A stretch of DNA of 64,000 nt. Source: an uncultured bacterium (GTDB lineage Bacteria > Patescibacteriota > Minisyncoccia > Phycocordibacterales > DATDWN01). The notes beneath the pieces were generated by a model that saw nothing but the letters and a program-made list of their open reading frames with translations, was not told the DNA's origin and did no database searches. This document shows, one piece after another, positions 1 through 64,000 of this stretch (the stretch's first letter is position 1; each line of letters opens with the position of its first letter). Where the stretch lies: contig CAIQCQ010000038.1 in assembly GCA_903870365.1 (NCBI GenBank), positions 7,478 to 71,477 on the forward strand, read 5' to 3'. The translations under genes and the position numbers were made by a program.

Positions 1-235
1 AAAGAGGGTAGGTGGTCAATAATACCACATCAAGAGCGTCACCATCTTCCCAGAGAGTCTGTGGGACAAAACCATAATCAAATGGAGTGGTCTGAGTGGT
101 AAAATGCACTCGATCAAGAGCGATAAGACCGGTCTTTTTGTCTATTTCGTATTTATTGTGTGAACCTTTGTTAATTTCAACAATAACGTTCATCTCTTCG
201 GCTGTTCCCGGGGCAATGTCTGTAAGTAAGTTCAT
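1..235 (-). CDS. ppa: Inorganic pyrophosphatase, N-terminal part (gene continues beyond window start)
   Basis: Reverse translation from CAT at 233-235 gives MNLLTDIAPGTAEEMNVIVEINKGSHNKYEIDKKTGLIALDRVHFTTQTTPFDYGFVPQTLWEDGDALDVVLL, which matches family I PPase motifs (EIPKGS.NKYE, DYGFIP.T, DGDPLDVLV). Confidence 0.6.
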   Translation of the reverse strand, partial: MNLLTDIAPGTAEEMNVIVEINKGSHNKYEIDKKTGLIALDRVHFTTQTTPFDYGFVPQTLWEDGDALDVVLLTTYPL

Positions 236-357
236 ATATTAGGCAATCGTCATGAGTAATACAGGCAATGGTACAAGAAAATATAAAAATTAACAATGTT
301 TGTATATAAAAAAACTTCCCAGACAGTGTCTAGGAAGTTTTTTATCAAGAAAGTGGA

Positions 358-1611
358 TTACTCAGCTTTTGTTTCTACTACTGGCTGACCAATGTCATCT
401 GTTATTGTCGATTCAATTTTAGTTTCTTTCAAAGTTTTATATCCTTCTTCTGAATCAACCACTGCTTTTACTTCAGGAGTTGGAGCAACGACAACGTCGG
501 GCATACCTTCAGACTGAATATCTATCTTCCACCCAGTCAACTTTGCTGCCAAACGCACGTTTTGACCACCCTTACCAATAGCCAGTGACTGCTGGTCTGG
601 AGATACCTTGACTTTGGCCATCATACCCTGCTGATCTATTTCAATTGAAAGAATGTTTGCAGGAGAGAGAGCTTCTTCAATAAATTTCTTTGGATCTTCT
701 GACCACTCGATAATATCGATCTTTTCACCACCAAGCTCTGACATGACTGTCGCCACACGCACACCACGCTGACCAACCATGGAACCAACAGGGTCAATAT
801 GTGAGTCTGTAGAGGCTACCGCGATCTTTGTACGAGATCCTGGTTCACGAGCAATAGATTTAACAATGACGGCACCTGAGGCAAGCTCAGGGGCTTCAGA
901 CAAGAAAAGTTTTTCCAAGAATTTTGGATGAGATCGAGATAATCGCAAGAATACACCTCGACCAGAGTCTTCAACACGGAAGAGGTATGCGCGAACACGT
1001 TCACCTTGAGCATATCGCTCGCCAGGGATCTGTTCTTCGTATGGGAGAATACCAGTAGCACGACCCATTTCTATATAGATATTGCCACGTTCAATACGCT
1101 GGACAGTACCTGTGACGATCTCGCCATCACGCTTGCCATATTCTGCCATAACAGAATCCTTTTCTGCTTCACGAATTTTCTGCATAATGACCTGCTTTGC
1201 AGTCTGTGCACTGATACGTCCATAGTCGCCCTTGTCTTCAAGAGGGAAGATCATTTCTTCACCCACCTTGGCGCCTTTTTTAATAAATTGTGCGTCTTCT
1301 ACCAAGATATGATGTTCTGGGTTGTAGATTTCTTTTGCTTCGCCATTGTCCTGTAGGGGCATGTCCTCACCATCCTCTGGTAATTCCATGACAATAATTG
1401 AATCATCAGCGACGACTTTTACCTGATACATTTCCACCTTTCCTGAATTAATATCAAATTTAGCACGGATGATTTGTCCGCGTTTACCGTATTCTTTTTT
1501 GTAGGCAGTCGCCAAAGCAAGCTCGATCGCTTCGAGCACTTTTTCCTTGGCAATACCACGCTCTTCTTCGAGCTGGGTTAGAACACTATTGATTACTTTT
1601 AGATCAAACAT
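358..1611 (-). CDS. nusA: Transcription termination/antitermination factor NusA
   Basis: 417 aa with N-terminal domain, S1 and two KH domains (GAVIVKSIAREPGSRTKIAVAS...DPVGSMVGQRGVRV). Confidence 0.9.
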   Translation of the reverse strand: MFDLKVINSVLTQLEEERGIAKEKVLEAIELALATAYKKEYGKRGQIIRAKFDINSGKVEMYQVKVVADDSIIVMELPEDGEDMPLQDNGEAKEIYNPEHHILVEDAQFIKKGAKVGEEMIFPLEDKGDYGRISAQTAKQVIMQKIREAEKDSVMAEYGKRDGEIVTGTVQRIERGNIYIEMGRATGILPYEEQIPGERYAQGERVRAYLFRVEDSGRGVFLRLSRSHPKFLEKLFLSEAPELASGAVIVKSIAREPGSRTKIAVASTDSHIDPVGSMVGQRGVRVATVMSELGGEKIDIIEWSEDPKKFIEEALSPANILSIEIDQQGMMAKVKVSPDQQSLAIGKGGQNVRLAAKLTGWKIDIQSEGMPDVVVAPTPEVKAVVDSEEGYKTLKETKIESTITDDIGQPVVETKAE

Positions 1612-1684
1612 ATTGTTTATTTTATATTTTTAATTTCAAATCTGGATGAGATGTTAGGCGAAAGTGTAAAAAGACGAGGAGCCG

Positions 1685-1720
1685 TACACTGGTACGGTGA
1701 CGAGAATTTTTATGCTTTCA
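1685..1720. repeat. REP-like palindrome, minus orientation CTCGTCACCGTAC-cagt-GTACGGCTCCTCGT
   Basis: Near-identical arms recur at 53786-53822; partial copies sit at about 6470-6500 and 8160-8200. Confidence 0.5.
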
Positions 1721-1903
1721 ACAACACAGATCGCCAGATTTGAAATTAAATTTGGTAAAAAAATGGCCCGCCTGTGAAGGCGAACATAACCCTCATATAT
1801 TACAGCACTATACTTTTTTTGTCAAATCAAAATGTGTCGCACCTTATCCACAGGTGGATATACGAACACATGAATAAGAGTATAGAAATGCTATACTAAA
1901 GGT

Positions 1904-2566
1904 ATGGCAAACTTCAAAGGAAAACATGATGCAATCGTTCTTCGTAAAAAGGGCTATAGTTACAGCCAGATAAAGACAGCTCTTGGAATAAGTAAGGGGA
2001 CTCTGAGTGAGTGGTTACGTCCGTATCCACTTTCCCCAGAAAGAATAAAAGAATTACGGGACAATAGTCCTCAGAGAATAGAACGCTACAGGAATACCAT
2101 GGCTCAAAAACGCCAGGCAAAACTTGACTCCGCCTTTAATAAAGCAAAGGGGGATATTAAAAAACTCTCAAAAAGAGAATTGTTTATCTTTGGTTTTGCG
2201 TTATATTGGGCAGAAGGTGGAAAAACAAGAGCAAGCTCGTTATCACTCGGAAATACAGATCCTGCAATGTTGAAAGTTTTTATACAATGGCTTACATTAC
2301 TTGGAGTTCCCAAAAATAAACTACGTATTAAGCTTCATATGTATAAAGATATGGATCAAAAAAAGACAATTGCTTTTTGGAAACAAATATTGGGAGTAGG
2401 GGATGATCAATTTATCAAACCGTATATTAAAGATTCTCGTCTTACTGACCTGACATACAAAAATGGCTTTGGGCACGGCACATGTAATATCGTGTATGAT
2501 AATACAGAAATGACACGTTACGTCTTGATGGGAATGAAATATATAGTAGAGTATCTAACGACATAA
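1904..2566 (+). CDS. HTH domain protein with single LAGLIDADG-like motif (putative free-standing homing-endonuclease-like protein)
   Basis: N-terminal HTH (YSYSQIKTALGISKGTLSEWL); FGFALYWAEGGKT resembles the LAGLIDADG motif with a conserved acidic residue; lies directly 5' of tRNA-Ile. Confidence 0.4.
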   Translation: MANFKGKHDAIVLRKKGYSYSQIKTALGISKGTLSEWLRPYPLSPERIKELRDNSPQRIERYRNTMAQKRQAKLDSAFNKAKGDIKKLSKRELFIFGFALYWAEGGKTRASSLSLGNTDPAMLKVFIQWLTLLGVPKNKLRIKLHMYKDMDQKKTIAFWKQILGVGDDQFIKPYIKDSRLTDLTYKNGFGHGTCNIVYDNTEMTRYVLMGMKYIVEYLTT

Positions 2567-2570
2567 AAAT

Positions 2571-2643
2571 GCACGCATAGCTCAGTTGGTAGAGCAGATG
2601 TCTTATACACATCAGGTCCTAGGTTCGAACCCTAGTGCGTGCA
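2571..2643 (+). tRNA. tRNA-Ile, anticodon UAU
   Basis: Cloverleaf: acceptor GCACGCA/TGCGTGC, D-arm GCTCAGTTGGTAGAGC, anticodon stem GATGT/ACATC with loop CTTATAC, T-arm CTAGGTTCGAACCCTAG; no CCA encoded. Confidence 0.75.
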
Positions 2644-2644
2644 C

Positions 2645-3244
2645 ATGGCGAAATTTTCTCAAAAACTGGAACGATTGATTGATTTTGTGCAATTTACGCA
2701 CGAATTTCAACAGGTGGTTCGCGTAGCGCGTATCCCATATGGCAATCGCATGGAAAATGATGCGGAACACAGCTACCAGCTAGCTATGGTAGCTTGGTTT
2801 TTAATTGACCAAGATAAACTCAAATTAAACAAAGAACTTTGTTTCATGTACGCACTTGCACATGATTTGGTGGAGGTGTATGCAGGGGATACTTTTGCAT
2901 ACGATAAAAAAGCAGTTTTATCAAAACATACGCGAGAAAAAGAATCACTAAAGAAGATAAAGGAACAGTTCTCTCATTTTAAAAGTCTTATACAGACAAT
3001 AGAAAAATACGAAGAAAAATCTGATGCTGAGAGTACATTCATCTATGCGCTCGATAAAATATTACCTCCACTCCAATGCTACCTTGAAGACGGTGCTATT
3101 TGGAAAGAATACGGAATGTCACTACAAGATGTGATTGAAATGAAAAATAATAAAATCGCCACATCAAAAGATGTTAATACATACTGGGTTGAGCTCCTGG
3201 CAGAAATAACAAAACAAGAAAAGAAACTTTTTAAGAAACGGTAA
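2645..3244 (+). CDS. HD-domain phosphohydrolase (YfbR-like 5'-deoxynucleotidase family)
   Basis: ENDAEHSYQLAMVAW...ALAHDLVEVYAGD HD motif; ORF-track start 2639 is GTG, first ATG at 2645. Confidence 0.75.
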   Translation: MAKFSQKLERLIDFVQFTHEFQQVVRVARIPYGNRMENDAEHSYQLAMVAWFLIDQDKLKLNKELCFMYALAHDLVEVYAGDTFAYDKKAVLSKHTREKESLKKIKEQFSHFKSLIQTIEKYEEKSDAESTFIYALDKILPPLQCYLEDGAIWKEYGMSLQDVIEMKNNKIATSKDVNTYWVELLAEITKQEKKLFKKR

Positions 3245-3268
3245 CTCCCTATTCACAGATCAGTGTGT

Positions 3269-4114
3269 TTACCTCGGAAATTCGTTTACCAACTCGTTTG
3301 AATCATAAAAACTTTTTGCGAGTGATCCAAAACTCCAGACTACTGTACCGAGGGGGATAGCTGCACCGCCAGACTGTGCGCCCATATGTGGGTGAGAATT
3401 AGCAAAGCCAATATTATACAGTGTGGCCACTACATCTGGTTTCTGTGAAATATCAAAGCCAGAAGTGAGCCACTGATGCTCAACTTGGTGAATATACAAA
3501 CCAGCATAGAGATAACTGTAATAGTGATCATCTTGATTGGTCATGCGTGTAAAACGCTCTTGATTGATACTGGTAGATTGGAAATCCAATAAATGTTGGT
3601 ATTGATTACCAAGATAAAATGGTGAGGTGGTGGCTGTGATATTTTTTTCAATATTGACTGCTGTCGCCTCCTTGATACCCATGACACCCCAAGAAAACTG
3701 GGTTTCACTACCCAGGATTTTGAGGGGAGCAAAAAACTTTTCATACGATGCGCGGTCATCGTAATAAAACCGAAGTTGTTCAGCAATCAGATTTTCTACA
3801 ATTAACCGTGCCGGTACACCAGAGGTAGTTGCGGCACGGTTAATCACCACCTGATCTTTGAGGATAGCAGCCTTGAGAGTAAACCACTCGGGAGTATTAT
3901 CCCATGAGTTCTGACTAGAGCTGTCTATAACACTGGCCATCTGACCTGCCACATTGTTTCCTCCATCCAAAAAAGCCTGGCGTTGATTGTCGATCATACC
4001 AGGGGTATTGGTCCAGCCGAGTCGTATGGCAATATAACCAGCAGTCAACACAAAACCAATAAGTGCAAAGAGCAACACGATCGCAATACCAATTATTTTC
4101 AAAATTTTTTTCAT
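3269..4114 (-). CDS. Hypothetical membrane-anchored protein
   Basis: N-terminal TM helix (ILKIIGIAIVLLFALIGFVLTAGYIAI) followed by a soluble domain; no recognised motifs. Confidence 0.45.
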   Translation of the reverse strand: MKKILKIIGIAIVLLFALIGFVLTAGYIAIRLGWTNTPGMIDNQRQAFLDGGNNVAGQMASVIDSSSQNSWDNTPEWFTLKAAILKDQVVINRAATTSGVPARLIVENLIAEQLRFYYDDRASYEKFFAPLKILGSETQFSWGVMGIKEATAVNIEKNITATTSPFYLGNQYQHLLDFQSTSINQERFTRMTNQDDHYYSYLYAGLYIHQVEHQWLTSGFDISQKPDVVATLYNIGFANSHPHMGAQSGGAAIPLGTVVWSFGSLAKSFYDSNELVNEFPR

Positions 4115-4198
4115 GAAATGGTTATACTCAAAGAGTTAGAGAAAAGTATATATACCACATTCTCCGCAATCACCCCTCTTTACGTGACCACAAATATA

Positions 4199-6358
4199 TC
4201 ATTCAAAGTGAATACTGCCTGCAGTTTTTTCAAGTTCAGATTTTAAAAGAGGATATTTTTTCAATTGAAAATCCTCTGCAATAATTTGTTTAGCTTCTTC
4301 GCGAGCAGCCTCAACCATCTTGAGATTTTGCAACGCGTCCATGGCTAAATCAGAAATGCCCCATTGTTTACCGCCGTACAGTTCACCTGCACCACGTTGT
4401 GACAGGTCAAACTCTGCCAACTCAAAACCATTTTTTGCTACACTCAAAGCCTTCAATCGAGCCACTGTTTTTGCCCCAGTACTCTCGGTAAAGACGTAAC
4501 AATATGCTTGGTGGTTACTCCGAATCACTCGTCCTCGAAGTTGATGGAGTTGAGACAAACCAAATCGTTCAGCACCTTCGATAAGGATCATTGTTGCATT
4601 TGGTACATTAACCCCGACCTCCACTACTGATGTAGCCACCAAAATATCTGTCTTGTGATTCGTAAAGTCCAGCATATTTTTTTCTTTCTCTGAAGTAGTC
4701 ATCTTGCTATGGAGGATGCCCACTTTCCAACGTGGAAAAACTTCGGTCTGTAGACGTTTGGCTTCTTCGGTCACTGATTTAGCGATGACAGCCATTTCTT
4801 TGGTTGGGTCGGCTTCATTGATACGTGGACAAATAATATAGAGCTGTCGACCCTCTTGTAACCCTTTTTCAATTTCTGTATATGTTGCCACACGGTCTTT
4901 TGGTAAGACAATTTTAGTAATGATTGGCTTTCGTCCGACTGGCATTTGATCAAGAATAGAAAGATCGAGGTCACCATAGAGTGTCAGTGACAATGTGCGG
5001 GGAATAGGGGTGGCGGTCATCGATAACAAGTGTGGCATATGGACCTGATTTTTCTGTGTCAGTTTTTGTCGTTGTGCTGTTCCAAAGCGATGTTGTTCAT
5101 CAATAATAACAAAGGCTAAATGCTTGAAAATGACTGATTTGGAAATAAGCGCATGAGTACCTACCACAATAGGGATCTCACCATTTGCTACCCATTTAGA
5201 CAGTTGAGCTTTAGAAACACTGGTCCATCCATTTTTATCTGATTTAGATGGGAATTTTTTACAGCCCGACCCAGTGATCAAACCGACTGCGATACCAGTA
5301 CCACGAAAAAACTCTATAAAATTTTCAAATTGTTGTTTGGCCAAGATTTCTGTCGGGGCCATGTAGGCCACCTGGAGGTTACCAAAGTTTTGACCTGTCG
5401 GTCGTGATGTCACCACGGCAAACGTGGTGGCCGCAGCTACCGCTGTCTTGCCAGAACCAACGTCTCCTTCGAGTAAGCGTGACATGGGGTGACCCGAGCG
5501 AAAGTTAATCAGGATAGTTTCAATACTTTTTTGCTGGGCGTCGGTGGCTTTAAATGGAAAGTTTTTAATGAAACCATCAACAGATTTTTTGTCTGCAGTA
5601 ATATCAAAACTTTTTTCCGCTTTCCATTGTGATTTTTCTTGTTGTTTACGTAGCTGAATAAAAAATATTTCCTGAAAGGCAAATCGTTTGCGGGCAGCCA
5701 GGGCATCACTTTCACGTTTTGGCGCGTGAATATATATCAGAGCATCAGACATACCTGGCAAATGATATTTGTCCAAAATCTCTTGGGGGATAGGATCGAC
5801 CAATGTTTCCAACATGCCGCTTTTAAAAATACGTTCGATGTTGTGATAGATCCAATTTGATGTCAGACCACGACTTTCTGGATAGACTGGATACAACGCA
5901 TGCTCTTCACCCTGGTCTCCAAATAGATTTTTACCCACAGCTAGTGGCACCTTGCCAGCAATTTCTATTTTTGGATTAGAAAAATAAATATCTCCTTTGC
6001 GATCAGAGACTTTTCCTTCAATACGCACGGTGGCACCCTCACGGATCATTTTTGCTAAATATGGTTGATTAAACCAGACGATTTTGACTCGACCAGTTTC
6101 ATCAGTGACTGTTGCCTCGGCCATGGGAATTTTTTTCACAAAAGCTTTGCTCATCTTCAAACCAGTAATAGTGCCATACACCACGGCATCTTCGCCAACA
6201 GCAAGAGTGCCAATATTTTTTACTTCACTGGTATTACCGTAGCGCACAGGGAAGTGATACAGCAAATCTTCAACAGTTTTTATGCCAAGTTTATGTAAGG
6301 CTTTTTTCTGTGGCTCAATGGTACGAAAAGCTTGTTCAATAGGAGTGTTGGGATTCAT
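4199..6358 (-). CDS. recG: ATP-dependent DNA helicase RecG
   Basis: 719 aa; wedge domain, Walker A GDVGSGKTAVA, DEQHRFG, helicase C-terminal motifs (QLHQLRGRVIRS). Confidence 0.9.
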   Translation of the reverse strand: MNPNTPIEQAFRTIEPQKKALHKLGIKTVEDLLYHFPVRYGNTSEVKNIGTLAVGEDAVVYGTITGLKMSKAFVKKIPMAEATVTDETGRVKIVWFNQPYLAKMIREGATVRIEGKVSDRKGDIYFSNPKIEIAGKVPLAVGKNLFGDQGEEHALYPVYPESRGLTSNWIYHNIERIFKSGMLETLVDPIPQEILDKYHLPGMSDALIYIHAPKRESDALAARKRFAFQEIFFIQLRKQQEKSQWKAEKSFDITADKKSVDGFIKNFPFKATDAQQKSIETILINFRSGHPMSRLLEGDVGSGKTAVAAATTFAVVTSRPTGQNFGNLQVAYMAPTEILAKQQFENFIEFFRGTGIAVGLITGSGCKKFPSKSDKNGWTSVSKAQLSKWVANGEIPIVVGTHALISKSVIFKHLAFVIIDEQHRFGTAQRQKLTQKNQVHMPHLLSMTATPIPRTLSLTLYGDLDLSILDQMPVGRKPIITKIVLPKDRVATYTEIEKGLQEGRQLYIICPRINEADPTKEMAVIAKSVTEEAKRLQTEVFPRWKVGILHSKMTTSEKEKNMLDFTNHKTDILVATSVVEVGVNVPNATMILIEGAERFGLSQLHQLRGRVIRSNHQAYCYVFTESTGAKTVARLKALSVAKNGFELAEFDLSQRGAGELYGGKQWGISDLAMDALQNLKMVEAAREEAKQIIAEDFQLKKYPLLKSELEKTAGSIHFE

Positions 6359-6597
6359 GTAAATATTGTATGTTTTTAGATTTGAAATATATACTTGACA
6401 AAAAATTATACGAGTATATAATACACCCAGACTAGTTGCCAGGAGAGGCTTACGGAGAGGAATAGAAACTCACGTAAAAATCTTAGTGGCTGTCGTACGA
6501 CATGTGGTCAGCTTCCCCCATTTTTAAAAAGAACACAAAAAACAAAACCAAAAAAAATAATCCCTTTAGGGGTGGGCCGCACTGCAGTGTGGCCCTT

Positions 6598-7452
6598 TTA
6601 ATTTACACAAAATCTATTTTTTACTTTTGAAACCATCCCTTCTATTTCTAAACCATTCAAAATCTCTACAACCAAAGATTGTTCATACTTTGTCAGTTTT
6701 ACAATTTTTTTCTCAGTCTGGGGTTTTTCCAAAATCAATCGCAATATTTCTGCACGTTTCTGACGATTGGAACCTACAAACTTTGACTGTTTTGTATGGT
6801 GCTTACTTTTATGATTTGGGTTTTTGATCTTAGTACTTTTTAAATAAGCTCCATAGTCAAACAATGCCCAATACCATTCTCGTGGGCCTGTCCCGTTAGA
6901 AGTAGGCTTTTTTTGAAAGCCGTTAGTTCTAATGGGATTTTTTGGTAAAGTTTTTTTAATCAGTGGCAAAATTTCTTTATCAGAGACCTTCACTTGATCA
7001 GTAAAATAAAAATGAATAAACACCGCACGAATATTTGTTTCAATCACCACAATAGGAATGTTCCATGCAAAAGCCAAGATATCTCCAGCAGTAGCCGGAC
7101 CAATGCCGGGGAGGGAAATAAGTGCTTTCATATCACGTGGAAATTTTCCATCAAAATCAGCTACAATTTTCTCTGCACATTGTTTCAAATACATCCCTCG
7201 TCGGTTGTAGCCAAGTCCTTGCCATTCCAAGAGCACATCGCGTAAGGATGCTTGGGCCAAAGCCTGCGCGGTCGGAAATTTTTCTAAAAAACTTTTGTAT
7301 TTTACCAACACTCGTGACACTTGCGTCTGCTGCAACATCACTTCTGAGACCAAAATCTTGTACGGGTCACGTGTTTTTCGCCAAGGTAGATCATGTCGAC
7401 CAGATTCTCGGTAATAGCCCCAGATTATTTTTTTAAATTTCTTTTGATTCAC
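6598..7452 (-). CDS. HhH-GPD DNA glycosylase, MutY-like N-terminus, no Fe-S cysteine cluster
   Basis: LPWRKTRDPYKILVSEVMLQQTQVSRV...LPGIGPATAGDILAFAW matches the MutY/EndoIII fold; lysine-rich C-terminus lacks the 4Cys loop; position corresponding to catalytic Asp reads IETNI. Confidence 0.65.
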   Translation of the reverse strand: MNQKKFKKIIWGYYRESGRHDLPWRKTRDPYKILVSEVMLQQTQVSRVLVKYKSFLEKFPTAQALAQASLRDVLLEWQGLGYNRRGMYLKQCAEKIVADFDGKFPRDMKALISLPGIGPATAGDILAFAWNIPIVVIETNIRAVFIHFYFTDQVKVSDKEILPLIKKTLPKNPIRTNGFQKKPTSNGTGPREWYWALFDYGAYLKSTKIKNPNHKSKHHTKQSKFVGSNRQKRAEILRLILEKPQTEKKIVKLTKYEQSLVVEILNGLEIEGMVSKVKNRFCVN

Positions 7453-7521
7453 TCCGCAAGCATAACAAAAACCACCACAGCAACAAAGACGTGGTGGTTT
7501 TTAAAAACTCTATAATTAATA

Positions 7522-8040
7522 TTAACGTGTCAGTGCAATAGTCTGACTCAACTCTGACGCAGTGTTTGCCTCTGGTGCAGAGACGGTGATACGGCCAGTG
7601 GTGGCATCTTTGACCACCTTGTACCCAGTATCATACGTTGATCCATTCAGCGCCCTACCAACAGTTGGATCAATTGGTAACTCTGACATATATGTCGGCA
7701 CCAAACAGCCACGGAGATCAACACCACCACTTGAAGCAATATCCTGAGCAGTAGTAGTAATATCATTAGCAGATGTACAACCAGCAGTGGTAGTAGCTGT
7801 ACCAATAAACAAACCTTGATTGTCGGCCATACGCTGACCAATGGCATTTAAAATAGCTTCGACATTACTCTGACGCTGAGTATTGCGCGCTTGAGCAAAC
7901 TGCCGACTCGGGTTAATAGCCACAATCACAATGGCTGCCAAAATAGCGATAATACCAATAACCACTAAAATCTCGATCAATGTAAAACCTTTTGATCTTT
8001 CCACCTGCTTCTCATTTCTACCAAAGAACAATTTTTTCAT
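7522..8040 (-). CDS. Type IV pilin / pseudopilin with prepilin leader
   Basis: MKKLFFGRNEKQVERSKGFTLIEILVVIGIIAILAAIV, the classic G/FTLIE class III signal; ORF-track N-terminal extension to 8127 is probably spurious. Confidence 0.8.
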   Translation of the reverse strand: MKKLFFGRNEKQVERSKGFTLIEILVVIGIIAILAAIVIVAINPSRQFAQARNTQRQSNVEAILNAIGQRMADNQGLFIGTATTTAGCTSANDITTTAQDIASSGGVDLRGCLVPTYMSELPIDPTVGRALNGSTYDTGYKVVKDATTGRITVSAPEANTASELSQTIALTR

Positions 8041-8259
8041 ATAAATGATAAACATGAATAATACTTTAATCTTACAAAAAAATATTTTTACAGAAAAATT
8101 AAACTGTGGATTACAAGACCTACGCATTCGTTCAATTTCAAACTATTTTTGAAGCAGGATTCGCAAACGTACTGTCGTACGGTGGAGAATCATGCGTAAA
8201 AAATAGAAAGAAATTATACGAACCTGTGGCGAATTGCATATGAGTGCGCAGGTCTTGTA

Positions 8260-8721
8260 TTAATTACTAGATGTCGCAACTGTCCAGGATTGAATAGTAA
8301 TATTTTTTACTCCTGGCATCAGAGCAAACACTGGATTTTTAATAGTTGCAGTGACGACCATATTACTCCACACATCATGTGTATGAGCACTGGCTGTCAC
8401 ATATGCATTTTTTTGGTGATTGACCGTATCCTCGGCACTGTAGACAACCGAAACAATCGTGCACTGATCATCACCAACACTGACCACATCACCACCAGAA
8501 GCAGGTGCATACGTATAATTTTGAGCAATTCTCAACAGAGCCACGTTCCCACACGACTGAGCGAGCAGAGTACTTTGCGCCTGTAACTCATGATCCATCA
8601 AACCAAAGCGCGCCACAAATTGACTGCTACTGGCTGCAATAGACAATCCAATCAAGACAAGAGAAATGACAATAGCTGAAACGAGAGCAATGAATCCTTT
8701 ATTATAATATATTCTATTCAT
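8260..8721 (-). CDS. Pilin-like protein (minor pilin candidate)
   Basis: MNRIYYNKGFIALVSAIVISLVLIGLSIAA has a prepilin-like hydrophobic N-terminus; adjacent to the pilin gene. Confidence 0.45.
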   Translation of the reverse strand: MNRIYYNKGFIALVSAIVISLVLIGLSIAASSSQFVARFGLMDHELQAQSTLLAQSCGNVALLRIAQNYTYAPASGGDVVSVGDDQCTIVSVVYSAEDTVNHQKNAYVTASAHTHDVWSNMVVTATIKNPVFALMPGVKNITIQSWTVATSSN

Positions 8722-8729
8722 ACAAATCA

Positions 8730-8762
8730 TTCCTATTCTATTCGTAATTCTTAATTCTTTCT
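8730..8762. repeat. Heptamer-type repeat, family 3 (ttctattcgtaattcttaattc)
   Basis: Shares the ACGAATTAAGAAT / ATTCTTAATTCGT motif with copies at 14317-14453, 45387-45433, 57221-57293 and 58030-58116. Confidence 0.5.
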
Positions 8763-8802
8763 ATATTATTATTTCTTCAATTCTCTATGTTAGAATAACA
8801 CC

Positions 8803-9618
8803 ATGCCTCATTCAAAAGTTATTGCTACAGGTATCATGTGCTTGGCCGTGCTCGGCAGTATCATGATCTATACTAACAGAAACTATCTTTTCAATGGAAG
8901 AAAAGCTATCATCGGTGCGCCACAAGTCACAGTCGATACCACCGCAGGAACATCCATCAGTAACGACGACTGGAAAAAACTCCTCAACATCTCTGTGGCA
9001 AGTAGTGGCCCTATAGAAATTATTGGTCAACCAGCAACAACCGATGATACAAACAATATCACCGCCCAACTGTCTAAAAACTTTTTTACTCTCTACCTCC
9101 AAGACCAGAAAAATGGCGTGGCCATTGATCAAAACGAAGCAGACAAGATTGCTCAAGAGGCGATAAGTGGGATTAGTGTTCTACCAAATACCAAAACATA
9201 CGGCACAAATGACATACGGATTACCGCTGACACGAGTACTGCCTCAAAAATACAATACGAGACGGCTATGGCCCACACACTGACAAACAGTACACTTCAA
9301 AACAAACAAAATGAAATTGCCATCCTATCTACGGCAACAAAAAGTCAAAACCAAACAGATTTAGATAAACTTGATCCAATCATTGCAGGATACCAAAAAT
9401 TAATCCACGAGACACTACTCGTAACAGTACCTGCAGATAATGTTGGAACACATTTGGTCTATCTTAATGCACTTAGTGCAATACTTTCTGATATTAACGG
9501 TCTCAAACAACTACTCAATGATCCTGTCGCGGGATATGTCGCATTTACTTTGTATCAAAAAGACGTCACCAAACTTGGATTAGTGAGTAAAACAATGAAT
9601 ACATACTTTGGTCGCTAA
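8803..9618 (+). CDS. Hypothetical membrane-anchored extracellular protein
   Basis: N-terminal TM segment then a 240-aa soluble region; no motifs recognised. Confidence 0.4.
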   Translation: MPHSKVIATGIMCLAVLGSIMIYTNRNYLFNGRKAIIGAPQVTVDTTAGTSISNDDWKKLLNISVASSGPIEIIGQPATTDDTNNITAQLSKNFFTLYLQDQKNGVAIDQNEADKIAQEAISGISVLPNTKTYGTNDIRITADTSTASKIQYETAMAHTLTNSTLQNKQNEIAILSTATKSQNQTDLDKLDPIIAGYQKLIHETLLVTVPADNVGTHLVYLNALSAILSDINGLKQLLNDPVAGYVAFTLYQKDVTKLGLVSKTMNTYFGR

Positions 9619-9697
9619 CATATACAAATAGATACACACTGTTTTCAACAGACATACGGGTAGATATTGCCTTTTTGTTATATACTTTAGTCAAAGT

Positions 9698-11482
9698 ATG
9701 TCTTTTAGAAAAAATATCTTTCATAGAAAAAATTTTTCAAAAATCTTGTCAAGTTTTTTGATTATTGTACTACTCGTGCCGACAGTTTTTTTGGCTATTC
9801 CTGCAAAACAAGCTGATGCGATTTCTGGTATTGGTGATATCACGTTCGACCCTTCAAATTTTTTCCAAAACACCATCACTGCAATAGCAACCCCAGTCAG
9901 TGCAGGTGCCAACACAACCAGTGCAGTCCAACAAACATCTTTTAATCTGAAGGTCTTTCTCCTTGATGGTATCGCCACTGCTCTCGCTCGAGGTATCGTC
10001 CAGCAGATCACTGCTCAAGCCGTCAATTGGATCAATACAGGTTTTAATGGTAACCCAGCATTTATCACCGACCCAGGACAATTTTTCGAAAATATTGGCG
10101 ACAAAACTGTGGTCAATGCCCTTGGTAGTAGTGCGGGATCAGCTGGTGGTACACTCCTCCGACAGATCTGTAGTCCATTTCAACCTCAAATCCGGTTGGC
10201 CCTGGTCACTCAGTACCTTCAGGACAGTAACAATCAGATCGGCCAGTGCTCTATTCAACAAAGTATTAAAAATTATGATGCATTTACTCAAAACTTTGAA
10301 AATGGTGGTTGGGAAGGTTGGTTTTCTGTCACCCAAAACATGCAGAACAACCCATATGGGGCATATATTGAAGCACAAAACAGCCTAACACTCAGTATTC
10401 AAAACCAAAATCAGAAATACCAGGACCAATTGACCCAGGGTAAAGGATTTTTGTCATATGAAAAATGTACCAATACCACTGCAGCAGGAAACAACAACCA
10501 AGATTTTGCTGACTGTATAAATAGCGGTGAAGACGAGGCTTACTGTACTGAAACATATCCCACAACACCAGATACCAATAGTTGTAAAACCGTCACTCCT
10601 GGCAGTGTCATCAGTGACCAACTTGGTAAAGTCCTTGGTTCAACAGTCGACGAACTCAATCTCACTAACTCTATCAATCAAGTGGTCAGTGCCCTCATGA
10701 CACAAGGGATCAAGAGTATATTTGGTGGTATACAAGACGGTCTCCGTGGCCTCAGTGAATCTGGTCAAAACAACAATGCATCACTCGTTTCCCAACTCAT
10801 GGCAGGATCATCAGCCTCAAACACACAAAATAGTTCTACATTAGCAGGTATACAGAGTAATGTACCAACTTCACTCAGTGGTTTGACCAGTGGCAGTGCA
10901 GACACTAGTGGCTTTCTCCCAAGTATTGATGAAGCAGCTATTCAAAATGAAATTAAACAACAAGCGGCCGCTCTCCAGGCTCAGGCCACAGCCAGTGCAA
11001 ATGCAACAAGTACTGGTGTGGGTACAGTCAGTTCAAACACCGGCACCTGTACATATGTCACTGCAAAAAATGCACAAACCACCAGTACCACTATGTCACC
11101 TCCAGATTGTGCAAACGTTAATGGTACTTGGACACCAAACACCAGCACAACAAACAGTACAGGTGGCACTACATCGACCAGTGCATCCGTCTGTACTAAC
11201 ACCACCAACACTACACCGATCAATATCACCGGCATCCAGGGCTACAGTGCAGATACCAAAACATATACATCTACTATATATGCCAACAGTTACATGATTG
11301 TGTACGGTACTGGCTTTAACCCAGCCTGTGACACAGTGGCTGTGGGAAACACTGCATACACACCAACATATGTCAGTAGTACCCAACTCAATGTCCTGCT
11401 CGGGACAGCCACAGGTACAGTTGGTGTCCAAGTCTCATCTGCTTCGGCCAAATCAAATGCACTGCCGGTGACGATCCAGTAA
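9698..11482 (+). CDS. Large secreted or surface protein, Ser/Thr/Asn-rich, C-terminal IPT/TIG-like domain
   Basis: N-terminal TM/signal (ILSSFLIIVLLVPTVFLAIPA); C-terminus PINITGIQGYSADTK...YGTGFNPACDTVAVGNTAY...VQV resembles an IPT/TIG fold; first gene of the T4SS-like cluster. Confidence 0.45.
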   Translation: MSFRKNIFHRKNFSKILSSFLIIVLLVPTVFLAIPAKQADAISGIGDITFDPSNFFQNTITAIATPVSAGANTTSAVQQTSFNLKVFLLDGIATALARGIVQQITAQAVNWINTGFNGNPAFITDPGQFFENIGDKTVVNALGSSAGSAGGTLLRQICSPFQPQIRLALVTQYLQDSNNQIGQCSIQQSIKNYDAFTQNFENGGWEGWFSVTQNMQNNPYGAYIEAQNSLTLSIQNQNQKYQDQLTQGKGFLSYEKCTNTTAAGNNNQDFADCINSGEDEAYCTETYPTTPDTNSCKTVTPGSVISDQLGKVLGSTVDELNLTNSINQVVSALMTQGIKSIFGGIQDGLRGLSESGQNNNASLVSQLMAGSSASNTQNSSTLAGIQSNVPTSLSGLTSGSADTSGFLPSIDEAAIQNEIKQQAAALQAQATASANATSTGVGTVSSNTGTCTYVTAKNAQTTSTTMSPPDCANVNGTWTPNTSTTNSTGGTTSTSASVCTNTTNTTPINITGIQGYSADTKTYTSTIYANSYMIVYGTGFNPACDTVAVGNTAYTPTYVSSTQLNVLLGTATGTVGVQVSSASAKSNALPVTIQ

Positions 11483-11509
11483 ACGAACACCTCACCCACT
11501 CACAATATT

Positions 11510-13732
11510 ATGAAAAAGTTTATCACTAACATCACAAAAAAGTTTTCCTCCCCGCGCTTTTTGTCTGGGGTGTTGATGGTAGGGATGATGGTTGTTGTGT
11601 GTATGCCGATAGGTGTATATGCGGATCCATTGGGAACTTGTACTCTTGCGAGTGGCAACAATATGCCCAACCTCGTAACACTAACTGATTGTAATACTTT
11701 TCGTGCAGACGATATTAAAAATGGAAAAACTGGAGGTGGTTGGGTAGCAGATACAGGAGGAGCACAAGGTAATTCAGTCACCCCAGGAAATGCACCAAAA
11801 CCGTCATCATCAATAATACAGGATGTTGCAGAAGGTGCCATAAACACAATCATAGGTAACTTACTTATAGTGGTGATGGCTCTTATATCAGGACTTCTTG
11901 GTCTTGCAGGTCTTGTTTTGGACTATGTTATAAAACTAAGTGTTACAGATCTTGCAAGTAATATTAATAGTATTGCCGGTATCAATGTAGCATGGAGACT
12001 CATTCGTGATCTATGTAACATGTCTTTTATATTTATTCTCCTCTACTACGCCATCATGATGGTATTTGGACAAAAAGATGCGCGTAAAATCATTGTGCCC
12101 ATCATTATTGCCGCACTCCTCATTAATTTTAGTCTGTTTTTTACTAAAATAATTATTGATGCATCAAATATTATTACAGTGTCTTTTTATAATTCTATTT
12201 CTCAAGCAACAGGACCATCAATAGTTCTTGGAGTAAACAACACCAACACCTTTTCCGGGGCTTTTATGAAATCACTCAATCTAAGCAGTATATACTCTTC
12301 TAGTATAAAAGTTCCAGCAGGAAACTCTGGTGTATATATTACTCAAATTATCGGTAGTGCATTATTTATGCTAATTGCTTGTTTTATTTTTCTTGCAATG
12401 GCGGTTCTTTTTATCATTCGTTACCTCACATTTATTTTACTCCTTATCATGTCACCGTTCGGATATGTTGCTTCTGCTATTCCAGGATTAAACGGTCTTT
12501 CAAAAAAATATTGGGAGACACTCACAGGTCAAGCACTTTTTGCTCCGATATTTATGATTATGATTTGGATTACACTGACTTTGGCTAGTAGTTTTACAAT
12601 GGCAACGGGAACAAGTGCAGCAAGTCTTGGTGCTGCTTTTTCCAACCCATCATCAACCACAATCGGAACAATGGTAAATTTCATTTTACTTGCAGGACTA
12701 CTCATATATTCACTTATTATTTCAAAAAGCTATGCAACTCAGGGGGGAATTGTTAGTGGAAAAATAGTCGGGGCGGGAATGGGTATGGCTGGAGGGGCGT
12801 TGTTTGGAGGCGCTTCATACCTAGGCACACGTAGTTTTGGAAAACTTGGAACAATGGCGGCTAACAATGATAGCCTGCGAGAAGCTGCGAGTAAAAAAGG
12901 TGTTGCCGGATCCATGGCAAGACTTAGCCTTAAAACTGCTCAAACTGCACAATCATCGTCCTTTGATGCTCGAAATATATCCGGTTTTGGAAAAGCAACT
13001 GATTTTATAGGGGCTGGTAGTTTTGGTAAAAAGGGTAATGCTCCAAAAGGGTATAAGGGTGTGTTGGATGACAAACAAAAAGCTTACAACGAAGCGGATA
13101 AAAAACGTGCAGAGGGGCTAAAGGTGACTGACACAGTGGCTGATGAAGCAAAGAAAAAACTTGATAAAGAAAAAACACTTAAAGAAGAAAACGCCAAAAA
13201 CTTAGACAATGAAATTGATCTTAAGAAGAAACAAAATAATGATTTAACTCAAGAAATCACAAATCTAGAAAAAGATTTGAAAAAGGCCGTTACCCCAAGA
13301 AAAAGAGCCCGAAACAAAGGAGAAATTTATAGACTACAGACAGTTTTAGAAGACAAAAGATCTACAATTTCAGAATCAAGAGAAAAATTAGCTCAAATAG
13401 AGAAAAATAAAACAAACTTGGATACCGATTTCAATGCTCGTGAAGATATTAAAAAACTTATAAAAGATTCTGGTGGAGATAAAGATAAAAAAATATCAAG
13501 TACAAGTGACGATAGAATAAATTCATATGCTAATACTGTTGGTGATCAAAAAACACGAAATTTTGTCATATTTAATCCTGAATTTAATAAAGAAAGAGCA
13601 CGAAAGATACGTAAACTTGCAAAAACAAAATCAACAAAAGAAACACTTGAAGAGCTTCTCAAAGAAAATGGTGATATAAAAAAAGATGATAAAAAAGAAG
13701 AGACACCTGTAGCAGAACCAAAAACAACATAG
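11510..13732 (+). CDS. Polytopic membrane protein, VirB6/TrbL-like candidate, with long K/E-rich coiled-coil tail
   Basis: Signal peptide, at least 6 predicted TM segments between residues 110 and 420, C-terminal 300 aa of charged heptad-like repeats; call is from genomic context with VirB4, PrgI and pilin genes. Confidence 0.45.
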   Translation: MKKFITNITKKFSSPRFLSGVLMVGMMVVVCMPIGVYADPLGTCTLASGNNMPNLVTLTDCNTFRADDIKNGKTGGGWVADTGGAQGNSVTPGNAPKPSSSIIQDVAEGAINTIIGNLLIVVMALISGLLGLAGLVLDYVIKLSVTDLASNINSIAGINVAWRLIRDLCNMSFIFILLYYAIMMVFGQKDARKIIVPIIIAALLINFSLFFTKIIIDASNIITVSFYNSISQATGPSIVLGVNNTNTFSGAFMKSLNLSSIYSSSIKVPAGNSGVYITQIIGSALFMLIACFIFLAMAVLFIIRYLTFILLLIMSPFGYVASAIPGLNGLSKKYWETLTGQALFAPIFMIMIWITLTLASSFTMATGTSAASLGAAFSNPSSTTIGTMVNFILLAGLLIYSLIISKSYATQGGIVSGKIVGAGMGMAGGALFGGASYLGTRSFGKLGTMAANNDSLREAASKKGVAGSMARLSLKTAQTAQSSSFDARNISGFGKATDFIGAGSFGKKGNAPKGYKGVLDDKQKAYNEADKKRAEGLKVTDTVADEAKKKLDKEKTLKEENAKNLDNEIDLKKKQNNDLTQEITNLEKDLKKAVTPRKRARNKGEIYRLQTVLEDKRSTISESREKLAQIEKNKTNLDTDFNAREDIKKLIKDSGGDKDKKISSTSDDRINSYANTVGDQKTRNFVIFNPEFNKERARKIRKLAKTKSTKETLEELLKENGDIKKDDKKEETPVAEPKTT

Positions 13733-13734
13733 AC

Positions 13735-14592
13735 ATGGATGAATCAACACAAGAGATAAAAGAATATATCGATAAACTCCCAAAACCACTCCAACAAGCG
13801 GTGCTTGGACAGGACTGGCACAAACGATTAGCTGAGATTAGTCAGAAATATTCACTACACCTGGACCAGATTTCATCACTGGAATACGAAGTGTTGTTTG
13901 TCATGATTGGTATGGAACCAGAAACAGATTTGGTGTCCAACATTCAAACAGAATTGGCAGTATCAAAAATCCTCGCTGAACAACTGGCAGGGGATATTAA
14001 TGTGCGAATTTTTCAATTTATTATGAAGTCGTTGGAAGAAAAAACGCCAGAGAAAGTAGAAAGGTTTGTGGAGTCGAGTAACGAGATAAGAGATACAAAT
14101 AAGGAGAAAGAAAATATACAAATACCCGAACAAGAAGATTTACCATCATTTCCACCTGTGGTGAGTGTACCAGCATCAGTGACTATACCGAGTCCACAAG
14201 TCATTGCGGTACCACAACAAACTATTCAAAAGGAAATTATTCCTATGGCTATGGAGACTCCACATCAAAAAATTACTGAACCACCAGTGAATTTGCCGGG
14301 GGAGGAAATAGTAGATGGAATAAAGAATGACGAATTAAGAATTACGAATAATGGGGAGGAGAACAGAATCTCGAATCTAGAAGCTGGAATTAAGAATGAT
14401 GTTATTGAAAATACTGTTCCATTCGTAATTCGTAATTCTGACATCGTAATTCCACAAAAATCATCCCTCGCTGACACCAAACTCAACTCCATTGTTACCT
14501 CTACGAGTGAGACTGTGGTTAAAGAAACACCTGCTCCTACACCAATTGTAAAAAGTTATGCGAGTGATCCATATAGGGAAGCGATAGAATAA
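13735..14592 (+). CDS. Hypothetical protein carrying an in-frame heptamer-repeat segment
   Basis: No TM; residues NDELRITNNGEENRISNLEAGIKNDVIENTVPFVIRNSDIVIP are encoded by repeat family 3 (14317-14453). Confidence 0.4.
   Translation: MDESTQEIKEYIDKLPKPLQQAVLGQDWHKRLAEISQKYSLHLDQISSLEYEVLFVMIGMEPETDLVSNIQTELAVSKILAEQLAGDINVRIFQFIMKSLEEKTPEKVERFVESSNEIRDTNKEKENIQIPEQEDLPSFPPVVSVPASVTIPSPQVIAVPQQTIQKEIIPMAMETPHQKITEPPVNLPGEEIVDGIKNDELRITNNGEENRISNLEAGIKNDVIENTVPFVIRNSDIVIPQKSSLADTKLNSIVTSTSETVVKETPAPTPIVKSYASDPYREAIE
14317..14453. repeat. Heptamer-type palindromic repeat, family 3, in frame within CDS 13735..14592
   Basis: Left arm ggaataaagaatgacgaattaagaattacgaataatgg, right arm ccattcgtaattcgtaattctgacatcgtaattcc. 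Confidence 0.55.
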
Positions 14593-14716
14593 GGGAGTGA
14601 AGCTAGAATCTAGAAGATTGAAATACCTAGAATAGAGTAGGATGGATTCCGGATCCCTAGGTAGTAGAGTAAAACTCACTACGAGAAAAGCGAGTCTAGA
14701 ATGATGAAAAGATGCA

Positions 14717-15241
14717 ATGAAAAAAGAAATTCTGCCGATTCAAATTATTGAAAACAAAATATATATTATTCGTGGTCTAAAAGTTATGCTGGATAGTGAT
14801 TTGGCACATCTCTATATGGTCAAACCTATTGCATTACGACAACAAGTTAAAAGAAACAAAGAAAGGTTTCCTGGTGACTTTGTATTCCAACTGACAAAAG
14901 AAGAGGCTCACATCCTGGTATCACAAAATGTGATACCTAATAGTCGCTACTTTGGGGGATCATTACCCTATGCATTCACTGAACATGGAGTTGCCATGCT
15001 CTCTTCTGTACTTAAAAGTAAGCGGGCAATAGAAATCAACATTTTGATCATCCGTGCTTTTGTAAAAATTCGTGAAATGTTGTCTGTCCACAAAGATATT
15101 GTTTCAGCCATTGAAAAACTGCAGCGAGAACAGGCTGATCAAAAAGGGCATATAATAGCCATCGTACAAGCAATCAATAAACTACTTGCACCACCAAAAG
15201 AAAAGAGGAAGAATACAATTGGTTTTCGGACGAGAGAGTAG
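14717..15241 (+). CDS. ORF6N-domain (KilA-N/Rha-like) DNA-binding protein
   Basis: IENKIYIIRGLKVMLDSDLAHLYMVKPIALRQQVKRNKERFPGDFVFQLTKEE matches the ORF6N consensus. Confidence 0.6.
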   Translation: MKKEILPIQIIENKIYIIRGLKVMLDSDLAHLYMVKPIALRQQVKRNKERFPGDFVFQLTKEEAHILVSQNVIPNSRYFGGSLPYAFTEHGVAMLSSVLKSKRAIEINILIIRAFVKIREMLSVHKDIVSAIEKLQREQADQKGHIIAIVQAINKLLAPPKEKRKNTIGFRTRE

Positions 15242-15253
15242 TAACATATACCT

Positions 15254-15688
15254 ATGCGTTTTCAAGTTCCACAATTTATTGAAATAGAGGACAAAGTTAT
15301 TGGCCCACTAACCATCAAACAATTTGTTTACCTTGCTGGTGGTGCGGGCATGGCTTTTGTGGCATATACATTTCTCCCTGGATTTATCGCTCTGTTTGTT
15401 ATTGCGGGCATCATTGGTTTGGCTCTTGCTTTAGCTTTTTATAAAGTAAACAACAAACCATTCATTGATATGCTCGAGTCTGCGTTTGGTTTTTACACTG
15501 GAGAAAAACTATACATCTGGAAAAAAGTAGATAAAAAAATAATTCCAAAAGAACAAGCGACCGGACAAGAAGAACTTCGTGAGGTATACGTACCTCGTTT
15601 GTCAGATAGTAAATTAAAAGAATTGAGTTGGAGTTTAGATGTAAATGAAAATTTAGGAGGAGGGAAAGAGACAAGAGATAAGAGATAA
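15254..15688 (+). CDS. PrgI-family (VirB3-like) small membrane protein
   Basis: IEIEDKVIGPLTIKQFVYLAGGAGMAFVAY followed by a second TM helix; the last residues ETRDKR are encoded by repeat family 1. Confidence 0.5.
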   Translation: MRFQVPQFIEIEDKVIGPLTIKQFVYLAGGAGMAFVAYTFLPGFIALFVIAGIIGLALALAFYKVNNKPFIDMLESAFGFYTGEKLYIWKKVDKKIIPKEQATGQEELREVYVPRLSDSKLKELSWSLDVNENLGGGKETRDKR

Positions 15689-15760
15689 GAGATACGAACA
15701 AAAAATATCCTACTCATTTTTCTTATTTCATATCTCTTATCTCAAATCTCATATCTCTAT
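15665..15760. repeat. Heptamer-type palindromic repeat, family 1, no cargo
   Basis: Left arm gagacaagagataagagataagagatacg, right arm tcatatctcttatctcaaatctcatatctctat, about 30-nt loop. Confidence 0.6.
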
Positions 15761-15777
15761 GTTATAATTTACCCACC

Positions 15778-16425
15778 ATGGCCACTAGTGCTCCACAATC
15801 AAAAGCAACACAAGACTTTGTTCCCATCCAAGAAGTACGTGATGGCATCATCACCCTCAAAGACGGGTCTCTTCGTGCAATTCTCCTCGCTTCATCACTC
15901 AACTTTTCTCTCAAATCAGAAGACGAACGCAACGCGATCCTGTTTCAATTTCAAGATTTTCTCAACTCACTCGATTTTCCTGTCCAAATAGCTATCCAGT
16001 CACGTCGATTGGATATTCGACCATATATTGCACTACTCGAAGACCGCTACAAGGAGCAGGTCAATGACCTCATGAAGATACAAACTCAAGAGTACATTGA
16101 GTTCATCAAGAATTTTACTGAAAACACCAACATTATGACCAAAAGTTTTTTTGTTGTCGTACCATACACACCAGCTATTCTCAAAGGGGAGTCACTTACT
16201 AAATTTAATTTTCTTGGTAAACAAACCCAAAGCGAAAAAGCTTCACAAAAAACAGAAAGTTTCGAAGAAAACCGTACACAAATCGAGCAACGTCTCGGGG
16301 TTGTAGAACAAGGTCTCGTCAGCTCTGGTGTTCGTGTCGTCCGTCTTGGTACCGAAGAGGTGATCGAATTATTTTACAAGATTTTCAATCCTGGTGACAC
16401 CGAAAAACCTATCAAATTGAGCTAG
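15778..16425 (+). CDS. VirB4/TraE-family ATPase, N-terminal fragment (CagE_TrbE_VirB-like domain)
   Basis: PIQEVRDGIITLKDGSLRAILLASSLNFSLKSEDERNAILFQFQDFLNSLDFPVQIAIQSRRLDI matches the N-terminus of Gram-positive-type VirB4 proteins; the ORF stops at a 10-bp hairpin and continues as 16890..18695. Confidence 0.55.
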   Translation: MATSAPQSKATQDFVPIQEVRDGIITLKDGSLRAILLASSLNFSLKSEDERNAILFQFQDFLNSLDFPVQIAIQSRRLDIRPYIALLEDRYKEQVNDLMKIQTQEYIEFIKNFTENTNIMTKSFFVVVPYTPAILKGESLTKFNFLGKQTQSEKASQKTESFEENRTQIEQRLGVVEQGLVSSGVRVVRLGTEEVIELFYKIFNPGDTEKPIKLS

Positions 16426-16444
16426 TAAGTTCAATTTGATAGGT

Positions 16445-16868
16445 TATAGAGATAAGAGATTTGAGAAATGAGATATGAAAAATCCATCTGATGAAAAAGA
16501 AACAATTAAAAAATTTTCTGATTTATCTGCATGGCAAGAGGGCCACCGTCTTGTAATTCAGGTATACACCATAACAAAATTTTTTCCTAAAGAAGAATTA
16601 TTCGGAATTACAAACCAAATCAGAAGAGCTGTTGTTTCTATTACTTCAAATATTGCGGAGGGTTTTGGTAGAGGAACAAGTCAGGATAGAGTTCATTTTT
16701 ATATTATAGCAATCGGATCACTTAATGAGGTGCAGAATCAGTTGCTTATATCAAAAGATATCGGTTATTTAAATCACACAGAATGGAATGAATTAGAAAA
16801 ACAAGGTATCATTGTACACAAGATACTCAGTGGTTTGATTAGAAAATCCAAATCAAATCTCTTATCTC
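16445..16868 (+). mobile_element. Inverted-repeat-flanked cassette with a four-helix-bundle gene inserted in virB4
   Basis: GAGATAAGAGATTTGA at 16449-16464 and its perfect reverse complement TCAAATCTCTTATCTC at 16853-16868 bracket CDS 16475..16879. Confidence 0.5.
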
Positions 16869-16879
16869 AAATCTCATAA
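16475..16879 (+). CDS. Four-helix-bundle protein (23S rRNA intervening-sequence protein family)
   Basis: WQEGHRLVIQVYTITKFFPKEELFGITNQIRRAVVSITSNIAEGFGR...SLNEVQNQLLISKDIGYL is the family signature. Confidence 0.75.
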   Translation: MKNPSDEKETIKKFSDLSAWQEGHRLVIQVYTITKFFPKEELFGITNQIRRAVVSITSNIAEGFGRGTSQDRVHFYIIAIGSLNEVQNQLLISKDIGYLNHTEWNELEKQGIIVHKILSGLIRKSKSNLLSQIS

Positions 16880-16889
16880 CTCTATTCAC

Positions 16890-18695
16890 ATGTCCCTACT
16901 CGATTTTTTAAAAAAGAAAGAACCTCTCCAGATCACCTCTATCCTGCCACAGGAAATATACGAGGCGGGCGCTTTGGAGTTGGCTGATGTTATCGCTCCA
17001 TCAGCACTCAAAATCAGTCCAAAAGAACTCAACTTGGGTGAAAAAATCGTCCGATCGTTTTTTGTTATCTCATATCCACGATATCTCAATGAAAGTTGGT
17101 TTGCGCCGATCATTAATTTGGACAAAGTTTTTGATATTTCCATCTATATAGAGCCGATTGAAACAGCCGCTGCACTCAAATCCTTTCAGAAAAAAGTGGC
17201 CGAGGTGCAAAGTCAAATCATGACTCGAGAAGAAAAGGGTTTGGTCCGAAACCCCATGCTCGATACTGCATATCAAGACCTCGAGCAACTTCGTGACAAT
17301 CTCCAGCAAGCCCAGGAGAAGCTTTTTAATGTTGGAGTGTATATCACTATGTATGGCGACAAGACAGAGGAGCTCGACAAAATCGAATCTGAAATCAAAT
17401 CTATCCTCGAAGCCAAGCTCGTGTATGTCAAACCCGCTCTCTTTCAACAAGAGCAAGCCTTTAAAACTGTGATGCCTGTTGCGACCGATCTTCTTGGTGT
17501 CTATAGTAAACTTAATTCTTCACCCCTCTCATCACTCTTTCCTTTTATTTCTTTTGACCTGACTTCTGACAAAGGTATTTTGTACGGCGTCAACCGCCAC
17601 AACTCATCCCTCGTCCTCTTTGATCGTTTTTCTTTGGAAAACTATAACTCTATTACCTTTGCAAAGTCTGGTTCCGGAAAATCATACGCTACCAAGCTGG
17701 AAATCTTGCGAACCCTCATGTTTGATACCTCGGTCATGGTTCTCGACCCAGAAAATGAATATGAGTACATGGCTGAAGCTGTTGGTGGACGACATTTCAA
17801 TATCTCACTCAACTCTGAACACCACATCAACCCCTTTGACCTGCCAATACCGACAGAAGGTGAGTCCTTTGCCAATGTCTTACGATCAAACATCGTCAAC
17901 CTTGTTGGACTCTTTCGTATTATGATGGGAGGTCTCACGCCAGAAGAAGATGCGATCATTGACCGAGCTATCACTGAAACATATGCACTAAAAGACATAA
18001 CTGCTGATTCTGATTTTACCAACACCGAGCCACCACTCCTCTCTGATTTTGAATTGGTGCTCTCTGGTATGGAAGGGGGGGATTCACTGGCTCAACGATT
18101 GACAAAATACACCAAGGGTACTTGGGCTGGTTTTATCAACCGTCCCACAAACATCGACATCAACAAAAAGTTTGTAATTTTTTCTATCCGTGACATGGAA
18201 GACGAGCTCAAGCCGATCGCTATGTATATCATCATGCATTATATCTGGGCAGCTATCCGACGTGACTTGAAAAAACGTCTCCTCGTCATTGATGAAGCCT
18301 GGTGGATGATGAAATCAGAGGACACCGCATCATTCCTCTTGTCACTCGCAAAACGGGGCCGAAAATACTACCTTGGTGTAGCTACTATTACCCAAGACGT
18401 GGATGACTTTTTGAAGTCACCGTACGGTCTACCGATCATCACCAACTCATCTATCCAAGTCTTACTCAAACAATCACCATCATCTGTCGACAAACTACAG
18501 CAAACATTTAACCTGACAGACGAAGAAAAATATTTACTCCTCGAATCAGCTGTGGGGGAGGGTATATTCTTTGCTGGTCTCAAACATGTGGCAATCAAGA
18601 TTATTGCCAGCTACACCGAAGATCAGATCATCACCTCTGATCCAAGCCAGATTTTGGCAATCAAGAAAGCGAAGATGGGATTGGCTAAGAGTTAA
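16890..18695 (+). CDS. VirB4/TraE-family T4SS ATPase, C-terminal part with ATPase domain
   Basis: Walker A FAKSGSGKSYATK, Walker B RLLVIDEAWWMM, ITQDVDDF; its N-terminal 200 aa (IAPSALKISPKELNLGEKIVRSFFVISYPRYL) match the second half of the VirB4 N-domain. Confidence 0.85.
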   Translation: MSLLDFLKKKEPLQITSILPQEIYEAGALELADVIAPSALKISPKELNLGEKIVRSFFVISYPRYLNESWFAPIINLDKVFDISIYIEPIETAAALKSFQKKVAEVQSQIMTREEKGLVRNPMLDTAYQDLEQLRDNLQQAQEKLFNVGVYITMYGDKTEELDKIESEIKSILEAKLVYVKPALFQQEQAFKTVMPVATDLLGVYSKLNSSPLSSLFPFISFDLTSDKGILYGVNRHNSSLVLFDRFSLENYNSITFAKSGSGKSYATKLEILRTLMFDTSVMVLDPENEYEYMAEAVGGRHFNISLNSEHHINPFDLPIPTEGESFANVLRSNIVNLVGLFRIMMGGLTPEEDAIIDRAITETYALKDITADSDFTNTEPPLLSDFELVLSGMEGGDSLAQRLTKYTKGTWAGFINRPTNIDINKKFVIFSIRDMEDELKPIAMYIIMHYIWAAIRRDLKKRLLVIDEAWWMMKSEDTASFLLSLAKRGRKYYLGVATITQDVDDFLKSPYGLPIITNSSIQVLLKQSPSSVDKLQQTFNLTDEEKYLLLESAVGEGIFFAGLKHVAIKIIASYTEDQIITSDPSQILAIKKAKMGLAKS

Positions 18696-18765
18696 GAGAT
18701 GTGAGACCTGAGAAACGATAGACATCATATATTTTTCTCTTTTCTCTTTTCTCATATCTCTATTC
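18690..18765. repeat. Heptamer-type repeat, family 1, degenerate copy
   Basis: gttaagagatgtgagacctgagaaacgatag ... ttctcttttctcttttctcatatctctattc. Confidence 0.45.
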
Positions 18766-18768
18766 AAC

Positions 18769-19188
18769 ATGGCAGAACAACAATATCAAAAAAGGCCGTT
18801 ACCCCAAGAAAAAGAGCCCGAAACAAAGGAGTTGAGTATTGGCAATTGGATGTTAAAAGGTTCTGTCGCTCTGTTTTTTGATACAACAGGAGCTTTGATA
18901 AATCTCCTACCTGTGGCAGGCCAAATTCTTGAAGAATTTAACGATCTATTTGCTGACGGAGTTTTTTTATTGTGGTTTACCCTTGATGGTGTCAAATACT
19001 CAAAAAACACTATGTTTGGTAGTTTTGTACTGAAATTTATACCTATATTAAATATGCTACCAGAATACACACTTATGATTATCATTATGTATATGAAATC
19101 AAAAAAAGACGCTGCGGTGAGAAAAACTGTCGGTGGTGGCAGTATTGCCCGTACCATTGCAAACCAAAACAAAAGTCCCAACGCATAG
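18769..19188 (+). CDS. Small membrane protein
   Basis: Two or three hydrophobic segments; N-terminal 43 nt are identical to 13280-13322. Confidence 0.4.
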   Translation: MAEQQYQKRPLPQEKEPETKELSIGNWMLKGSVALFFDTTGALINLLPVAGQILEEFNDLFADGVFLLWFTLDGVKYSKNTMFGSFVLKFIPILNMLPEYTLMIIIMYMKSKKDAAVRKTVGGGSIARTIANQNKSPNA

Positions 19189-19237
19189 TGTGAACAAAAG
19201 ACAAACACAACACTTTTCTTATGCTAAAATATAATTA

Positions 19238-20266
19238 ATGAAATTTTTTTCTAAAACTTTTATTTTTTTTCTTATTCTAGCTTCAAGCTTGTTGCTTCCA
19301 GCTTCTATTCCTGCCCACGCCCAGCTCAATGTTGGTCTCAGTCCTGCTGATATTTCAACTGATGTCGAGCCAACAAATCCTGGACCATTTCAACAAATCA
19401 GTGTCACCATAGACAGTTATGCCACCGACCTCAATGGGGTCAGTATTTCCTGGGTAGTTAATGGAAAAAAGGTTGTCTCTGGTATTGGTAAAAAGGGTAT
19501 CAGTCTGACCACCGGAGCCATTGGTAAACAAACCTCTATTAATATCACCATCGACTCTATTACCGGCACCATTACCAAAAACATCACCATTATCCCAGCC
19601 ACAGTGGATATGATATGGGAAGCCAACACATATACTCCACCATTTTTTAAAGGTAAAGCCATCTTTAGTCCAGAAAGTGTGGTGACATTTGTAGCAATAC
19701 CGCACCTCATACGAAACGGGGTAGAGGTCTCACCAAAAAATCTCATATACACATGGTCAAACAACGGCACTGTCCTCGGTAGTCAAAGTGGCTATGGTAA
19801 AAGTACCCTCAGTATCGCGGGCAGTATCATCCCACGACCCTTTGATATCACGGTAGAGGCTAGTGATCCGAACACAGGCTCTGTGGCCGACGGAGAGACT
19901 GTTTTGGCATCACAGACTCCTTTTGTACTCTTTTATAAAAATGATCCACTCTACGGAGTACAGTACGAACATGCACTGACTGGTGTTATTCCACTCACCA
20001 CACAGGAAATGGAGATCACTGCAGTCCCATATTACTTTAGTGCTCGATCTATGTTTGATAATCTCCTTTCCTACAATTGGGAAATCAATGGTACACCGAT
20101 CGGTGACGGTATAAACAGTCCGGACAAAGTCTTTCGCCGTACAGGCACAGCTGTTGGACAATCAAATGTTTCAGTGTCAACGACACAGAGTGCTACAATG
20201 TTTCAGACAGCCAACCAGGCAGTAACAATTGATTTTCAGAATAGTAGTACGCAAGTAGGGTTGTAG
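19238..20266 (+). CDS. Secreted protein with cleavable signal peptide
   Basis: MKFFSKTFIFFLILASSLLLPASIPAHAQ then a beta-rich Thr/Ser/Gly-rich region. Confidence 0.4.
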   Translation: MKFFSKTFIFFLILASSLLLPASIPAHAQLNVGLSPADISTDVEPTNPGPFQQISVTIDSYATDLNGVSISWVVNGKKVVSGIGKKGISLTTGAIGKQTSINITIDSITGTITKNITIIPATVDMIWEANTYTPPFFKGKAIFSPESVVTFVAIPHLIRNGVEVSPKNLIYTWSNNGTVLGSQSGYGKSTLSIAGSIIPRPFDITVEASDPNTGSVADGETVLASQTPFVLFYKNDPLYGVQYEHALTGVIPLTTQEMEITAVPYYFSARSMFDNLLSYNWEINGTPIGDGINSPDKVFRRTGTAVGQSNVSVSTTQSATMFQTANQAVTIDFQNSSTQVGL

Positions 20267-20342
20267 GAGAATAGAAATATGAATGAAGAATTATGATGCA
20301 CAATAATAGAGACCTAGGGAAAATTAGGAATAAGAAAATATT

Positions 20343-21347
20343 ATGAGAAAAAATACACAAAAAACTATTTTGAATATACTGCGGGTGACCATGATCAGTG
20401 CTTTTTTGTTTGCGAGTGCGACCTCGATCGCTATGGCGCAAGCACAAACGCCACAACCTTATACGGTATTAGCACCACTTCCGGGAACAACAATTGATGC
20501 AAATTGCACAGGTACAGCATGCACAAGTGATCTCTCTCATTATCTTCCCGGTATTTTTAATCTCATGATCGGTGTGGCGGCAGTGGCAGCCTTTGTCGCC
20601 ATTACTATTGGTGGTTTTGAATATATGTTTACTGATGTTCCAGGGGTTAAAGCGAGTGCAAAAGGTATGGTGTCCAATGCCTTTTGGGGTCTTGGTTTTA
20701 TTATTTTTGCTTATGCCATCCTCAATACCATCAACCCAGTGCTCCTCAAGGGAAGTTTGAATATTACTCCGCCAACAGTGGCAAGTGGTGGTGGACTAAC
20801 CACAGGAACTGGTGGTGCCACAACAAATGTCGGTGGAAATATCGCTGGAGTTGCAATGACAACAGATCAACAGACAGCATCAGATGCTGTGAGAGCAGCT
20901 TTAAAATCCCAAAGTGGTGGAGTTGTTACGGCTTATGCAGATCCTTGTACAAGGGGTCAAACAACTGGTTGTGTTGATTTAAATGGATTAACACCATCAA
21001 CCCAAAATGGTTTAGAATTATTGGGGAAAAATTGTGGTAGTGGATGTAAGGTTGTTATAAGTGGTGGTACCGAGGCGGGACACAGTACTGGATCAGATCA
21101 CAATAAAGGTAACGGTGTTGATATTGAACCAAACGCACAACTTACAAACGCTGTAACAAATAATTTATCTAATGATCCTTCTATTTGTAAAGCGGGGGCA
21201 GGAGGAACTTGTAATGGCCTTGCAGCATGTAATAAATATACAACATCAGTTGGTGGACAGACTGCAACTTATCTTTGGGAACCCACAGGTTCAACGTGTG
21301 GAGGAAATGTTCCTTCATCAGCTCCTCATTGGCATGCAAGCTTTTAA
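20343..21347 (+). CDS. T4SS pilin-like (VirB2/TrbC-like) N-terminus fused to a LAS/M15-type metallopeptidase-like C-terminal domain
   Basis: Signal peptide; LPGIFNLMIGVAAVAAFVAITIGGFEYMFTD...AFWGLGFIIFAYAILNTINP is a two-helix pilin pattern; C-terminus has GHSTGSDHNKGNGVDI (SxHxxGxAxD-like) and APHWHASF (EPWH-like) zinc-ligand motifs. Confidence 0.45.
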   Translation: MRKNTQKTILNILRVTMISAFLFASATSIAMAQAQTPQPYTVLAPLPGTTIDANCTGTACTSDLSHYLPGIFNLMIGVAAVAAFVAITIGGFEYMFTDVPGVKASAKGMVSNAFWGLGFIIFAYAILNTINPVLLKGSLNITPPTVASGGGLTTGTGGATTNVGGNIAGVAMTTDQQTASDAVRAALKSQSGGVVTAYADPCTRGQTTGCVDLNGLTPSTQNGLELLGKNCGSGCKVVISGGTEAGHSTGSDHNKGNGVDIEPNAQLTNAVTNNLSNDPSICKAGAGGTCNGLAACNKYTTSVGGQTATYLWEPTGSTCGGNVPSSAPHWHASF

Positions 21348-21352
21348 CTCAT

Positions 21353-22612
21353 ATGAAAAATATTCTTAAAATTTCAACTATTGTCCTCGGTATTATTGCA
21401 GTAGGGTTACTGTACTATTATTTCTTTTTCTTTAAAGCTAGTACACCGACAATCAACACATCGACAAAACCCAGTTCAACCAACTTCTTTCCTTTTGGTC
21501 AGGGTGGTACGACAGGTAACACAACTAAACCAAACACCAATACAAACCCCACCACTCAACAACTTCAGCAAGCGAGTAATTATCTCCAAAAACTTCGCCT
21601 CATTTCCAACGAACCCGTTGCTGGCGCCACATTCATCGAAAACAAAAATACAGTTATTATCCGTTACATAGAAAAAGCTACGGGACATATTTATGATGTC
21701 TCTACTAATTCTGCGACCATTAACCAAATTTCCAACACCACTTTACCAAAAATTCATGAGGCTTTCTTTACCGACCTTGGTCTTGGACTGATTGCTCGCT
21801 CTGTCGGAGATGATGGAGAAAGTATCCAGACTATTTATTCAAAACTACCAGCCAGTGTGGCCACAACTACGCAAAAAATAGCCTCAAGCAGTATACTCAC
21901 ACTAAACCCACTTGTTCTACAAACAAATATTCCTTTTTTGACCGTCTCTCCATCAACCAAAAATATCTTTTATACTCAAAAGAGTTTTGCTGGTAGTACT
22001 GGCATCATCGCCCTCTCAAACGGCACAAGTAAAAAACAAATCTGGAGTTCTCCGGTACGCAGTGTCTACCCACAATTTTCAGGGGAAAACACTGTCCTGG
22101 TCACGACCGCACCCAATGCATCCGTCTATGGCTATGCTTACTTGGTCAACACCAAAACGGGTGGAGTCAAAAACATTCTCGGTAATATCTATGACCTTTC
22201 CGTCTTTGCTAATACCACTGGTACTGATTTTGTATACTATACCAGTGCAAGTGGGGGACAATTCTTTCATTATGTTCTTGCAAATAGCTCCACCACCCCA
22301 CTGACACCAACAACCTTCCCTGAGAAATGTGTCTTTGATACCTCAAGTAAAACATCACTCTATTGTGCAGTGCCAAATGATTCGCTCTCACAAAATTCGC
22401 TTGATAACTGGTATCTTGGACTGAACTCGTACTCTGACAGTATCTGGAAATATGACCTCAAAGCAGGAACCTCTCAAATGATCGAGGATCTTTCATCCAA
22501 TGCTGGGCGAAATATTGACGTCATCAATATGCATATCAACACCGTTGGTTCACTCCTCCTGTTTCAAAGTAAGACAGATGGAAGTTTATGGAGTTTGAAT
22601 GTGGGAGCGTAG
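21353..22612 (+). CDS. Membrane-anchored protein with large extracytoplasmic beta-rich domain
   Basis: MKNILKISTIVLGIIAVGLLYYYFFFF TM anchor then a Thr/Asn-rich linker; the ORF-track start at 21275 overlaps the upstream gene, so the ATG at 21353 is preferred. Confidence 0.4.
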   Translation: MKNILKISTIVLGIIAVGLLYYYFFFFKASTPTINTSTKPSSTNFFPFGQGGTTGNTTKPNTNTNPTTQQLQQASNYLQKLRLISNEPVAGATFIENKNTVIIRYIEKATGHIYDVSTNSATINQISNTTLPKIHEAFFTDLGLGLIARSVGDDGESIQTIYSKLPASVATTTQKIASSSILTLNPLVLQTNIPFLTVSPSTKNIFYTQKSFAGSTGIIALSNGTSKKQIWSSPVRSVYPQFSGENTVLVTTAPNASVYGYAYLVNTKTGGVKNILGNIYDLSVFANTTGTDFVYYTSASGGQFFHYVLANSSTTPLTPTTFPEKCVFDTSSKTSLYCAVPNDSLSQNSLDNWYLGLNSYSDSIWKYDLKAGTSQMIEDLSSNAGRNIDVINMHINTVGSLLLFQSKTDGSLWSLNVGA

Positions 22613-22651
22613 AGAGGGTCTGCAGACAGAAGTTTGAAACTAGAAGTTAGA

Positions 22652-22689
22652 AAATTAAATTCCCTAGGTGACGCCTAGGGAATTTAATT
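22652..22689. terminator. Bidirectional rho-independent terminator
   Basis: Perfect 17-bp inverted repeat AAATTAAATTCCCTAGG-tgacg-CCTAGGGAATTTAATT flanked by A/T runs, between convergent genes. Confidence 0.6.
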
Positions 22690-22744
22690 ATAAAAATGGG
22701 TGGATTGAGGGCTCAAGCCCGCAATGACGAAAAGGAATATTTTC

Positions 22745-23476
22745 TTATTTCGTCCCTCCGCGTACTCTCTTTCGAAAGTATAACTCCTGAAGAACAGTAA
22801 ACACATTACTCGTCACCCAATACAGTGAAATTGCTGCTGAAATACTCCATGAAATAAAGAATACGAGCACAGGAAAAAAATATTTCATTTGTGTCTGGAA
22901 GGATTTCATCATTTCTGCAGTACTGTTTTTATCAGCACCTTTTCCCTCGAGATCTGCGGGTGTGGCATACTTTATCTGGAAAAATGTACTAATACCAGCA
23001 AGGAGAGCTAAAAAGACACTCTTTTGTGCAATATCAGAGATAAACAAAAAATTCATTGCAATATGCGCTGGAGCAGAAACAAAATGATACAGCTGTGTCA
23101 TATCAACTTGGGGAAGTCCTGATTTCAAAAACACTCGGTAGAGGGCAATGATGATGGGGAGTTGAATGATAAGGACAAAAAAACCAGCAAATGGATTAAT
23201 ATTCTTTTCTTTATAGAGTTCAACTGTTTTTAATGTTTGTTGCTCTTTGTCTTCTTTGTATTTTTCTTTAATTACTCTTAGATCTTTCTCTATTTCCTTC
23301 ATTTCCATCTGAGCGTAGGTAGCTCTCATGGCCAAAGGGAAGAGGACTAGTTTGACGATGATAGTAAATAAAATAACAACCAATCCAGCTCCAGCCCAAG
23401 GGAGAAGGTCAAAAAGGAAAATGAGACCATTATAGAGTGGTTGATAAAAAACAATAGTAAAAAATTGGGTAATCAT
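22745..23476 (-). CDS. yidC: Membrane protein insertase YidC (short form)
   Basis: NPFAGFFVLIIQLPIIIALYRVF and 5 TM segments; sits in the rpmH-rnpA-yidC operon. Confidence 0.85.
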   Translation of the reverse strand: MITQFFTIVFYQPLYNGLIFLFDLLPWAGAGLVVILFTIIVKLVLFPLAMRATYAQMEMKEIEKDLRVIKEKYKEDKEQQTLKTVELYKEKNINPFAGFFVLIIQLPIIIALYRVFLKSGLPQVDMTQLYHFVSAPAHIAMNFLFISDIAQKSVFLALLAGISTFFQIKYATPADLEGKGADKNSTAEMMKSFQTQMKYFFPVLVFFISWSISAAISLYWVTSNVFTVLQELYFRKRVRGGTK

Positions 23477-23594
23477 GGTTACGAATTATATTGGTAAATA
23501 TAATTCCCTTACTCGGACGATGTGAATAAGATTACTTATTCACCCGCTCCTCGATGGGAATTATACGAATAAGATAGAATACAAGAATAGGGGA

Positions 23595-23930
23595 CTACAT
23601 AATACCTGATTGTGTCAGTAATTGTAGCACCGTTCCATTAATTTCACTAAACGTACTTTTTTCAGCACCTTTTTTAAAACTATATACACCATAAAAACCA
23701 GGTTGTATTTTTATAAGGACTTTTGTGAGGGTATTGTACCCACGTCGACGGAGTCGATTACGATCAACAGCACTTTTTGCAACCTTTTTAGAGCACAAAA
23801 AAGAAAACTGACTTGGTGTTTGGTCTGTTTTCTTGTAGATATATAGGGAAAGAACAGGGGAATGATAGCTATACCCCCGACCAAGGGTCTTAAACTCGGT
23901 TTTACTGATTCTGAGGGTGCTTGGAAGCAT
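23595..23930 (-). CDS. rnpA: RNase P protein component
   Basis: KKVAKSAVDRNRLRRRGYN, the RnpA RNR motif. Confidence 0.8.
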   Translation of the reverse strand: MLPSTLRISKTEFKTLGRGYSYHSPVLSLYIYKKTDQTPSQFSFLCSKKVAKSAVDRNRLRRRGYNTLTKVLIKIQPGFYGVYSFKKGAEKSTFSEINGTVLQLLTQSGIM

Positions 23931-24026
23931 AGATTTATACAGTCTATAAAGTCCTTAAAGTCAAAAGTTTGTAAAGTTAGGGAATTTATCTCTACTTTAT
24001 AGACTTTATGGACTTGAGACTTTTAA

Positions 24027-24173
24027 CTACTTTTCCGATGATACAGACAATGATTTTCGGCCTTTTCGGCGTCTCTGAAGAAGGGTTCGTCGGCCCCCAG
24101 CAGTCTTTGTACGAGCAAGAAAGCCGTGTGTAGTAGCTCGTTTTCGTTTTTTTGGATTATATGTGAATGACAT
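24027..24173 (-). CDS. rpmH: 50S ribosomal protein L34
   Basis: Hand-translated [48 protein letters not shown]; below the 60-aa ORF-track cutoff. Confidence 0.8.
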
Positions 24174-24412
24174 AGTTTTTTTGGAAATGGCTAAATTTAG
24201 ATGTAGTCCTAGGCGGGCAAGGAATTTGATTCCGAGCTGTACTACTCTCGTACAGTGAGGATCAAATTATCGTGGCCCAACAACGGAATACGCTAAATGT
24301 AGCCGTTTCCGCTTGTACACATATTATTAACACGAAATAAACTTTTTTACAACTTCCTTGTTTCGTCGACACCTATATAATATGTGATTGATAAAAAGAA
24401 ATTTTAATTCAC

Positions 24413-25762
24413 ATGGAAGAAACAACTATCGATACAAAACAAATTTGGGATAAGGTACTCACTGAAATTGAGTTATCTATATCAAAACCAAATTTTAATA
24501 CATGGTTTAAAGACACATATATCGCAAAATTTGATGATGGTAGTATTCTTTTATCAGTACCAAACAACTTTGTTGAAGAATGGCTTTCAAGTAAATTTCA
24601 TACACTCATTCTTAAATCACTCCGTAATATTTCAACCACTATTCACTCACTTGAATATGTTATTACAAAAGAAGATACTCGAAAAAATTCATTAAAAGAA
24701 AAAACCATTCTCATTAACAAAGAACTTCCTCTTGAGGACTACTACATCAACAGGGAAGACAACCTCAATCCACGATATACATTTGATAATTTTATTGTTG
24801 GACCGTTTAATGAACTGGCACATGCTGCTGCACAAGGTGTTATTAAAAAACCAGGACTGACATACAACCCACTCTTTATTTATGGTAATACTGGCCATGG
24901 TAAGACTCATTTACTCCAGGCAATTGGAAACCATATAAAAAATAGTGGTAAAAAAGTCTTTTATATTACTTCGGAAAAATTTAGTCAGGAGTTGGTTAAT
25001 GCCCTCCAGATGAATAAACCAAACTTTTTCAAAGAAAAGTATCGTAAATATGATGTGTTGATTATGGATGATATTCAGTTTATGTCTGGTAAAATAAAAA
25101 CTCAAGAAGAACTCTTTCATCTCTTTAATCATCTATACGACAATAATAAACAGATTATTTTTTCTTCAGATAAACACCCAAGTTATATTCAAGATCTTGA
25201 GGAACGTCTCCGAAGTCGTTTTTCTGCGGGTATGGTAGTGGATATTCCTGCACCAGAAGCAGAATCTCGAGTAGCTATCATTAAATCAAAAATAGCTCAG
25301 GGTGGCACAAAGCTTTCTGAAGAAGTTATTAATTTTCTTGCATACTCTGTCACGGGAAACATTCGTGAACTTGAGGGTATTATCAACTCTATTGTCTGTC
25401 AGACTCAGTTAAAGGATCGTGAATTAAGTTTACATGAGATAAAAAACTTCATTAAAAGTAGTGCAAAACCAAAAAAGAATGTTTCTACAAAGGAAGTGGT
25501 TAAAACAGTAGCTGACTTCTACCATATAGAGGAAAATTTAATTTATGAAAAAACTCGAAAAAAAGAGATCATTAAACCTCGTCAGATTATTATGTATATC
25601 CTCCGTGAAGAATTTGCTATATCCTACCCAGCCATAGGGGAGAGATTAGGAGGTCGTGATCACACCACCGTCATGCATTCATGTGAGAAAATCAAGAATG
25701 ATATTTTAAAAGATCAAAACTTATCTGCAGAAATCAACCAATTGCGCGCAATTCTTGTTTAG
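24413..25762 (+). CDS. dnaA: Chromosomal replication initiator DnaA
   Basis: AAA+ Walker A GNTGHGKTHLL, box VII, C-terminal DNA-binding domain (DHTTVMHSCEKI). Confidence 0.95.
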   Translation: MEETTIDTKQIWDKVLTEIELSISKPNFNTWFKDTYIAKFDDGSILLSVPNNFVEEWLSSKFHTLILKSLRNISTTIHSLEYVITKEDTRKNSLKEKTILINKELPLEDYYINREDNLNPRYTFDNFIVGPFNELAHAAAQGVIKKPGLTYNPLFIYGNTGHGKTHLLQAIGNHIKNSGKKVFYITSEKFSQELVNALQMNKPNFFKEKYRKYDVLIMDDIQFMSGKIKTQEELFHLFNHLYDNNKQIIFSSDKHPSYIQDLEERLRSRFSAGMVVDIPAPEAESRVAIIKSKIAQGGTKLSEEVINFLAYSVTGNIRELEGIINSIVCQTQLKDRELSLHEIKNFIKSSAKPKKNVSTKEVVKTVADFYHIEENLIYEKTRKKEIIKPRQIIMYILREEFAISYPAIGERLGGRDHTTVMHSCEKIKNDILKDQNLSAEINQLRAILV

Positions 25763-26022
25763 AGTACTCTATGGTTGTTTGTGGATATGTCTGGGGATAA
25801 GGTGTTGGGTAAAATGGGGATTGTATGGGTATAACCACAGGTATATAGTGGGGAGAATAATGGGATAGAAAAGAGAGGGTAAAAGAAGTTGGTCTTCTAT
25901 TAACAACAGAACAAACTACTTTCTACAAAATACCTATATATTACATACTGTAAAACTTTATCCACATATCCACAGTCCTAATAGTAATAAATCTTTTAAA
26001 AAAATAAATTAATACAAATATT
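25763..26022. promoter_or_regulatory. Candidate oriC: DnaA-box cluster plus AT-rich unwinding element
   Basis: Perfect TTATCCACA at 25958-25966 overlapping ATATCCACA at 25966-25974; TGTGGATAT at 25780-25788 and TGGGGATAA at 25792-25800 on the other strand; AT-rich 25990-26022. Confidence 0.6.
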
Positions 26023-27123
26023 ATGAAGATTGAATGTGTTAAAGAAAAATTGGTAAAAGTATTAGTTAAGGCAGAAAAGATTTCTGGTAAAAATACTACA
26101 CTCCCCATCCTTTCATGTTTTCTTTTAAAAGCTGAGAAAGACTTTTTGGTTATTTCAGCAACCAACCTTGATCTCGGTATTGAAATATCACTTCCAGTAA
26201 AAGTAATTGAGCCTGGTCAGGTAGCTATACCTGCTCAAATATTTTCTCAATTTATTTCAAATATTTATAATGATAAAAATATTACTATTGAAACAGAAGG
26301 GAATAATGTAAAAATATCAACTGACCATACACATACCACTATCAAAACATTTTCAATTGATGATTTTCCAATACTCCCAAAAGTTGGAAAAGGGAATATG
26401 TTTACTCTTGCATCTCAGGATTTTTTGAAAGGTTTAAAGAGTGTGTACTATGCGGCATCAACATCAACCATCAAACCCACCCTCTCGAGCGTCTATATCT
26501 ATCCAGATGAAGAGTTTTTAGTTTTTGCTGCCACAGACTCATTTCGGCTCGCAGAAAAGCGAATAAAGCTTAAAAAACAGACTGATTTTGGTCAAATTCT
26601 CCTTCCATTAAAGAATATTCCAGAAATTATCCGGGTCTTTGAGGATATACATGATGATATAGCGGTATCTATCGATACAAATCAAATTTCTTTTGAATAT
26701 AATGGTATTTATCTCACTTCACGAGTAATTGATGGTGTGTTTCCTGATTATAAACAAATTATTCCAAAAGAATACAAAACTGAAGCAACAGTATTAAAAT
26801 ACGATTTAGTGAGTATTCTAAAAATGTCTAATATCTTTGCTGATAAATTTAGTCAGGTCTATATGTCTGTATCAGAAAAACCAAAATTATTTGAAATAAA
26901 AACAAAAAACGCTGATGTGGGAGAAAATGTCAGTCAACTTGATGCGGTAATTAAAGGGGAGAGTTTATCTATGAGTTTTAATTATAAATATATTATTGAT
27001 TGTTTCCAATCAATTGATTCTGATTCAATTATCGTACAGTTTACTGATGCGAGTCGACCAATGGTGATACGAGGGGTGAGTGATAAGTCATATTTATACC
27101 TCGTCATGCCAATGAATAAATAG
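26023..27123 (+). CDS. dnaN: DNA polymerase III beta sliding clamp
   Basis: 366 aa, three-domain clamp pattern, directly downstream of dnaA. Confidence 0.9.
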   Translation: MKIECVKEKLVKVLVKAEKISGKNTTLPILSCFLLKAEKDFLVISATNLDLGIEISLPVKVIEPGQVAIPAQIFSQFISNIYNDKNITIETEGNNVKISTDHTHTTIKTFSIDDFPILPKVGKGNMFTLASQDFLKGLKSVYYAASTSTIKPTLSSVYIYPDEEFLVFAATDSFRLAEKRIKLKKQTDFGQILLPLKNIPEIIRVFEDIHDDIAVSIDTNQISFEYNGIYLTSRVIDGVFPDYKQIIPKEYKTEATVLKYDLVSILKMSNIFADKFSQVYMSVSEKPKLFEIKTKNADVGENVSQLDAVIKGESLSMSFNYKYIIDCFQSIDSDSIIVQFTDASRPMVIRGVSDKSYLYLVMPMNK

Positions 27124-27124
27124 C

Positions 27125-27326
27125 GCTCGTTAGAGGGTTTTGAACAGCACTGATATTTTTCTGGTGAAAAATTCCTCTGCTCACTGGTCAAGAAAATGTA
27201 AGATTCGAAAGATCGACTTCTCGGCAAACTCGTCGTGACTACACTCCTCAGACAATGCCTCCAGTCTGCTTTCTCATCAACATTTTCTAACCAGCTCCGC
27301 AAGGCTTTCAAAACCCTCTAACTCGC
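27125..27326. other. Element of about 200 bp flanked by 20-bp inverted repeats (candidate structured ncRNA or MITE)
   Basis: GCTCGTTAGAGGGTTTTGAA at 27125-27144 versus TTCAAAACCCTCTAACTCGC at 27307-27326; no ORF; GC higher than surroundings. Confidence 0.3.
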
Positions 27327-27377
27327 TTTTGTGAAGGGGACTACTTATCAAAATTCGGGGTAGAATAAAGCATTCCT

Positions 27378-27414
27378 CTTTTTCTTATCTCGTAACTCAT
27401 ATCTCTAAACTCTA
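27378..27414. repeat. Heptamer-type repeat, family 1, solo right arm upstream of start codon 27420
   Basis: ttcttatctcgtaactcatatctctaaactctatccag then ATG. Confidence 0.45.
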
Positions 27415-27419
27415 TCCAG

Positions 27420-27665
27420 ATGTTTAACATCGCCGATTATCTCAAAAGAACAGTTGGTATTATCGACAAGAATATTTTATATAAAAAGGAAATTGCCGAT
27501 GTTATTACTAAACACACAGGTATTTCGAAAGACACCAATTTTTTTGAAATAAAAGATGGTGTCATGCGAACAACACTATCACCAATGGAAAAGGGGATAT
27601 TGTTTATCAAAAAAGAAGCCATCCTTGCGGATTTAGCTTCTTTTGGAGTGAAAGAAATTAGATAA
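27420..27665 (+). CDS. Small protein downstream of dnaN (possible DUF721/DciA-like)
   Basis: 81 aa; assignment rests on position after dnaN and size only. Confidence 0.3.
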   Translation: MFNIADYLKRTVGIIDKNILYKKEIADVITKHTGISKDTNFFEIKDGVMRTTLSPMEKGILFIKKEAILADLASFGVKEIR

Positions 27666-27744
27666 AATACCTTTATTTAATAGGTATTTTTAAATTTTAG
27701 AAGATGAAATCGGATAAAAAGACCAAAGCTTTTGTTGTTCAAGC

Positions 27745-29907
27745 TTAGTTATAGCCATGGGCAGTAGCCCAGGCTCTAACCCCATACTCCCAGTATTTAA
27801 ACTGTGGATCCTGATTTGGATCAGCCGGCTGTGGTCCACGAGGATCGTCCTTGTTTACCCAATAGAGAATAGAGTGCACTCCACCTGTTAACGTCTCCTG
27901 AATCGAATTGTAGGGCATATTAGGGTCTGCTGTCTGTGACTGTGTAATATTTGAAATACCTCCTTGCCATTTACCACGCAAAACAGGTTTGAGATCATAA
28001 GAATTAGTGTCTTGAGGTTTGGTAAAGGTGTCAGTCGTTGGATACTTACTGACTATTTGATCCATAAAAGCTCGCCACATAGGCACAACAATCAAACCAG
28101 ACACTTTATGTGCCATCGGAGTGTTGTCGTTGTTTCCAGCCCAGGTGCCAACCACTAGGTCTGGTGTATAGCCAATAACCCACGCATCTCGGTAGTCGTT
28201 GGTCGTACCAGTCTTGGCAGCGACATCACGACCAGGGAAGTAGAGTCCAGAGTTGGCACCATAGAGTGGTGTACGAGCGACATTATCAGAGAGGACGTCT
28301 GTAATTTCTCTGGAAACTTGTGGATCAAGCACTTGGTCACTCTTTGGCGCGTACTGTTCGAGGATATTTCCTTGTGCATCATCAATCTCGAGAATACTGG
28401 TGTATGGATTGCGCACACCATCGTCAGCAAAAACACCATATGCCGAAGTCATATCAAGCAGAGAGACTTCACCACCTCCCAGTACCAAGGTGAGGCCGTA
28501 TTGGTTTGGATTACCAAGCGAGGTAATACCCATACTTTCAGCCAAGTCGATAGAATCTTGAACACCAGCGAGATACATCAGTTTGACTGAGGGCACGTTG
28601 ATTGACTGAGCGAGGGCGTCTCGAGTGGTCATGGGACCACGAAAATTGTCGTCGTAGTTGACCGGTGCATAACAACCATTTTCACTGGTAAAATTATCAA
28701 CCGCACATGTGGTTTGAAACTGAGTGGGAACGTCGAAGAGGACTGTGTCGGGTGTGTAGCCTTTAATATAGGCTTCAGCGTACACAAATGGTTTAAAGGC
28801 GGATCCTGGCTGACGGTGTGAGGTGGCCACATTAAACTGCCCATCTATTTCTGTATCAAAAAAATTTCGTGAACCAACCATGGTGAGGATTTGTCCAGTT
28901 TTTGGGTCAATAGCCACAAATGCATCATTGGAACCATTAAAGTTTTTCTCGTTTGAAGTGGCGTATTGTAATGCTACCGCTTCAGCTTTTTGTTCCATAT
29001 CATAATCAAGAGTAGTGATCACTTTGAGACCACCATTTTGTAATACATCGTCACCATATTTTTGTTGGAGATAATTCATCACATACGTCACAAAATGGGG
29101 GGCTTTGATACCAGCGTCTGTTTTTGGAAGGAAGGACACGGTTTCTTTTTGGGCCTGTGTGTATTGATCCTGTGTAATATAGCCATTATTGAGCATTTCC
29201 TTTAAGACAACATTTTTACGAGCATCAAGATCTGCTTTGTGTGTGCCATATGGGGAATAGTACGATGGAGCTTGGGGCATAGAAGCAAGATATGCAGCTT
29301 GGGCAATATCCACATCAGACGCACTAATACCAAAATACGCTTCACTAGCTTCTTCGACACCATAGTTACTCCCACCATAGGGAATAGCATTGAGATATGT
29401 GTTAAAAATTTGATCTTTTGTCTCAGCTTTTTCTAATTTGAAAGAGAGGATAAGCTCTTTTAATTTACGAACAGGACTTTTGTCATTTGTGAGAAGAGTG
29501 TTTTTAACTACTTGTTGAGTAATAGTTGAACCACCCTGACTAAAAGAAAGGGAGGTGATGTTTACAAGGAGAGATCGAAGAATAGAAGTAAAAACAACGG
29601 CTCCATGAGTATAGAAATTTCTGTCTTCGATAGAGAGAGTGGCTTGTTTAATATACGGAGAAATATTTTCAAAAGGGATAACCGTCCTTTTTTTGTCTTG
29701 AAAGATATCGTACAAGACAATTTTCCCCGTACGATCGTATATTTTGGTAGATTGAGTAACTTGGGCTTGTTGAATACTGTCTATACTAGGGATTTTAATA
29801 TTGGCAAGCCAAATAAGAATGATACCAATAAGGATGGCAAAAATACCACAAAGAAAAAGAAAAATATTTTTCCATCCTGTTAGAGTTTTTGGTAATGAAC
29901 GTTTCAT
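27745..29907 (-). CDS. Class A penicillin-binding protein (bifunctional glycosyltransferase/transpeptidase, PBP1A-like)
   Basis: GT51 motifs EDRNFYTHGAV and GGSTITQQ; transpeptidase SxxK/SxN/KTG region; N-terminal TM. Confidence 0.9.
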   Translation of the reverse strand: MKRSLPKTLTGWKNIFLFLCGIFAILIGIILIWLANIKIPSIDSIQQAQVTQSTKIYDRTGKIVLYDIFQDKKRTVIPFENISPYIKQATLSIEDRNFYTHGAVVFTSILRSLLVNITSLSFSQGGSTITQQVVKNTLLTNDKSPVRKLKELILSFKLEKAETKDQIFNTYLNAIPYGGSNYGVEEASEAYFGISASDVDIAQAAYLASMPQAPSYYSPYGTHKADLDARKNVVLKEMLNNGYITQDQYTQAQKETVSFLPKTDAGIKAPHFVTYVMNYLQQKYGDDVLQNGGLKVITTLDYDMEQKAEAVALQYATSNEKNFNGSNDAFVAIDPKTGQILTMVGSRNFFDTEIDGQFNVATSHRQPGSAFKPFVYAEAYIKGYTPDTVLFDVPTQFQTTCAVDNFTSENGCYAPVNYDDNFRGPMTTRDALAQSINVPSVKLMYLAGVQDSIDLAESMGITSLGNPNQYGLTLVLGGGEVSLLDMTSAYGVFADDGVRNPYTSILEIDDAQGNILEQYAPKSDQVLDPQVSREITDVLSDNVARTPLYGANSGLYFPGRDVAAKTGTTNDYRDAWVIGYTPDLVVGTWAGNNDNTPMAHKVSGLIVVPMWRAFMDQIVSKYPTTDTFTKPQDTNSYDLKPVLRGKWQGGISNITQSQTADPNMPYNSIQETLTGGVHSILYWVNKDDPRGPQPADPNQDPQFKYWEYGVRAWATAHGYN

Positions 29908-30067
29908 ATATATAAAATTAAGAATGTGTGATTTTTTGGTGGCACAAAACTAAATATGCAAAACTCTAACAAGACCGACCCCACTTTTTGTATAACTTTT
30001 ACCTTGAGAAATGTGCGTATGCATTAGAGTGGATTATACAGGTAAATGTGTTAGTATTCTAGTTACT

Positions 30068-31303
30068 ATGGTTTTTTTCGGTGCAAAAAAAGTAAGTAAG
30101 GTGGATACTGATCCTCAAAAAATTGAGGAATTGTTAACTCGCGGAGTAGAAAATATTTTTCCAAATAAAGATTTTTTGAAAAAAAAGTTGTCTGAGGGTA
30201 TACAAATGACTTTTTATTATGGTATTGATCCAACAGGACCAACTATTCATGTGGGACACCTCATTTCTATTCGGAAGCTTGCTCAACTACAAAAACTTGG
30301 ACACAAAATAATTTTTTTAATTGGTGACTTTACTGCCATGATCGGTGATCCGACAGATAAAGTGGCAACTCGTAAAAAACTGTCTCGCAAGGAAGTGTTG
30401 TTAAATTGTAAAAATTATCAGAAACAGATTGCACACATTATTTCTTTTTCAGGTTCAAATAAAGCTCTTGTAAAATATAACTCTGAATGGTTGTCCAAAA
30501 TGTCTTTCCAAGATGTTGTTGAACTTGCATCACATTTTACTGTACAGCAAATTCTTGAACGTGATATGTTTGAAAAACGTATTGAAGAAGGTAAGCCTGT
30601 ATACATGCATGAGTTTTTATATCCGTTGATGCAGGGATATGATTCTGTTGCTATGGGTGTTGACGGTGAACTTGGTGGTAATGATCAAACATTTAACATG
30701 TTGGCGGGGCGCGACCTCATGAAAACTTTGCAAGGAAAAGAGAAGTTTGTGCTCGTTTCAAAACTATTGGTGGACCCAACTGGTAAGAAGATGGGGAAGA
30801 GCGAAGGAAATATGGTTGCACTCGATCAAACTCCAGAAGATATGTTTGGTAAGGTGATGAGTTGGTCTGATGGAATGATCGTACCCGCATATGAAATTGT
30901 GACAGATATTCCAATGAGTGAGATTGAAACAATTAAAAAAAATATCGAAGCTGGGGCAAATCCTCGAGATGCCAAGGTTGGATTGGCTCAGGAAATTGTC
31001 GCTATGTGTTTTGATGTGGACGCGGCAGAAAAAGCAAAAAATAATTTTGAAAAAACTTTTTCAAAAGGTGAAATACCAGAAAACATTCAACAAGTTGTCG
31101 TGGCTCATGGGGAAGTGCTTGGAGATGTGTTGGTGACCAATAAAATAATTGATTCAAAAACAGAATTTAAACGACTTGTGGATGAGGGGGCCATTATGAA
31201 TATGGAAACTTCTAAAAAGGTGACTGAGTGGTCTGCTCTGGTGGAAAAGGGGACATATAAGATAGGGAAGAAGAGATTCGTGAGGGTAGTCACTAGTCAC
31301 TAG
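30068..31303 (+). CDS. tyrS: Tyrosyl-tRNA synthetase
   Basis: HIGH (HVGHL), KMSKS (KMGKS), C-terminal S4-like domain; ATG at 30068 preferred over the ORF-track start at 30011. Confidence 0.9.
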   Translation: MVFFGAKKVSKVDTDPQKIEELLTRGVENIFPNKDFLKKKLSEGIQMTFYYGIDPTGPTIHVGHLISIRKLAQLQKLGHKIIFLIGDFTAMIGDPTDKVATRKKLSRKEVLLNCKNYQKQIAHIISFSGSNKALVKYNSEWLSKMSFQDVVELASHFTVQQILERDMFEKRIEEGKPVYMHEFLYPLMQGYDSVAMGVDGELGGNDQTFNMLAGRDLMKTLQGKEKFVLVSKLLVDPTGKKMGKSEGNMVALDQTPEDMFGKVMSWSDGMIVPAYEIVTDIPMSEIETIKKNIEAGANPRDAKVGLAQEIVAMCFDVDAAEKAKNNFEKTFSKGEIPENIQQVVVAHGEVLGDVLVTNKIIDSKTEFKRLVDEGAIMNMETSKKVTEWSALVEKGTYKIGKKRFVRVVTSH

Positions 31304-31315
31304 TCACTAGTCACA
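31287..31315. repeat. Tandem heptamer TAGTCAC x4 across the tyrS stop codon
   Basis: gtcactagtcactagtcactagtcac. Confidence 0.5.
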
Positions 31316-31448
31316 AGGCATTAGTAAAAAATCGTCCAAACGGACGATTTTTGTTTCCTCTATTGACTATTGCCTTGTGCCTATAAAATTCTCTTCGCCT
31401 CAGGAATACCTGATGCATAAGTGTTCGTTGTGGAGTACCACAACTCCC

Positions 31449-31742
31449 TTACCACTCCGGTCCATCACTAAATTCTTCATCTTCCATCTCTACTTCCTCA
31501 TCTTCATCAGGTAATTCAACATCTGGAAGTAATGGATCTTTTTCTAACAAAGATTCTTCAGGACTAACTTCGGCCACTTCTACCTCGACATCATCAACCT
31601 CACCTTCAATATGGAGACCTTTCTTCTTGAGATTTTTTGGGTCGATATCATCACCCTCTTCGTCACTATCATCATCAGCTTCATCCATCGCTTCTAATGG
31701 ATCTTCTTTTTCTTCATCAGCTATGTTATTTTTTTTCGCCAT
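31449..31742 (-). CDS. Highly acidic small protein (D/E-rich)
   Basis: MAKKNNIADEEKEDPLEAMDEADDDSDEEGDD...; the ORF-track N-terminal extension to 31874 overlaps ruvC and is rejected. Confidence 0.35.
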   Translation of the reverse strand: MAKKNNIADEEKEDPLEAMDEADDDSDEEGDDIDPKNLKKKGLHIEGEVDDVEVEVAEVSPEESLLEKDPLLPDVELPDEDEEVEMEDEEFSDGPEW

Positions 31743-31845
31743 ACATGTATTAAAGTTTTTTATAAAATATAGAATATTATATTTGTAACAAATATCAGAT
31801 TTTTTGCAATCATTTTTTAAATAACTTTTCCACAGTTGTGAAAAA

Positions 31846-32331
31846 TTAACTTCGGTTTTTAAAATCTGATGCAAAAAATGTTAATCCAATAGCAATTGCG
31901 TCAAACTCATCATCTGAACTTATTTTTTTATCTACCACAATCAAACGAGGAACCATGAGGGCAATTTGTTTCTTTTCACTTCGCCCATATCCGGTGACCG
32001 CTATTTTGATTTGAAGCGGAGTATACTCATAAATAGAAAGATCTGCAACTGTCGCTTCATAGAGGATGACACCACGGGCTTCGGCCACAGCCAGAGCTGT
32101 TTTTTGGTTGGTATTAAAGAAAAGTTTTTCGATACTTAAGCACGTCGGTTTCCATTCTTCGATAATATTATGTACTTTTTGACCAATAAGGAAAAGTCTT
32201 TCAGGGTGGGGGAGTTTGGCTGAGGTTTTAAAGCATTCGGAATAGAGGAGTGTTTCTTTGCCACGAGGGATTTTCTCCAAAATTGCAATTCCAACTCTTT
32301 CATAACCTGGGTCGATTGATAGGATAATCAT
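31846..32331 (-). CDS. ruvC: Holliday junction resolvase RuvC
   Basis: MIILSIDPGYERVGIAIL...; RNase H-like fold with catalytic D/E pattern. Confidence 0.85.
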   Translation of the reverse strand: MIILSIDPGYERVGIAILEKIPRGKETLLYSECFKTSAKLPHPERLFLIGQKVHNIIEEWKPTCLSIEKLFFNTNQKTALAVAEARGVILYEATVADLSIYEYTPLQIKIAVTGYGRSEKKQIALMVPRLIVVDKKISSDDEFDAIAIGLTFFASDFKNRS

Positions 32332-32335
32332 AATT

Positions 32336-32513
32336 TTAAATTTCGAATTTCCAATTTCGACATTGTTTTCTTACGAGCAAGACGAGTTAGAAATACAAGA
32401 AGTACTCTTGTGGTGGAAACAATTTCGAATTTTTGAATGATTAAATTTAAAATTAATTCATTAAAACATTGTTTCGAAATTCAAAATTCAAAATTCGAAA
32501 TTCGAAATTTATC
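32336..32513. repeat. Heptamer-type palindromic repeat array, family 2 (GAAATTC/AATTTCG)
   Basis: aatttcgaatttccaatttcgacattgttttc ... ggaaacaatttcgaatttttgaatgatt ... acattgtttcgaaattcaaaattcaaaattcgaaattcgaaattt; three mutually complementary blocks. Confidence 0.6.
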
Positions 32514-33044
32514 TCACTCAGCATTCGTATATACATCTTGCACCTCATCACAATCATCAAGGGCATCAACAAGCTCACCCAGTTTTTCCCCGTCCTCTTC
32601 TGAGATAGGAACCATGGTAGTAGCCTTCCACTCCATATCTGGTGTTCGTTCAAAAGCCCAACTAGCAGAGCCCATACCTGCTAATTCAAAACCATGCAAA
32701 GACAACGCATGTTTAATATCCTGAGCGGCTTTGTTGCGGTTGTCAGTGAGTGCCTCAATAATCATAGCGCATCCTCCGGGTCCGTATGCTTCATAGGTGA
32801 TGCTTTCCATGGCCGCACCTGCTTCAGTCGACTTTTTGATAGCTCGCTCTATGTTGTCGTTGGGTACGTTTTCAGCCTTGGCTTTTTCAATAGCAGTCTT
32901 CAGACCAGGGGAATTGCGGTTACCACCAGCTTTTTTAGCTTCGACAGTAATCATTTTGACGATTTTACTAAAAATCTTGGATTTTTGAGCATCCGTCTTT
33001 TCCTTTTGCCTTTTAATTTTTGACCATTTATTGTGTCCTGACAT
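32514..33044 (-). CDS. yebC: YebC/PmpR-family transcriptional regulator
   Basis: MSGHNKWSKIKRQKEKTDAQKSKIFSKIVKMITVEAKKAGGN matches the family N-terminus. Confidence 0.85.
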   Translation of the reverse strand: MSGHNKWSKIKRQKEKTDAQKSKIFSKIVKMITVEAKKAGGNRNSPGLKTAIEKAKAENVPNDNIERAIKKSTEAGAAMESITYEAYGPGGCAMIIEALTDNRNKAAQDIKHALSLHGFELAGMGSASWAFERTPDMEWKATTMVPISEEDGEKLGELVDALDDCDEVQDVYTNAE

Positions 33045-33253
33045 ATATGGATAGAATATAGAAATTAGAAATAAGAATCAAGTAAAAAGGGAAACTCACA
33101 GTTTTCCGCGAGTTTATAGGTATTTACAAAAAACTTTCATAATCTGGACAGGGTCGCGTATAAATATCAAAAAATATTCGTAGACGTATTAGACATACGG
33201 CGGAGAATATTTTTTGATATTTAGACGATGAGATTGCGCCAGATTTGGAAGTT

Positions 33254-34264
33254 TTACAGTAATGTCGGTGGTGTGAGACCGAGATGCTTGTACCCCAATG
33301 CCGTCACAATGCGTCCGCGGGGTGTGCGGTCAATAAAACCAATCTGCATAAGGTATGGTTCATTAAACTCTTCAATTGTCGCTTCTTCTTCGGATAGTGA
33401 CGATGCAATGGTATTGAGGCCGACTGGACCACCATTGAATTTATGGATGATGGTATTGAGGATTTCACGGTCTGCAGAGGTCAGACCAACTTGGTCCACC
33501 CCAAGGAGAGCGAGGGCTTGTTTGACCACATCTCTGTCCAAATCTTTTTTTTGCATCTGGCCGTAGTCACGAACCCGTTTCAAAAAGTAGTTAGCGGTAC
33601 GAGGTGTGTAGCGGCTGCGACTAGAAATTTCTTCGGTGGCATCTGGGTGGATAGTGACGCCAAGAATTTTAGCTGAACGATTGACGATAGCACCGATCTC
33701 TTCGGGTGTATAAAATTCTAATTTAAAGATACCACCAGAAAAACGGGAACGAAGGGGAGAGGAGATCATGGCAATACGAGTGGTGGCAGCAATGAGGGTA
33801 AAGGGTGGTAGTTCGAGCTGTATGGTACGAGCACTCGGTCCTTTGCCAATAATGATATCAAGCGAGCCAGATTCCATGGCAGGATAGAGAATTTCTTCAA
33901 TAGTTTTGTTCAAGCGATGGATTTCGTCGATAAATAAAATGTCTCCTGGTGAGAGGTTGGTTAGGATAGACGCCAGGTCACCGACACGTTCGATAGCTGG
34001 TCCAGAGGTTGATTTCATCTGCGCACCAAGCTCTTTGGCGATGAGATGGGCGAGAGTGGTCTTACCAAGTCCCGGAGGTCCATAAAAGAGGATGTGTTCT
34101 GGTGGGTGATTGCGTTCTTTTGCTGCACCAAGGAGGATTTTGAGATTGTTTTTGATATTTGCTTGACCAATGTAGTCGTCCCAGAGTGTCGGACGGAGTG
34201 TGGTATCGAGAAATGTACCATCACCACCAATCTCACGAGTTTTTTTGTCAGTAGTTTCAGTCAT
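33254..34264 (-). CDS. ruvB: Holliday junction branch-migration helicase RuvB
   Basis: ILFYGPPGLGKTTLAHLIA, DEIHRL, sensor motifs; ORF-track start at 34393 is TTG with a low-complexity F/L-rich extension; internal MTETTDKK start near 34264 preferred, exact base uncertain. Confidence 0.85.
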   Translation of the reverse strand: MTETTDKKTREIGGDGTFLDTTLRPTLWDDYIGQANIKNNLKILLGAAKERNHPPEHILFYGPPGLGKTTLAHLIAKELGAQMKSTSGPAIERVGDLASILTNLSPGDILFIDEIHRLNKTIEEILYPAMESGSLDIIIGKGPSARTIQLELPPFTLIAATTRIAMISSPLRSRFSGGIFKLEFYTPEEIGAIVNRSAKILGVTIHPDATEEISSRSRYTPRTANYFLKRVRDYGQMQKKDLDRDVVKQALALLGVDQVGLTSADREILNTIIHKFNGGPVGLNTIASSLSEEEATIEEFNEPYLMQIGFIDRTPRGRIVTALGYKHLGLTPPTLL

Positions 34265-34494
34265 GACGGTATTATATAGCAAGAAATATCTTTGTCGAAA
34301 CAGGAAAGAAGAAAAAAGAAATAGAAAAATAATAAACAAGAGGGAATCGTAGTAAAACTGTGTTTCTTCTTCCGTATCTCGTCTTTCTTTCAAGAGGGTT
34401 GACAGAAAATGTATAATATGCTAGACTCTCCCTGGAGCTGTCGGTTTGCATATTTGCGAACTGACACGCTTTTTTCTTTGTCTATTTTTCAGGA

Positions 34495-34642
34495 AATAAA
34501 TGTCCGAGCGACTGGGCCTTTGGTTTACGAGTGTATTTCACGAGGACGCTCTGGTGTTTGCTTTACGGCCACCTCTGGAGCTATCCTTTGTCAATCATTT
34601 AACTTTCTTTAATTTTATTGAAAGTGTCGCTCGGACATTTAT
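34495..34642. other. Inverted-repeat-flanked GC-rich element (candidate ncRNA or MITE)
   Basis: AATAAATGTCCGAGCGAC at 34495-34512 versus GTCGCTCGGACATTTAT at 34626-34642; a 113-nt GC-rich interior; lies between the pilB 3' end and the ruvB 5' end. Confidence 0.3.
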
Positions 34643-34830
34643 GTTCTGAAAACCTCGAGATATTTCAAAAAAGATTCACGGATAAATTTTTGCTAAAATT
34701 TTCCTCGTGCTCGGCTCAGTCATCCTCGCAAGGAACTTTTTTCGAAACATCTCTCGGAAGTGCTACGATATCTGTGTATCATTATTCATAAATAGCGTCG
34801 GTAGTGCAAGTCATTTTTACACTACACCTC

Positions 34831-34870
34831 ATAAAAATATCCCCGTCACAGTTGACGGGGATATTTTTAT
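34831..34870. terminator. Bidirectional rho-independent terminator downstream of pilB
   Basis: ataaaaatat-CCCCGTCA-cagt-TGACGGGG-atatttttat. Confidence 0.65.
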
Positions 34871-34883
34871 GTCTCAGGTATTT

Positions 34884-36560
34884 TTATTCCATCTCCACGT
34901 CTACAATTCTCTGTAATTCGTCAAGTGAAGTCACTCCTTGGAGGACTTTTAAAATACCATCTTGTTCAAGTGTCAGAATGTTTTGTGGTGCAGCAGCTTT
35001 TTTGATTTCTCGTTCACTTGGATTTTCGCGCAAGACTTTTTCAATCGCTTCATCCATAAGGATGGCTTCATAGATACCGACACGGCCTTTGTATCCAGTG
35101 TTGTGACAAACAATACAACCGACTCCGCGATAGACATGATCGGTGCTCACCTCATCGAGATATGTTTTGTCGGTAATGCCAGCCAAAACATTGTCGATAA
35201 TTTTTTTTTCATCAGCTGTTGGTACGTCAGTTTTTTTACACTCAGTGCAAAGTTTTCGCACGAGACGCTGTGCCATCGCCACATTGATGGCAGATGAAAG
35301 TATTTTTGGATTAACTTTCAGATCAATCAAACGGGGGAAGGTACCAGCGGCATTGTTGGTGTGGAGTGTTGAAAAGACGAGGTGGCCAGTCAAAGCGGAG
35401 TTTACCGCAATCTCAGCCGTCTCTTCGTCACGAATTTCACCAACCATAATGATATCTGGGTCTTGGCGAAGTGCGCTGCGGAGACCTTCAACAAAGGTGT
35501 AGTTTTTCTTTTCGTTTGTTTGGGTTTGAGTAATGCCGGGCAGGTGGTATTCAATCGGGTTTTCAATGGTAATGATTTTCACACCAGGGACGTGGACTGT
35601 TTTCAGGAGAGCGTAGAGCATGGTGGTTTTACCACTACCAGTCGGACCGGTGTTGAGGAGCATACCGTTTGGTTTAGAAATTTCGTGCAAAATAATTTTC
35701 AATAATCGTGGGTGAACACCGAGAGATTCGATCGGTACAGCAATAGACTGAGGATTCAAAATACGCATAACCACAGAGGCATCATACGCTCCAGGTAGTA
35801 GTGATGTTCGCACCTCGATCTCAGAGCTGTTTAGTTTGATAGAGAAACGACCATCCTGGGCATCAGAGATGTTCAGTTTGAGGTTGGAGATAAGTTTGAT
35901 ACGAGACAGAAGGAGTTTGAATGTCTCATTGTCAAAATCAAGCATGTCTGTCAACACACCATCGAGGCGGTATCGAAGGCGAACGTAGTTTTCTTCTGGT
36001 TCGAGGTGGACATCAGATGCTCCAGTAGCAATAGCTCCGGCAATGATGATTTCTAAAATACGAGAAATACGAAAGCCTTTTTTCATGGCCAATGTTTCGG
36101 TGATGAGGGTGGTGACATCGGCGAGGGAGTGCACTTCGGCTAAAAAGTCGGTAATTTGTTCATTGGAAATATCGAGGGCGCCACTTTTTGTTTCGAAAGA
36201 AAACGACAAGTCTTTGTAGCGATCCCATACTTTGTTTAAACTTTGGTGCGAGACCATGTGGAGCGTGGGTAGAAAACCTTTTTTCTTGAGTTTGTCGACG
36301 GCAGTTTGGGTCAGCTCGTTGTTTGGAGAAAGGACACCGACATCAATACGTTTGTCCACGATATTAAAGACGGCCAATTGGGCTTCACGAGCTTCTAGTT
36401 CAGAAATACAACGAAGGGCATCAATATTGATGGGTGCAATACTGAGATCTAAATAGGGAAGTCCATATTTTTGAGCCATAGCTTGACTCAAATCCTCTTC
36501 TTCACGTTTGCGAAGATCATCAACACGTCTGTTTTGTTTGTCTTCGTTAAAGTCGATCAT
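34884..36560 (-). CDS. pilB: Type IV pilus assembly ATPase PilB (GspE family)
   Basis: Walker A GPTGSGKTT, MVGEIRD, tetracysteine zinc motif C..C...CIVCHNTGYKGR. Confidence 0.9.
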   Translation of the reverse strand: MIDFNEDKQNRRVDDLRKREEEDLSQAMAQKYGLPYLDLSIAPINIDALRCISELEAREAQLAVFNIVDKRIDVGVLSPNNELTQTAVDKLKKKGFLPTLHMVSHQSLNKVWDRYKDLSFSFETKSGALDISNEQITDFLAEVHSLADVTTLITETLAMKKGFRISRILEIIIAGAIATGASDVHLEPEENYVRLRYRLDGVLTDMLDFDNETFKLLLSRIKLISNLKLNISDAQDGRFSIKLNSSEIEVRTSLLPGAYDASVVMRILNPQSIAVPIESLGVHPRLLKIILHEISKPNGMLLNTGPTGSGKTTMLYALLKTVHVPGVKIITIENPIEYHLPGITQTQTNEKKNYTFVEGLRSALRQDPDIIMVGEIRDEETAEIAVNSALTGHLVFSTLHTNNAAGTFPRLIDLKVNPKILSSAINVAMAQRLVRKLCTECKKTDVPTADEKKIIDNVLAGITDKTYLDEVSTDHVYRGVGCIVCHNTGYKGRVGIYEAILMDEAIEKVLRENPSEREIKKAAAPQNILTLEQDGILKVLQGVTSLDELQRIVDVEME

Positions 36561-36654
36561 GTGTTAAGTGTAACAAAAAAAAGTTTATAAATATATAAAT
36601 CTACGAATGATGTGGAACTATGAATATTTACGAATAAAGACGGATTTTATTTAG

Positions 36655-36696
36655 TTGACAAAATTTATAAAAGGTGATACAATTAAATTAGGAGGG
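36655..36696 (+). promoter_or_regulatory. Sigma70-like promoter plus Shine-Dalgarno for CDS 36708
   Basis: TTGACA (36655-36660), 17-bp spacer, TACAAT (36678-36683); AGGAGGG at 36690-36696. Confidence 0.5.
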
Positions 36697-36707
36697 TCGG
36701 AAGACCT

Positions 36708-37469
36708 ATGTTCAATTCAAAAGGTACTATCGCAGTTCTCGTAATTCTTTTTTCGCTTTCGGCCTTCGGGCAGGAGGTGAAAGGATGGGAGACGGCTTCT
36801 CAGGAAGTCGTCGCACCAGCAACTCCAACTACCACAGCAACCCAACAGGCTGTCACGACACCCGTGACACCTCTGCCGGCTCAAACCAAGGAACAACCAG
36901 TCAAAAAAGCTGGGAGTTTCTCTGACATCTGTACTAACCCGCAGACTGTCGAAGACAAAGCAATTTGTCGTCGCGCAGCACAAATCGAGGCAGAGAAATC
37001 TGCTAAGGTCGCTCGGGCGGAGAAGGAGAAGAAGGCGACGCCTGCCGAAAAACAAGCCATGAAGGAAATGGCCAAGGTGAAGAAAAGACAGAACGAAGCT
37101 CTCAAAGAGATGAGAGATGCCTTCCTTCAGGCCAATGTCCAAGGATGTAAACCTGGAAGTGTGATAGTGACACCGTTCGTCACACATTTCTACAATGGTA
37201 ATGGGCCTTGGTTGGAGGTCACTGTTTACAATAAGAGTTTGAACACTGTCGATATATCTTCTGGAAAATGGACATGGATCAGAAATCTCTGTCCCGGCGG
37301 TTCAGCTACTTTTGTCCGACCATTTGTTTCCGGAGAGGTGCCGGATCAGACTTTTGTTCTGGTTGCTCGCAATACAAAGGGGCAGACGGCTCATAGTCAA
37401 GAGTATCTTTTGTCGGTGAATAATTATTATCACCGGCAGGAACGGTGGGACATCGACCTACTTAATTAG
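36708..37469 (+). CDS. Secreted hypothetical protein
   Basis: Signal peptide MFNSKGTIAVLVILFSLSAFG, A/K/E-rich middle, Cys-containing C-terminal domain; local GC clearly above window average. Confidence 0.45.
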   Translation: MFNSKGTIAVLVILFSLSAFGQEVKGWETASQEVVAPATPTTTATQQAVTTPVTPLPAQTKEQPVKKAGSFSDICTNPQTVEDKAICRRAAQIEAEKSAKVARAEKEKKATPAEKQAMKEMAKVKKRQNEALKEMRDAFLQANVQGCKPGSVIVTPFVTHFYNGNGPWLEVTVYNKSLNTVDISSGKWTWIRNLCPGGSATFVRPFVSGEVPDQTFVLVARNTKGQTAHSQEYLLSVNNYYHRQERWDIDLLN

Positions 37470-37486
37470 TTCTTGTTTCTAAATCA

Positions 37487-37520
37487 GCGCCTTTGGGTCA
37501 ATCCCCCGAGGCGCTTTTTC
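37487..37520 (+). terminator. Rho-independent terminator
   Basis: GCGCCTTTGGG-tcaat-CCCCCGAGGCGC followed by TTTTT. Confidence 0.65.
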
Positions 37521-37572
37521 GTATCAAAAATATGTTTGACCAAAATATTATCGAGAGTATAGTGTATCTGGA

Positions 37573-38259
37573 GTGAATATAGATATACAAAAAAATAAAA
37601 ACAAAAGATTACTCATTTTTGCCTCGGGGTCAAAAGACGGTGGGGGATCTGGTTTTGCAAAACTGGTAGAAGCCCGTGATGCTGGAGTATTACAGGCAGA
37701 CATTGTTGGGGTGGTCTCTAATCATGAACATGGTGGGGTGTATGAAAAAGCAGTCAAATTAAACATTCAATTTTACTATTTTCCCTTACCTCGAGAAGCA
37801 GAGGACTATCAAAAACTGGTGACTCAAACTGGTGCAGATTACGTGGCTTTGTCTGGCTGGCTCAAACTAGTCCGTGGGTTGGATCCTCAGACGACTTTTA
37901 ACATCCACCCTGGGCCACTGAGACGGTTTGGTGGAGCAGGTATGTATGGTCACCACGTTCATGAAGCGGTGATCGAGGCGTATAAAGCTGGCACTGTCAC
38001 ACATGCCGGTGTCTCGATGCACTTTGTGACTGAAAAGTTTGATGAAGGTCCGTTATTTTTTGAAGTGGCTGTGGCTATACATCCAGATGACGACGCTTTG
38101 AAACTGGGGGCACGAGTCAATCGAGCGGAACATGTCTACCAACCAATGGTTACTGATGCGGTGGTCAATGGTCGGATACACTGGGATGGCAAGAACAAAG
38201 CATCACTCGTGGTGCCAGACGAATTTACGAATTTACCGGTGTTTGATGATAGTGAGTAA
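37573..38259 (+). CDS. Formyltransferase-family protein (PurN-like N-terminal domain)
   Basis: NIHPGPLRRFGGAGMYGHHVHEAV and HFVTEKFDEGP resemble the PurN NIHPSLLP and H..D catalytic motifs; GC above average. Confidence 0.55.
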   Translation: MNIDIQKNKNKRLLIFASGSKDGGGSGFAKLVEARDAGVLQADIVGVVSNHEHGGVYEKAVKLNIQFYYFPLPREAEDYQKLVTQTGADYVALSGWLKLVRGLDPQTTFNIHPGPLRRFGGAGMYGHHVHEAVIEAYKAGTVTHAGVSMHFVTEKFDEGPLFFEVAVAIHPDDDALKLGARVNRAEHVYQPMVTDAVVNGRIHWDGKNKASLVVPDEFTNLPVFDDSE

Positions 38260-38377
38260 TAAACAAAGGACTCTGAGTAATCAGAGTTCTTTTTGTATGG
38301 TATGTGAATTGTTCGTCATTCCCGTCTGCATGGGAATGACAGAGGGGAACAAACTGATATTGTGCTAAAATACCGGG

Positions 38378-38869
38378 ATGAAAGAATCCATTACCAGTGC
38401 AGAGGCAATGAAAGGTTTCGCTGATAAATTTTTGTCACGTATACAACCGCGGGGTAAGACGGCTACTGTGGTGGGTCTGTATGGTGACCTTGGTGCAGGT
38501 AAGACGACATTTACTCAAGCTGTAGCTGAGGCACTAGGCATTACAGAGTCTGTAGTTAGTCCGACGTTTGTTATAATGAAAAGGTATGAGATAAGAGATA
38601 TGAGACACGAGATACGAGAGGAAAAATCAAACGTAAATCAAATCTCAAATCTCATTTCTCATTTCTCAACATTATTTCACATTGATGCGTACCGTTTGGA
38701 GAAAAGTTCTGAACTTCTCAATCTTGGTTGGTCTGATATTATTTCTCATCCCGAGAATTTGATTTTGATCGAGTGGCCAGAGCGGGTGGCGGATGTGATG
38801 CCAGAGCATATTAAAATTAATTTTACTCATGTGTCAGAGAATGAGCGGGAAGTGGAAATAATAGATTAA
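38378..38869 (+). CDS. tsaE: tRNA t6A37 biosynthesis protein TsaE, with in-frame repeat insertion
   Basis: P-loop GLYGDLGAGKTTF, SPTFVIMKRY, IDAYRL, LIEWPE; about 25 extra residues EIRDMRHEIREEKSNVNQISNLISHFS come from repeat family 1. Confidence 0.8.
   Translation: MKESITSAEAMKGFADKFLSRIQPRGKTATVVGLYGDLGAGKTTFTQAVAEALGITESVVSPTFVIMKRYEIRDMRHEIREEKSNVNQISNLISHFSTLFHIDAYRLEKSSELLNLGWSDIISHPENLILIEWPERVADVMPEHIKINFTHVSENEREVEIID
38586..38668. repeat. Heptamer-type palindromic repeat, family 1, in frame within tsaE
   Basis: atgagataagagatatgagacacgagatacgagagg ... aaatcaaatctcaaatctcatttctcatttctc. Confidence 0.65.
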
Positions 38870-38893
38870 TTTCGAAATTCAAAATTTATAACC
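38868..38893. repeat. Heptamer-type repeat, family 2, short copy between tsaE and polA
   Basis: taatttcgaaattcaaaatttataacc. Confidence 0.4.
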
Positions 38894-41278
38894 ATGTCTG
38901 AAAAAAAAATTAAAAAAGAAAAAGGAGGTGGTAAGCCAAAAACATTGGTACTGCTCGATGCTCACGCTATTCTCCATCGAGCCTATCACGCTCTACCGGA
39001 CTTCCGTTCGACTACTGGTGAGCCGACGGGGGCACTGTACGGCTTTTGTACGTTTCTTATGAAGATGATCAAGGATCTCAAACCTGACTATGTAGCAGGT
39101 TGTTATGACTTGCCAGAGCCGACCCTACGTCACGAGGTCTATGCTGACTACAAAGGTACGCGTAAAGAAACCGACCAGGATCTCAAGGTTCAGTTAGAGC
39201 GTTCAAAAGATATTTGTCGAGCCTTTAATATACCGATATATTCATCGCCAGGCTTTGAAGCAGACGATATGTTGGGGACTATTGTGGAACAGACAAAGAA
39301 TGACAAACATCTACATATCATTATCGCGTCTGGTGATATGGATACCATGCAGTTGGTCCGAGGTGATGAAGTCCAAGTATATACTTTAAAAAAGGGTATT
39401 AAAGAAACTATTGTCTATGATGAGTTGGCTGTGCTCGAACGTTTTGGTTTTGGTCCAAAACTCTTGCCAGATTATAAAGGTCTCCGGGGTGATGCATCGG
39501 ATAACATTATCGGTATTTCTGGTATTGGTGAAAAGACCGCAGAAATTTTAATTAAAACATTTGGCACGATTGAGGAGATGTATAAGAAACTTGAAGCTGG
39601 AAGCTGGAATCTTGATGAAGCAAAAAAGATAGGAATAACAAAGGGAATATTAGAAAAGTTGAAGAATGGAAAAGAGGAAGCATTATTTTCTAAAATGCTC
39701 GCTACTATTCGTCGGGATGCCCCTGTACATTTTGTGATTCCAGAACAAGAGTGGATTGAATCTGTCGATCAAGAAAAAGTTTTGAAGTTTTTGTCTGATT
39801 TGGATTTTCGATCACTCAAAGCCAAGGTCTCAGAAGTTTTTAATTTTACCAATACAGAAGAGACAGTGGATATCTCACCAGCTGACTTAAAAGAGGTCCA
39901 AATAATGTTCTGGGTTATTGATTCAAATAAAACCGATCCGTCACTCGATGATATCTTGGCCTTTACTAAAACATCGGATGTGATCAGTGCCAAAGAGAAA
40001 CTGTTGCATATGATACACGATCAGGGAATTGATGATATTTGGCAGACCATTGAAAAACCACTCATGCCGATTATTGAAGACATGCAAACAGTGGGTGTGA
40101 AGGTGGATAGGGGGGTGCTGGCACAGTTGTCAGAAATTGATCATAAAAAGTTGGCTACATTGGAAAAAGAAATCTGGGCTATGGCTGGGACGGAGTTTAA
40201 TATTGCTTCACCAAAACAGCTTGGAGTGGTCTTGTTTGAAACACTTGGACTTGGTGGTAAAAACCAAAAGAAAACATCGACTGGCGGCTTTTCAACAAAA
40301 GAGTCTGAACTAGAAAAACTGAAAGACGTCCACCCGATCGCTGGTAAGATATTAGAGTACCGTGAATTAGCTAAACTTCTCGGTACATACATCGATGCTA
40401 TTCCAAAACTACTCGATGACCAGTCGCGGGTGCACAGTACCTTTTATCAAAATGGTTCAGCGACCGGACGTATGTCCAGTGAAAACCCAAACTTGCAGAA
40501 CATACCGATCAAGAGTGAGCTCGGTCGTGAGATCCGTACGGCGTTCATTGCGGATAAGGGTAATGTCTTGTTGTCATTTGATTATTCACAAATTGAACTT
40601 CGCATTGCTGCTTTTTTATCTGGTGATAAAAAATTGATTGAAATCTTCAAACAAGGCAAAGATATTCACACTGCTGTGGCGAGCCAGATGTTTGGTATTG
40701 AGGAGGAGGACGTAACCAAAGAAATGCGTCGCCGAGCCAAGACTATCAACTTTGGAGTGATGTACGGTATGGGCGTGTTGGCACTCAAAGCCAACCTTGG
40801 CGTGTCACGCGAAGAGGCTCAGGAATTTTTGGACGGTTACTTTAATACCTATGCAGGGTTGGCTGAATACTTGGAAGACGTCAAACATGAAGCGCGACAA
40901 AAAGGCTATACTGAAACTTTTTTCGGTCGTCGCCGATATTTTCCAGATCTACATTCAAAACTACCATTTATAAAAGCCGCAGCCGAGCGTATGGCTATCA
41001 ATGCACCAATACAGGGGACAGAGGCAGATATTGTGAAGTTGGCCATGGTACAGATTCACGAATATTTGAAAAAAGAAAAGTTGGATAAAGATGTCCGACT
41101 GACAATGCAAGTGCATGATGAATTAGTCTATGAAGTAAAATCAACACTAGCAGAAAAAATTGTACCAAAAATTCGTGAGATTATGGAGAGTGTTATTGAT
41201 CCAAAAGATACGTCGGGTGTTGTTTGTGTGGCGGAAGCGTCTATCGGTGATAATTGGAACAGTATGAGAGAACTATAA
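38894..41278 (+). CDS. polA: DNA polymerase I
   Basis: 5'-3' exonuclease N-domain, polymerase motifs RRRAKTINFGVMYGMG and QVHDELVYEV; middle domain looks degenerate for 3'-5' exonuclease. Confidence 0.95.
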   Translation: MSEKKIKKEKGGGKPKTLVLLDAHAILHRAYHALPDFRSTTGEPTGALYGFCTFLMKMIKDLKPDYVAGCYDLPEPTLRHEVYADYKGTRKETDQDLKVQLERSKDICRAFNIPIYSSPGFEADDMLGTIVEQTKNDKHLHIIIASGDMDTMQLVRGDEVQVYTLKKGIKETIVYDELAVLERFGFGPKLLPDYKGLRGDASDNIIGISGIGEKTAEILIKTFGTIEEMYKKLEAGSWNLDEAKKIGITKGILEKLKNGKEEALFSKMLATIRRDAPVHFVIPEQEWIESVDQEKVLKFLSDLDFRSLKAKVSEVFNFTNTEETVDISPADLKEVQIMFWVIDSNKTDPSLDDILAFTKTSDVISAKEKLLHMIHDQGIDDIWQTIEKPLMPIIEDMQTVGVKVDRGVLAQLSEIDHKKLATLEKEIWAMAGTEFNIASPKQLGVVLFETLGLGGKNQKKTSTGGFSTKESELEKLKDVHPIAGKILEYRELAKLLGTYIDAIPKLLDDQSRVHSTFYQNGSATGRMSSENPNLQNIPIKSELGREIRTAFIADKGNVLLSFDYSQIELRIAAFLSGDKKLIEIFKQGKDIHTAVASQMFGIEEEDVTKEMRRRAKTINFGVMYGMGVLALKANLGVSREEAQEFLDGYFNTYAGLAEYLEDVKHEARQKGYTETFFGRRRYFPDLHSKLPFIKAAAERMAINAPIQGTEADIVKLAMVQIHEYLKKEKLDKDVRLTMQVHDELVYEVKSTLAEKIVPKIREIMESVIDPKDTSGVVCVAEASIGDNWNSMREL

Positions 41279-41329
41279 AAAATGACCCAAACCTTTTAAG
41301 GTCTGGATCATTGTTTGTTTGAATTGGTT

Positions 41330-41674
41330 TTAGATTTCTCTAAAACCTGCTGGAATAGCTGCTCGTGCCACTATTTCTGGTTGAGCACTTTGATATGAAA
41401 ATCTGAATTCTACCTTTGCAACTTCAACAAAAAAACTGTCTGGAATACGAGATTGTAAACTTAGTAACTCATCCAAAATTTCTTTTGTTTTTTCTCGTGC
41501 TTCTGATTCTGTCTCAGCCATGAATGTTTCGTTGATGACTGTTTCTCTCAAACTCGTGTGATCTGGCTCACCCCTTTCCGAGTCTTTTTCAAGAAAGCCG
41601 ATTGAACCAATGATATAGAATTTAGTCACGTTTCCTCCCAAGTCATTTTTAGCAAATGGTTGTATAATAGTCAA
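41330..41674 (-). CDS. Hypothetical protein
   Basis: 114 aa, no motif recognised. Confidence 0.3.
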   Translation of the reverse strand: MTIIQPFAKNDLGGNVTKFYIIGSIGFLEKDSERGEPDHTSLRETVINETFMAETESEAREKTKEILDELLSLQSRIPDSFFVEVAKVEFRFSYQSAQPEIVARAAIPAGFREI

Positions 41675-42394
41675 ACTTTAATGTATTACTTTCTCCACGG
41701 AAAAAATAATAAGGAGGCACGAAAGAAACTCAAGTCGTTGACAGAGATTTTGCATAGCAAACGACCAGATTCAGAAATTTTTCGTATACATGATGAAAAC
41801 TGGAGCGATGCCCAGTTTGATGAGCTGCTCGTGGCCCAAGGACTATTTGATCAAAAGTATATTATCGTTCTTGACTCATTATTTGATGATGCAGCTGTCA
41901 AAGAACGAATATTGGATCGAGCCAAAGATATGAAAGAATCAGAAAATGTCTTTCTTGTTTTGGAAGGTGATACGGATAAAAAGACTCTCGACAAGATTTC
42001 TAAACATGCCGACAAAGTTCAAGAATTTGATGGTGATGTGGTAAAAGTTGAGCGGTTTAATACCTTTGGACTGGCAGATGCATTTGGTCGAAGAGATAAA
42101 AAAAGTTTGTGGGTTGGGTACCTTCAGGCGATCGACCTCGGTATTTCGCCGGAAGAGATTTGTGGTGTACTCTTTTGGCAGATTAAAAGTATTATCTTGG
42201 CCATGAAGACAAACTCAAGTAAAGAATCAAAACTCTCGCCGTATGTCGACAGTAAGGCACGAGGCTTTGCTAAAAATTTTACTATAGGAGAAATATCAAA
42301 TTATGCACATGCACTGGTCGAAGCTACACAGGCTGTGCGTCAGGGTGAGGGGGAGATGGAAGTGCTATTGGAAAGGATTGTCTTGAATGTATGA
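41660..42394 (+). CDS. DNA polymerase III delta subunit-like (HolA-like)
   Basis: Overall size and C-terminal pattern ADAFGRRDKKSLWVGYLQAIDLGISPEEICGVLFWQIKSII resemble HolA domain III. Confidence 0.45.
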   Translation: MYNSQTLMYYFLHGKNNKEARKKLKSLTEILHSKRPDSEIFRIHDENWSDAQFDELLVAQGLFDQKYIIVLDSLFDDAAVKERILDRAKDMKESENVFLVLEGDTDKKTLDKISKHADKVQEFDGDVVKVERFNTFGLADAFGRRDKKSLWVGYLQAIDLGISPEEICGVLFWQIKSIILAMKTNSSKESKLSPYVDSKARGFAKNFTIGEISNYAHALVEATQAVRQGEGEMEVLLERIVLNV

Positions 42395-42455
42395 TATATA
42401 TACATTGTGTATTTCAAAAAAAACAACTTTTTTACAAGTTGTTTTTTTTGAAATG

Positions 42456-42761
42456 TTATGCGCGTCGGTGTTCTTGCTCGTATGACTCACTGGAGCCACC
42501 CCAGAGTCCAAGGATAAGAGTGAGTGCTCCTATGCCACCAAATGTCCACACGAGAGTTGTATCAATAGAACTAGCAACAGCAATAGAAATAATTATCAAG
42601 CAAAGTCCAAGAAGTGCGTTTACGTAATTTTGCCACATATATGTTGGGTTAGTTTTTTTGATAAACAAATCATTAATGACTAAAATATACAAGAAATATA
42701 TAAGAACAGAATCTTTTCTATTACAAAATCGTGCTAAAAAAGTTGAGACTAGGGCGACCAA
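42456..42761 (-). CDS. Small membrane protein
   Basis: Two TM helices; competes with an overlapping plus-strand ORF 42391..42627. Confidence 0.3.
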   Translation of the reverse strand: MVALVSTFLARFCNRKDSVLIYFLYILVINDLFIKKTNPTYMWQNYVNALLGLCLIIISIAVASSIDTTLVWTFGGIGALTLILGLWGGSSESYEQEHRRA

Positions 42762-43011
42762 CTCCCCAGTCGGAACCCGTATTATGGATACTAATATATA
42801 ATTTTAGAACGTAAAAAATCAATTATCTTGGTGGATATTCTGTGCATAAGATGTGTATTTCGTGGGGGCGTGTGGGGAGAGTGAGGTACCAATATTTTTG
42901 AAGTGGATTCTGTGGATGTTTATTCGTTTTGTTGTGGTCATGCATAGTTTTCTGTTGAAAACTTGCACGACCCTGACTCGCGCCGTCGCGCTCCGTCTCG
43001 CACACGTAAAC

Positions 43012-43037
43012 AAAAACAGCATACCAATGCTGTTTTT
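43012..43037. terminator. Bidirectional rho-independent terminator
   Basis: AAAAACAGCAT-acca-ATGCTGTTTTT. Confidence 0.6.
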
Positions 43038-43040
43038 AAA

Positions 43041-43212
43041 TCGTGTGCGCCCAGCAAGGTGATCTCCCTCGAATTTTCAAAATCGTCATTTTGAAAATTC
43101 TGGGCACCAGATTGGCGACAAACTCTACTGATTTCGTATACCGCCAATCTGTTCGATCCCTAACACAAAGCTTTGCTTTGTTCTGGTGCCACAAAATTCC
43201 TTTGAAATTTTG
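43041..43212 (-). mobile_element. Miniature tRNA-3'-end-associated structured element (copy L), bounded by a direct repeat of the tRNA-Lys 3' end
   Basis: Begins right after tRNA-Lys and ends with CCTTGCTGGGCGCACA (43044-43061, versus tRNA 3' end CCTGCTGGGCGCACA); 88-nt core shared with 52521-52701; four perfectly paired hairpins. Confidence 0.55.
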
Positions 43213-43285
43213 TGCGCCCAGCAGGGATCGAACCTGCGACCTTGTCCTTAAAAGGGACCTGCTCTACCGACTGAGCTATAGGCGC
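43213..43285 (-). tRNA. tRNA-Lys, anticodon UUU
   Basis: Reverse complement GCGCCTATAGCTCAGTCGGTAGAGCAGGTCCCTTTTAAGGACAAGGTCGCAGGTTCGATCCCTGCTGGGCGCA folds as a cloverleaf. Confidence 0.85.
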
Positions 43286-43368
43286 GTATAAGACAAAATA
43301 TATCAGAAAAACAGAAAAAGTCCAACAAAATATAGATGGTTTTCGATATTGGTAAAAAAATCGAACCC

Positions 43369-43719
43369 CTACAGAGGATAGTCCAAAGCAAAAGAACCAG
43401 GACCGAGGAAGAGGAGGGCGAGGGCGACGACACATGCAAGAGCGAGGATTATTTTTTCAGATTGATTTTCCACCTTTTTATCCATGATATATTCAAAACC
43501 AAGGAGGGCGATCACAGCAAGGAGTGCTCCTTGGGTGTAGAGACCCAGGAGAATCATGAAGCCTACTACAAACTCAAGGCCAGCAAATTGAATATGTTTT
43601 TTCTGCCATTGTACACGTCCGGCACGTAATACAACCCACACAACAAGTAGTCGGAGTACGAGGTAGGCGAGAAGGGGGTATGAGAGAAGATTGGGAAATA
43701 ATGCGAGTGGGTGTAACAT
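43369..43719 (-). CDS. Small polytopic membrane protein (DoxX-like)
   Basis: Four hydrophobic helices, GC-rich; family assignment tentative. Confidence 0.35.
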   Translation of the reverse strand: MLHPLALFPNLLSYPLLAYLVLRLLVVWVVLRAGRVQWQKKHIQFAGLEFVVGFMILLGLYTQGALLAVIALLGFEYIMDKKVENQSEKIILALACVVALALLFLGPGSFALDYPL

Positions 43720-43769
43720 CTCTCTATACTACTATTGATTTTGTTTGATGACAATGCGACTATGGGCAC

Positions 43770-44243
43770 ATGATACAAGATACTCGAGTTATTCTCCATA
43801 ATATCCGCAGCACGCACAATGTGGGGTCGATATTCCGGACGGCAGATGCGGCGGGTGTATCACATATATACATCTCTGGATATACCCCGACACCAATTGA
43901 CAAATTTGGACGAAAACAAAAAGATATTGCCAAGACGGCACTTGGGGCAGAGGATAGTGTGCATTGGGAATATATTGAAAATCTCACTAAATATATTGCT
44001 CATTTGAAAAAAGACGGTTATACAATTGTGGCTGTTGAACAAAGTAAAAAGTCAGTTGATTATAAGACGGTTGTTTTGAGAGATAAGTCCGTAGTCATTG
44101 TGGGGAATGAAGTGTTGGGTATGTCACCAACTCTCCTCAAGCAGTGTGACGTGGTAGCAGAGATACCAATGCGAGGCAAGAAAGAGTCTCTCAATGTGTC
44201 AGTGGCTTTTGGTATTGCTTTGTTTCGGATGCTCGGGATATGA
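43770..44243 (+). CDS. SpoU-class (TrmH/TrmL-like) RNA 2'-O-methyltransferase
   Basis: NVGSIFRTADAAG, VVGNE, LNVSVAFGIALF SPOUT motifs. Confidence 0.8.
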   Translation: MIQDTRVILHNIRSTHNVGSIFRTADAAGVSHIYISGYTPTPIDKFGRKQKDIAKTALGAEDSVHWEYIENLTKYIAHLKKDGYTIVAVEQSKKSVDYKTVVLRDKSVVIVGNEVLGMSPTLLKQCDVVAEIPMRGKKESLNVSVAFGIALFRMLGI

Positions 44244-44531
44244 TGAGGATAGAGGTGTTCTTGTGTTATCGTCGAATGCTGTAGATAGATCGTTGGGCTT
44301 GAGAACAAGTGTTGGCCGGTATGGGCCAAAGACTGAAGAGTCTTTGCAGGCACCGCCGGTGATAGAGTCAGCACCAAAGAGGTGGCGGAAACTGGCTTCA
44401 GTGAAGCTAGGAGTAAAAGTTCCTGAAGTTAATAAAACTCGGGAAATAATAAAAAAATCAGGAAGAGCAGATCGAGGAAAAATGGAAAGGAGAATTGATG
44501 TATAAGCGAGACAGAAATGTCTCGCTTTTTC

Positions 44532-45353
44532 CTAGCGTGCAATCGTTTGTACAGACTTGCCGGTGTTGTCGATGAGGGTGACGGACTCTCGTTCTACATT
44601 CCATAATGTACTATCACGATTGAGATAGACATACCATTTTTTTGGTGAATAGAAATCACTATCTTTTTTATGAAGATCAACGCAACCTTGGTAGGTGAGT
44701 GTGGTAGAGAAAAACTGCTGGCATTGGCTGGTATAGGTATTATCGAGTGCTTGTGAATGTATGCTACATGCAGCTGTTTGGTCTATGAGATCGAGACAGT
44801 TATTGTTGATGGGTGATTTGGTTATACCTACACTTTCTTGTTGGGGTGTGGGGCATTGGGTGTATAAACCTGGAGTAAACGTATTGGTCTGTGATAAATA
44901 TCCAGAACAAATATTTGCGCGTATGCCATAGCCTATGGGTGATCTGCCAGTGATAATGTAGGCTTGTTCACCAGGATAGAGCAGTACGTCATCTTGGTCA
45001 TTTGTAAATTGGGCTGAGTAGAGGTTTGTACTATGAGTGATGGTCACGTCTTGATGTGTATCATTGTTGTGGATTTTCCATCCAGTGATGTCTATCGGGT
45101 TTTGTCCATTGTTGATGACCTCGACGTATTCTTGATTTGGGTTGTTAGAAAAAGAACCCCAGCTAAAATACGTAGTATTTGTATATGATGAAGCTGGTGG
45201 TGGTGTGTTTGTTGTTGTGGCAACAGTGGATTGAGGAGGAGCTAAAAGAGCAAAATTTTGGAGACCAAAAATATTGGCGTTTTTAGCACCACCAAAGAGA
45301 GCGATTGCGATGATGCCACCGAGTACTACTATTGGAAATAAAAAATCATCCAT
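44532..45353 (-). CDS. Membrane-anchored protein with lamin-tail-domain-like segment
   Basis: N-terminal TM; EYVEVINNGQNPIDITGWKI resembles the LTD motif; Cys-rich C-terminal half. Confidence 0.45.
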   Translation of the reverse strand: MDDFLFPIVVLGGIIAIALFGGAKNANIFGLQNFALLAPPQSTVATTTNTPPPASSYTNTTYFSWGSFSNNPNQEYVEVINNGQNPIDITGWKIHNNDTHQDVTITHSTNLYSAQFTNDQDDVLLYPGEQAYIITGRSPIGYGIRANICSGYLSQTNTFTPGLYTQCPTPQQESVGITKSPINNNCLDLIDQTAACSIHSQALDNTYTSQCQQFFSTTLTYQGCVDLHKKDSDFYSPKKWYVYLNRDSTLWNVERESVTLIDNTGKSVQTIAR

Positions 45354-45386
45354 AATATAGAATGTTCATATTTGGCGCCCCGCGTT

Positions 45387-45433
45387 GTTGCTCGCCGATA
45401 AGAATTCTCCATCGTAGCTATAGTACGCCTACG
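45387..45433. repeat. Palindromic repeat (family 3-like), GATAAGAATTC ... GAATTCTTATC
   Basis: Perfect 11-bp inverted repeat with 25-nt spacer between the LTD gene and fpg. Confidence 0.5.
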
Positions 45434-45500
45434 AATTCTTATCTAGCTCGCGCCTAGCAGGGCATCCAAATCTGAGCATTCTATTAATGATATATTATTC

Positions 45501-46466
45501 TTACTGTTGATGCACGGAACAAAAGTGTGTGGATCGTCCACCGATGATTTTGCGAAGAATAACGCCAGAGCATCCACGCTTTTGACATGTCTTGCCGGTC
45601 TGGCGGTATGCTCGGTGCGAGTTTTGATAACCACCACGCTCACCATGAATGTTGCGGTAATCTGACATTGAGTCGCCACCGACGGTAATGGAGTGGGAGA
45701 GGATGCGACGGGCGTGCCAGAGGATATTGCGCACGTCTTTGTCAGATAGTTTTTTGACTTGTCGTTCGGGGTGGATGCCAGAGGCCCAGAGGATTTCGTC
45801 AGAGTAAATGTTGCCAATACCGGCGATGATTGTTTGGTCCATCAAGACTGTTTTGATTTTACCAGCAGGTTTTTTGGACAAGCGATCTTTGAGGATGTTC
45901 CACGTGATACTGAGGTCATTGGCTTCTGGACCTAGAGTGGTGATGTCGGCGTGGTCACGAAGGATACCAGTTTCTACCAGAGTGACTTTGGCAAATTTGC
46001 GCATGTCGGAGAAAGCGAGGGATTTGCCGTTGTCGAATTGGATGAGAAAGTGGATGAATTGATTAAAGGGATCAGATAAGTGCTTATCCGAGCTTATCCA
46101 CTCATAATTACGCTCTGATGTTTTTGTTTTCTTAGCATCCTCCTTAATTTCTAATTTCGAATTTCTAATTTCTAATCTTTCATATTTTCCATAGAGTAAA
46201 TGGCCAGTCATTTTCATATGTATCAACACTGTTTTATTGCCAGACAGGTGTATTAGCACATTTTTTCCTCGCCGCTCGGCCGAGACAAATTTTTTCCCGG
46301 TAATTTCTTTTTGAAAACGTTCAAAAAATGTTTTGTTTTTAATAGTGTCCGTCCGTTTGTTTTTGGTGTTCACAAAATAGTCCGTCCAGACTAGAGCGAC
46401 GGTGTGATTTTTCAGAACTTTGTTCAGACCATTGACGGTCGTTTGGACTTCGGGTAACTCTGGCAT
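45501..46466 (-). CDS. fpg: Formamidopyrimidine-DNA glycosylase (Fpg/MutM), with in-frame repeat insertion
   Basis: N-terminal MPELPEV, H2TH, C-terminal zinc finger CQKRGCSGVILRKIIGGRSTHFCSVHQ; about 40 aa longer than typical because of KLEIRNSKLEIKEDAKK from repeat family 2. Confidence 0.85.
   Translation of the reverse strand: MPELPEVQTTVNGLNKVLKNHTVALVWTDYFVNTKNKRTDTIKNKTFFERFQKEITGKKFVSAERRGKNVLIHLSGNKTVLIHMKMTGHLLYGKYERLEIRNSKLEIKEDAKKTKTSERNYEWISSDKHLSDPFNQFIHFLIQFDNGKSLAFSDMRKFAKVTLVETGILRDHADITTLGPEANDLSITWNILKDRLSKKPAGKIKTVLMDQTIIAGIGNIYSDEILWASGIHPERQVKKLSDKDVRNILWHARRILSHSITVGGDSMSDYRNIHGERGGYQNSHRAYRQTGKTCQKRGCSGVILRKIIGGRSTHFCSVHQQ
46142..46177. repeat. Heptamer-type repeat, family 2, in frame within fpg
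   Basis: ccttaatttctaatttcgaatttctaatttctaatc. Confidence 0.6.
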
Positions 46467-47024
46467 TTATTTATTTAAATTCTTCAACGTAGCACGAACT
46501 TTTTCTTCTGTTGTAGTGCCAGAGACCTTTTTCAAAGCTTCACGAGATTCTTTTTCAGAGTAGCCGAGGGCTTTGAGTGCCTCGAGCGCATCACTGTCGT
46601 GTGACTCGAGTTTACCGTCAAAGACATAATCACCAATTTTATCTTTCAGTTCGAGGACGATTTTTTCTGCATTTTTCTTACCGATGCCGGAGACTTTGGT
46701 CAGGTGAGAGCTGTCTTCGGTAGAGATGGCCGTTTTCAGTGTTGATATAGAGGCGACAGAGAGTATCGCCATAGCAGACTTGGGGCCGATACCAGAGACA
46801 GTCAGGAGGAGTTCAAAAAATTCGAGCTCTTGCCTCGTCACAAAACCATAGAGGTCGAGAGCGTTTTCCCGAACAGCGAGGTGTGTGAAAAACTCCTTTT
46901 CTTGATTCGTTTTTGTATCAAGCGAACCACCATTGGTAAAGACTTTGTATCCAACACCGTTTACATCGAGCAAAATACTCTTGATGTCATTGTGAATGAT
47001 TTTTCCGCGGAGGTAGCCGATCAT
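46467..47024 (-). CDS. ruvA: Holliday junction DNA helicase RuvA
   Basis: MIGYLRGKIIHNDIKSILLDVNGVGYKVF OB domain, HhH pairs (SGIGPKSAMAIL, VSGIGKKNAEKIVLEL), C-terminal domain III. Confidence 0.85.
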   Translation of the reverse strand: MIGYLRGKIIHNDIKSILLDVNGVGYKVFTNGGSLDTKTNQEKEFFTHLAVRENALDLYGFVTRQELEFFELLLTVSGIGPKSAMAILSVASISTLKTAISTEDSSHLTKVSGIGKKNAEKIVLELKDKIGDYVFDGKLESHDSDALEALKALGYSEKESREALKKVSGTTTEEKVRATLKNLNK

Positions 47025-47220
47025 GCCTGTATCATACGCTAATTTTTGGAAACGAAAAAGCCGCAACATAAATTATATGTACGGACTGTTTTTTCGCATT
47101 TTTATATGCATTTGAGATACTTCTAATGGTATAGAATTTTCTCATTTTTGTACTATAGATTAGCAATCTTTGTGACAAGACTGTTTCTCTGTATTGCAAC
47201 TACTCCAACAACTATTTGTA

Positions 47221-47886
47221 TCAGCGATACTTCTGGATAAAATCCAAGAGGTCACCGAGAGGGATTTTGGTATCCCAGATCGACTTCTGAGCAGGAACTG
47301 GGGCGAGTACAGGCTGAGGAATAAACCATGGGCGCAGGTCTTGTTGTATCGTTGGTTCAGGCAATTTCACCAGTGTAGCATAATACTTTGCGACAGATAA
47401 ATCCTTGCTTGTGACAGCTAGAAATATCCTTTGACTAGTTCCACTACCAAGAAAAGTTAGTGTGATGATGGTACCACCACCCAGCCAATTATGCCATGTT
47501 AAGGCATAGCGAAGTGCCAGGTCTCTTTTACAGAGAATTTGTTTCGGTAGGGGCCCATCAGGATTTGAGGCTTGGTGTAAATTGAGAGCGTTATTCCAAC
47601 TTTTGTCTAACATTCCTTGAATGTTATGAAATTGTCGAAAAAACTTTTTGCACAAAGGACCCTTTTTTTGTAACCAACCTTCGACCACAACCTTGAGTTT
47701 GTTTGGGTGGAAGGCATTGCCAAGGGGATTAACTACCTGGCAAAAAAGCAACAATGCTTCAGCAGCTGTGGTATCCAACTGTTTAAACGTACCGTAACTA
47801 TACCGCATAGACGTAGAACTCCTTTTTGTTGGGGTTGCCAACGAACTGTCCGGTGATACGTTACCATGATATAAAATATAAGTCAA
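47221..47886 (-). CDS. Hypothetical protein
   Basis: 221 aa, no motif recognised. Confidence 0.35.
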   Translation of the reverse strand: MTYILYHGNVSPDSSLATPTKRSSTSMRYSYGTFKQLDTTAAEALLLFCQVVNPLGNAFHPNKLKVVVEGWLQKKGPLCKKFFRQFHNIQGMLDKSWNNALNLHQASNPDGPLPKQILCKRDLALRYALTWHNWLGGGTIITLTFLGSGTSQRIFLAVTSKDLSVAKYYATLVKLPEPTIQQDLRPWFIPQPVLAPVPAQKSIWDTKIPLGDLLDFIQKYR

Positions 47887-47990
47887 GAAGTGTGCCTGTT
47901 GTCAAACAGAGTTTTTTCTGCTATTGTCTCTTTGTTTCAAATTACATATTATTCTAGATTCTTACTTCAAGACTCTAGCGTCTATCCAAC

Positions 47991-48254
47991 ATGCCAATAA
48001 CAACATCAGCTAAAAAAGCTCTCCGCGGATCAAAACGCAAGCGAGTATTTAATATAAAGAAAAAGGACCAAGTGTCTAAGGTGGTAAAACAGTTCAAGAA
48101 ACTTGTTGCTGACAAAGATATCAAAGGTGCAGAAAAGATGTTTCCTCAGCTCCAGAAAGCTCTTGATAAGGCAACAAAAACAGGATTATTGAAGAAAAAC
48201 ACTAGTTCACGAAAGAAAGAACGATTCTCTGCTATGGTAAAGAAAGGGAAGTAA
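47991..48254 (+). CDS. rpsT: 30S ribosomal protein S20
   Basis: MPITTSAKKALRGSKRKRVFNIKKK...KTGLLKKNTSSRKKERFSAMVKK. Confidence 0.85.
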   Translation: MPITTSAKKALRGSKRKRVFNIKKKDQVSKVVKQFKKLVADKDIKGAEKMFPQLQKALDKATKTGLLKKNTSSRKKERFSAMVKKGK

Positions 48255-48292
48255 GACAGAGAAGCGAGAAGCTCGAGACTTGAAGTTTCTAC

Positions 48293-48321
48293 AAAAAATC
48301 CGGCGGGAGCCGGATTTTTTG
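48293..48321. terminator. Bidirectional rho-independent terminator
   Basis: aaaaaa-TCCGGC-ggga-GCCGGA-tttttt. Confidence 0.65.
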
Positions 48322-48357
48322 TTTTATTATGAAAACCTAACGGTAAATAAAGCTGTA

Positions 48358-50139
48358 TTAGCTGTCTCTTTTTCCGTGCATGAGCATGTCTACTGCATGC
48401 TGTAGTGACCCCGCACGAATTACCTCCCCAGAATTTACAAAAAATATCTCATCAGCATTTTCAATCGTGTTGAGACGATGAGCAATAATAACTTTAGTTG
48501 TGTGTGGTGGAAGTTTTTTTAAGATAGTATCCAGGATCTCTTCTGTCACGGTATCAATATTGGCAGTTGCTTCATCGAGAATGAGGATGTCCGGACGGCG
48601 GAGGACTGCACGCATAAACGCAATAATTTGTCTCTCACCGAGACTGATCGCTTCGCCACCACTCTGCATTGGTGTGTCGAGACTTTTTTCAAAACGAGAA
48701 ATAAGAGAATCAAGATCAGCTTCATGTAATACAGCGAGTAATTCTTCGTTGGAATATTTTGAATATGCGTCATTACCATACAATATGTTGTCTCGTAGTG
48801 TCCCGCTAAAGAGGAACGGTTCTTGGAGAATAAAACCAATCTTTTGTGTTCGTTCGTATGGTTCATATGTTCGAATATCTTGCCCAGAAAGAAAAATAGT
48901 ACCTTTTGTTGGATCATATAATCGTGCCATGAGTGATGCTGTTGTTGTTTTACCACCTCCTGTCGGTCCGACGAGTGCATATGTTTTACCTTGTTCTAAT
49001 GTAAAACTGACATTGTGTAGTATTTCCTCGCCGTCTGGATATCCAAAGTAGACGTCTTTGAATTCGAGTAGAGATTTCTGTGTATCTGTATTGTCATCGT
49101 GTGGAACAACAGTAAGATTTGTTTTCAGAGCAAGGATTTCAGAAATACGATCAAGCGCAGCCAGTGCTGTCTGGAACTGAGTCCATAATGAGGCGATCTC
49201 ACGGAGGGGATTATAAAACTTACTCATATACGAGATAAAACTGACAAGCAGGCCAAGAGTAAAAGCACCTATGGAAATAAGATAAATTCCGTAAGCAAGA
49301 ACAATAAGCTGAGCAACATTTGCAATAAAACCATATAGTGGAGTGAGAAAAACAGTATTAACGATACCTGCTTGTATGGAGGCGTAATAGTTTTTTTGGT
49401 TTGCTTCTTGGAATTTTTCTCGGAAATAGTCACGACGATTAAATGCCACAATAACTTTGAAGTTGTTGATGGACTCTGAAATTTCACCACTCATACCACC
49501 AGTACTCTGTAAACTTGCAAGGTTCACTTTTTTGACGTAGGACGATATTGCTAATGTGAGGATCAGTAAACTAATAGCAGGAACAAGACCAGCCATTCCG
49601 AGCCTCAGATTAATAGAAAGGATAAAAATACCAGCACCAATGATGAGAAATGTATTACCGATAAATTGGACCAGTGCTTGTGAGAGGAATTGATTGAGCT
49701 TATCTGTATCATTGTTGATACGAGAAATAAGGTCGCCTGCTTTGTTTTGATTGAAAAATGCAACAGGAAGTTCTTGGAGTTTATTAAAAACAGAGTTACG
49801 TAGGTTGAACAACACACGCTGACCGACACCACCCATGACTTTTGTTTGGATATAACTGGCAACCAGAGCAAGAAGGTATATACCAAGTAATATAAGGGAA
49901 AATACCGCAACTCCATGATAGTTTTTGGTCAGGACATAATGATCTATGGTGTATCCAATAATGATTGGTGCAATCAGGTTCAGCAGTGAATTCATGAAAA
50001 TAGCACTGAATGCAACAGTCAAGTTTTTTTGTTCACCTTGTAAGAGGGGAAAGAGTTTTGCAACTGAACTCCATATATTTTGTTTTTTCGGAGCATTCAG
50101 GGGTATGTTGTTTGAGCCTGTGTTTAATGTGTAGTTCAT
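48358..50139 (-). CDS. ABC exporter, fused permease-ATPase (MsbA/heterodimeric type), subunit 2
   Basis: 6-TM domain then Walker A GPTGGGKTT, signature LSGGEAISLGERQ, Walker B ILILDEATANID. Confidence 0.85.
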   Translation of the reverse strand: MNYTLNTGSNNIPLNAPKKQNIWSSVAKLFPLLQGEQKNLTVAFSAIFMNSLLNLIAPIIIGYTIDHYVLTKNYHGVAVFSLILLGIYLLALVASYIQTKVMGGVGQRVLFNLRNSVFNKLQELPVAFFNQNKAGDLISRINNDTDKLNQFLSQALVQFIGNTFLIIGAGIFILSINLRLGMAGLVPAISLLILTLAISSYVKKVNLASLQSTGGMSGEISESINNFKVIVAFNRRDYFREKFQEANQKNYYASIQAGIVNTVFLTPLYGFIANVAQLIVLAYGIYLISIGAFTLGLLVSFISYMSKFYNPLREIASLWTQFQTALAALDRISEILALKTNLTVVPHDDNTDTQKSLLEFKDVYFGYPDGEEILHNVSFTLEQGKTYALVGPTGGGKTTTASLMARLYDPTKGTIFLSGQDIRTYEPYERTQKIGFILQEPFLFSGTLRDNILYGNDAYSKYSNEELLAVLHEADLDSLISRFEKSLDTPMQSGGEAISLGERQIIAFMRAVLRRPDILILDEATANIDTVTEEILDTILKKLPPHTTKVIIAHRLNTIENADEIFFVNSGEVIRAGSLQHAVDMLMHGKRDS

Positions 50140-50150
50140 TTTTTTGATGA

Positions 50151-51896
50151 TTACTTTTCATGAGGAGACTCATATGTATGTGTACTTTGTTGTGAATTGT
50201 AAATCTGGACGTATTCCGGAGATGTTTTCATGAGATTTTCATGAGTACCTGTTGCAAGTATTTCTCCTTCCATAAGTAAGACAATTTGATCATAGTGTTC
50301 AACCGCAGTGATCTTTTGTGTGACTGATATGAGGGTGATATCTGGATAATATGCTGCAATATTAGCAAGTATTTTTTCTTCGGTATTTCTATCTACTCGA
50401 GCAGTAAAATCATCAAGTAATAATATATGTGGATTGAGAGCAAGAGCACGAGCAAGCATAATACGTTGCTTTTGTCCTCCAGAAAGTGTTGTACCTCGCT
50501 CGGAAACGACAGATTCTAGTCCATGTGGCAGTGTGGTGATAAATTCACTAAGTTCTGATGTTTTGATCGCTCGATCTAAATTTTCATCACTTATATTTTG
50601 ACCAAAGGCAATATTTTCACGGATACTGAGATTAAACATAACACTGTCCTGAAAAACAAAACCAATATCTGCGTGTAAGTTTTCTTTGTTGTATTCATCT
50701 ACATTTTTCCCGTCAAAGGTGATGATGCCAGAATTTGGTTCAATTAAACCAATCAGCAGGTATAATAGTTGGCTTTTACCACCAGCTGTCGGACCGATGA
50801 TTGCAGTTTTTGTGTGTGGCTGTATGGACAATGATATATTTTTTAGTGCGATTTTGTCACCGTATGCAACAGTGACATCTTTGATGGTAATATTTCCCTT
50901 GAGTCTTTCTGTGATTGTACCAAATTCTTTTTTCTCTTCATGTTCAAGAATGTTGCGTACTCGAGCATATGAGGAACTTGCTTGGGCGATGACATTACTC
51001 ATAAAACCAAGGATGATAATAGGAAATATGAGAATACTAATGTAGCTGTTGAATGCAGCAAAATTTCCCAAGGTCATACTGCCAGCAATAACAAAATGTC
51101 CACCAAGTGTCAGGACTGAAAATATAGCAAGATTTGATATAAAGGTGATGAGGGGGATCATTGTGGCAAAAAGAGATAGTATGCTCATACCAATGTCTTT
51201 TGCTTGGGTATTGGCAGCTTCAAATTTTGTACGTTCGATATTGTTTGAATTGAGTACACGGATAAGTGCAGAGCCAAGAATGCTTTCGTTGATAACTTTA
51301 TTCAGCCAGTCAATCACTTCTCGACTTTTAGTAAAGAGTGTTTTGACTTTACCAAAGACAAAGAAAAATGTGCCGCCGATAAGCGGAATAATAGTCAAAA
51401 CAACAAGAGCAAGTCTCCAGTTTGTTACAAAAAGGAGTGTACTGGCTCCGATGATAAGTACAATAGATGAAATGATGGTAACAATAGCAAGTGAAATATA
51501 ACTTTTGACGGAATCAATGTCTCCGGTCAGGTTAGTCAACAGTTTTGCGGGGGAGATTGTTTGTATGTATCCGTAACTTTGGTGAGATATTTTTGCCGAT
51601 AGTTCTGTACGCATATCTCGAGCGACGCGTTCTGATGCATATGTTTGGATGGTACTTTGAAGTATTGTAAAAATAAGGATAGTGATAGTAGCAAGAGAAA
51701 ACTGCCATATTGTTGTACTGAGCATAAATATTCCAAGTGTATAACTGTCTATGGCATGACCAACTATTTGGGGGATAAGGAGGCTGACAATATTTGGAAT
51801 AATAGTGACACACGTTAATAGAGCGATAATACCTTTGTATGGACCAAGGAGATTGAGGAGACCTTTTTGCTTTTGTTGAGGAAGTGGTGTGGACAT
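50151..51896 (-). CDS. ABC exporter, fused permease-ATPase, subunit 1
   Basis: [36 protein letters not shown]. Confidence 0.85.
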   Translation of the reverse strand: MSTPLPQQKQKGLLNLLGPYKGIIALLTCVTIIPNIVSLLIPQIVGHAIDSYTLGIFMLSTTIWQFSLATITILIFTILQSTIQTYASERVARDMRTELSAKISHQSYGYIQTISPAKLLTNLTGDIDSVKSYISLAIVTIISSIVLIIGASTLLFVTNWRLALVVLTIIPLIGGTFFFVFGKVKTLFTKSREVIDWLNKVINESILGSALIRVLNSNNIERTKFEAANTQAKDIGMSILSLFATMIPLITFISNLAIFSVLTLGGHFVIAGSMTLGNFAAFNSYISILIFPIIILGFMSNVIAQASSSYARVRNILEHEEKKEFGTITERLKGNITIKDVTVAYGDKIALKNISLSIQPHTKTAIIGPTAGGKSQLLYLLIGLIEPNSGIITFDGKNVDEYNKENLHADIGFVFQDSVMFNLSIRENIAFGQNISDENLDRAIKTSELSEFITTLPHGLESVVSERGTTLSGGQKQRIMLARALALNPHILLLDDFTARVDRNTEEKILANIAAYYPDITLISVTQKITAVEHYDQIVLLMEGEILATGTHENLMKTSPEYVQIYNSQQSTHTYESPHEK

Positions 51897-51921
51897 AAGA
51901 TATGCATCATAGCAAATTTTT

Positions 51922-52410
51922 ATGATGGTTTATAGGATCGGTGATGAGAAAATACCTAGCTTTATGGAGATGAACCGTAGTAAACTTAGTTCGTATATGA
52001 AAAAAACCACAAACAATATGTTTGGTACCTCTGTCTGGCGTCATGTCGTTAACTTTTGGACGTTTGCATTATACGTTGCGATTATTATTGATTTTTGTTT
52101 TAGTCACAAGATTGATCTTGTTTTGGGACCAATATCTGCCATCTATATTGGTGCGCTTGCTTTATATAGTGCCGAAAAAGAGTTTGAGCGTTGGCATGAC
52201 TATCATGCTGGTCGTCATCCAGGAGAGATATACGTCATCATCTGGACATTTTTGGTCGTGACATTACTTGGGTTGGAAGTGGTGTATCACTCAAGCTATC
52301 GCATACCAGACGTGGTGTTCTCTACATATGTAGTCGTGATTGGTATCTTGGCCATTACAAAACGCTCAAAGCAAAAATATGACGAGGATCGGGGAGGGAA
52401 GAAAAAGTGA
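51922..52410 (+). CDS. Hypothetical membrane protein
   Basis: Three or four TM helices. Confidence 0.35.
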   Translation: MMVYRIGDEKIPSFMEMNRSKLSSYMKKTTNNMFGTSVWRHVVNFWTFALYVAIIIDFCFSHKIDLVLGPISAIYIGALALYSAEKEFERWHDYHAGRHPGEIYVIIWTFLVVTLLGLEVVYHSSYRIPDVVFSTYVVVIGILAITKRSKQKYDEDRGGKKK

Positions 52411-52448
52411 TTTTTAAAGTGTTTTGTGGTAGTTTTGGTGAGTTAGTA

Positions 52449-52520
52449 TGCAGCCGTCGTTCAATGGATAGGACACTCCCCTGCGAAGGGAGAAATGCAG
52501 GTTCGATTCCTGCTGGTTGC
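52449..52520 (+). tRNA. tRNA-Arg, apparent anticodon GCG
   Basis: GCAGCCG/TGGTTGC acceptor with two G-U pairs, anticodon stem CTCCC/GGGAG, loop CTGCGAA, T-arm GCAGGTTCGATTCCTGC. Confidence 0.65.
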
Positions 52521-52701
52521 ACAAAAAAACAGAAATCGCCACGGGCGGTTTTTGTGCAACCAGAACAAACCAAAGGTTTGTGTCAGGAATCGAACAGATT
52601 AGCGGTGCACGAGCTCAGTAGAGCTTGTCGCTAATCTGGTGCCCAGGATTTTGTTAACGGTTGTATTACAAAATCTGAGGGAGATATTCCTCCTATTGCA
52701 C
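52521..52701 (+). mobile_element. Miniature tRNA-3'-end-associated structured element (copy R), bounded by a degenerate direct repeat of the tRNA-Arg 3' end
   Basis: Immediately 3' of tRNA-Arg; 15-bp hairpin CTGGTTGCACAAAAA/TTTTTGTGCAACCAG; core 88 nt about 86% identical to copy L with compensatory stem changes; ends GAGGGAGATATTCCTCCTATTGCACA versus tRNA GATTCCTGCTGGTTGCACA. Confidence 0.55.
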
Positions 52702-52710
52702 AAAACAAGC

Positions 52711-53214
52711 TTAAAATCCAAACAAAATGAGGAGTTTTTCAAGGAAGGGTTCTGAATGCTTGATCTCGTGGAGATAGACAGAGAGTGCTGTGCGAATGTC
52801 TTCGGCAGGCACATCACCAAGAAGTATAACAATATATGGCATCAGTTTTTTTTCTGATTTGAGGAGGATACGTGGATGAAGTTCGTATTCTTCGATCCAG
52901 AATGATTCAAGACTATTATATGGATAGAGTATTTTATCTACCTGCACACCTTTGTCACTAATTTTTATCTCGTGCATTTCTGGCGGACGACTAGCATACA
53001 GTGATAGTGTAAATGTACCAACGAGGATGAGGATACCGAACAGCACATTACCGAGGACAATAGAAATGATAGAGAGAGTGACTGAAATAATACCAACGAT
53101 CCAATACCAGTCGGTGGTTTTTTCAGTGTGCATGTATTGTGGTGCTGTCCAGGTGATATTCATAAAGTTTTTTGGTATTTTTAGATTTTTACTCACTATG
53201 AATTTTTTGAGCAC
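52711..53214 (-). CDS. Hypothetical membrane protein
   Basis: Two TM helices near the N-terminus. Confidence 0.35.
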   Translation of the reverse strand: MLKKFIVSKNLKIPKNFMNITWTAPQYMHTEKTTDWYWIVGIISVTLSIISIVLGNVLFGILILVGTFTLSLYASRPPEMHEIKISDKGVQVDKILYPYNSLESFWIEEYELHPRILLKSEKKLMPYIVILLGDVPAEDIRTALSVYLHEIKHSEPFLEKLLILFGF

Positions 53215-53437
53215 GAATATTTTTTCGGTGAAAAATTTCTCAGTCTCGCACCGTCGTACTCCGAAGTCTCAAAAAATTTACAGCTTCGACAAATATAAAA
53301 AATATATTATAAACTTTATAATATCACATGAACAGCTTGTGGGGGTGTAAGAGGGAAGGGGTGTGTATATAATGTATGTTGTATGGCAAGGAATATTTGG
53401 AGTATACTAAAACCTAATTATTAAGTAACATATATTT

Positions 53438-53719
53438 ATGATGAATTATTATGACAATGGATATGGTATGCACCACGCATACACATATGGGTACGGACCA
53501 ATGACAAGTTCTTTCTTTTGGCCATTTGCTATTGGTGCAGCTATTGTTGGGGCTGTACTGTTTCTTGCATGGCTTGTATTGCTCGTGTGGGCATTGATTG
53601 ATTTGTTTAAAAACAAACCAGCACACATGACTGCATGGGCTTTTGTGATTATTTTGGGACATGTGATGGGACCGGTGGGGTACTACTTCATTGTCATGCG
53701 CGACCGAATAAAAAAGTAA
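53438..53719 (+). CDS. PLDc_N-like small membrane protein
   Basis: FAIGAAIVGAVLFLAWLVLLVWALIDLF...WAFVIILGHVMGPVGYYFI resembles the cardiolipin-synthase N-terminal domain family. Confidence 0.45.
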   Translation: MMNYYDNGYGMHHAYTYGYGPMTSSFFWPFAIGAAIVGAVLFLAWLVLLVWALIDLFKNKPAHMTAWAFVIILGHVMGPVGYYFIVMRDRIKK

Positions 53720-53779
53720 TTAGATCAACAGTAGCTCGGGTCTTTTTAAACAATCTCATCTGCTACATTTTGAAAATGC

Positions 53780-53840
53780 TCGTCACCGTACTATATGTAC
53801 GGCTCCTCGTATTTTCAAAATGTATCAGCGACCTTGTTTA
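53780..53840. repeat. REP-like long palindrome (second copy of the CTCGTCACCGTAC...GTACGGCTCCTCGT element), probable bidirectional terminator
   Basis: ACATTTTGAAAATG-CTCGTCACCGTAC-tatat-GTACGGCTCCTCGT-ATTTTCAAAATGT between convergent genes. Confidence 0.55.
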
Positions 53841-53961
53841 AAAATCCACCGAGATTCGTAGTCTGGTTTGTGCTTAGTGGTACATCCAGATTATGAAAGC
53901 TTGCTGTATTCAGAATACGAAAACAAAAATCGACTGATGTCGGTTTTTTGTATTGAAAAAA

Positions 53962-54672
53962 TTATGCAAAAAAGACACGGCGGATTTTTTCCACTTCTGA
54001 AAGGACAGAAGCACCTCGTTCGTGGCGTGGGTAAGGGATATCGATAGGAAATGTTTCTGTCAGTGATCCTTTTTTCATCAATACTACATCTTGGGCCAAC
54101 GTCACCGCTTCTTCAATCAAATGCGACACCATAACGATGGTGATTTTCGTCTCGTGCCAAATTTTGAGAATATCGAGATGGAGTTCGTGTGTCATTTTTG
54201 GGTCAAGTGCAGAGAATGGTTCGTCCAGGAGTAGGACTGATGGTTTGACCGCTAATGCACGAGCGATACCCACACGTTGACGCTGACCGCCGGACAATTC
54301 ACGAGGGAATTTATCGGTATATGCACCAAGACCGAGCATGTCGATATATTCACCAGATTTTTTTCGAGCTTCTTTTTTGGTCATACCTTGAGCTTGCAGT
54401 ACGGTCGACACGTTATCAGAGACCGATAACCAAGGAAAAAGAGCACCATTTTGAAAAACCATTGAAATATTTTCTGGTCGCGTGATGGTGCCAGCTGATG
54501 GGGTCTCTAGCCCAGCGATGATTTTTAATACAGTAGATTTACCACAGCCAGATGGACCAATAAGACAAACAAATTGACCTTTTTGAATTGCAACAGAAAA
54601 ATCATGAAGAGCTATTTCTTCGTGTGCAAGATACGTTTTTGTGACATTGTGTAATGAAATAATTGGTTCCAT
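53962..54672 (-). CDS. ABC transporter ATP-binding protein (NitT/TauT-like importer family)
   Basis: GPSGCGKST, LSGGQRQRVGIARAL, LLLDEPFSALD. Confidence 0.85.
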   Translation of the reverse strand: MEPIISLHNVTKTYLAHEEIALHDFSVAIQKGQFVCLIGPSGCGKSTVLKIIAGLETPSAGTITRPENISMVFQNGALFPWLSVSDNVSTVLQAQGMTKKEARKKSGEYIDMLGLGAYTDKFPRELSGGQRQRVGIARALAVKPSVLLLDEPFSALDPKMTHELHLDILKIWHETKITIVMVSHLIEEAVTLAQDVVLMKKGSLTETFPIDIPYPRHERGASVLSEVEKIRRVFFA

Positions 54673-54683
54673 ATATGTAACAT

Positions 54684-55514
54684 TTACTCAAATCGGAATT
54701 GTTCTGCATAGTGTAGTAATTTTTGCCAGACCAAAAAATTCATTATTGCAATAACTATAACCATACCAAGGAGGGCATACATAAAAGAAATAGTTTGACC
54801 TGTTGATATTGATTGAACAAGTAAGCTACCAATACCAAACAAATCTTGTGCGTGTGTACCCCCGGGGATATATGTGTGAAGTACTTCAGCCACAATGACA
54901 ATATTCCACCCTTGAGCCCATGCGAGTAAAGAACCAGTAACTAAATATGGAAAAACAGATGGCAATGCAATTTGGCGAAAGTATTGAAAACCTTTGATGT
55001 GAAAAACATGAGCGGTGGCATTGATATCACTCGGTATGACTTTGAGACCACCAACGAGACTAAAGACCATGTTCCAGACCATGGATAGGAAAATGATAAT
55101 AATGGCTGCACCATCAAGGAAATTAAATTGAATAAAAAATAATACGAGTATGGGGAAAAAAGCTAGGACAGGGACGGATTGAACGATATCAAATAGAGGT
55201 AACAAAACTCGCTCCATTAATGCACTTTTGTGCGCAAGAAATGAAAGAGGAATACTAACTATGAGGGCAAGTAGATATGCTGCGGACAAACGAATGAACG
55301 TATAAATAATAGCCCACGTAATAGTAGAAACAGATGTGCCACCAAGATATGGCATACTAGTATCACCAAGTACCCAGAGAATAAGAAAAATAGATGCCAC
55401 AATAATGAGTGGTACGAGCACAGTAGAATACACACGAGAACTCAGTTTGACCGGATAACTGATACTGAAATGGTGTTTAGTAGAATACGCATGACGATGA
55501 TCTTCTTTGAGCAT
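54684..55514 (-). CDS. ABC transporter permease (binding-protein-dependent type)
   Basis: 6 TM segments; adjacent to and co-oriented with the ATPase. Confidence 0.75.
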   Translation of the reverse strand: MLKEDHRHAYSTKHHFSISYPVKLSSRVYSTVLVPLIIVASIFLILWVLGDTSMPYLGGTSVSTITWAIIYTFIRLSAAYLLALIVSIPLSFLAHKSALMERVLLPLFDIVQSVPVLAFFPILVLFFIQFNFLDGAAIIIIFLSMVWNMVFSLVGGLKVIPSDINATAHVFHIKGFQYFRQIALPSVFPYLVTGSLLAWAQGWNIVIVAEVLHTYIPGGTHAQDLFGIGSLLVQSISTGQTISFMYALLGMVIVIAIMNFLVWQKLLHYAEQFRFE

Positions 55515-55611
55515 AGAAAAATTGTATCACCGCTGTGTTTTTTATGAAAGGTTGTGATGCGGAATAATTAAAAATTTTGTAAGAAAAAAGTCTCATACAC
55601 GTCTTTCTTCT

Positions 55612-57213
55612 ATGCAGGATGAGTGGTACAATCAGAATTATATGATTCAATTAAAATCTTTTTTTGTAAAAATATGGAATTTTTTGAAAACAAAATGGGG
55701 CATACTCATCATCATCCTTCTTTGTGTACTTGGGTATGTTATTTTTCACAAAAAAACTGTTCCGCACACACTCATTACGGTAACTAAAGGGTCTGTTACA
55801 GAAACAGTTTCAGTCACCGGTAATACCACACCAACACAAAGCGTTGCTCTTGGTTTTCAGAACGGTGGAACTGTCTCTTCTGTATCTACTCGTGTTGGAG
55901 ATACTGTAGTTGCTGGTCAATTACTCGCGTCACTCAATACCAATGATCTGGCAGCACAATTACAGCAAGCACAGGCTAATGTCGATGGACAACAAGCCAA
56001 GCTAGACAGTTTGAAAGCTGGCTCACAACCAGAAGATATTGCTAGTAGTCAGGCTGCTCTTGCAAAAGCAAGTCAAGATTTGGCTAATATGTACAGTAGT
56101 ATTAGTGATATTTCCAATGATGGGTATGCCAAAGCCAACGATGCTGTTCGTACACAAATCAGCAGTCTGTTTTCCAATGCAGAAAATAATAGTATTCAAT
56201 TTACTTTTGCCAGTAGTAATTCGCAGCTCGCATCGAATGCAAAAACAGAACGCCTGACAGCTGCGACATCATTGAATACGTGGCAAACTGAATTACTTGG
56301 AGTGAGTTCAGTATCAACACATACTGATTTGGATACAGCGGTCAATGACGGTCTTGGATATCTTGCTCAGATTCGACAAATGCTTCTGGATGTTTCAGGT
56401 ACACTCAACAGCGCAACAAATATAGATACAGTCACGTTGGCGACAGATAAAAATGCAGTAACCAGTGCGCTGACTGAAATAAACACTGCAACAAAAAATT
56501 TGAATACTGTTGCACAGAGTATCGCTTCACAAAAACTAATTGTGGCACAGGCTCAAGCTCAGTTAGATCTCAAACAAGCAGGTTCAACACAAAACGATAT
56601 TGATGCACAACAAGCACAAGTAGAACAGGCCAAGGCTGGTGTAGCCAGTATTCAGGCAAAAATATCAAACTCTTTGATTTACTCACCGATCTCAGGTGTG
56701 GTGACACAGTGTGATGCAAAAGTTGGTCAAATTGCTAACCCAGGAGTGACTGTTATTTCTGTCATTTCCAACAGTCAGTTTGAAGTGGATGCTCTTATTC
56801 CGGAAACAGATGTGGGTAAAGTCGCAGTGGGGGACCCCGTGACCATGACTTTTGATGCATTTACAGAGAAGACATTTACCGGCAAGTTGTTTTACATTGA
56901 TCCTGCTCAAACGGTGACTCAGGGTGTTGTTGATTACAAAATAAAAGTATCGTTTGATACTGCCGATCCACAAATGAAAAGTGGTTTGACTGCAAATTTG
57001 ACTATTCAAACACAGACACATACTGGAGTACTTGTCTTACCACAATATGCCATTTTGCAAAATGATACAGGAAATTTTGTAGATATTCTTGTGGGTGGAG
57101 TATCTACTTCAACACCAGTGACGCTCGGTATTTCTGATCAAAATGGAAATATAGAGGTGACCTCTGGGGTGACCGAGGGAGAACAGGTGTTGAATATTGG
57201 ATTGAAACAATGA
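55612..57213 (+). CDS. Efflux periplasmic adaptor / membrane fusion protein (HlyD/MacA-like)
   Basis: N-terminal TM, long coiled coil (QLQQAQANVDGQQAKLDSLKAG...), beta-barrel and lipoyl-like segments. Confidence 0.7.
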   Translation: MQDEWYNQNYMIQLKSFFVKIWNFLKTKWGILIIILLCVLGYVIFHKKTVPHTLITVTKGSVTETVSVTGNTTPTQSVALGFQNGGTVSSVSTRVGDTVVAGQLLASLNTNDLAAQLQQAQANVDGQQAKLDSLKAGSQPEDIASSQAALAKASQDLANMYSSISDISNDGYAKANDAVRTQISSLFSNAENNSIQFTFASSNSQLASNAKTERLTAATSLNTWQTELLGVSSVSTHTDLDTAVNDGLGYLAQIRQMLLDVSGTLNSATNIDTVTLATDKNAVTSALTEINTATKNLNTVAQSIASQKLIVAQAQAQLDLKQAGSTQNDIDAQQAQVEQAKAGVASIQAKISNSLIYSPISGVVTQCDAKVGQIANPGVTVISVISNSQFEVDALIPETDVGKVAVGDPVTMTFDAFTEKTFTGKLFYIDPAQTVTQGVVDYKIKVSFDTADPQMKSGLTANLTIQTQTHTGVLVLPQYAILQNDTGNFVDILVGGVSTSTPVTLGISDQNGNIEVTSGVTEGEQVLNIGLKQ

Positions 57214-57220
57214 GATAGAA

Positions 57221-57293
57221 GTACGAATTAAGAATAATGATGTACGAATGAGAGGAGATATTATTTTTCTTGTTCGTTATTCTTAATTCGTAC
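57221..57293. repeat. Heptamer-type palindromic repeat, family 3
   Basis: Perfect 17-bp inverted repeat GTACGAATTAAGAATAA / TTATTCTTAATTCGTAC. Confidence 0.65.
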
Positions 57294-57308
57294 ATCGTAA
57301 TTCTACCT

Positions 57309-58019
57309 ATGATTGAAGTTACAAATCTTACAAAAGAATATTTAGAAGGAGAGACTCCAACAACTGCTCTGAAAAACATAACCTTTTCTATTGCGAAGGG
57401 GGAGTTTGTCTCTATCATGGGTCCATCGGGATCAGGTAAATCAACTTTGCTCCATGTATTGTCTTTTCTTGATCGGCCGACAGGTGGGACGTATACTTTT
57501 TTGGGAAAAAGTATGAATGACATGGATGATGCTGAGCTTGCTCATGTCAGAAATGCTGATATGGGGTTTGTGTTTCAGTCCTTTAATTTGTTGTCACGGT
57601 TGACCGTCTATGACAATGTGGAAATTCCTTTGTTGTATTCCACTGTACCCGAAGAGAAACGAAAAGATTTGATTGAAGATGCGGTTAAGGCAGTTGGTTT
57701 AGAAGAAAAAATGCACAGTGAAGCCGGACGCTTGTCTGGAGGGCAAAAACAGCGTGTGGCTATTGCTCGAGCATTGGTGACCAACCCCGATGTTATCTTT
57801 GCTGATGAACCGACGGGTAACCTTGATTCTGTGTCTGGAGCACAGGTTATGGATATTTTGGAAAAGTTGCACGACAAAGGCCGAACGATTGTTTTGGTCA
57901 CCCACGAAACATATACGGCAGAATTTGCTAATAGAATTATTCGTGTTAAGGATGGTCAGATTGAGAGTGATGTGCCGGTATTAAAGTCACGACATACGAG
58001 ACAGGAGTTTATTAAATAG
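57309..58019 (+). CDS. ABC transporter ATP-binding protein (MacB/LolD/FtsE family)
   Basis: [37 protein letters not shown]; ATG at 57309 preferred over the ORF-track start at 57270. Confidence 0.85.
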
Positions 58020-58029
58020 GTAATAATAG

Positions 58030-58116
58030 AATTACGATGTACGAATTAAGAATGACGAATAAGAAAAACAAGATCTTCTCTTATTCGTACATCGTACGTC
58101 TTCATTCTTAATTCGA
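58030..58116. repeat. Heptamer-type palindromic repeat, family 3
   Basis: acgatgtacgaattaagaatgacgaataaga ... tcttattcgtacatcgtacgtcttcattcttaattcg, centred on AAGATCTT. Confidence 0.6.
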
Positions 58117-58121
58117 CCAAC

Positions 58122-59369
58122 ATGTTAATAAAAGACGCTTTTAAAACAGCAACGCGGGCACTGACACATGGCAAGATGCGGTCTGTTTTGACTATGCTCG
58201 GTATCGTCATTGGTATAGCCTCGGTCATTATTCTCATGTCAATCGGCGCATCTGCCCAAGCTCTTATTCTCAACCAGGTCCAGGGTATTGGCTCAAACCT
58301 CGTATTTGTCATTCCTGGTGGCTCGACTTCGAGTAAATTTTCATCACCAGCTGCTGCTCAGGGTATTGTTATTAAAACACTGAAGCAAACTGATATTGAT
58401 AATCTCTCTCGCGAACCATCGATCGACGCAGTAACCGCCGAAGCCCGTGGGCAAGGTAAGGTTGTCTATGGAGAAAATGATGTGAATGTCACCTTTGATG
58501 GAGTACCAGCCAATTTCTTTACCGTCAGAAATTATGCCACCACTGATGGGTATCCCTTTAGTCAAAGTGATGTTGATTCATTTAATCACGTAGCAGTTAT
58601 TGGTTCGTCACTTGCAAAAACATTATTTAACAATCTCGAACCAGTTGGCAAAATGATTCGTTTGAACAATATTTCTCTACGCGTGGTCGGAGTGTTGGAA
58701 AGTAAGGGGACAGGGCCAGGTGGTGTAGATCAAGATAATATTGTTATGGTGCCAAATACGGTGGCCCAAAGCCAGCTACTCGGTACCGATTATTTTACTG
58801 ATATCGTGGTCTCGGCCAATGATGCCTATACTATTGATTTTGTTAAACAGCGTATTACTTCGGTCTTGCGCCAAGATCACACACTACAAACCACTGATCA
58901 AGACGATTTTACAATTGAGACACAGGCAGATATTTTGTCTATTTTGGGGACTATCACTTCAACACTGACACTTTTTTTGGCGGCTATTGCCTCAATCTCT
59001 CTTATCGTCGGTGGTATCGGTATTATGAATATTATGTTGGTCTCAGTGACCGAGCGAACTAAAGAGATTGGTTTGCGAAAAGCAGTGGGGGCGACGGACA
59101 GAGATATTTTAGAGCAATTTTTAATTGAATCAATTATCCTGACGTTAGTCGGCGGCCTTATTGGTATCGCTATCGGGGCATTTGTGGTGACCGCTTTGTA
59201 TTTAATTATAGCCACTTTTTTCTCGTCACTTGGATGGGTTTTTGAATTTCCCATTTCGGCAGTTGTTCTTGGTCTCCTTGTATCGGCTATCGCCGGGGTT
59301 GGCTTTGGTGTGTATCCCGCCCGCCAGGCTGGTAAGAAAAACCCTATAGATGCATTGCGCTACGAATAG
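58122..59369 (+). CDS. ABC transporter permease, FtsX/MacB-like with periplasmic core domain
   Basis: N-terminal TM, large periplasmic domain, three C-terminal TM segments. Confidence 0.85.
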   Translation: MLIKDAFKTATRALTHGKMRSVLTMLGIVIGIASVIILMSIGASAQALILNQVQGIGSNLVFVIPGGSTSSKFSSPAAAQGIVIKTLKQTDIDNLSREPSIDAVTAEARGQGKVVYGENDVNVTFDGVPANFFTVRNYATTDGYPFSQSDVDSFNHVAVIGSSLAKTLFNNLEPVGKMIRLNNISLRVVGVLESKGTGPGGVDQDNIVMVPNTVAQSQLLGTDYFTDIVVSANDAYTIDFVKQRITSVLRQDHTLQTTDQDDFTIETQADILSILGTITSTLTLFLAAIASISLIVGGIGIMNIMLVSVTERTKEIGLRKAVGATDRDILEQFLIESIILTLVGGLIGIAIGAFVVTALYLIIATFFSSLGWVFEFPISAVVLGLLVSAIAGVGFGVYPARQAGKKNPIDALRYE

Positions 59370-59496
59370 AACTGCTAAATTTCACCGGTCTCATCGTCTA
59401 TATGTTGAAAAAGATTCTCGTCGTAGTGCTAACTACGCCACAACTATGTGTGCGAGTGGTATAATGACATTGTTAGTAATTAAACTATAAAATTTT

Positions 59497-59763
59497 ATGG
59501 AAGGAACGCCTGAAAATAATTATCAAAAAAAGCAAGAGAATCCGGAAATAAATTTTCGTTTTGGTTCATACAAAAAAGGGGATATTGTTACCATTACATT
59601 TTCTGGTGGGGTAGAAGAGAAAGACTGGATATTATTTGGACGCCGAACAGATACCGGAGACGTCATCGTGACAAGACCACCTGGAGATACTCGCCAAATA
59701 ATGGAAAGAGAAATTCCATATGATGAGTTTATTAAAGCACAAAAAGAAAGTGCAAGTGAGTAA
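59497..59763 (+). CDS. Small hypothetical protein
   Basis: 88 aa, no TM, no motif. Confidence 0.3.
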   Translation: MEGTPENNYQKKQENPEINFRFGSYKKGDIVTITFSGGVEEKDWILFGRRTDTGDVIVTRPPGDTRQIMEREIPYDEFIKAQKESASE

Positions 59764-59786
59764 ACAATCCTAATACAGAAATTAAT

Positions 59787-60887
59787 TTAGAAATGTATTG
59801 TGAGTGGGCTACCGAGGCCAGTGACGTAATCATAGTGCGCGCGGGCGGTACATACGTATCCGCAATCACCATTAGTGCCACCGGTAATATCACGAAAATA
59901 TTTTGTTGCATTGGTGCCGGATTTGTCAGTATAAAAATTTGTATTGCTCGCGCCTGTGCCGAGTGTAGCAAGTGCTGCCCATTGCGGGGCACCAGCAGAA
60001 GTACCACCGACGGTATGCCAGACACCAAGGCGGATGATAGGGAAGCCGGATGCTGGGTCGGCGTTGTAGGACACATCAGGGATGGCACGCATGCCACCAC
60101 TTTTTGATATAGCGTACCCATGTTGAAAGTCTGGAGCTTTTTCGTAGACGCTAATTCCACCACCAGAGCCACTCCATGCAGTTTCTTTTTTGACACTTCC
60201 ATTTGTATTGAGTGATAGTGTAGTGCCACCAACTCCAATAACATATGGTGAGCTGGCTGGCCAGGACGCTCCAGTGCCATTGTCGCCGGATGAAGCAAAG
60301 AAGGTAATACCTGGTTTGTTGAAGTGTGAGTCCAGCGATATTTCTTCGGGGAATTCCGTCCCACCCCAACTCATGGAGACTACCACCACATCTTTTCGTG
60401 TGGCTGCGTAGTCAATAGCTTGTAAAAAGTTTGCTCCACTGGGCGTGGTAGCTTCGACGAGTAATATTTTTGCTGTCGGAGCAATGGCATGAGCCCACTC
60501 GGCATCGAGGGTGGTTTCCATATCCCACCCACTGTCATCTTTTTCTCCGCTGGTCATGGTGTGTTGTTCGAAACACCCATTTTTGGTGGTGCATGGAGGT
60601 AAGTTGAATTGTGTATCAAAATCTACCAAATCTTTTTCAATATGCGTATCATTGTATGCACCAATAATAGCGATGGTTCCATGACCACCAGTGGAGGGGA
60701 GGTTATATATATTTTTTATCTGACTTGGGGTGATACCAACAGGTGTTTTACTGGTATGATCGTAGGTGTGGATCGGTGGATTGCCACGGAAATCAGAAAA
60801 ATGATATGAGGCAAAAGTAAGAATTGGAAACAAGAAAAAAGAAAGAGAAGATATGAAATAGAGGCTGAAAAAAATGACTTTTTTCAT
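59787..60887 (-). CDS. Secreted S8/S53 (sedolisin-like) serine peptidase
   Basis: Signal peptide; GGTSAGAPQWAA catalytic-Ser motif (GTSxAxP); GC above average. Confidence 0.6.
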   Translation of the reverse strand: MKKVIFFSLYFISSLSFFLFPILTFASYHFSDFRGNPPIHTYDHTSKTPVGITPSQIKNIYNLPSTGGHGTIAIIGAYNDTHIEKDLVDFDTQFNLPPCTTKNGCFEQHTMTSGEKDDSGWDMETTLDAEWAHAIAPTAKILLVEATTPSGANFLQAIDYAATRKDVVVVSMSWGGTEFPEEISLDSHFNKPGITFFASSGDNGTGASWPASSPYVIGVGGTTLSLNTNGSVKKETAWSGSGGGISVYEKAPDFQHGYAISKSGGMRAIPDVSYNADPASGFPIIRLGVWHTVGGTSAGAPQWAALATLGTGASNTNFYTDKSGTNATKYFRDITGGTNGDCGYVCTARAHYDYVTGLGSPLTIHF

Positions 60888-61288
60888 ACATTTACTATAC
60901 CACTTTTTTTTGCTAGGATGCTATGGTGATCCTATTAGAGTTGTATCGCACTCTTTTATAGGACACACAATATTTTCGGCGGCCTAAGATTATCAGGAGT
61001 TAAAATAGGTTAATTAAAACTCTAACGGGATGATGGCTAATTTTTTTGATTTCAATAATATGGGTTTTGTCAGTCTATTGGTTGTGTGGTCACTACCGTG
61101 GAAAGGTGTGGCTTTGTGGAAAGCAGCATGACTCGGTCAAAAGAAATGGTTTGTTGCATTGTTGATTGTAAATACATTGGGAATTTTGGAAGCATTGTAT
61201 ATTTTCCGTGTGGCGAGTAAATATGAAGTAGTGGAGATGAATAGTCATGAGTCAGTAGGATAGAAAATAAAATACTTGATAAATATAT

Positions 61289-61375
61289 GGATGAGTGGCC
61301 GAGTGGTTTAAGGCAACAGTCTTGAAAACTGTCGTGCTCGAAAGGGTACCGTGAGTTCGAATCTCACCTCATCCG
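61289..61375 (+). tRNA. tRNA-Ser, anticodon UGA
   Basis: GGATGAG/CTCATCC acceptor, anticodon loop CTTGAAA, long variable arm, T-arm GTGAGTTCGAATCTCAC. Confidence 0.85.
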
Positions 61376-61675
61376 CATCTCAGATAAAGTAAGGTTTTTA
61401 GGTGATAAAGCGATAGGCATATAGATGTTTTTGAATTGCCATTGAGCCACATTTTGCTTTTCGATACTTGCGTTCGAAAGTAACTTTTTAAGCATAGTAC
61501 GTTTTTCTACATCATTAACAAGCAAATACTTTTCTGTGGCTCTACTAGACTCTAGAAAGACATCTTTGATCTGTTCGAGAGTAACTTGAGATACACCGCC
61601 TTTTGCCTGTATTTCAGCGATTTGGCTATTTAGTACAACTCTCTGATTCTCAATCTCGATAATTCTGGAAACACT

Positions 61676-61951
61676 ATGCAGTTTGATTCTAGGACTGTCA
61701 CTAATGGAATTATAAGTGCTTATGATAACTCAATTAAATTTCAAAACTGGGGATTTACGACCACAGGTTCACTTCCGTATGGAAATTATTTTGTAACAAA
61801 TACAATAGATCATGGAAATTCCGGAGGTATAGCGATTTCAAAATATAATGGTAATTTGTGTGTACTTGGCATACCTACATGGCTAAACGCAGGAGTTAGT
61901 AATAATCAGGGTATAGTTCAAAATATTCAAAATGTTATGTACGTAAAATAA
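61676..61951 (+). pseudogene. Trypsin-like serine protease C-terminal fragment
   Basis: 91 aa; GNSGGIA resembles the GDSGG active-site box; no N-terminal His/Asp region upstream in frame. Confidence 0.35.
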
Positions 61952-61958
61952 TCGAATA

Positions 61959-62687
61959 ATGAAAAATGATTTGGATGCGACAAAAGAAAAACTCATAGAA
62001 ATACTTAGTCAAGAAAAGGGATATTTTGGACGTGTGCGCACGTGGGGACAAAGACCAACAGAATATGAATACATAGGTTATGAGTTGACAGAAGATTTTT
62101 TACCCACTTTACAAAAAATATCTGACGAACAACGAAAGAATCTTGTGATGATAATGTATTATTTTGAGATGCACGTACATCCCCTTAGGGATTTATTGGA
62201 AACGAAACAAAAAAATCAACTTGATAAACTTTATTCTGAAATAGCGTGGTCTCATTTTATGACAGTTGTTATGTTTGGGATGTTAGAAATTGCAGTGAAA
62301 GGTGAAAGAGGTGTCTGGTTGGGTGAAAAAGGGAAGAAAATAAAGAAGTTTTTACAAGATAATTTATCAGATAAAATTAAAGAAGATATAGCTGAAAGAT
62401 ATAAGGTTGATAAAATTTTTGATTATAAAAAAGAAGTCAAGAGTTTTTCCGATGTCATTGATCATATGTGGTCTCAAATTAGGTCTGGATTTATTCATGA
62501 TGCAGGAATCGAATCAAAAGGCCTTGAGTGGAATACGTTTGAGGGAATTGGTACAAAAGAAAACCCGATAACCATTAGATCAGATGTGCCTATTCAAGAA
62601 TGGTTACAGATTACATGGCAAGCTATTTTAAATTCATATGGTTACAAAGGTTTATTAAAACTTCCGAAATACAAAAGAAATACCTAG
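61959..62687 (+). CDS. Hypothetical protein with HEPN-like Rx4H motif (islet cargo)
   Basis: 242 aa, mostly helical; WSQIRSGFIHDAG contains R-x4-H. Confidence 0.35.
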   Translation: MKNDLDATKEKLIEILSQEKGYFGRVRTWGQRPTEYEYIGYELTEDFLPTLQKISDEQRKNLVMIMYYFEMHVHPLRDLLETKQKNQLDKLYSEIAWSHFMTVVMFGMLEIAVKGERGVWLGEKGKKIKKFLQDNLSDKIKEDIAERYKVDKIFDYKKEVKSFSDVIDHMWSQIRSGFIHDAGIESKGLEWNTFEGIGTKENPITIRSDVPIQEWLQITWQAILNSYGYKGLLKLPKYKRNT

Positions 62688-63027
62688 TTACTACTATTAA
62701 GTGGAAAAAACCTATTTGATATGGTTTAATGACTGCATTACTAAAGCTATTCGGACATCGTCCCACACTCCCCGCATTTTTGAACGCAGGGAAAAACTTT
62801 GGATGAAACAAAATTGAAGATTTTGTGTGTGAGATTAGAACGACGGAGCGATTCTTGGCTTAGTAAAGCCAAGACGCGAGTCGGTGCCCAGACCAAAAAT
62901 TTCTGACGAGAAATTTTTGAGTTGCGGGAGAAAAGCGTACTCGCGGTCTCACCTCATCCGCATTGTAGTAAAAAATTGAGAAGGAACTTTCGTCTAATCT
63001 CCACCGAAACTTAGTATACTTGTATAT

Positions 63028-63267
63028 ATGAAATCGCATAAAGACTTTACATGCATGGATTGCAAAAAAGATACATGGAATGAATACTACATGCTCTATA
63101 GTCGAGTATGGAAAAAAGCAAACCCGAAAATGAAAGGCAAACTTTGTATAAGTTGTGTAGAAGCTAGACTGGGCAGAAAATTAACAAAAAAAGATTTTAC
63201 CATATTGCTTGTTAATACAGAAAAAATCACAAGAAGCGCCCGGCTAAAAGACAGACTCGCAAATTAA
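63028..63267 (+). CDS. Small Cys-rich (zinc-ribbon-like) protein
   Basis: CMDC...18 aa...CISC. Confidence 0.3.
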   Translation: MKSHKDFTCMDCKKDTWNEYYMLYSRVWKKANPKMKGKLCISCVEARLGRKLTKKDFTILLVNTEKITRSARLKDRLAN

Positions 63268-63349
63268 ATAGGTTCCAATTTCCATCCACAACCCCCCCCG
63301 CAAACAAAAACCCGAAAGGGTTTTTCTGTTATGTGGTATATTGGTAGTC

Positions 63350-63730
63350 ATGAAGAGAACTCTCGGTATTGATTATGGATCAAAACGTATTGGTGTTGCC
63401 CTGACAAACGAAGTGGGGGATTTTGCATTACCATACTCTGTAGTTCAGAATTCCAAAAATGTGATTGACGATATTTTGAAAATCTGTACAGAAAATAATA
63501 TTTCGAAAGTTGTCGTGGGGGAATCAAAGGACTTTGCAGGACGGGATAATGTCATCATGAAAAATATCAATACATTTGTTGGACAGTTACGAGAGCGAGA
63601 TATTGAAGTGGTCTTGCACCCTGAGTTTTTGACGTCTGCTCAAGCCGAACATATACAAGGGAAAAATGGTATGTTGGATGCGAGTGCTGCAGCCATTATC
63701 CTGCAGAGCTATATTGATACACATAAATAA
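63350..63730 (+). CDS. ruvX: Putative pre-16S rRNA nuclease / Holliday junction resolvase-like YqgF
   Basis: MKRTLGIDYGSKRIGVALT, RNase H-like YqgF signature. Confidence 0.8.
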   Translation: MKRTLGIDYGSKRIGVALTNEVGDFALPYSVVQNSKNVIDDILKICTENNISKVVVGESKDFAGRDNVIMKNINTFVGQLRERDIEVVLHPEFLTSAQAEHIQGKNGMLDASAAAIILQSYIDTHK

Positions 63731-63747
63731 TATATATTAGAAATACT

Positions 63748-64000
63748 ATGGAAAAAATAACCATTGACGATTTAAAGAAGATTGAAATAAAGATTGGTAA
63801 GATTATATCCGCCGAACCCATCGAAGGATCAGAGAAACTTTTGAAATTGATGGTAGATATGGGCGAGGAAACACCACGACAAATTTTGTCTGGTATTGCT
63901 AAACAATATTCTGATCTTACTAAACTCGTCGGTATTATGTGTGCTTTTGCCTCTAATCTGGAACCACGTGCCATGATGGGGTTGGAAAGTAATGGTATGC
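63748..64000 (+). CDS. tRNA-binding (EMAP/CsaA/Trbp111-like) domain protein, 5' part (runs off window)
   Basis: LKKIEIKIGKIISAEPIEGSEKLLKLMVDMGEE...ILSGIAKQY matches the OB-fold tRNA-binding domain of MetRS-C/CsaA. Confidence 0.55.
   Translation, partial: MEKITIDDLKKIEIKIGKIISAEPIEGSEKLLKLMVDMGEETPRQILSGIAKQYSDLTKLVGIMCAFASNLEPRAMMGLESNGM

Follow-up and report, generated by a model that had tools for sequence, protein, structure and literature searches.

What is a type IV secretion system (T4SS)-like gene cluster with neither relaxase nor coupling protein doing in the chromosome of an uncultured bacterium: is it a working machine, the remains of a conjugative element, or a new kind of system? 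The window analysed comprises 64,000 nucleotides, and the earlier note had placed the T4SS-like cluster at positions 9698-22612. This interval is occupied by 12 co-oriented ORFs on the + strand with short spacers, several with profile matches to T4SS components. We compared it with relatives selected by VirB4 from the GTDB species genomes, namely the best 80 of at least 575; all 80 are Patescibacteria/Paceibacteria MAGs, and their common order is u271-g1-g2-g3-prgI-trsD-virB4-(g9)-g10-g11-g12-yidC-rnpA-dnaA-dnaN. The recurrence of this order in the best 80 species-level genomes puts the gene association far beyond chance, and the synteny moves the start of the conserved cluster one gene upstream, to 8803, giving 13 co-oriented + strand genes over 8803-22612. 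Most of the component calls made earlier held, although two genes, g3 (13735-14592) and g7 (16475-16879), had been missed. As claimed, VirD4, relaxase and integrase genes are missing: the 35 ORFs of the window scanned against Pfam, which comprise the cluster, the ORFs directly beside it and most longer ORFs elsewhere, yielded neither a relaxase nor a T4CP nor an integrase. The cluster at 8803-22612 is thus a genuine set of type IV secretion genes without DNA-transfer genes. Sequence profiles confirm as its predicted core set a VirB4 ATPase, a TrsD-like VirB4 N-domain, PrgI/VirB3, a VirB2-like pilin-LAS fusion and, weakly, a VirB6-like polytopic protein, and the rest of the cluster is made up of fast-evolving surface proteins.

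The motor of the system is, by its profile matches and intact catalytic motifs, the predicted VirB4 ATPase g8 (16890-18695, +; 601 aa), which comprises the middle and the P-loop C-terminal domains. It matches NCBIfam NF045971 (CD1110-family VirB4) at 9e-111 (371 bits, cut-off 325, positions 178-733 of 752) and the Pfam families P-loop_TraG (5.8e-25) and AAA_10, and the Walker motifs in its sequence are intact (A, GSGKS; B, LLVIDEAW). The N-terminal domain of VirB4 forms an ORF of its own, the TrsD-like g6 (15778-16425, +; 215 aa), with NCBIfam matches to VirB4_plasma (positions 100-233, 5.6e-10), CD1110 (positions 2-119) and TrsD (2.4e-6) and a precomputed family assignment to PF26593 TraC-like. 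What had been described as a split VirB4 does consist of two ORFs, but it is no disruption: it is the ancestral TrsD+VirB4 pair, and in 77 of the best 80 loci TrsD likewise forms its own ORF (median identity 66%). The call of a PrgI/VirB3-like protein was borne out for the small membrane protein g5 (15254-15688, +; PF12666 PrgI, 2.8e-10), whose hydrophobic segment spans residues 44-62 and which occurs in 77 of the best 80 loci with a median identity of 53%. The g8 protein shares 78-86% identity with VirB4 of the best 80 species genomes of the at least 575 relatives, and since all of these are Patescibacteria/Paceibacteria, it very likely belongs to the Patescibacteria VirB4 clade, as judged by nearest neighbours. 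In 54/54 loci the conservation of VirB4 exceeds that of DnaA (median identities 80.7% versus 62.5%), suggesting stronger purifying selection on VirB4 than on DnaA. It was proposed earlier that orthologous clusters without VirB4 would speak against the system; VirB4 is always retained in these loci, which were themselves selected by VirB4.

The motor genes are preceded by a set of membrane and cytoplasmic proteins. The conserved first gene, u271 (8803-9618, +), is predicted to encode a bitopic membrane protein with a single N-terminal TM segment (6-24) and a mainly helical ectodomain; its homolog lies directly before g1 in 24 of the best 80 genome loci and also in L082, L088 and L089. It has no match in Pfam or PDB, and its comparison with the VirB8-like PrgL of pCF10 by hhalign was negative (probability 0.2%); with Pfam on the cluster members and this comparison, no VirB8 analogue was found. 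The topology of g2 (11510-13732, +), a signal/TM segment followed by six TM segments (118-403) and a coiled-coil-like C-terminal tail of 300 aa with 40% K/E/D/R, fits the extended VirB6/TrbL-like polytopic protein reported before. The window protein itself has no match in Pfam, and the comparison with pCF10 PrgH by hhalign was not significant (E = 0.07, probability 0.8%); among its orthologs, 3/39 match TrbL/VirB6 (6e-5) and one matches TrbL_4, which gives weak support to g2 as a putative VirB6-like channel protein. It holds the same position in 59 of the best 80 loci. The next gene, g3 (13735-14592, +), encodes a cytoplasmic core protein of 285 aa in which neither a TM segment nor a signal peptide is predicted, and which combines a helical N-domain of ~100 aa, a hypervariable Pro-rich linker and the extreme C-terminal motif DPYRE (D278-E282). 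D-P-Y-(R)-E is invariant in 29/29 aligned sequences, and DPY[RK]E within 5 aa of the stop occurs once per locus in 67 of the best 80 loci and once in the window. A g3 profile search returned 5938 clusters at 50% identity, 3101 of them at E<=1e-10, with DPYRE terminal in 143 of the 155 best matches, and g3-selected metagenome loci with enough flank have g2 upstream and/or PrgI/TrsD/VirB4 downstream. No match to g3 was obtained in Pfam or PDB, and the literature search yielded no description of it. Between virB4 and g10, most related loci hold a small ORF, mostly of 110-190 aa; here it is g9 (18769-19188, +), a small hydrophobic protein of no known family and without a Pfam match, recognised by its position and by the common motifs FFD..Q, WF..GV and E.IP...LP.WT.

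Two domains are combined in g11 (20343-21347, +; 334 aa), for which a fusion of a pilin-like protein with a LAS peptidase had been proposed. Profiles and invariant residues agree with a VirB2-like T4SS pilin hairpin followed at the C-terminus by a zinc peptidase domain of LAS type (M15/hedgehog-like). The window protein matches PF18895 T4SS_pilin at 7.9e-6 (26.3 bits, slightly below the cut-off of 26.6 bits), and among 57 homologs PF18895 is found in 56, TrbC/VirB2 in 13 and Peptidase_M15_4 in seven (best 7.4e-5). Across these homologs the zinc-ligand triad H253-x6-D260 plus H329 is invariant, and H247 and H331 are almost so. The family profile aligns weakly (E = 0.003-0.01) with the N-domains of Sonic and Indian hedgehog over a segment that includes H247, H253 and D260. 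In an AF2 model (pLDDT 85), a disordered linker separates two long helices (64-96 and 100-130) from an alpha/beta domain spanning 174-333; fold searches brought no confirmation of a LAS fold for the C-domain. The similarity of this domain to LAS peptidases is thus weak but consistent at the sequence level, and g11 is a candidate VirB1 analogue. Pilin-hydrolase fusions recur among the relatives, and no description of such a fusion was found in the literature search. A globular domain of 200 aa on the pilin may block a VirB2-like polymerisation, and "pilus" may therefore be the wrong picture.

Nearly all accessory proteins of the cluster carry Sec-type signals or membrane anchors. The secreted protein g1 (9698-11482, +; 594 aa, signal/TM segment 16-34) had been called IPT/TIG-like, which neither Pfam nor the PDB sequence search supports; instead its conserved N-domain (~85-350), which is helical and contains Cys, is joined by a linker rich in Ser/Thr to a C-terminal beta domain that varies. 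Orthologs are present in 55 of the best 80 loci but cover the N-domain only, a subset of them matching PF13605 DUF4141 (best 2e-7), and an AF2 model of this domain is all-helical at low confidence (pLDDT 61). Their C-termini bear Bact_surface_Ig-like, F5/8 type C, InlB B-repeat or Big_7 domains, and g1 is a candidate tip or adhesin subunit. The secreted protein g10 (19238-20266, +; signal 8-26), present in 76 of the best 80 loci, has three Ig-like repeats of ~105 aa each, marked by a W-x-x-N-G motif at W72, W173 and W281; its orthologs weakly match BiPBP_C, Ig_3, PKD_3 and C1-set, and a PDB profile search gave weak Ig matches only. The last gene, g12 (21350-22612, +), at the same position in 63 of the best 80 loci, fits the membrane-anchored beta-rich protein described before: it has a TM segment at 10-28, its orthologs weakly match DPPIV_N, PD40 and DUF5050, as expected of an extracellular beta-propeller-like protein, and the PDB sequence search was without a match. 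Across related loci the extracellular parts are 25-45% identical, compared with ~80% for the cytoplasmic motor, and g1 and g11 alternate at their C-termini between adhesin-type and cell-wall-hydrolase-type modules, both of which argue for a host-facing role. The likely function is that of a host-contact pilus or translocon for an epibiotic lifestyle.

The same proteins could, however, also build a mere surface organelle, an adhesive VirB2-type pilus with hydrolase and adhesin modules and no translocation across the host envelope. VirB4 is the ATPase on which pilus biogenesis depends, the g11 position universally holds a pilin module (56/57 homologs), and both the missing coupling protein in the window and the Sec signals or anchors on the accessory proteins would suit such an organelle. 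We nevertheless consider it rather improbable, as the T4CP-less systems Ptl of Bordetella and VirB of Brucella do export proteins (PMC12102498), the docking-type tail of the conserved cytoplasmic g3 suggests cytoplasmic traffic or regulation, and the conservation of the motor exceeds what adhesion would seem to require, because these bacteria already have type IV pili for adhesion.

The genomic setting bears on the question of mobility. Directly downstream of the cluster lie yidC (-), rnpA (-), dnaA (+) and dnaN (+) at 22745-27123 (Pfam 60KD_IMP, Ribonuclease_P and Bac_DnaA; dnaN was called from its position after dnaA and from tblastn conservation in related loci), which marks this as the replication origin region; the minimum of the cumulative GC skew falls at ~20-24 kb. 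Where the flank suffices in the best 80 loci, yidC is kept in 59, rnpA in 38, dnaA in 55 and dnaN in 54. The system is core chromosomal and not mobile, in line with the earlier note, to which it looked more like a chromosomal machine than a conjugative element. It had also reported type IV pilus genes next door, which could not be upheld: the opposite strand carries a single prepilin-like gene (7522-8127), absent from all of the best 80 loci, and a PilB-type ATPase lies 12 kb away. The cluster might also be a degraded or cryptic conjugative element, an ICE remnant that has lost its relaxase and integrase or has them beyond the window: its VirB4 belongs to a family named for ICE/plasmid conjugation ATPases, its pilin-like module is similar to a protein of a Mycoplasma ICE, and genes typical of mobile DNA (ORF6N and IVP) occur in it. 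Such an origin is nevertheless most improbable, given the constant oriC-adjacent position and gene order in the best 80 species genomes, a purifying selection apparently above that on DnaA, a GC content that is not atypical across the cluster, the missing integrase, relaxase and T4CP in the window and the absence of a flanking tRNA; the ORF6N and IVP genes themselves are sporadic insertions.

The cluster had been regarded as a candidate for a new system, but the same system is already published (PMC10633639; PMC12102498; review PMC12857230), and it is a new example of the origin-proximal T4SS known from ultrasmall Patescibacteria, not a new type of machine. Quinonero-Coronel et al. (2025), in 3,035 genomes, described a Patescibacteria VirB4 clade nested in MPF-FATA, with TrsD, PrgI, VirB6 and VirB2-like pilins near virB4, no relaxase, dnaA, dnaN and rnpA nearby, and distant VirD4 homologs in many Patescibacteria (PMC12102498); here, too, a T4CP or relaxase may be encoded in another part of the genome, beyond the 64 kb analysed. 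Our locus shares with these systems the MPF-FATA-type VirB4 with its adjacent TrsD-like ORF, PrgI/VirB3, a putative VirB6-like protein and a PF18895 pilin, as well as the chromosomal position adjoining dnaA, dnaN and rnpA and the lack of relaxase and T4CP at the locus. In S. epibionticum, the orthologous locus (SEML1_0006-0019; Wang et al. 2023), with a subunit composition nearest to Gram-positive conjugative T4SSs, is essential for epibiotic growth according to Tn-seq; this essentiality is known only from one species of Saccharimonadia, whose locus differs in having pilin arrays and an NTF2-like protein (PMC10633639). Instead of an array of six free pilins, our locus has one pilin module, joined to the predicted LAS-type peptidase, no NTF2/VirB8-like protein was found, and PrgI is short (144 aa compared with 300 aa). 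The Paceibacteria version has in addition the beta-propeller, the three-Ig-repeat protein, the DUF4141-like protein and the protein with the DPYRE tail, none of which was found described in the literature search. With the Gram-positive MPF-FATA systems (pCF10 Prg/Pcf, pIP501 Tra, CTn2/CD1110, pGO1 Trs) it shares the PrgJ/CD1110-type VirB4, PrgI, TrsD (pGO1), a predicted cell-wall hydrolase function and a monoderm architecture without outer-membrane core parts; however, those systems reside on plasmids or ICEs and lack VirB2-like pilin modules, whereas ours is fixed at oriC, has no relaxase, VirD4/PcfC or oriT context in the 64-kb window, and shows no homology to PrgH, PrgL or PrgG detectable by hhalign. 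The Mycoplasma ICE T4SS (Mbov_0397 VirB4, Mbov_0395 pilin-like) likewise belongs to wall-less or monoderm bacteria with minimal genomes; our VirB4 matches its family at 8e-79, TrsD its N-terminus and the pilin module weakly Mbov_0395 (1.6e-3), all of these under the family cut-offs, and in Mycoplasma the T4SS is carried by mobile ICEs that have DDE transposases. A VirB4 motor without a coupling protein at the locus is also common to Bordetella Ptl, Brucella VirB, H. pylori ComB and archaeal Ced, but these are diderm or archaeal with other accessory sets, and sequence kinship with them is limited to the P-loop core of VirB4.

T4SSs can export Sec-delivered proteins (Ptl, VirB) or import DNA (ComB, Ced). 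We consider it highly probable that the present cluster is an MPF-FATA-descended T4SS which lost relaxase and coupling ATPase and serves host exploitation in an epibiotic lifestyle, not conjugation. It would descend from Gram-positive MPF-FATA conjugation machinery that shed its DNA-processing half. VirB4/TrsD may dock via PrgI onto the VirB6-like channel in the cytoplasmic membrane, where VirB4 could power the extraction of VirB2-like subunits and their assembly into a short pilus or conduit. The predicted LAS-type peptidase would cut peptidoglycan cross-links and so permit passage through the epibiont's own wall and/or that of the host, and the variable surface proteins might establish host-specific contact, the host thus being exploited through contact and exchange of macromolecules. 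At a parasite-host interface, tubular structures have been described and proposed to be T4SS pili (bioRxiv 10.64898/2026.06.21.733656). The cluster might alternatively be an import system that, like ComB/Ced, supplies host DNA, RNA or nucleotides to a cell unable to make them. A perspective proposed the T4SS as a candidate route of nucleotide acquisition, because competence is dispensable and the T4SS essential (PMC11665869), and VirB4 was linked to "macromolecule transfer" in an RNA-feeding parasite (bioRxiv 10.64898/2026.06.21.733656). In the ABY1 class the T4SS lies near comF, recG and radA (PMC12102498), and recG lies 3.3 kb upstream here, but it is a neighbour in none of the best 80 loci. 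The partial CedB match of g8 (4.8e-8) is limited to the P-loop core (445-519), neither CedA/CedA1 nor ComB-set partners were found, the sole nucleic-acid-binding protein among the cluster genes is the inserted ORF6N, and sequence cannot give the direction of transport. We favour host exploitation by contact and exchange and regard a dedicated import system as unlikely.

Two of the genes do not belong to the conserved machine. The ORF6N (KilA-N-related) DNA-binding protein g4 (14717-15241, +) was correctly named before (PF10543, 2.4e-30), but its listing as a component was not sustained: the gene occurs in 0/80 of the best VirB4-selected loci and was inserted locally between g3 and prgI, with an ORF6N gene at the same junction in the metagenome locus L086. 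The second, g7 (134 aa, 23S_rRNA_IVP, PF05635, 1.1e-35), lies between trsD and virB4 and is likewise a secondary local insertion; IVP genes occur in 13 of the best 80 loci at varying junctions, in most cases with similar flanking repeats. Here the gene is enclosed in an IVS-like cassette (16446-16885, +) with a 33-nt inverted repeat; its arms (16446-16478 and 16853-16885) show 85% complementarity, which is perfect over a core of 16 nt, and the long-range stem is present in the MFE fold (z = -5.96). No such stem cassette within this type of operon was found described in the literature search. PF05635 membership and the long, stem-forming inverted repeat recall the intervening sequences of 23S rRNA and their S23p-type four-helix-bundle proteins, whereas the g7 cassette is located outside 23S rRNA, in the intergenic mRNA spacer of an operon of protein-coding genes.

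On the plus strand of the window, positions 8803-22612 hold 13 tightly packed ORFs (ORF listing of the window), an operon of 13.8 kb. The earlier note had drawn a T4SS-like cluster over 9698-22612; this cluster is confirmed, its gene order recurring among 80 related loci, with the corrections that its true start lies one gene further upstream, at a bitopic membrane protein (u271, 8803-9618), and that g3 (13735-14592) was missing from the gene list. The recognisable parts, all on the plus strand, include an ORF6N protein (14717-15241; PF10543, 2e-30), a PrgI/VirB3-like protein, as had been proposed (15254-15688; PF12666, 3e-10), a TrsD-like VirB4 N-terminus in an ORF of its own (15778-16425; CD1110 positions 2-119; TrsD, 2e-6), a 23S_rRNA_IVP four-helix-bundle protein (g7, 16475-16879; PF05635, 1e-35) and VirB4 (16890-18695; P-loop_TraG, 6e-25), which scores 371 bits with the NCBIfam CD1110-family VirB4 model (cut-off 325 bits; aligned to model positions 178-733) and keeps both Walker A (GSGKS) and Walker B (LLVIDEAW). 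The predicted pilin-like-LAS peptidase fusion was recovered as well: the 334-aa ORF g11 (20343-21347) contains a T4SS_pilin module (PF18895, 8e-6) and, in the window lineage, a LAS/M15-like domain. In agreement with the earlier note, no relaxase, VirD4/TcpA-type coupling protein or integrase turned up in a Pfam scan of 35 ORFs of the window (cluster genes, immediate flanks and most longer ORFs elsewhere in the window), the matches beyond the cluster being to genes of housekeeping function, to a PilB-type ATPase and to ABC/MacB transporters. Rfam and tRNA scans gave no match inside the cluster; promoter-like sites in a consensus scan were no more frequent than chance, and terminator-like sites reached twice the shuffle mean, but most fall within coding sequence.

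Upstream, the operon is flanked by recG, an HhH-GPD glycosylase gene and a single prepilin-like gene on the opposite strand, and downstream by yidC and rnpA (both on the minus strand) and dnaA and dnaN (both on the plus strand). The cumulative GC skew has its minimum at about 20-24 kb and dnaA starts at 24413; this minimum and the downstream dnaA/dnaN place the cluster against the replication origin, transcribed towards it and therefore head-on to the replication of its own replichore, an orientation that is odd for an operon so strongly conserved and probably essential. The operon is convergent with yidC-rnpA (8803-24400 region), and related loci share this orientation.

When GTDB species, each represented by one genome, were scanned with VirB4, at least 575 relatives came to light, and the best 80 of these, all Patescibacteria MAGs with 78-86% identity (lineages including Zambryskibacteria, Parcubacteria, Paceibacterota and Taylorbacteria), were taken for locus comparison. 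Searching every window gene against the 80 loci with tblastn revealed a single conserved gene order: u271, g1, g2, g3, prgI, trsD, virB4, g9 (not in every locus), g10, g11, g12, yidC and rnpA (both reversed), dnaA, dnaN. Median identity to the window was 80.7% for VirB4, 66% for TrsD, 62.5% for DnaA, 53% for PrgI, 51% for DnaN and 47% for YidC, and 26-35% for the membrane and surface parts of the operon. VirB4 (16890-18695) exceeded DnaA (24413-25762) in all 54 loci having both, by at least 8.5 points, and although ranking the loci by VirB4 similarity somewhat inflates VirB4 identity, the within-genome contrast with DnaA is still large; TrsD exceeded DnaA in 47 of 53 loci. To judge from gene order and identity, the T4SS operon belongs to the core of the chromosome, where very strong selection maintains it, and is no island. 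A motor that is constrained more than DnaA while surface parts diversify is the pattern characteristic of a machine at the host interface. Synteny conserved beside the origin in the related loci bears out the idea of a chromosomal machine rather than a conjugative element, and the same synteny, found by tblastn across the 80 loci, led us to reject as very improbable the alternative that the cluster is the remnant of an ICE. The suggested linkage to type IV pilus genes could not be upheld, the prepilin-like neighbour being conserved in 0 of 80 loci.

Two of the 13 ORFs do not belong to the system. In relatives, trsD usually lies 5-30 nt upstream of virB4, and TrsD is the commonest T4SS partner of virB4 in Patescibacteria according to a published survey (PMC12102498); the gap of 464 nt in the window exists because the 23S_rRNA_IVP gene was inserted there. 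What had been read as a split VirB4 is the ancestral arrangement, with TrsD as its own ORF in 77 of the 80 relatives; splitting of VirB4 by the IVP insertion was rejected, since relatives free of the insertion also encode TrsD and VirB4 in two ORFs. A 33-nt inverted repeat (arms 16446-16478 and 16853-16885, perfect 16-nt core) flanks the IVP gene, and the arms of this cassette (16446-16885) pair as a long-range stem in the minimum-free-energy fold (z = -5.96). Of the 80 loci, only 13 contain IVP genes, which sit mostly at the g3-prgI junction and most of which have similar flanking repeats; they lie between trsD and virB4 in L019 and L021 alone. The rRNA intervening sequences likewise have an IVP gene within a stem, whereas the cassette here is hosted by the trsD-virB4 spacer of an mRNA. 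These features suggest that the cassette is a small mobile stem-loop element, and its stem-loop may subject the operon transcript to processing of the RNase III type. Directly before this IVS-like cassette, an 18-bp hairpin (94% complementary) spans the trsD stop codon at 16406-16445; similar cassettes with purine-rich repeat arms were seen in other spacers of the operon (L009, L018, L021, L028, L051, L061 and L072). The ORF6N protein, which the earlier note had counted as a member, has no counterpart in any of the 80 loci selected by VirB4 and was therefore rejected as the DNA-binding part of the system. An ORF6N gene with 50% identity sits at the corresponding g3-prgI junction of L086 (at about 1203), an unrelated metagenome contig, and IVP genes occupy this junction in three further loci (L083, L090, L091). 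The spacer (14593-15253 in the window) seems to be a preferred site for small cassettes, and the ORF6N and IVP genes are sporadic cassettes using operon spacers, not parts of the system.

The product of g3 (285 aa, without signal peptide or TM segment) begins with a conserved helical N-domain (about 100 aa), continues with a proline-rich linker that is hypervariable and closes with the invariant residues D-P-Y-R-E at its extreme C-terminus (14566-14580, plus strand). In 67 of the 80 loci, and likewise in the window of 64 kb, exactly one DPY[RK]E lies no more than 5 residues from a stop codon. A g3 profile search of 1.84 billion cluster representatives returned 5938 clusters, 3101 of them at E<=1e-10, a family of at least 3100 clusters at 50% identity; 143 of the 155 best clusters end in ...DPYRE(P)(I/L)(E/D), and the few named members are Nomurabacteria and Paceibacterota. 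Among loci selected by g3 instead of VirB4, those with enough flank show g2 upstream and/or prgI, trsD and virB4 downstream, so that the family sits between the VirB6-like gene and prgI. No relative of g3 was found in Pfam or the PDB, and no match to the DPYRE motif in the literature searched. SSB and FtsZ are docking-tail proteins, with a folded domain, a disordered linker and a conserved tail tip, and g3 may share this architecture by analogy. Very widespread and unannotated, it is an obvious candidate adaptor or substrate in a T4SS from which the coupling protein is missing. As an adaptor, its tail peptide would dock on the VirB4/TrsD motor and so recruit cargo or gate the channel; as a substrate, g3 itself would be translocated, with the C-terminal tail as secretion signal. 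That g3 is an unrecognised core subunit whose tail replaces the coupling protein by docking, or a substrate with a signal tail, strikes us as quite unlikely.

Among the other parts, g2 (11510-13732, plus strand; 740 aa) starts with a signal/TM segment, followed by six more TM segments and a tail of 300 aa with 40% charged residues, a topology that fits the "extended VirB6" class of a 2025 review (PMC12857230). Its proposed VirB6/TrbL-like nature is suggested by this topology and by 3 of 39 orthologs matching TrbL/VirB6 (best 6e-5), but not by hhalign, in which family profiles gave nothing significant against pCF10 PrgH (VirB6), PrgL (VirB8-like) or PrgG; no VirB8 analogue was found in checks that included PrgL. 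The N-domain of g1 (9698-11482) is conserved, helical and Cys-containing, a subset of orthologs reaches DUF4141, and ortholog C-termini carry variable adhesin-type domains (Ig-like, discoidin, InlB B-repeat). The AF2 model of this domain (pLDDT 61, pTM 0.36) was too poor for a fold search, so that a VirB5-like role of g1 remains a guess, from the DUF4141 matches and helical content. PDB profile and sequence searches of g12, g10, g1, g3, u271 and the g1 C-terminus gave nothing significant; with no such match for g1 or its C-terminus, and none in Pfam, the former IPT/TIG label was dropped. Finally, g9 (18769-19188) is a small hydrophobic protein found in most related loci, g10 (19238-20266) comprises three Ig-like repeats, and g12 (21350-22612) is membrane-anchored and beta-propeller-like. 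Across genomes, T4SS_pilin modules are joined to differing cell-wall hydrolase domains (alignments A5 and A8): LAS/M15-like in the window lineage, weak CHAP, NlpC/P60 or SLT matches elsewhere, and VanY (2.9e-12) in a 471-aa metagenomic protein (P0193). This repeated VirB2-like/cell-wall-hydrolase fusion is a candidate means of breaching the wall.

The VirB4 clade of Patescibacteria is nested in MPF-FATA and was found in 2407 assemblies; the published systems have TrsD, PrgI, VirB6 and VirB2-like pilins near virB4 and nearly no relaxases, and in Paceibacteria dnaA, dnaN and rnpA are frequent virB4 neighbours (PMC12102498). As far as sequence can tell, the window cluster matches this T4SS feature for feature, and the cluster that had been ranked the likeliest candidate for a new system therefore belongs to one already published: the earlier interpretation is supported in part. 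An orthologous locus of Southlakia epibionticum, essential for epibiotic growth, was judged closest to Gram-positive conjugative systems, yet has pilins and lacks coupling and relaxase proteins (PMC10633639), and a 2025 nomenclature review treats the Patescibacteria system as a new and distinct member of the T4SS superfamily (PMC12857230). Compared with the Saccharimonadia prototype, the window version has a single fusion of pilin and hydrolase where the prototype has a pilin array, lacks the NTF2-like protein and possesses propeller, Ig, DUF4141 and DPYRE proteins; these differences are at the level of a lineage variant. The window adds nothing categorical, but its locus can serve as a clean reference for Paceibacteria, with all parts listed.

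Its identity as a Patescibacteria T4SS with a general role in host exploitation is, in our view, very probable. To our knowledge, no other T4SS is known to be indispensable to the cell that carries it, and this one may be central to explaining how a large proportion of uncultivated bacteria live off their hosts. From the parts list and the conservation pattern we infer a scheme in which the VirB4/TrsD motor, held by PrgI to the VirB6-like channel, would build VirB2-like subunits into a pilus or conduit crossing the envelope, the LAS peptidase would open the peptidoglycan, and the fast-diversifying surface proteins would make host-specific contact. The purpose would be host exploitation, not conjugation, by effector export or by import of host macromolecules. 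Two narrower readings, a machine that only takes in host macromolecules and a surface structure alone, both appear unlikely, about equally so. A 2026 preprint describes tubular structures at a parasite-host interface, maybe T4SS pili (bioRxiv 10.64898/2026.06.21.733656).

Elsewhere in the window, a tRNA-Ile with anticodon TAT (UAU) lies at 2571-2644 (ARAGORN call; Rfam tRNA model match), a gene for a PilB-type T2SSE ATPase is located 12 kb downstream of the T4SS cluster (34884-36560), and a HlyD/MacB/ABC tripartite-pump-like gene set is present at 53962-59369, in a presumably monoderm cell.

Follow-up and report, generated by a model that had tools for sequence, protein, structure and literature searches.

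Introduction

The origin and purpose of the intervening sequences (IVSs) of rRNA have been a question since 1990. The 428-nt IVS of Coxiella has a 28-bp terminal stem, with tandem GACAGAT heptamers (three copies) before the ATG of S23p (PMC4990558). RNase III was shown experimentally to cut this IVS in the stem, and the authors regard S23p as decaying and unexpressed; they call the origin and purpose of rRNA IVSs unclear (PMC4990558). CPR bacteria likewise have ORFs of the 23S_rRNA_IVP family within insertions in their rRNA (PMC11270868).

The second described system that matters here is a gene pair. TrsD is a stand-alone homologue of the VirB4 N-terminus. It is the most abundant T4SS component of Patescibacteria, is usually encoded next to virB4, and is known as a separate protein across Patescibacteria and pGO1-type plasmids (PMC12102498).

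Here we describe a 64-kb stretch of DNA (the window) in which the two systems meet. The window comes from a Paceibacteria-type member of the ultrasmall Patescibacteria. Its conserved T4SS operon runs prgI, trsD, virB4, and an IVS-type cassette lies between the last two genes (Table 1).

Results

TrsD and VirB4 are encoded by separate ORFs in all relatives surveyed

A preliminary description had read the ORFs on either side of a 464-nt insert as the two halves of a VirB4. Both flanking ORFs have the coordinates that it gave, and the insert spans 16426-16889. The flanking ORFs align end to end on a full-length VirB4 model, and the fused homologue P0238 covers both in order. Of the 752 positions of the CD1110-family VirB4 model, 2-119 are covered by the N-ORF and 178-733 by the C-ORF (E = 9e-111 for the C-ORF). 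Further VirB4 models match the N-piece at positions 3-166 of 792 and 100-233 of 894, and the TrsD/TraD family NF041427 matches it at E = 2e-6, under its curated cutoff. PF26593 (TraC-like) is precomputed on orthologues of the trsD-like gene. Within the C-ORF, residues 227-583 align with 4AG5, an ATPase domain of VirB4 (E = 2e-39; TrwK residues 446-735).

Two separate ORFs were present in 79/79 of the species-representative loci evaluated. In 59 of them the gap between trsD and virB4 is -4 to 14 nt with no insert, and 52 of these 59 pairs are out of frame. The lengths of the 120 best N-piece homologues all fall within 209-230 aa. When cluster representatives at 50% identity were considered, 149 of the top 150 measured 146-443 aa, well below full-length VirB4, and one was fused. 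Fused proteins such as P0238 (797 aa) are rare. The trsD/virB4 split is ancestral, and every relative surveyed has TrsD as an ORF of its own, tightly coupled.

The proposal that the cassette split an intact virB4 does not hold, given these empty two-gene junctions, in which orthologues show the same arrangement with no insert remnant. An inactivated virB4, which had also been considered, is excluded by strong conservation. Throughout the clade, VirB4 is normally made as two pieces that come together after translation, and to this extent the earlier suggestion stands, independently of the cassette. The two-ORF form is the ordinary arrangement and should not be annotated as a pseudogene or a disrupted gene. 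Because cassettes of this kind can adjoin start codons and supply stop codons (that of prgI lies inside an arm), it is conceivable that the TrsD/VirB4 split itself goes back to an ancient insertion of such a cassette.

An intein or intron splitting virB4 is ruled out by the stop and start codons between the ORFs, by their different frames, and by the lack of any Rfam intron in the window. True inteins are present elsewhere in virB4 of relatives.

An IVS-type cassette occupies the trsD/virB4 junction

The 464-nt segment is an IVS-type palindromic cassette. It carries a PF05635 Avd-like four-helix-bundle (4HB) gene in the loop, and its arms are inverted runs of tandem heptamers. The ORF matches PF05635 23S_rRNA_IVP with E = 1e-35 (122.5 bits, cutoff 33.8) and the TIGR02436 four helix bundle protein with E = 1e-34 (118.6 bits, cutoff 24), in agreement with the family first assigned to it. 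Its earlier classification as an IVS-type element is also borne out: a PF05635 ORF, a terminal stem, heptamers up to the ATG and a length of ~440 nt are found as in the Coxiella IVS.

Table 1. Features of the T4SS operon, the cassette and the cargo-less elements in the window.
Feature	Position	Strand	Remarks
prgI (VirB3-like) gene	15254..15688	+	PF12666 PrgI, E = 3e-10
Cargo-less hairpin	15667..15760	+	GAGAnnn / nnnTCTC units as in cassette arms; 39-nt inverted repeat, 79% complementary, 14-nt loop
Extended -10-like box TGTTATAAT	15760..15768	+	9 nt upstream of trsD ATG; read from sequence
trsD-like gene (stand-alone N-terminal piece of VirB4)	15778..16425	+	215 aa; NCBIfam VirB4 models match at their N-termini
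Stop-codon hairpin	16406..16445	+	final 18 nt of trsD form the left arm, their inverted copy the right; TAG stop at loop
Cassette left arm	16446..16478	+	heptamers GAGATAA GAGATTT GAGAAAT GAGATAT, running into 4HB ATG
4HB gene (23S_rRNA_IVP / TIGR02436 family)	16475..16879	+	134 aa; last 9 codons within right arm
Cassette right arm	16853..16885	+	ends 4 nt before virB4 ATG
virB4 gene (remaining N-terminal domain and ATPase domain)	16890..18695	+	601 aa; CD1110-family VirB4 model, 4AG5
Cargo-less hairpin	18689..18765	+	same general type as cassette arms; overlaps virB4 stop, ends just before next ORF's ATG (CTCTATTCAACATG)
Cargo-less element in frame inside tsaE (38378-38869)	38588..38672	+	cassette heptamer unit; motif match, fold

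The arms are 33 nt long and 85% complementary. The perfect 16-nt inverted repeat noted previously is real and forms their core (16449-16464 / 16853-16868), and the virB4 ATG does follow closely, as had been remarked. When the region was folded, the left and right arms paired as the closing stem in both the minimum-free-energy and the centroid structures (z = -5.6 for 510 nt), and the 4HB start codon was buried within this predicted stem. The cassette has a GC content of 31.6%, compared to 41-43% in the flanking genes. The arm motif was counted 10 times in the window against 0.06 expected, and the window has four sites with the GAGAnnn unit.

A second structure lies at the end of trsD. The 10-bp hairpin seen earlier at the stop codon is the core of a longer stem of 18+18 nt (16406-16423 / 16428-16445) with one mismatch (94% complementary) and the loop AGTA, which folds at -24.3 kcal/mol (z = -8.9). 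Analogous stop-codon hairpins occur at loci L076, L056, L078, L064 and L090. At such sites, exact palindromes built from host sequence have the upstream stop codon at their centre. By comparison, stems at 66 junctions with gaps <40 nt were 4-8 nt long, with one of 10.

A -10-like hexamer (at least 5/6 bases) ends 5-11 nt before the ATG in 73/83 orthologous trsD loci, compared to a background of 5%. The TGTTATAAT box is probably the promoter from which trsD-virB4 is transcribed with almost no leader. The -10-like box before virB4 in the window is weak (CATAAC, 4/6). In 4/7 cassettes at this junction, a -10-like box stands at promoter distance from virB4.

Cargo-less hairpins accompany the cassette

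Three further elements of the window lack a gene in the loop. The first, between prgI and trsD, folds at -31.7 kcal/mol (z = -5.3) and has 11-12 8-mers in common with the cassette arms. The last codons and the stop codon of prgI fall in its left arm, and the PrgI C-terminus reads ...GGGKETRDKR-stop in place of the ...NPLTGEDGK..K-stop tail of relatives. The hairpin at the end of virB4 (motif match at 18689-18706) folds at -25 kcal/mol (z = -3.5). The third adds ~25 residues to TsaE between the SPTF and HxDxYRL motifs. The match of this protein to TIGR00150 TsaE is broken into two stretches, of which the first aligns residues 8-75 with model positions 5-68, and the element (fold z = -3.6) has 18 8-mers in common with the cassette arms. 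Cognate cargo-less hairpins are ~12-fold enriched in the same locus as a cassette.

The cassette is a secondary, patchily distributed insertion

An insertion of this kind is present at the trsD/virB4 junction in 6/79 species representatives. In a tree of TrsD and VirB4, every cassette-bearing locus is nested among relatives with empty junctions. The sister of the window, L001, has the closest empty site (TAA-ATTAT-ATG). Compared with related genomes, the 464 nt are inserted sequence, in keeping with the initial view. Other 4HB proteins from this junction share only 27-40% identity with that of the window, while identity reaches 65-91% in the flanking genes. We conclude that the cassette entered the trsD/virB4 stop/start junction secondarily and is patchily distributed there. 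We found no direct duplication when the filled site was compared with the empty sites L001 and L090, and no transposase or other mobility signature in the cassette, whose only ORF is the 4HB gene. Its distribution suggests that it is mobile.

We also examined 4HB genes beyond this junction. In T4SS loci, 17/17 lie on the operon strand. Among 4HB genes from unrelated metagenomes, 47/75 have inverted arms with a periodicity of 7-8 nt, compared to 1/318 control ORFs, and the upstream neighbour is co-oriented with the 4HB gene in 58/64 cases. Cassettes are found at sdhA/sdhB, dnaB/recR, gmk/nadD and prgI/trsD (neighbours assigned from ORF ends), and 4HB copies on cyanobacterial plasmids (Nostoc, Calothrix) have the same architecture of inverted heptamer arrays. 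The 4HB genes of loci L025 (upstream of prgI) and L004 (trsD/virB4) are 72% identical and have similar arms; the two cassettes occupy different junctions. The cassette family is widespread and co-oriented at operon junctions, and it appears to move as a unit of arms and ORF, leaving or accompanying cargo-less hairpins.

The 4HB gene exhibits pN of 0.10-0.34 and pS of 0.72-0.88 (saturated), a pattern which indicates that the protein is functional and under purifying selection. The right arm is identical at 32/32 positions between loci L056 and L076. Arms share 6-mers in 100% of pairs at ≥75% protein identity, falling to 1-3% of pairs below 50%. The 4HB protein probably recognises its own heptamer arms, which is the least certain step of the account given below; common ancestry together with constraint on structure could also produce the co-divergence of arm and protein. 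In 53 arm pairs, 38 mismatches were of the G:U type and 41 of the A:C type. With no excess of the G:U type, complementarity of the sense RNA is not demonstrably maintained, and a DNA-level process fits equally well or better.

These data indicate that the ORF-bearing IVS is one form of a far larger cassette family, which resides mostly at protein-coding operon junctions and has a functional protein and co-evolving arms.

Discussion

The cassette in operon expression

We consider it probable that the locus as a whole is best explained by a secondary IVS-type cassette in an ancestral trsD/virB4 junction, processed at the RNA level and encoding a 4HB protein that recognises the arms. The cassette would be transcribed with the operon from the near-leaderless promoter before trsD. 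In the RNA, the arms would pair into a ~30-bp stem that hides the 4HB start codon and brings the trsD stop beside the virB4 start. By analogy with the Coxiella IVS, RNase III probably cuts this stem. Cleavage would give virB4 an mRNA of its own and leave the trsD mRNA with the stop-codon hairpin as a protective 3' end. An RNase III-processed trsD/virB4 mRNA, also proposed in the preliminary description, is plausible on the same analogy; neither an rnc gene nor an RNase III signature motif was found within the 64-kb window. The insertion would be tolerated because TrsD and VirB4 are separate polypeptides anyway.

A broader reading, which we put forward tentatively as something less than likely, is that PF05635 proteins and their heptamer arms make up an undescribed class of genetic element that ranges from Patescibacteria to cyanobacteria and Bacteroidota, recognises heptamers sequence-specifically and inserts by fold-back at gene ends, with 23S rRNA IVSs as a special case. 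Here the 4HB protein would bind its own tandem heptamers, possibly with each subunit of an Avd-like oligomer taking up one unit. The element, and cargo-less copies acted on in trans, would insert through a fold-back or hairpin DNA intermediate. Such an intermediate would leave behind the exact palindrome that has the upstream stop codon at its centre, and the inserted element would then reshape the processing of the operon mRNA.

It is unlikely that the cassette is a purely selfish DNA-level element, that is, a mobile palindrome which enters the ends of genes by way of a hairpin or fold-back DNA intermediate, with a 4HB protein that serves only the spread of the element, arms that act as DNA and a neutral effect on the operon. 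Patchy distribution, related cassettes at different junctions and low GC would suit such an element, as would the exact stop-codon-centred palindromes made from host sequence and arms free of a G:U bias. The nearby cargo-less copies of the cassette unit, one of them in frame in tsaE in the manner of a Rickettsia palindromic element, point the same way. However, the cassette encodes no nuclease or transposase and no target-site duplication was seen, and the co-orientation with the upstream gene (58/64) suggests dependence on, or selection through, transcription. Long-term retention under purifying selection also argues against pure selfishness, and the -10-like box before virB4 in 4/7 cassettes suggests accommodation to host expression.

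Very improbable is a domesticated regulatory module, in which the 4HB protein binds heptamer arrays at prgI/trsD, trsD/virB4 and virB4/next and controls mRNA processing, stability or translational coupling, thereby setting T4SS stoichiometry. Three hairpins of the general heptamer type do stand at consecutive operon junctions, the first with the heptamer unit of the cassette, but most relatives run the same operon with neither cassette nor hairpin. Arms conserved beyond synonymous saturation, the co-divergence of arm and protein, and a start codon whose burial in the stem would permit autoregulation agree with a regulatory role, yet cassettes also occupy unrelated operon junctions, and nucleic-acid binding by this 4HB subfamily is putative.

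That an intact single virB4 was recently invaded and cut by the cassette into two translatable halves is hardly credible: the halves sum to a full VirB4, a fused 797-aa homologue exists and such elements are able to supply stop codons and abut ATGs, but 59/79 species representatives and the sister L001 have the two ORFs with no insert, close homologues of the N-piece are all ~212 aa, and TrsD is an established stand-alone protein in Patescibacteria and pGO1-type plasmids.

Once the IVS is seen as part of this larger family, the purpose of IVS proteins becomes testable: does the 4HB protein bind the heptamers, and does RNase III cut operon mRNAs at the stems? Cassette insertions likely uncouple translationally coupled genes. 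Heptamer arrays may also mislead gene prediction and repeat detection in the genomes of CPR bacteria, cyanobacteria and Bacteroidota.

Comparison with known systems

REP/BIME elements of E. coli are intergenic palindromic repeats of operons, and Rickettsia palindromic elements (RPEs) are inserted in frame. Like REP/BIME, the cargo-less hairpins are 80-150 nt long, repeated in the genome and located at operon junctions; like RPEs, one of them lies in frame within a conserved gene, tsaE. Unlike both, the arms are tandem heptamers that vary between elements, and some copies hold a protein gene in the loop. Unlike REP, the window elements are associated with no RAYT-type or other transposase.

Cyanobacterial short tandemly repeated heptamers (STRR) and the intergenic heptamers of Beggiatoaceae are likewise tandem 7-nt repeats near start codons (PMC4679880), whereas the repeats described here make up both arms of a palindrome that encloses a gene. 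In the literature searched, no link of those heptamers to 4HB genes or hairpin cassettes was found.

Avd, the accessory protein of diversity-generating retroelements (DGRs), is a 4HB protein of distantly related fold and family. A role as DGR accessory Avd is not supported for the 4HB protein of the window, since PF22296 bAvd (E = 0.005, 17.8 bits, cutoff 40) and NF033474 (E = 0.03, 14.8 bits, cutoff 80) both score below their curated cutoffs and a scan of ten neighbouring ORFs, from 11510 to 21347, found no reverse transcriptase.

The gene pair itself is identical in kind to the TrsD-TrsE/VirB4 pair of pGO1-type Gram-positive conjugation systems and Patescibacteria (PMC12102498). As there, a VirB4-N protein of ~210 aa is encoded directly upstream of the VirB4 ATPase and after PrgI/VirB3, and only the 464-nt insertion between the two genes is out of the ordinary.

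A close likeness exists to ORF-containing 23S rRNA IVSs, namely the helix-45 IVS of Coxiella burnetii with S23p and the Leptospira IVS, with which the cassette shares the PF05635/TIGR02436 protein family. The Coxiella IVS (428 nt) and the cassette (~440 nt arm to arm) both enclose the ORF in a terminal stem of ~28-33 bp, both have a GC content below that of the host, and both place tandem heptamers directly before the ATG, the last unit in the cassette reading GAGATAT-G. Unlike the 23S rRNA IVS, the cassette sits in a protein-coding operon junction, flanked by trsD and virB4, in a window where Rfam finds four tRNAs and no rRNA. The stop-codon hairpin and the cognate cargo-less copies nearby are extra to it, and its 4HB protein is under purifying selection, whereas the Coxiella S23p is inferred to be decaying. 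ORF-bearing 23S rRNA IVSs are the known relatives of this cassette that reside in rRNA.

The apparent halves of virB4 are an ordinary trsD-virB4 pair

The preliminary description, made from the sequence alone, proposed that a cassette had entered a virB4 gene and split it in two. The coordinates that it gave for the three open reading frames (ORFs) are exactly right (see table), and the two outer ORFs do correspond to consecutive parts of VirB4. On the CD1110-family VirB4 model (752 positions), the upstream ORF covers positions 2-119 and the downstream ORF continues at 178-733, and the order is kept in P0238 (797 aa), a rare homologue in which both parts are fused. In NCBIfam, several VirB4 models match the upstream ORF with their N-terminal part, and the TrsD/TraD family is also among its matches, at a score below the curated cutoff. 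These NCBIfam models were used for mapping because neither the upstream piece by itself nor its family profile retrieved a useful match in PDB sequence searches. A match to the VirB4 ATPase domain (4AG5, E = 2e-39) spans residues 227-583 of the downstream product, which also match residues 446-735 of TrwK. A type IV secretion system (T4SS) pilin-like gene lies further downstream. The ~25 residues with which the separate VirB4 piece begins are missing from P0238.

We then asked how the two parts are arranged in relatives. The best 120 homologues of the upstream piece (73-85% identical) are all 209-230 aa long. Of the 150 best matches among 1.84 billion cluster representatives, 149 (36-80% identical) measured 146-443 aa, far below full-length VirB4, and P0238 was the only fusion. 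We also fetched 80 loci from species-representative genomes of Zambryski-, Taylor- and Nomurabacteria and other Paceibacteria, 79 of which were evaluable. The two parts were separate ORFs in all 79. The gap from stop codon to ATG was -4 to 14 nt in 59 loci, with the two ORFs out of frame in 52 of the 59; the wider gaps measured 24-39 nt (four loci), 64-213 nt (ten) and 421-468 nt (six). The closest empty junction, that of L001 (proteins 81% and 91% identical), reads AAATTAAGTTAA-ATTAT-ATGTCCCTACTCGAT. Two genes without an insert in relatives, the very arrangement that the preliminary description had named as contradicting a split, are thus found in 59 of 79 loci and at L001, and the claim that the cassette split an intact virB4 is refuted. 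The short homologues, the separate ORFs at every evaluable locus and the TrsD family match together indicate that the "split virB4" is an ordinary trsD-virB4 pair, which is the known TrsD-VirB4 arrangement.

TrsD, usually with virB4 adjoining, is essential in Southlakia (PMC12102498). The same report places the T4SS of Patescibacteria near the origin region, and the window agrees: yidC, rnpA and dnaA (22745-25762, same-contig gene list) lie a few kb from the T4SS operon, so that the replication origin region adjoins it. Inteins were observed in virB4 of L014 (5632-9432), L007, L009 and L049, as an in-frame insertion of ~660 aa in the Walker A loop (GAGK/S...VHN/S). These truly interrupt the gene, whereas the cassette does not.

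Features of the window discussed in the text
Feature	Position	Length	Remarks
In-frame heptamer hairpin	14316-14454		Unit ACGAATT/AAGAATT; within T4SS-cluster ORF 13735-14592
ORF6N-domain gene	14717-15241		PF10543; PADLOC candidate defence family PDC-S05 (E = 9e-58); inserted between T4SS-cluster gene and prgI
PrgI/VirB3-like gene (prgI)	15254-15688		Upstream of trsD
Cargo-less hairpin	15667-15760		prgI-trsD gap; supplies prgI stop codon; cassette's own unit (8-mer test)
Upstream ORF (trsD)	15778-16425	215 aa	N-terminal part of VirB4 models
Cassette	16426-16889	464 nt	Between trsD and virB4
Middle ORF (four-helix-bundle protein)	16475-16879	134 aa	PF05635 23S_rRNA_IVP (E = 1e-35); TIGR02436 "four helix bundle protein"
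Downstream ORF (virB4)	16890-18695	601 aa	VirB4 model and ATPase domain matches
Cargo-less hairpin	18689-18765		After virB4; arm-motif match with two mismatches
Cargo-less hairpin	38588-38672		In frame in tsaE, adding ~25 residues between conserved motifs; cassette's own unit (8-mer test)
Other intergenic inverted repeats	1616-1763, 32332-32511, 33157-33227, 34486-34652, 38853-38894, 57218-57296		Several of other 7-8-nt units (AATTTCGA, ACGAATT)

The cassette is a secondary and patchy insertion

The repeats reported in the preliminary description are real and larger than described. The hairpin at the trsD stop codon has 18-nt arms with one mismatch (-24.3 kcal/mol, z = -8.9), and the perfect 16-nt inverted repeat extends into 33-nt arms (16446-16478 and 16853-16885), of which it forms the core. 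The left arm consists of the tandem heptamers GAGATAA, GAGATTT, GAGAAAT and GAGATAT-G, and the right arm is its complement. The window contains 10 occurrences of the arm motif, where 0.06 would be expected, and the predicted fold of 16396-16905 comprises the hairpin and a long closing stem formed by both arms (z = -5.6). Every other cassette shares this architecture but uses another unit, for example AAAGTnn, CAATAAA, TTACGAC or GAAGnnn.

A gene for a four-helix-bundle (4HB) protein is found at exactly the trsD-virB4 junction in L004/L015, L017, L056, L061, L076 and L078. In a TrsD plus VirB4 tree, the cassette-bearing loci are scattered, each nested among relatives with an empty junction. The 4HB proteins at this junction are 27-40% identical to that of the window and the flanking proteins 65-91%; the GC content of the window's 4HB ORF is 31.6%, compared with 41-43% in its neighbours. 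The exact 4HB protein of the window was found in this same context only. These data indicate that the 464-nt segment was inserted secondarily and is patchily distributed.

Related cassettes in the same operon also occur before prgI and between prgI and trsD, with 17/17 on the operon strand. The 4HB genes of L025 (before prgI) and L004 (trsD-virB4 junction) are 72% identical and have similar arms, and L078 has 70%-identical 4HB paralogues at adjacent junctions. Arms and ORF therefore move as a unit.

At its trsD-virB4 junction, L090, a close relative (TrsD 81% identical), carries a 152-nt hairpin without an ORF (744-895; "cargo-less"), built from the unit AAATCCA, which differs from that of the window. 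L090 and the window have in common the TAGTAA double stop and the stop-codon hairpin, and the right side of the L090 hairpin retains the ATTAT-ATG spacer of empty sites.

Several inserts begin with an inverted copy of the upstream gene's end

In the window, L056, L064, L076, L078 and L090, the first part of the insert repeats, in inverted orientation, the final 8-19 nt of the upstream gene. Stop-codon stems are 8-18 nt in these six, compared with 4-8 nt, and 10 nt in one case, among 66 junctions whose gaps are < 40 nt. In L076, AAGCCACTAAAAGTGAGCT/AGCTCACTTTTAGTGGCTT forms a perfect palindrome of 38 nt, the axis of which falls within the stop codon. The palindrome of L056 is perfect over 34 nt and derives from a different coding sequence, that of L056 itself, and L078 has the same kind of palindrome at the end of prgI. 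Since each palindrome is built from the coding sequence of its own locus, the copy was templated on host sequence. Either a fold-back or hairpin-end intermediate produced the palindrome during insertion, or intrastrand template switching keeps the copy identical.

Arm repeats diverge together with the 4HB protein

Orthologous or paralogous cassettes have saturated pS (0.72-0.88) and low pN (0.10-0.34), indicating that the 4HB ORF is under purifying selection; dN/dS is 0.05 in the one calculable 4HB pair. Conservation of the non-coding arms far exceeds that of synonymous sites, with 32/32 identical positions between the right arms of L056 and L076 and nearly as many between the left. Arm similarity follows protein identity across all cassette pairs: at least eight common 6-mers were found in 3/3 pairs at ≥ 75% protein identity, 52% at 60-75%, 12% at 50-60% and 1-3% below. 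Cargo-less hairpins with the unit of the resident cassette are ~12 times as frequent at the same locus as at other loci (0.58 vs 0.048 sites per 10 kb). From sequence comparison, the constraint, the tracking of arms with protein and the cognate hairpins fit, and do not prove, a 4HB protein that would recognise its own repeats.

Further repeats were observed in the window. The L001 orthologue shares the NELRIT...IRNS segment that the hairpin at 14316-14454 encodes, which shows this in-frame element to be old and translated. For the other-unit intergenic repeats, no cognate 4HB gene was found in the 64-kb window. The ORF6N-domain gene is present in L092 and not in L001 or L004; upstream of it are CTAGAAn heptamer-like repeats (14600-14650) with no matching right arm.

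Other functions were considered for the cassette. A role of its protein as the Avd of a DGR was rejected: both Avd models scored below cutoff and no reverse transcriptase was present among ten neighbouring ORFs scanned. PADLOC gave no match for the 4HB protein among defence systems. The heptamers do not serve as three-frame stop signals, since a stop triplet is absent from several units and translation continues through the tsaE copy.

The implied trsD-virB4 transcript would traverse the cassette

In 73/83 loci, a -10-like, TATAAT-like box lies upstream of the trsD ATG and ends 5-11 nt from it (TGTTATAAT at 15760-15768 in the window). A conserved box so near the ATG suggests a leaderless or near-leaderless trsD-virB4 transcript, which must traverse the cassette. 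The predicted arm stem hides the 4HB start codon. By analogy with Coxiella, RNase III may cut this stem, which would part the virB4 mRNA from a trsD mRNA with the stop-codon hairpin at its end. A six-frame translation of the window contained no RNase III motif. Arm mismatches have no G:U bias (38 G:U vs 41 A:C), which counts against a purely RNA-level view.

In a consensus scan around the cassette, promoter-like sites were no commoner than in shuffled sequence and no terminator was found at the stop-codon hairpin, which has no T-run after it. A new promoter at the right end of the cassette would fit four of the seven cassettes at this junction, which have a -10-like hexamer (≥ 5/6 bases) 6-7 nt before the virB4 ATG (background 5%; 5/62 junctions with gaps ≤ 14 nt), but the window's own box, CATAAC, is weak, and we rejected this explanation.

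The IVS-type architecture recurs around other 4HB genes

To place the cassette in a wider context, we sampled 75 4HB genes from unrelated metagenomes, with 318 ORFs of the same contigs as control. Inverted flanking arms with 7-nt (39) or 8-nt (8) periodicity were present at 47/75 4HB genes and 1/318 control ORFs. The neighbouring gene was co-oriented in 58/64 cases upstream and 47/62 downstream, and both gaps were < 150 nt in 27/53. By printed ORF ends, cassettes occupy the conserved-operon junctions sdhA-sdhB (three loci), dnaB-recR, gmk-nadD, lpxA-next gene and prgI-trsD, and none in this set lies inside a gene. Rfam gave no match at any of the 20 metagenomic loci checked and thus placed none of their cassettes within rRNA; in the window, it found four tRNAs only. 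Nostoc and Calothrix plasmid 4HB genes have flanks of the same architecture.

In L118, L141 and L171, unrelated metagenome contigs, the cassette lies exactly between apparent succinate dehydrogenase/fumarate reductase flavoprotein and iron-sulfur genes. After trsD-virB4, this is the second case of repeated occupation at a junction of tightly coupled subunit genes.

A literature search on 4HB cassettes in operons or heptamer arms returned only a paper on the Coxiella intervening sequence (IVS) of 23S rRNA and general papers on STRR or TAACTGA repeats. We found no paper on 4HB cassettes at protein-coding operon junctions or on the generality of heptamer arms, which curated family descriptions may mention.

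Cargo-less copies resemble REP- or RPE-type palindromic elements, but have no target-site duplication and no transposase. For the cassette itself, the closest comparison is the IVS. That of Coxiella burnetii is 428 nt long, with a 28-bp terminal stem and three tandem GACAGAT heptamers just 5' of the S23p ATG, and the first of these repeats is the site of RNase III cleavage (PMC4990558). In CPR bacteria, 23S_rRNA_IVP ORFs are likewise present in rRNA insertions (PMC11270868). Because of this common anatomy and these ORFs, the label "IVS-type cassette" used in the preliminary description is well founded. The cassette is like ORF-bearing 23S rRNA IVSs in every sequence feature compared here except location. 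It is a variant of the known IVS type, set apart by its position at a protein-coding junction.

What the first reader, a model, noticed from the sequence alone, without database searches (positions are those of the whole stretch)
20343..21347. Pilin-like N-terminus fused to a LAS/M15-type zinc peptidase motif set
Residues about 40-135 have the signal peptide plus two-helix pattern of VirB2/TrbC-type T4SS pilins (LPGIFNLMIGVAAVAAFVAITIGGFEYMF...AFWGLGFIIFAYAILNTINP). The C-terminal part carries SDHNKGNGVDI (SxHxxGxAxD-like) and APHWHASF (EPWH-like), which match the zinc-ligand motifs of VanY/M15 peptidoglycan peptidases. A cell-wall hydrolase anchored through a pilin-like segment could be the missing VirB1-type wall-piercing enzyme of this T4SS-like system.
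Basis: inference. Interest (0 to 1): 0.55.

Follow-up and report, generated by a model that had tools for sequence, protein, structure and literature searches.

The report
Secretion-system pilin fused to wall peptidase
This gene of an ultra-small (Patescibacteria) bacterium joins a conjugation-type pilus subunit to what is most likely a zinc cell-wall peptidase. The fusion is widespread and I found no description of it; it may explain how these bacteria get their essential secretion machine through a cell wall without a separate wall-cutting enzyme.

Summary
ORF 20343..21347 (+, 334 aa) encodes a signal peptide, a two-helix VirB2-like pilin domain (Pfam T4SS_pilin: 26.3 bits here against a cutoff of 26.6; 134 of 147 relatives match), a disordered Gly/Thr linker and a 165-aa C-terminal domain.

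Across 147 diverse relatives, the only invariant non-cysteine residues are H247, H253, D260, E313, H329 and H331. They line up in order with the active-site set of Sonic hedgehog and the DD-peptidases (H-x5-H-x6-D, Glu, H-x-H).

Independent support for a LAS/M15-type domain is consistent but weak:
- PDB profile search: hedgehog N-domains only, E about 0.05.
- Pfam Peptidase_M15_4: matched end to end in a 41%-identical homologue, 23.7 bits against a cutoff of 25.
- Foldseek: best hits are hedgehog-like or M15A, but short and not significant.
- hhalign: probability 26% or less.
- Zinc-site geometry could not be checked.

The gene has a fixed place in a conserved T4SS operon beside oriC. In at least one relative that place holds a pilin fused to a bona fide VanY domain. 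The family has at least 2,411 clusters at 50% identity and is unnamed.

The architecture is confirmed. The peptidase identity is probable (about 0.75). The VirB1-substitute role is plausible but untested. This is a new variant of a known kind.

The parts
20343..21347 (+). Whole gene: pilin-peptidase fusion, 334 aa plus stop codon
   Evidence: ORF list and sequence. The same 334-aa product is called in public assemblies. 73 close homologues and 2,411 cluster representatives.
20343..20444 (+). Signal peptide, residues 1 to about 32-34: basic n-region MRKNTQKTILNILR, hydrophobic core, then A30-M-A32 / A32-Q-A34 cleavage motifs
   Evidence: Read directly from the sequence. The hydrophobic peak is centred on residues 17-21. 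A32/A34 are at least 90% conserved. The cleavage site is inferred.
20460..20486 (+). Invariant YTVLAPLPG motif (residues 40-48), at or near the mature N-terminus
   Evidence: Y40, L43, P45 and P47 are invariant or nearly so. Its function is unknown.
20532..20732 (+). VirB2-like pilin hairpin: helices 64-96 and 100-130, with the D98/K103 loop between them
   Evidence: Pfam T4SS_pilin residues 70-130, E 7.9e-6. NCBIfam Mbov_0395 pilin-like family, E 0.0016. AlphaFold2 helices with pLDDT about 90. 134 of 147 relatives hit T4SS_pilin.
20763..20849 (+). Gly/Thr-rich flexible linker (residues 141-169)
   Evidence: pLDDT below 50 for residues 141-163. Length and sequence vary in the alignments.
20850..21344 (+). 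C-terminal globular domain (residues 170-334), probably a LAS (hedgehog/DD-peptidase-like) zinc peptidase
   Evidence: AlphaFold2 pLDDT 89.7, pTM 0.87. PDB profile hits are hedgehog N-domains only, E 0.055. A homologue matches Peptidase_M15_4 end to end at 23.7 bits against a cutoff of 25. Foldseek top hits are hedgehog-like or M15A but not significant.
21063..21122 (+). Motif GGTEAGHSTGSDHNKGNGVD (residues 241-260): E244, H247, H253-x6-D260. H253 and D260 are the proposed zinc ligands.
   Evidence: H247, H253 and D260 are invariant in 147 sequences. The motif aligns to Shh DEDGHHSEESLHYEGRAVD with identical spacing.
21279..21281 (+). E313, the proposed catalytic base (equivalent to Shh E177)
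   Evidence: Invariant. It aligns to Shh E177 in the relaxed hhalign alignment. The role of E177 is taken from PMC6027127.
21327..21335 (+). H329-W-H331, an H-x-H motif on the last beta-strand. H331 is the proposed third zinc ligand.
   Evidence: H329 and H331 are invariant and W330 is at least 90% conserved. The motif aligns to Shh H181-I-H183.
20946..21047 (+). Four conserved cysteines (C202, C210, C231, C235), likely two disulfides. The protein has 10 Cys in total.
   Evidence: C210 is invariant; C202, C231 and C235 are at least 90% conserved. Positions. Disulfide pairing is inferred.
15254..18695 (+). Operon context: PrgI/VirB3-like (15254-15688), TrsD/VirB4 N-terminal-like (15778-16425), an inserted 23S-IVP gene (16475-16879) and the VirB4 ATPase (16890-18695)
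   Evidence: Pfam. NCBIfam conju_CD1110, 371 bits against a cutoff of 325, and TrsD.
11510..13732 (+). Polytopic membrane protein of 740 aa, in the position of a VirB6/PrgH-like channel subunit
   Evidence: Many hydrophobic segments in the translation. Proteins of similar size occupy the same position in relatives. No family hit, so the assignment is inferred.
19238..20266 (+). Conserved upstream neighbour: secreted 342-aa protein of unknown function
   Evidence: The translation carries a signal peptide. A protein of 285-351 aa precedes the fusion gene in L001-L005. No family hits.
21353..22612 (+). Conserved downstream neighbour: membrane-anchored 419-aa protein of unknown function, starting 6 nt after the stop codon
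   Evidence: A protein of 405-540 aa follows the fusion gene in L001-L005.

Best explanation
The gene encodes the only VirB2-like pilin of a chromosomal, oriC-proximal, Gram-positive-type (MPF-FATA-like) type IV secretion system in a Paceibacteria/Zambryskibacteria-like member of the Patescibacteria. Its C-terminus is extended by a flexible linker and a divergent LAS-clan (hedgehog/DD-peptidase, M15-like) zinc peptidase domain.

Proposed mechanism. These steps are inferred, not shown:
1. Sec export and signal-peptide cleavage leave the two pilin helices as a membrane hairpin, with the short D98/K103 loop in the cytoplasm.
2. Both termini are then outside, so the disulfide-bonded peptidase domain sits in the cell-wall zone on a tether of about 30 residues.
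3. H253, D260 and H331 hold a zinc ion. E313 activates water. H247 and H329 assist catalysis.
4. The domain cuts peptide bonds in peptidoglycan stem peptides or cross-links at the place where pilin is recruited by VirB4/VirB6.
5. This local cutting opens the wall for the secretion channel or pilus, which is the job VirB1-type hydrolases do elsewhere.
6. If the subunit polymerises, the enzyme would also be displayed along the pilus and could act on the wall of the host cell.
For: Shown:
- Architecture and confident two-domain models.
- The family is large: 2,411 representatives at E <= 1e-3.
- The only invariant polar residues are H247, H253, D260, E313, H329 and H331. They are collinear with Shh H135, H141, D148, E177, H181 and H183. 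The defining DD-peptidase motifs H-X6-D and H-X-H, and the catalytic Glu, are taken from PMC6027127.
- The profile of the domain hits only hedgehog N-domains in the PDB, 20 chains at E 0.055-0.4.
- The domain HMM scores Shh at 9.8 bits and a VanY domain at 6.9 bits. Both exceed all 2,420 composition-matched shuffles, whose maximum is 5.8.
- Homologue P0019 matches Pfam Peptidase_M15_4 over profile positions 2-70 of 70, E 7.4e-5 (1.9e-5 for the domain alone).
- Foldseek best hits are Indian hedgehog (PDB) and a hedgehog-like Microviridae protein (E 0.017, probability 1.0, rmsd 1.9 over 57 columns). Peptidase M15A ranks fourth in that viral-library (BFVD) search.
- The gene position is fixed: VirB4, a small gene, a gene of about 340 aa, the fusion, a gene of about 410 aa, then yidC, rnpA and dnaA.
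- In L005 the gene flanked the same way (VirB4 and a 331-aa gene upstream, a 413-aa gene downstream) is a pilin plus a bona fide VanY domain, 47 bits against a cutoff of 25. Two further pilin ORFs (L071, L074) end in a VanY-like (E/N)xWHW motif.
- One family member also carries an SLT transglycosylase domain.
- There is only one pilin-domain ORF per locus, and no hydrolase domain was found in the other operon proteins.
- The protein has 10 Cys, an even number that fits an extracytoplasmic location.
- The organism makes peptidoglycan: relatives have a PBP1 gene at the matching position.
- The literature reports that VirB1 is mostly missing from Patescibacteria that carry VirB2 (PMC12102498).
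Against: - The window protein has no Pfam, NCBIfam or PHROG peptidase hit of its own.
- hhalign probabilities are low: 12-26% against Shh, 7% against an M15C/CwlK profile and 4% against VanY. At default settings only the 17-33 columns around H-x6-D align.
- Foldseek E-values are not significant. They cover only about 55 of 165 residues, with TM-scores of 0.25-0.35.
- The full-length 147-sequence profile found nothing in the PDB.
- Zinc-site geometry was not checked.
- Some orthologues in the same gene position have lost proposed ligands: Q in place of H253, and HFS in place of HWH. Catalysis is therefore not required in every lineage.
- Nothing shows that the substrate is peptidoglycan, whose wall is cut, or that this long pilin polymerises.
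Confidence: 0.6

Rival explanations
1. Host-directed weapon or adhesin. The fusion polymerises into a pilus whose surface displays the peptidase domain. That domain cuts or grips the cell wall of the host bacterium on which the epibiont lives, rather than remodelling the producer's own wall.
For: - Patescibacterial T4SS and pilins are essential for epibiotic growth, and the system lacks relaxase and coupling proteins (PMC10633639; PMC12102498).
- A C-terminal extension of a VirB2-type pilin would face outward. This rests on the established topology and pilus structures of VirB2/TraA pilins, from my own knowledge.
- A long flexible linker separates the domains.
- The domain at this gene position diversifies (HWH, HWD, HFH, HFS and VanY types), as expected for a surface that meets the host.
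Against: - Polymerisation of a 300-aa VirB2-type subunit has never been shown.
- Some cultured Paceibacteria-related lineages live on archaeal hosts (PMC12102498), and archaea have no peptidoglycan (general knowledge).
- The catalytic residues are very strictly conserved across 147 diverse sequences. That fits a housekeeping target better than an arms race.
Confidence: 0.25
2. Non-catalytic module. The C-terminal domain keeps a LAS-like scaffold but acts as a metal-dependent binding or structural domain, as argued for hedgehog ligands. It would, for example, anchor the pilin or pilus to peptidoglycan stem peptides.
For: - The closest sequence and fold matches are hedgehog N-domains, not enzymes.
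- Orthologues in the same gene position have Q for H253 and S for H331. This parallels Drosophila Hh, which has H-X6-T and H-X-Y (PMC6027127).
Against: The main family keeps all three ligands plus the catalytic Glu and both auxiliary His residues invariant. In some genomes the same gene position holds an ordinary VanY enzyme domain.
Confidence: 0.1
3. The C-terminal domain is not a LAS relative at all. It is a new disulfide-rich, His-rich fold, and its short H-x6-D and H-x-H strings resemble the LAS motifs by convergence or chance.
For: - No search reached conventional significance: hhalign probability 26% or less, Foldseek E of 0.017 or worse over about 55 columns, PDB hmmsearch E 0.055.
- A confident model (pTM 0.87) still has no global structural neighbour in the PDB.
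Against: - Every weak hit from four independent methods falls in the same clan (hedgehog, M15_4, M15A, VanY).
- All six invariant residues are collinear with the LAS active site, with identical spacing in the first motif.
- The order of predicted secondary-structure elements around the motifs (helix, strand, Zn loop, strand, helix, beta-hairpin carrying E and HxH) matches my recollection of the Shh fold.
- P0019 covers the whole M15_4 model.
Confidence: 0.15

Closest known systems
VirB2-like pilins of the Patescibacteria T4SS (Pfam T4SS_pilin PF18895; Quinonero-Coronel et al. 2025, PMC12102498; Wang et al. 2023, PMC10633639)
   Same: - The same Pfam family.
- The same operon partners: PrgI, TrsD, VirB4 and a VirB6-like protein.
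- The same location next to dnaA, dnaN and rnpA.
   Different: The published descriptions concern short pilins, often in arrays of 2-11 genes. Here there is a single pilin gene per locus, and it carries a C-terminal domain of about 165 aa. Neither paper mentions a pilin-peptidase fusion: a term search of PMC12102498 for M15, VanY and 'fused' found nothing relevant.
Hedgehog/DD-peptidase (LAS) zinc peptidases: Sonic hedgehog N-domain, Streptomyces albus DD-peptidase, MEROPS M15 (Roelink 2018, PMC6027127)
   Same: - The motifs H-x6-D and H-x-H, a catalytic Glu just before the H-x-H, and an extra His five residues before the first ligand. All are invariant.
- These proteins are the best PDB and Foldseek hits.
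   Different: - Similarity is confined to the motifs and a core of about 55 residues.
- This domain has an extra N-terminal helix and a CxxxxxxxC loop, plus variable Cys-rich insertions.
- It shows no sign of the hedgehog calcium site.
- It is attached to a pilin.
- Statistical support is below family-membership levels.
Pfam Peptidase_M15_4 / M15C L-alanyl-D-glutamate peptidases (CwlK, phage T5 endolysin, PDB 2MXZ)
   Same: - The window protein's S-x-H-x-x-G-x-[AG]-x-D (SDHNKGNGVD) matches the family's SKHxTGxAxD.
- Homologue P0019 aligns to the full 70-position model.
   Different: - These enzymes have a single C-terminal His (D-G-x-H-x-E) rather than H-W-H.
- Profile-profile probability is only 7%.
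- The median score of 120 real M15C proteins against the domain HMM is barely above shuffled sequences; 18% exceed the 99th percentile of the shuffles.
VirB1-type T4SS peptidoglycan hydrolases of monoderms (PrgK, TraG of pIP501, TrsG, CD419)
   Same: Proposed role: local wall opening for a Gram-positive-type T4SS. Like them, this protein is membrane-anchored and encoded in the operon (PMC12102498).
   Different: - Those enzymes have SLT/lysozyme and CHAP/NlpC domains and are not pilins.
- Here the chemistry would be a zinc peptidase and the anchor is the pilin itself.
- There is no homology; the resemblance is functional only and is inferred.
Modular type IV pilins (T4P) carrying extra functional modules, such as Streptococcus sanguinis PilB and PilC
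   Same: The concept of a pilin scaffold with a globular functional module grafted onto its C-terminus (recalled from memory, not tested here).
   Different: This is a different pilus superfamily: class III signal peptide and T4P machinery, as opposed to VirB2-type and T4SS. The modules in those pilins are adhesive, not peptidase-like.

Membership tests
T4SS_pilin (PF18895) / VirB2-TrbC-type conjugative pilins | Significant match to the family profile | tested here: met
   The window protein matches with E 7.9e-6 and 26.3 bits, 0.3 bits under the gathering score of 26.6. 134 of 147 family members match at E < 0.01, the best at 8.3e-14. Ten also match TrbC PF04956. NCBIfam Mbov_0395 pilin-like, E 0.0016.
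T4SS_pilin (PF18895) / VirB2-TrbC-type conjugative pilins | Cleavable signal peptide followed by two hydrophobic helices joined by a short polar loop | tested here: met
   Signal peptide with AxA sites. AlphaFold2 helices 64-96 and 100-130. The loop has conserved D98 and K103.
T4SS_pilin (PF18895) / VirB2-TrbC-type conjugative pilins | Encoded with VirB3, VirB4 and VirB6 components | tested here: met
   PrgI, TrsD, VirB4 (CD1110 family, 371 bits) and a polytopic 740-aa protein lie upstream. The order is conserved in L001-L004.
T4SS_pilin (PF18895) / VirB2-TrbC-type conjugative pilins | Polymerises into an extracellular pilus | not testable with these tools
   Needs microscopy or biochemistry. 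No pilus has been shown for any Paceibacteria-type system in the papers read.
LAS / hedgehog-DD-peptidase zinc peptidases (MEROPS clan MD, M15-like) | H-X(6)-D motif supplying two zinc ligands | tested here: met
   H253-NKGNGV-D260. Both residues are invariant in 147 sequences. The motif definition is from PMC6027127. Some relatives have H-x7-D.
LAS / hedgehog-DD-peptidase zinc peptidases (MEROPS clan MD, M15-like) | H-X-H motif supplying the third ligand | tested here: met
   H329-W-H331 on the last strand, with both His invariant. Variants HWD, HFH and HFS occur in diverged orthologues at the same gene position.
LAS / hedgehog-DD-peptidase zinc peptidases (MEROPS clan MD, M15-like) | Catalytic Glu (Shh E177 equivalent) shortly before the H-X-H | tested here: met
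   E313 is invariant. In short members the spacing is E-x2-H-x-H, for example LKESNHWHV, against Shh YESKAHIH.
LAS / hedgehog-DD-peptidase zinc peptidases (MEROPS clan MD, M15-like) | Statistically significant sequence-profile relationship to a member family | tested here: inconclusive
   - PDB hmmsearch: E 0.055-0.09 for the best-scoring hedgehog chains, up to about 1 for the weakest, and nothing else of note.
- hhalign: P 7e-4 to 6e-3, probability 4-26%.
- Pfam M15_4: best 23.7 bits against a cutoff of 25 in P0019; none for the window protein.
- Shh and VanY score above all 2,420 shuffles.
LAS / hedgehog-DD-peptidase zinc peptidases (MEROPS clan MD, M15-like) | Hedgehog/DD-peptidase alpha/beta sandwich fold | tested here: inconclusive
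   The model is confident (pLDDT 89.7, pTM 0.87). The best Foldseek hits are Indian hedgehog (E 0.7, 52 columns) and a hedgehog-like viral protein (E 0.017, 57 columns, rmsd 1.9). No hit reaches E <= 0.001.
LAS / hedgehog-DD-peptidase zinc peptidases (MEROPS clan MD, M15-like) | His/Asp/His triad clustered around a zinc ion; peptidase activity | not testable with these tools
Activity needs experiment.
VanY (PF02557, M15B D,D-carboxypeptidase) | Match to the VanY profile, including the S-x-H-x-x-G-x-A-x-D and E-x-x-H motifs | tested here: not met
   No VanY hit for the window protein or its family. The C-terminal motif is H-W-H, not E-P-W-H. hhalign against the VanY domain of P0073 gives 4% probability. 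VanY proper does occur in a relative (P0073) at the same place in the VirB4 cluster.
VirB1-type T4SS hydrolases (SLT, CHAP/NlpC) | Lytic transglycosylase or CHAP/NlpC domain | tested here: not met
   There are no such Pfam hits in this protein. The analogy is functional only.

The most novel reading that the evidence does not exclude
In Paceibacteria-type Patescibacteria, the T4SS pilus subunit is itself an enzyme. Every pilin carries a tethered zinc peptidoglycan peptidase. The growing pilus or channel therefore cuts its own way through the producer's wall. It may also cut through the wall of the host cell it contacts. This would replace VirB1 and turn a conjugative-type pilus into a wall-piercing organelle.
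Probability: 0.2. Interest if true: 0.8.

Novelty: new variant of a known kind. Interest (0 to 1): 0.62.

Why it matters
Patescibacteria make up a large share of bacterial diversity. Their T4SS is the first shown to be essential for the growth of the bacterium that carries it (PMC10633639; PMC12857230), yet its function and assembly are not known. [quoted passage not shown]

A widespread pilin that carries its own probable wall peptidase gives a concrete, testable answer to that puzzle. It would also be the first VirB2-type pilin I know of that carries a catalytic-type module. Finally, it gives a probable functional label to the C-terminal halves of thousands of proteins that are named only as hypothetical or not named at all (at least 2,411 clusters at 50% identity).

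Tried and rejected
- A Foldseek search with the full-length model returned only coiled-coil and histidine-kinase noise driven by the long helices. I repeated it with the domain alone.
- The full-length 147-sequence profile found nothing in the PDB. Only the domain-only profile was informative.
- PHROGs gave nothing for the domain.
- tblastn of the domain against 50,697 phage records gave no match.
- hhalign against a purpose-built M15C/CwlK profile (alignment A5, built from homologues of the T5 endolysin sequence verified against PDB 2MXZ) aligned only 17 columns at 7% probability. I therefore do not file the domain in M15C.
- VanY membership was rejected.
- Two genome-contig scans, one with the domain alignment and one with the single protein, failed. 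The full-length alignment worked.
- I considered the alternative start at Met17, which gives the 318-aa P0001. I rejected it because it removes the basic n-region that homologues have, and because the 334-aa product is also on record.
- I considered an integrated conjugative element. I rejected it because the operon has the same chromosomal neighbours (yidC, rnpA, dnaA, dnaN, PBP1, tyrS) in distant relatives.
- I looked for further pilin paralogues in the window and the loci and found none at E < 1.
Full report
**1. What is in the sequence**

ORF 20343..21347 on the + strand encodes 334 aa. Public gene calls contain the same 334-aa product (P0328) and a shorter 318-aa call from Met17. I keep the long form because it alone has the basic n-region seen in homologues.

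**2. Genomic setting**

- The window comes from a Patescibacteria (CPR) chromosome around oriC. On the minus strand lie rpmH (24027-24173), rnpA and yidC, facing dnaA (24413) and dnaN on the plus strand. The cumulative GC skew has its minimum near 20-24 kb.
- The + strand from about 9.7 to 22.6 kb is a T4SS operon of the Gram-positive type. It holds a polytopic 740-aa protein, PrgI (VirB3-like), a TrsD / VirB4 N-terminal-like gene, a VirB4 ATPase (NCBIfam CD1110 family, 371 bits against a cutoff of 325), three proteins with no family match, and the gene of interest.
- No convincing terminator separates the gene from its neighbours. The next gene starts 6 nt after its stop codon.
- This operon type, and its place next to dnaA, has been described (PMC12102498).

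**3. The N-terminal half is a VirB2-like pilin**

- Pfam T4SS_pilin matches residues 70-130 with E 7.9e-6 and 26.3 bits, just under the gathering score of 26.6.
- At family level the assignment is clear. 134 of 147 relatives match, the best at 8e-14, and 10 also match TrbC/VirB2.
- AlphaFold2 predicts a signal-peptide helix, then helices 64-96 and 100-130 with pLDDT about 90.
- An HMM of this domain finds exactly one ORF in the 64-kb window and one in each of the syntenic loci L001-L005. It is therefore the only recognisable pilin gene in each of those loci.

**4. The C-terminal half**

*Structure.* Residues 141-163 are disordered and Gly/Thr-rich. Residues 170-334 fold confidently on their own (pLDDT 89.7, pTM 0.87).

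*Family size.* A profile of this domain retrieves 2,411 cluster representatives (50% identity) at E <= 1e-3, and 1,354 at E <= 1e-10. Nearly all are 270-340 aa with the domain at the C-terminus.

*Conservation.*
- In an alignment of 147 such sequences the invariant residues are C210, H247, H253, D260, E313, H329 and H331. C202, C231, C235, G241, G242, E244 and W330 are at least 90% conserved.
- The pattern H-x5-H-x6-D ... E ... H-x-H is the active-site set of Sonic hedgehog and the DD-peptidases. H141, D148 and H183 bind zinc, and E177 is the catalytic base. The family is defined by H-X6-D and H-X-H (PMC6027127).
- The first motif has exactly the spacing of Shh (DEDGHHSEESLHYEGRAVD).
- Short family members read ...FLKESNHWHVVF against Shh ...VYYESKAHIHCSV.

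**5. How strong is the link to LAS peptidases?**

Every method points to the same clan, but none is decisive.

- (a) hmmsearch of the domain profile against all PDB sequences returns 20 hedgehog chains at E 0.055-0.4, one weaker hedgehog hit and one unrelated thiolase at E 0.75.
- (b) Five of 30 members hit Pfam Peptidase_M15_4, the best at 1.9e-5. Homologue P0019 (41% identical) covers the model end to end (positions 2-70 of 70, residues 219-292) at 23.7 bits against a cutoff of 25.
- (c) The best Foldseek hits for the domain model are Indian hedgehog in the PDB (E 0.7, 52 columns, rmsd 2.5) and a hedgehog-like Microviridae protein in BFVD (E 0.017, probability 1.0, 57 columns, rmsd 1.9). Peptidase M15A ranks fourth in BFVD. 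Nothing reaches E <= 0.001.
- (d) hhalign gives a P-value of 7e-4 to 6e-3 but a probability of only 6-26% against Shh. I verified that Shh sequence as identical to PDB 6E1H chain C. With relaxed settings the alignment runs through the whole domain and pairs all six residues. Against a CwlK/T5-endolysin profile the probability is 7%.
- (e) With a 147-sequence domain HMM, Shh scores 9.8 bits and a VanY domain 6.9 bits. Both exceed all 2,420 shuffled controls, whose maximum is 5.8.
- (f) The six-residue regular expression matched only family members among 1,358 ORFs.

I conclude that the domain is probably (about 0.75) a divergent, unannotated member of the LAS / clan MD peptidases. It is closer in motif layout to the hedgehog/DD-peptidase type than to VanY.

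**6. Evidence from relatives**

- The gene order VirB4, a small gene, a gene of about 340 aa, the fusion, a gene of about 410 aa, yidC(-), rnpA(-), dnaA, dnaN, PBP1(-), tyrS is kept in four distant relatives (L001-L004).
- On a short contig (L005) the gene flanked the same way by VirB4, a 331-aa gene and a 413-aa gene is a pilin fused to a bona fide VanY domain (PF02557, 47 bits against a cutoff of 25).
- I surveyed the 85 loci fetched up to that point: 80 from GTDB species-representative genomes, labelled Zambryskibacteria, Parcubacteria, Paceibacterota and Nomurabacteria, plus L001-L005.
  - Most pilin-domain ORFs carry a C-terminal extension of 150-200 aa.
  - About 50 of 89 have the HWH-type domain.
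  - Others end in HWD, HFH or HFS.
  - Three end in the VanY-like (E/N)xWHW.
  - Only a handful are bare pilins.
- In the HFS group the first ligand is often Gln and the last is Ser, so those copies may be inactive.
- One family member also has an SLT transglycosylase domain.
- Replacement by a recognised peptidoglycan peptidase at the same gene position is, to my mind, the best independent argument for the function.

**7. Mechanism**

*Shown:* the architecture, the conservation and the operon context.

*Inferred:*
- After signal-peptide cleavage the two helices form a membrane hairpin with both ends outside. This follows from an even number of membrane spans after the cleaved signal peptide, and from the known topology of VirB2. 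The peptidase domain therefore lies in the wall zone on a linker of about 30 residues.
- Ten cysteines, including four conserved ones, fit an extracytoplasmic, disulfide-bonded protein.
- The organism makes peptidoglycan: the window ORF at 27745-29907 (-) lies where relatives have PBP1 with Transgly and Transpeptidase domains.
- No other hydrolase domain was detected in the operon. The literature notes that VirB1 is mostly missing in Patescibacteria that carry VirB2.
- The most economical reading is a self-contained, pilin-tethered wall peptidase that does the VirB1 job.
- Whether the subunit polymerises, and whether the enzyme also or instead acts on the host wall, is open.

**8. Novelty**

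- Patescibacterial VirB2-like pilins near virB4 and dnaA are known (PMC12102498; PMC10633639; PMC12857230).
- None of the papers that matched my searches describes a pilin-peptidase fusion. Term searches of the 2025 survey (PMC12102498) for M15, VanY and 'fused' found nothing relevant.
- All database copies I saw are unnamed or labelled 'hypothetical protein'.
- I rate it a new variant of a known kind, with interest 0.62. The architecture is solid and widespread, and it bears directly on an open question about an essential machine. The enzymatic identity rests on convergent but individually weak evidence, and the function is untested.

Noticed in passing
window 14717-15241 and 16475-16879: Two small genes interrupt the T4SS operon here but not in the syntenic loci L001 and L002. 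One is an ORF6N-domain gene. The other is a 23S-rRNA-IVP / bAvd-like four-helix-bundle gene, lying between the TrsD-like gene and virB4. L003 and L004 have 23S_rRNA_IVP genes at other positions in the same operon. The pattern looks like recurrent insertion of a small mobile or accessory gene.
   Followed up: partly
L003 10001-10999 (P0066); also P0058, P0060 and P0063; L038, L042-L044, L051 and L052: Orthologues of the fusion gene vary in the proposed metal ligands. Some have HWD in place of HWH. Others have HFS, and P0058, P0060 and P0063 also have Gln in place of H253. This parallels the ligand loss in Drosophila Hedgehog, and these copies may be inactive or use a different metal. P0066 lies at the same gene position as the window gene.
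   Followed up: partly
L005 2722-4137 (P0073); L071 and L074: In L005 the gene flanked like the window's fusion gene (VirB4 and a 331-aa gene upstream, a 413-aa gene downstream) encodes a pilin domain followed by a bona fide VanY domain, preceded by a long N-terminal extension. In L071 and L074 the pilin ORF ends in a VanY-like (E/N)xWHW motif. Different peptidase modules appear to be interchangeable on this pilin.
   Followed up: partly
window 15778-16425 and 16890-18695: VirB4 is encoded as two genes. A 215-aa TrsD / VirB4 N-terminal-like protein is followed by a 601-aa ATPase. The split is conserved in relatives, where the first gene is annotated PF26593 TraC-like.
   Followed up: partly
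window 7522-8127 (-) and 8260-8730 (-): The gene at 7522-8127 has a type IV pilin N-terminal methylation motif (PF07963), and the gene at 8260-8730 has a similar hydrophobic N-terminus. They lie just upstream of the T4SS operon, so T4P and T4SS genes are adjacent.
   Followed up: no
window 19238-20266 and 21353-22612: Two proteins of unknown function always flank the fusion gene in relatives. One is secreted (342 aa) and the other is membrane-anchored (419 aa). They are candidates for further lineage-specific T4SS parts. Neither has a Pfam, NCBIfam or PHROG hit.
   Followed up: partly
window 20460-20486: The motif YTVLAPLPG lies just after the predicted signal-peptide cleavage site and is invariant across the family. 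Its role is unknown; it could be a processing or recognition signal for pilin maturation.
   Followed up: no
alignment A3 (one of 147 family members): One pilin-peptidase family member also matches the SLT lytic transglycosylase domain (E 1.6e-8). It would then carry two different wall-cutting modules on one pilin. I did not identify which member it is.
   Followed up: no
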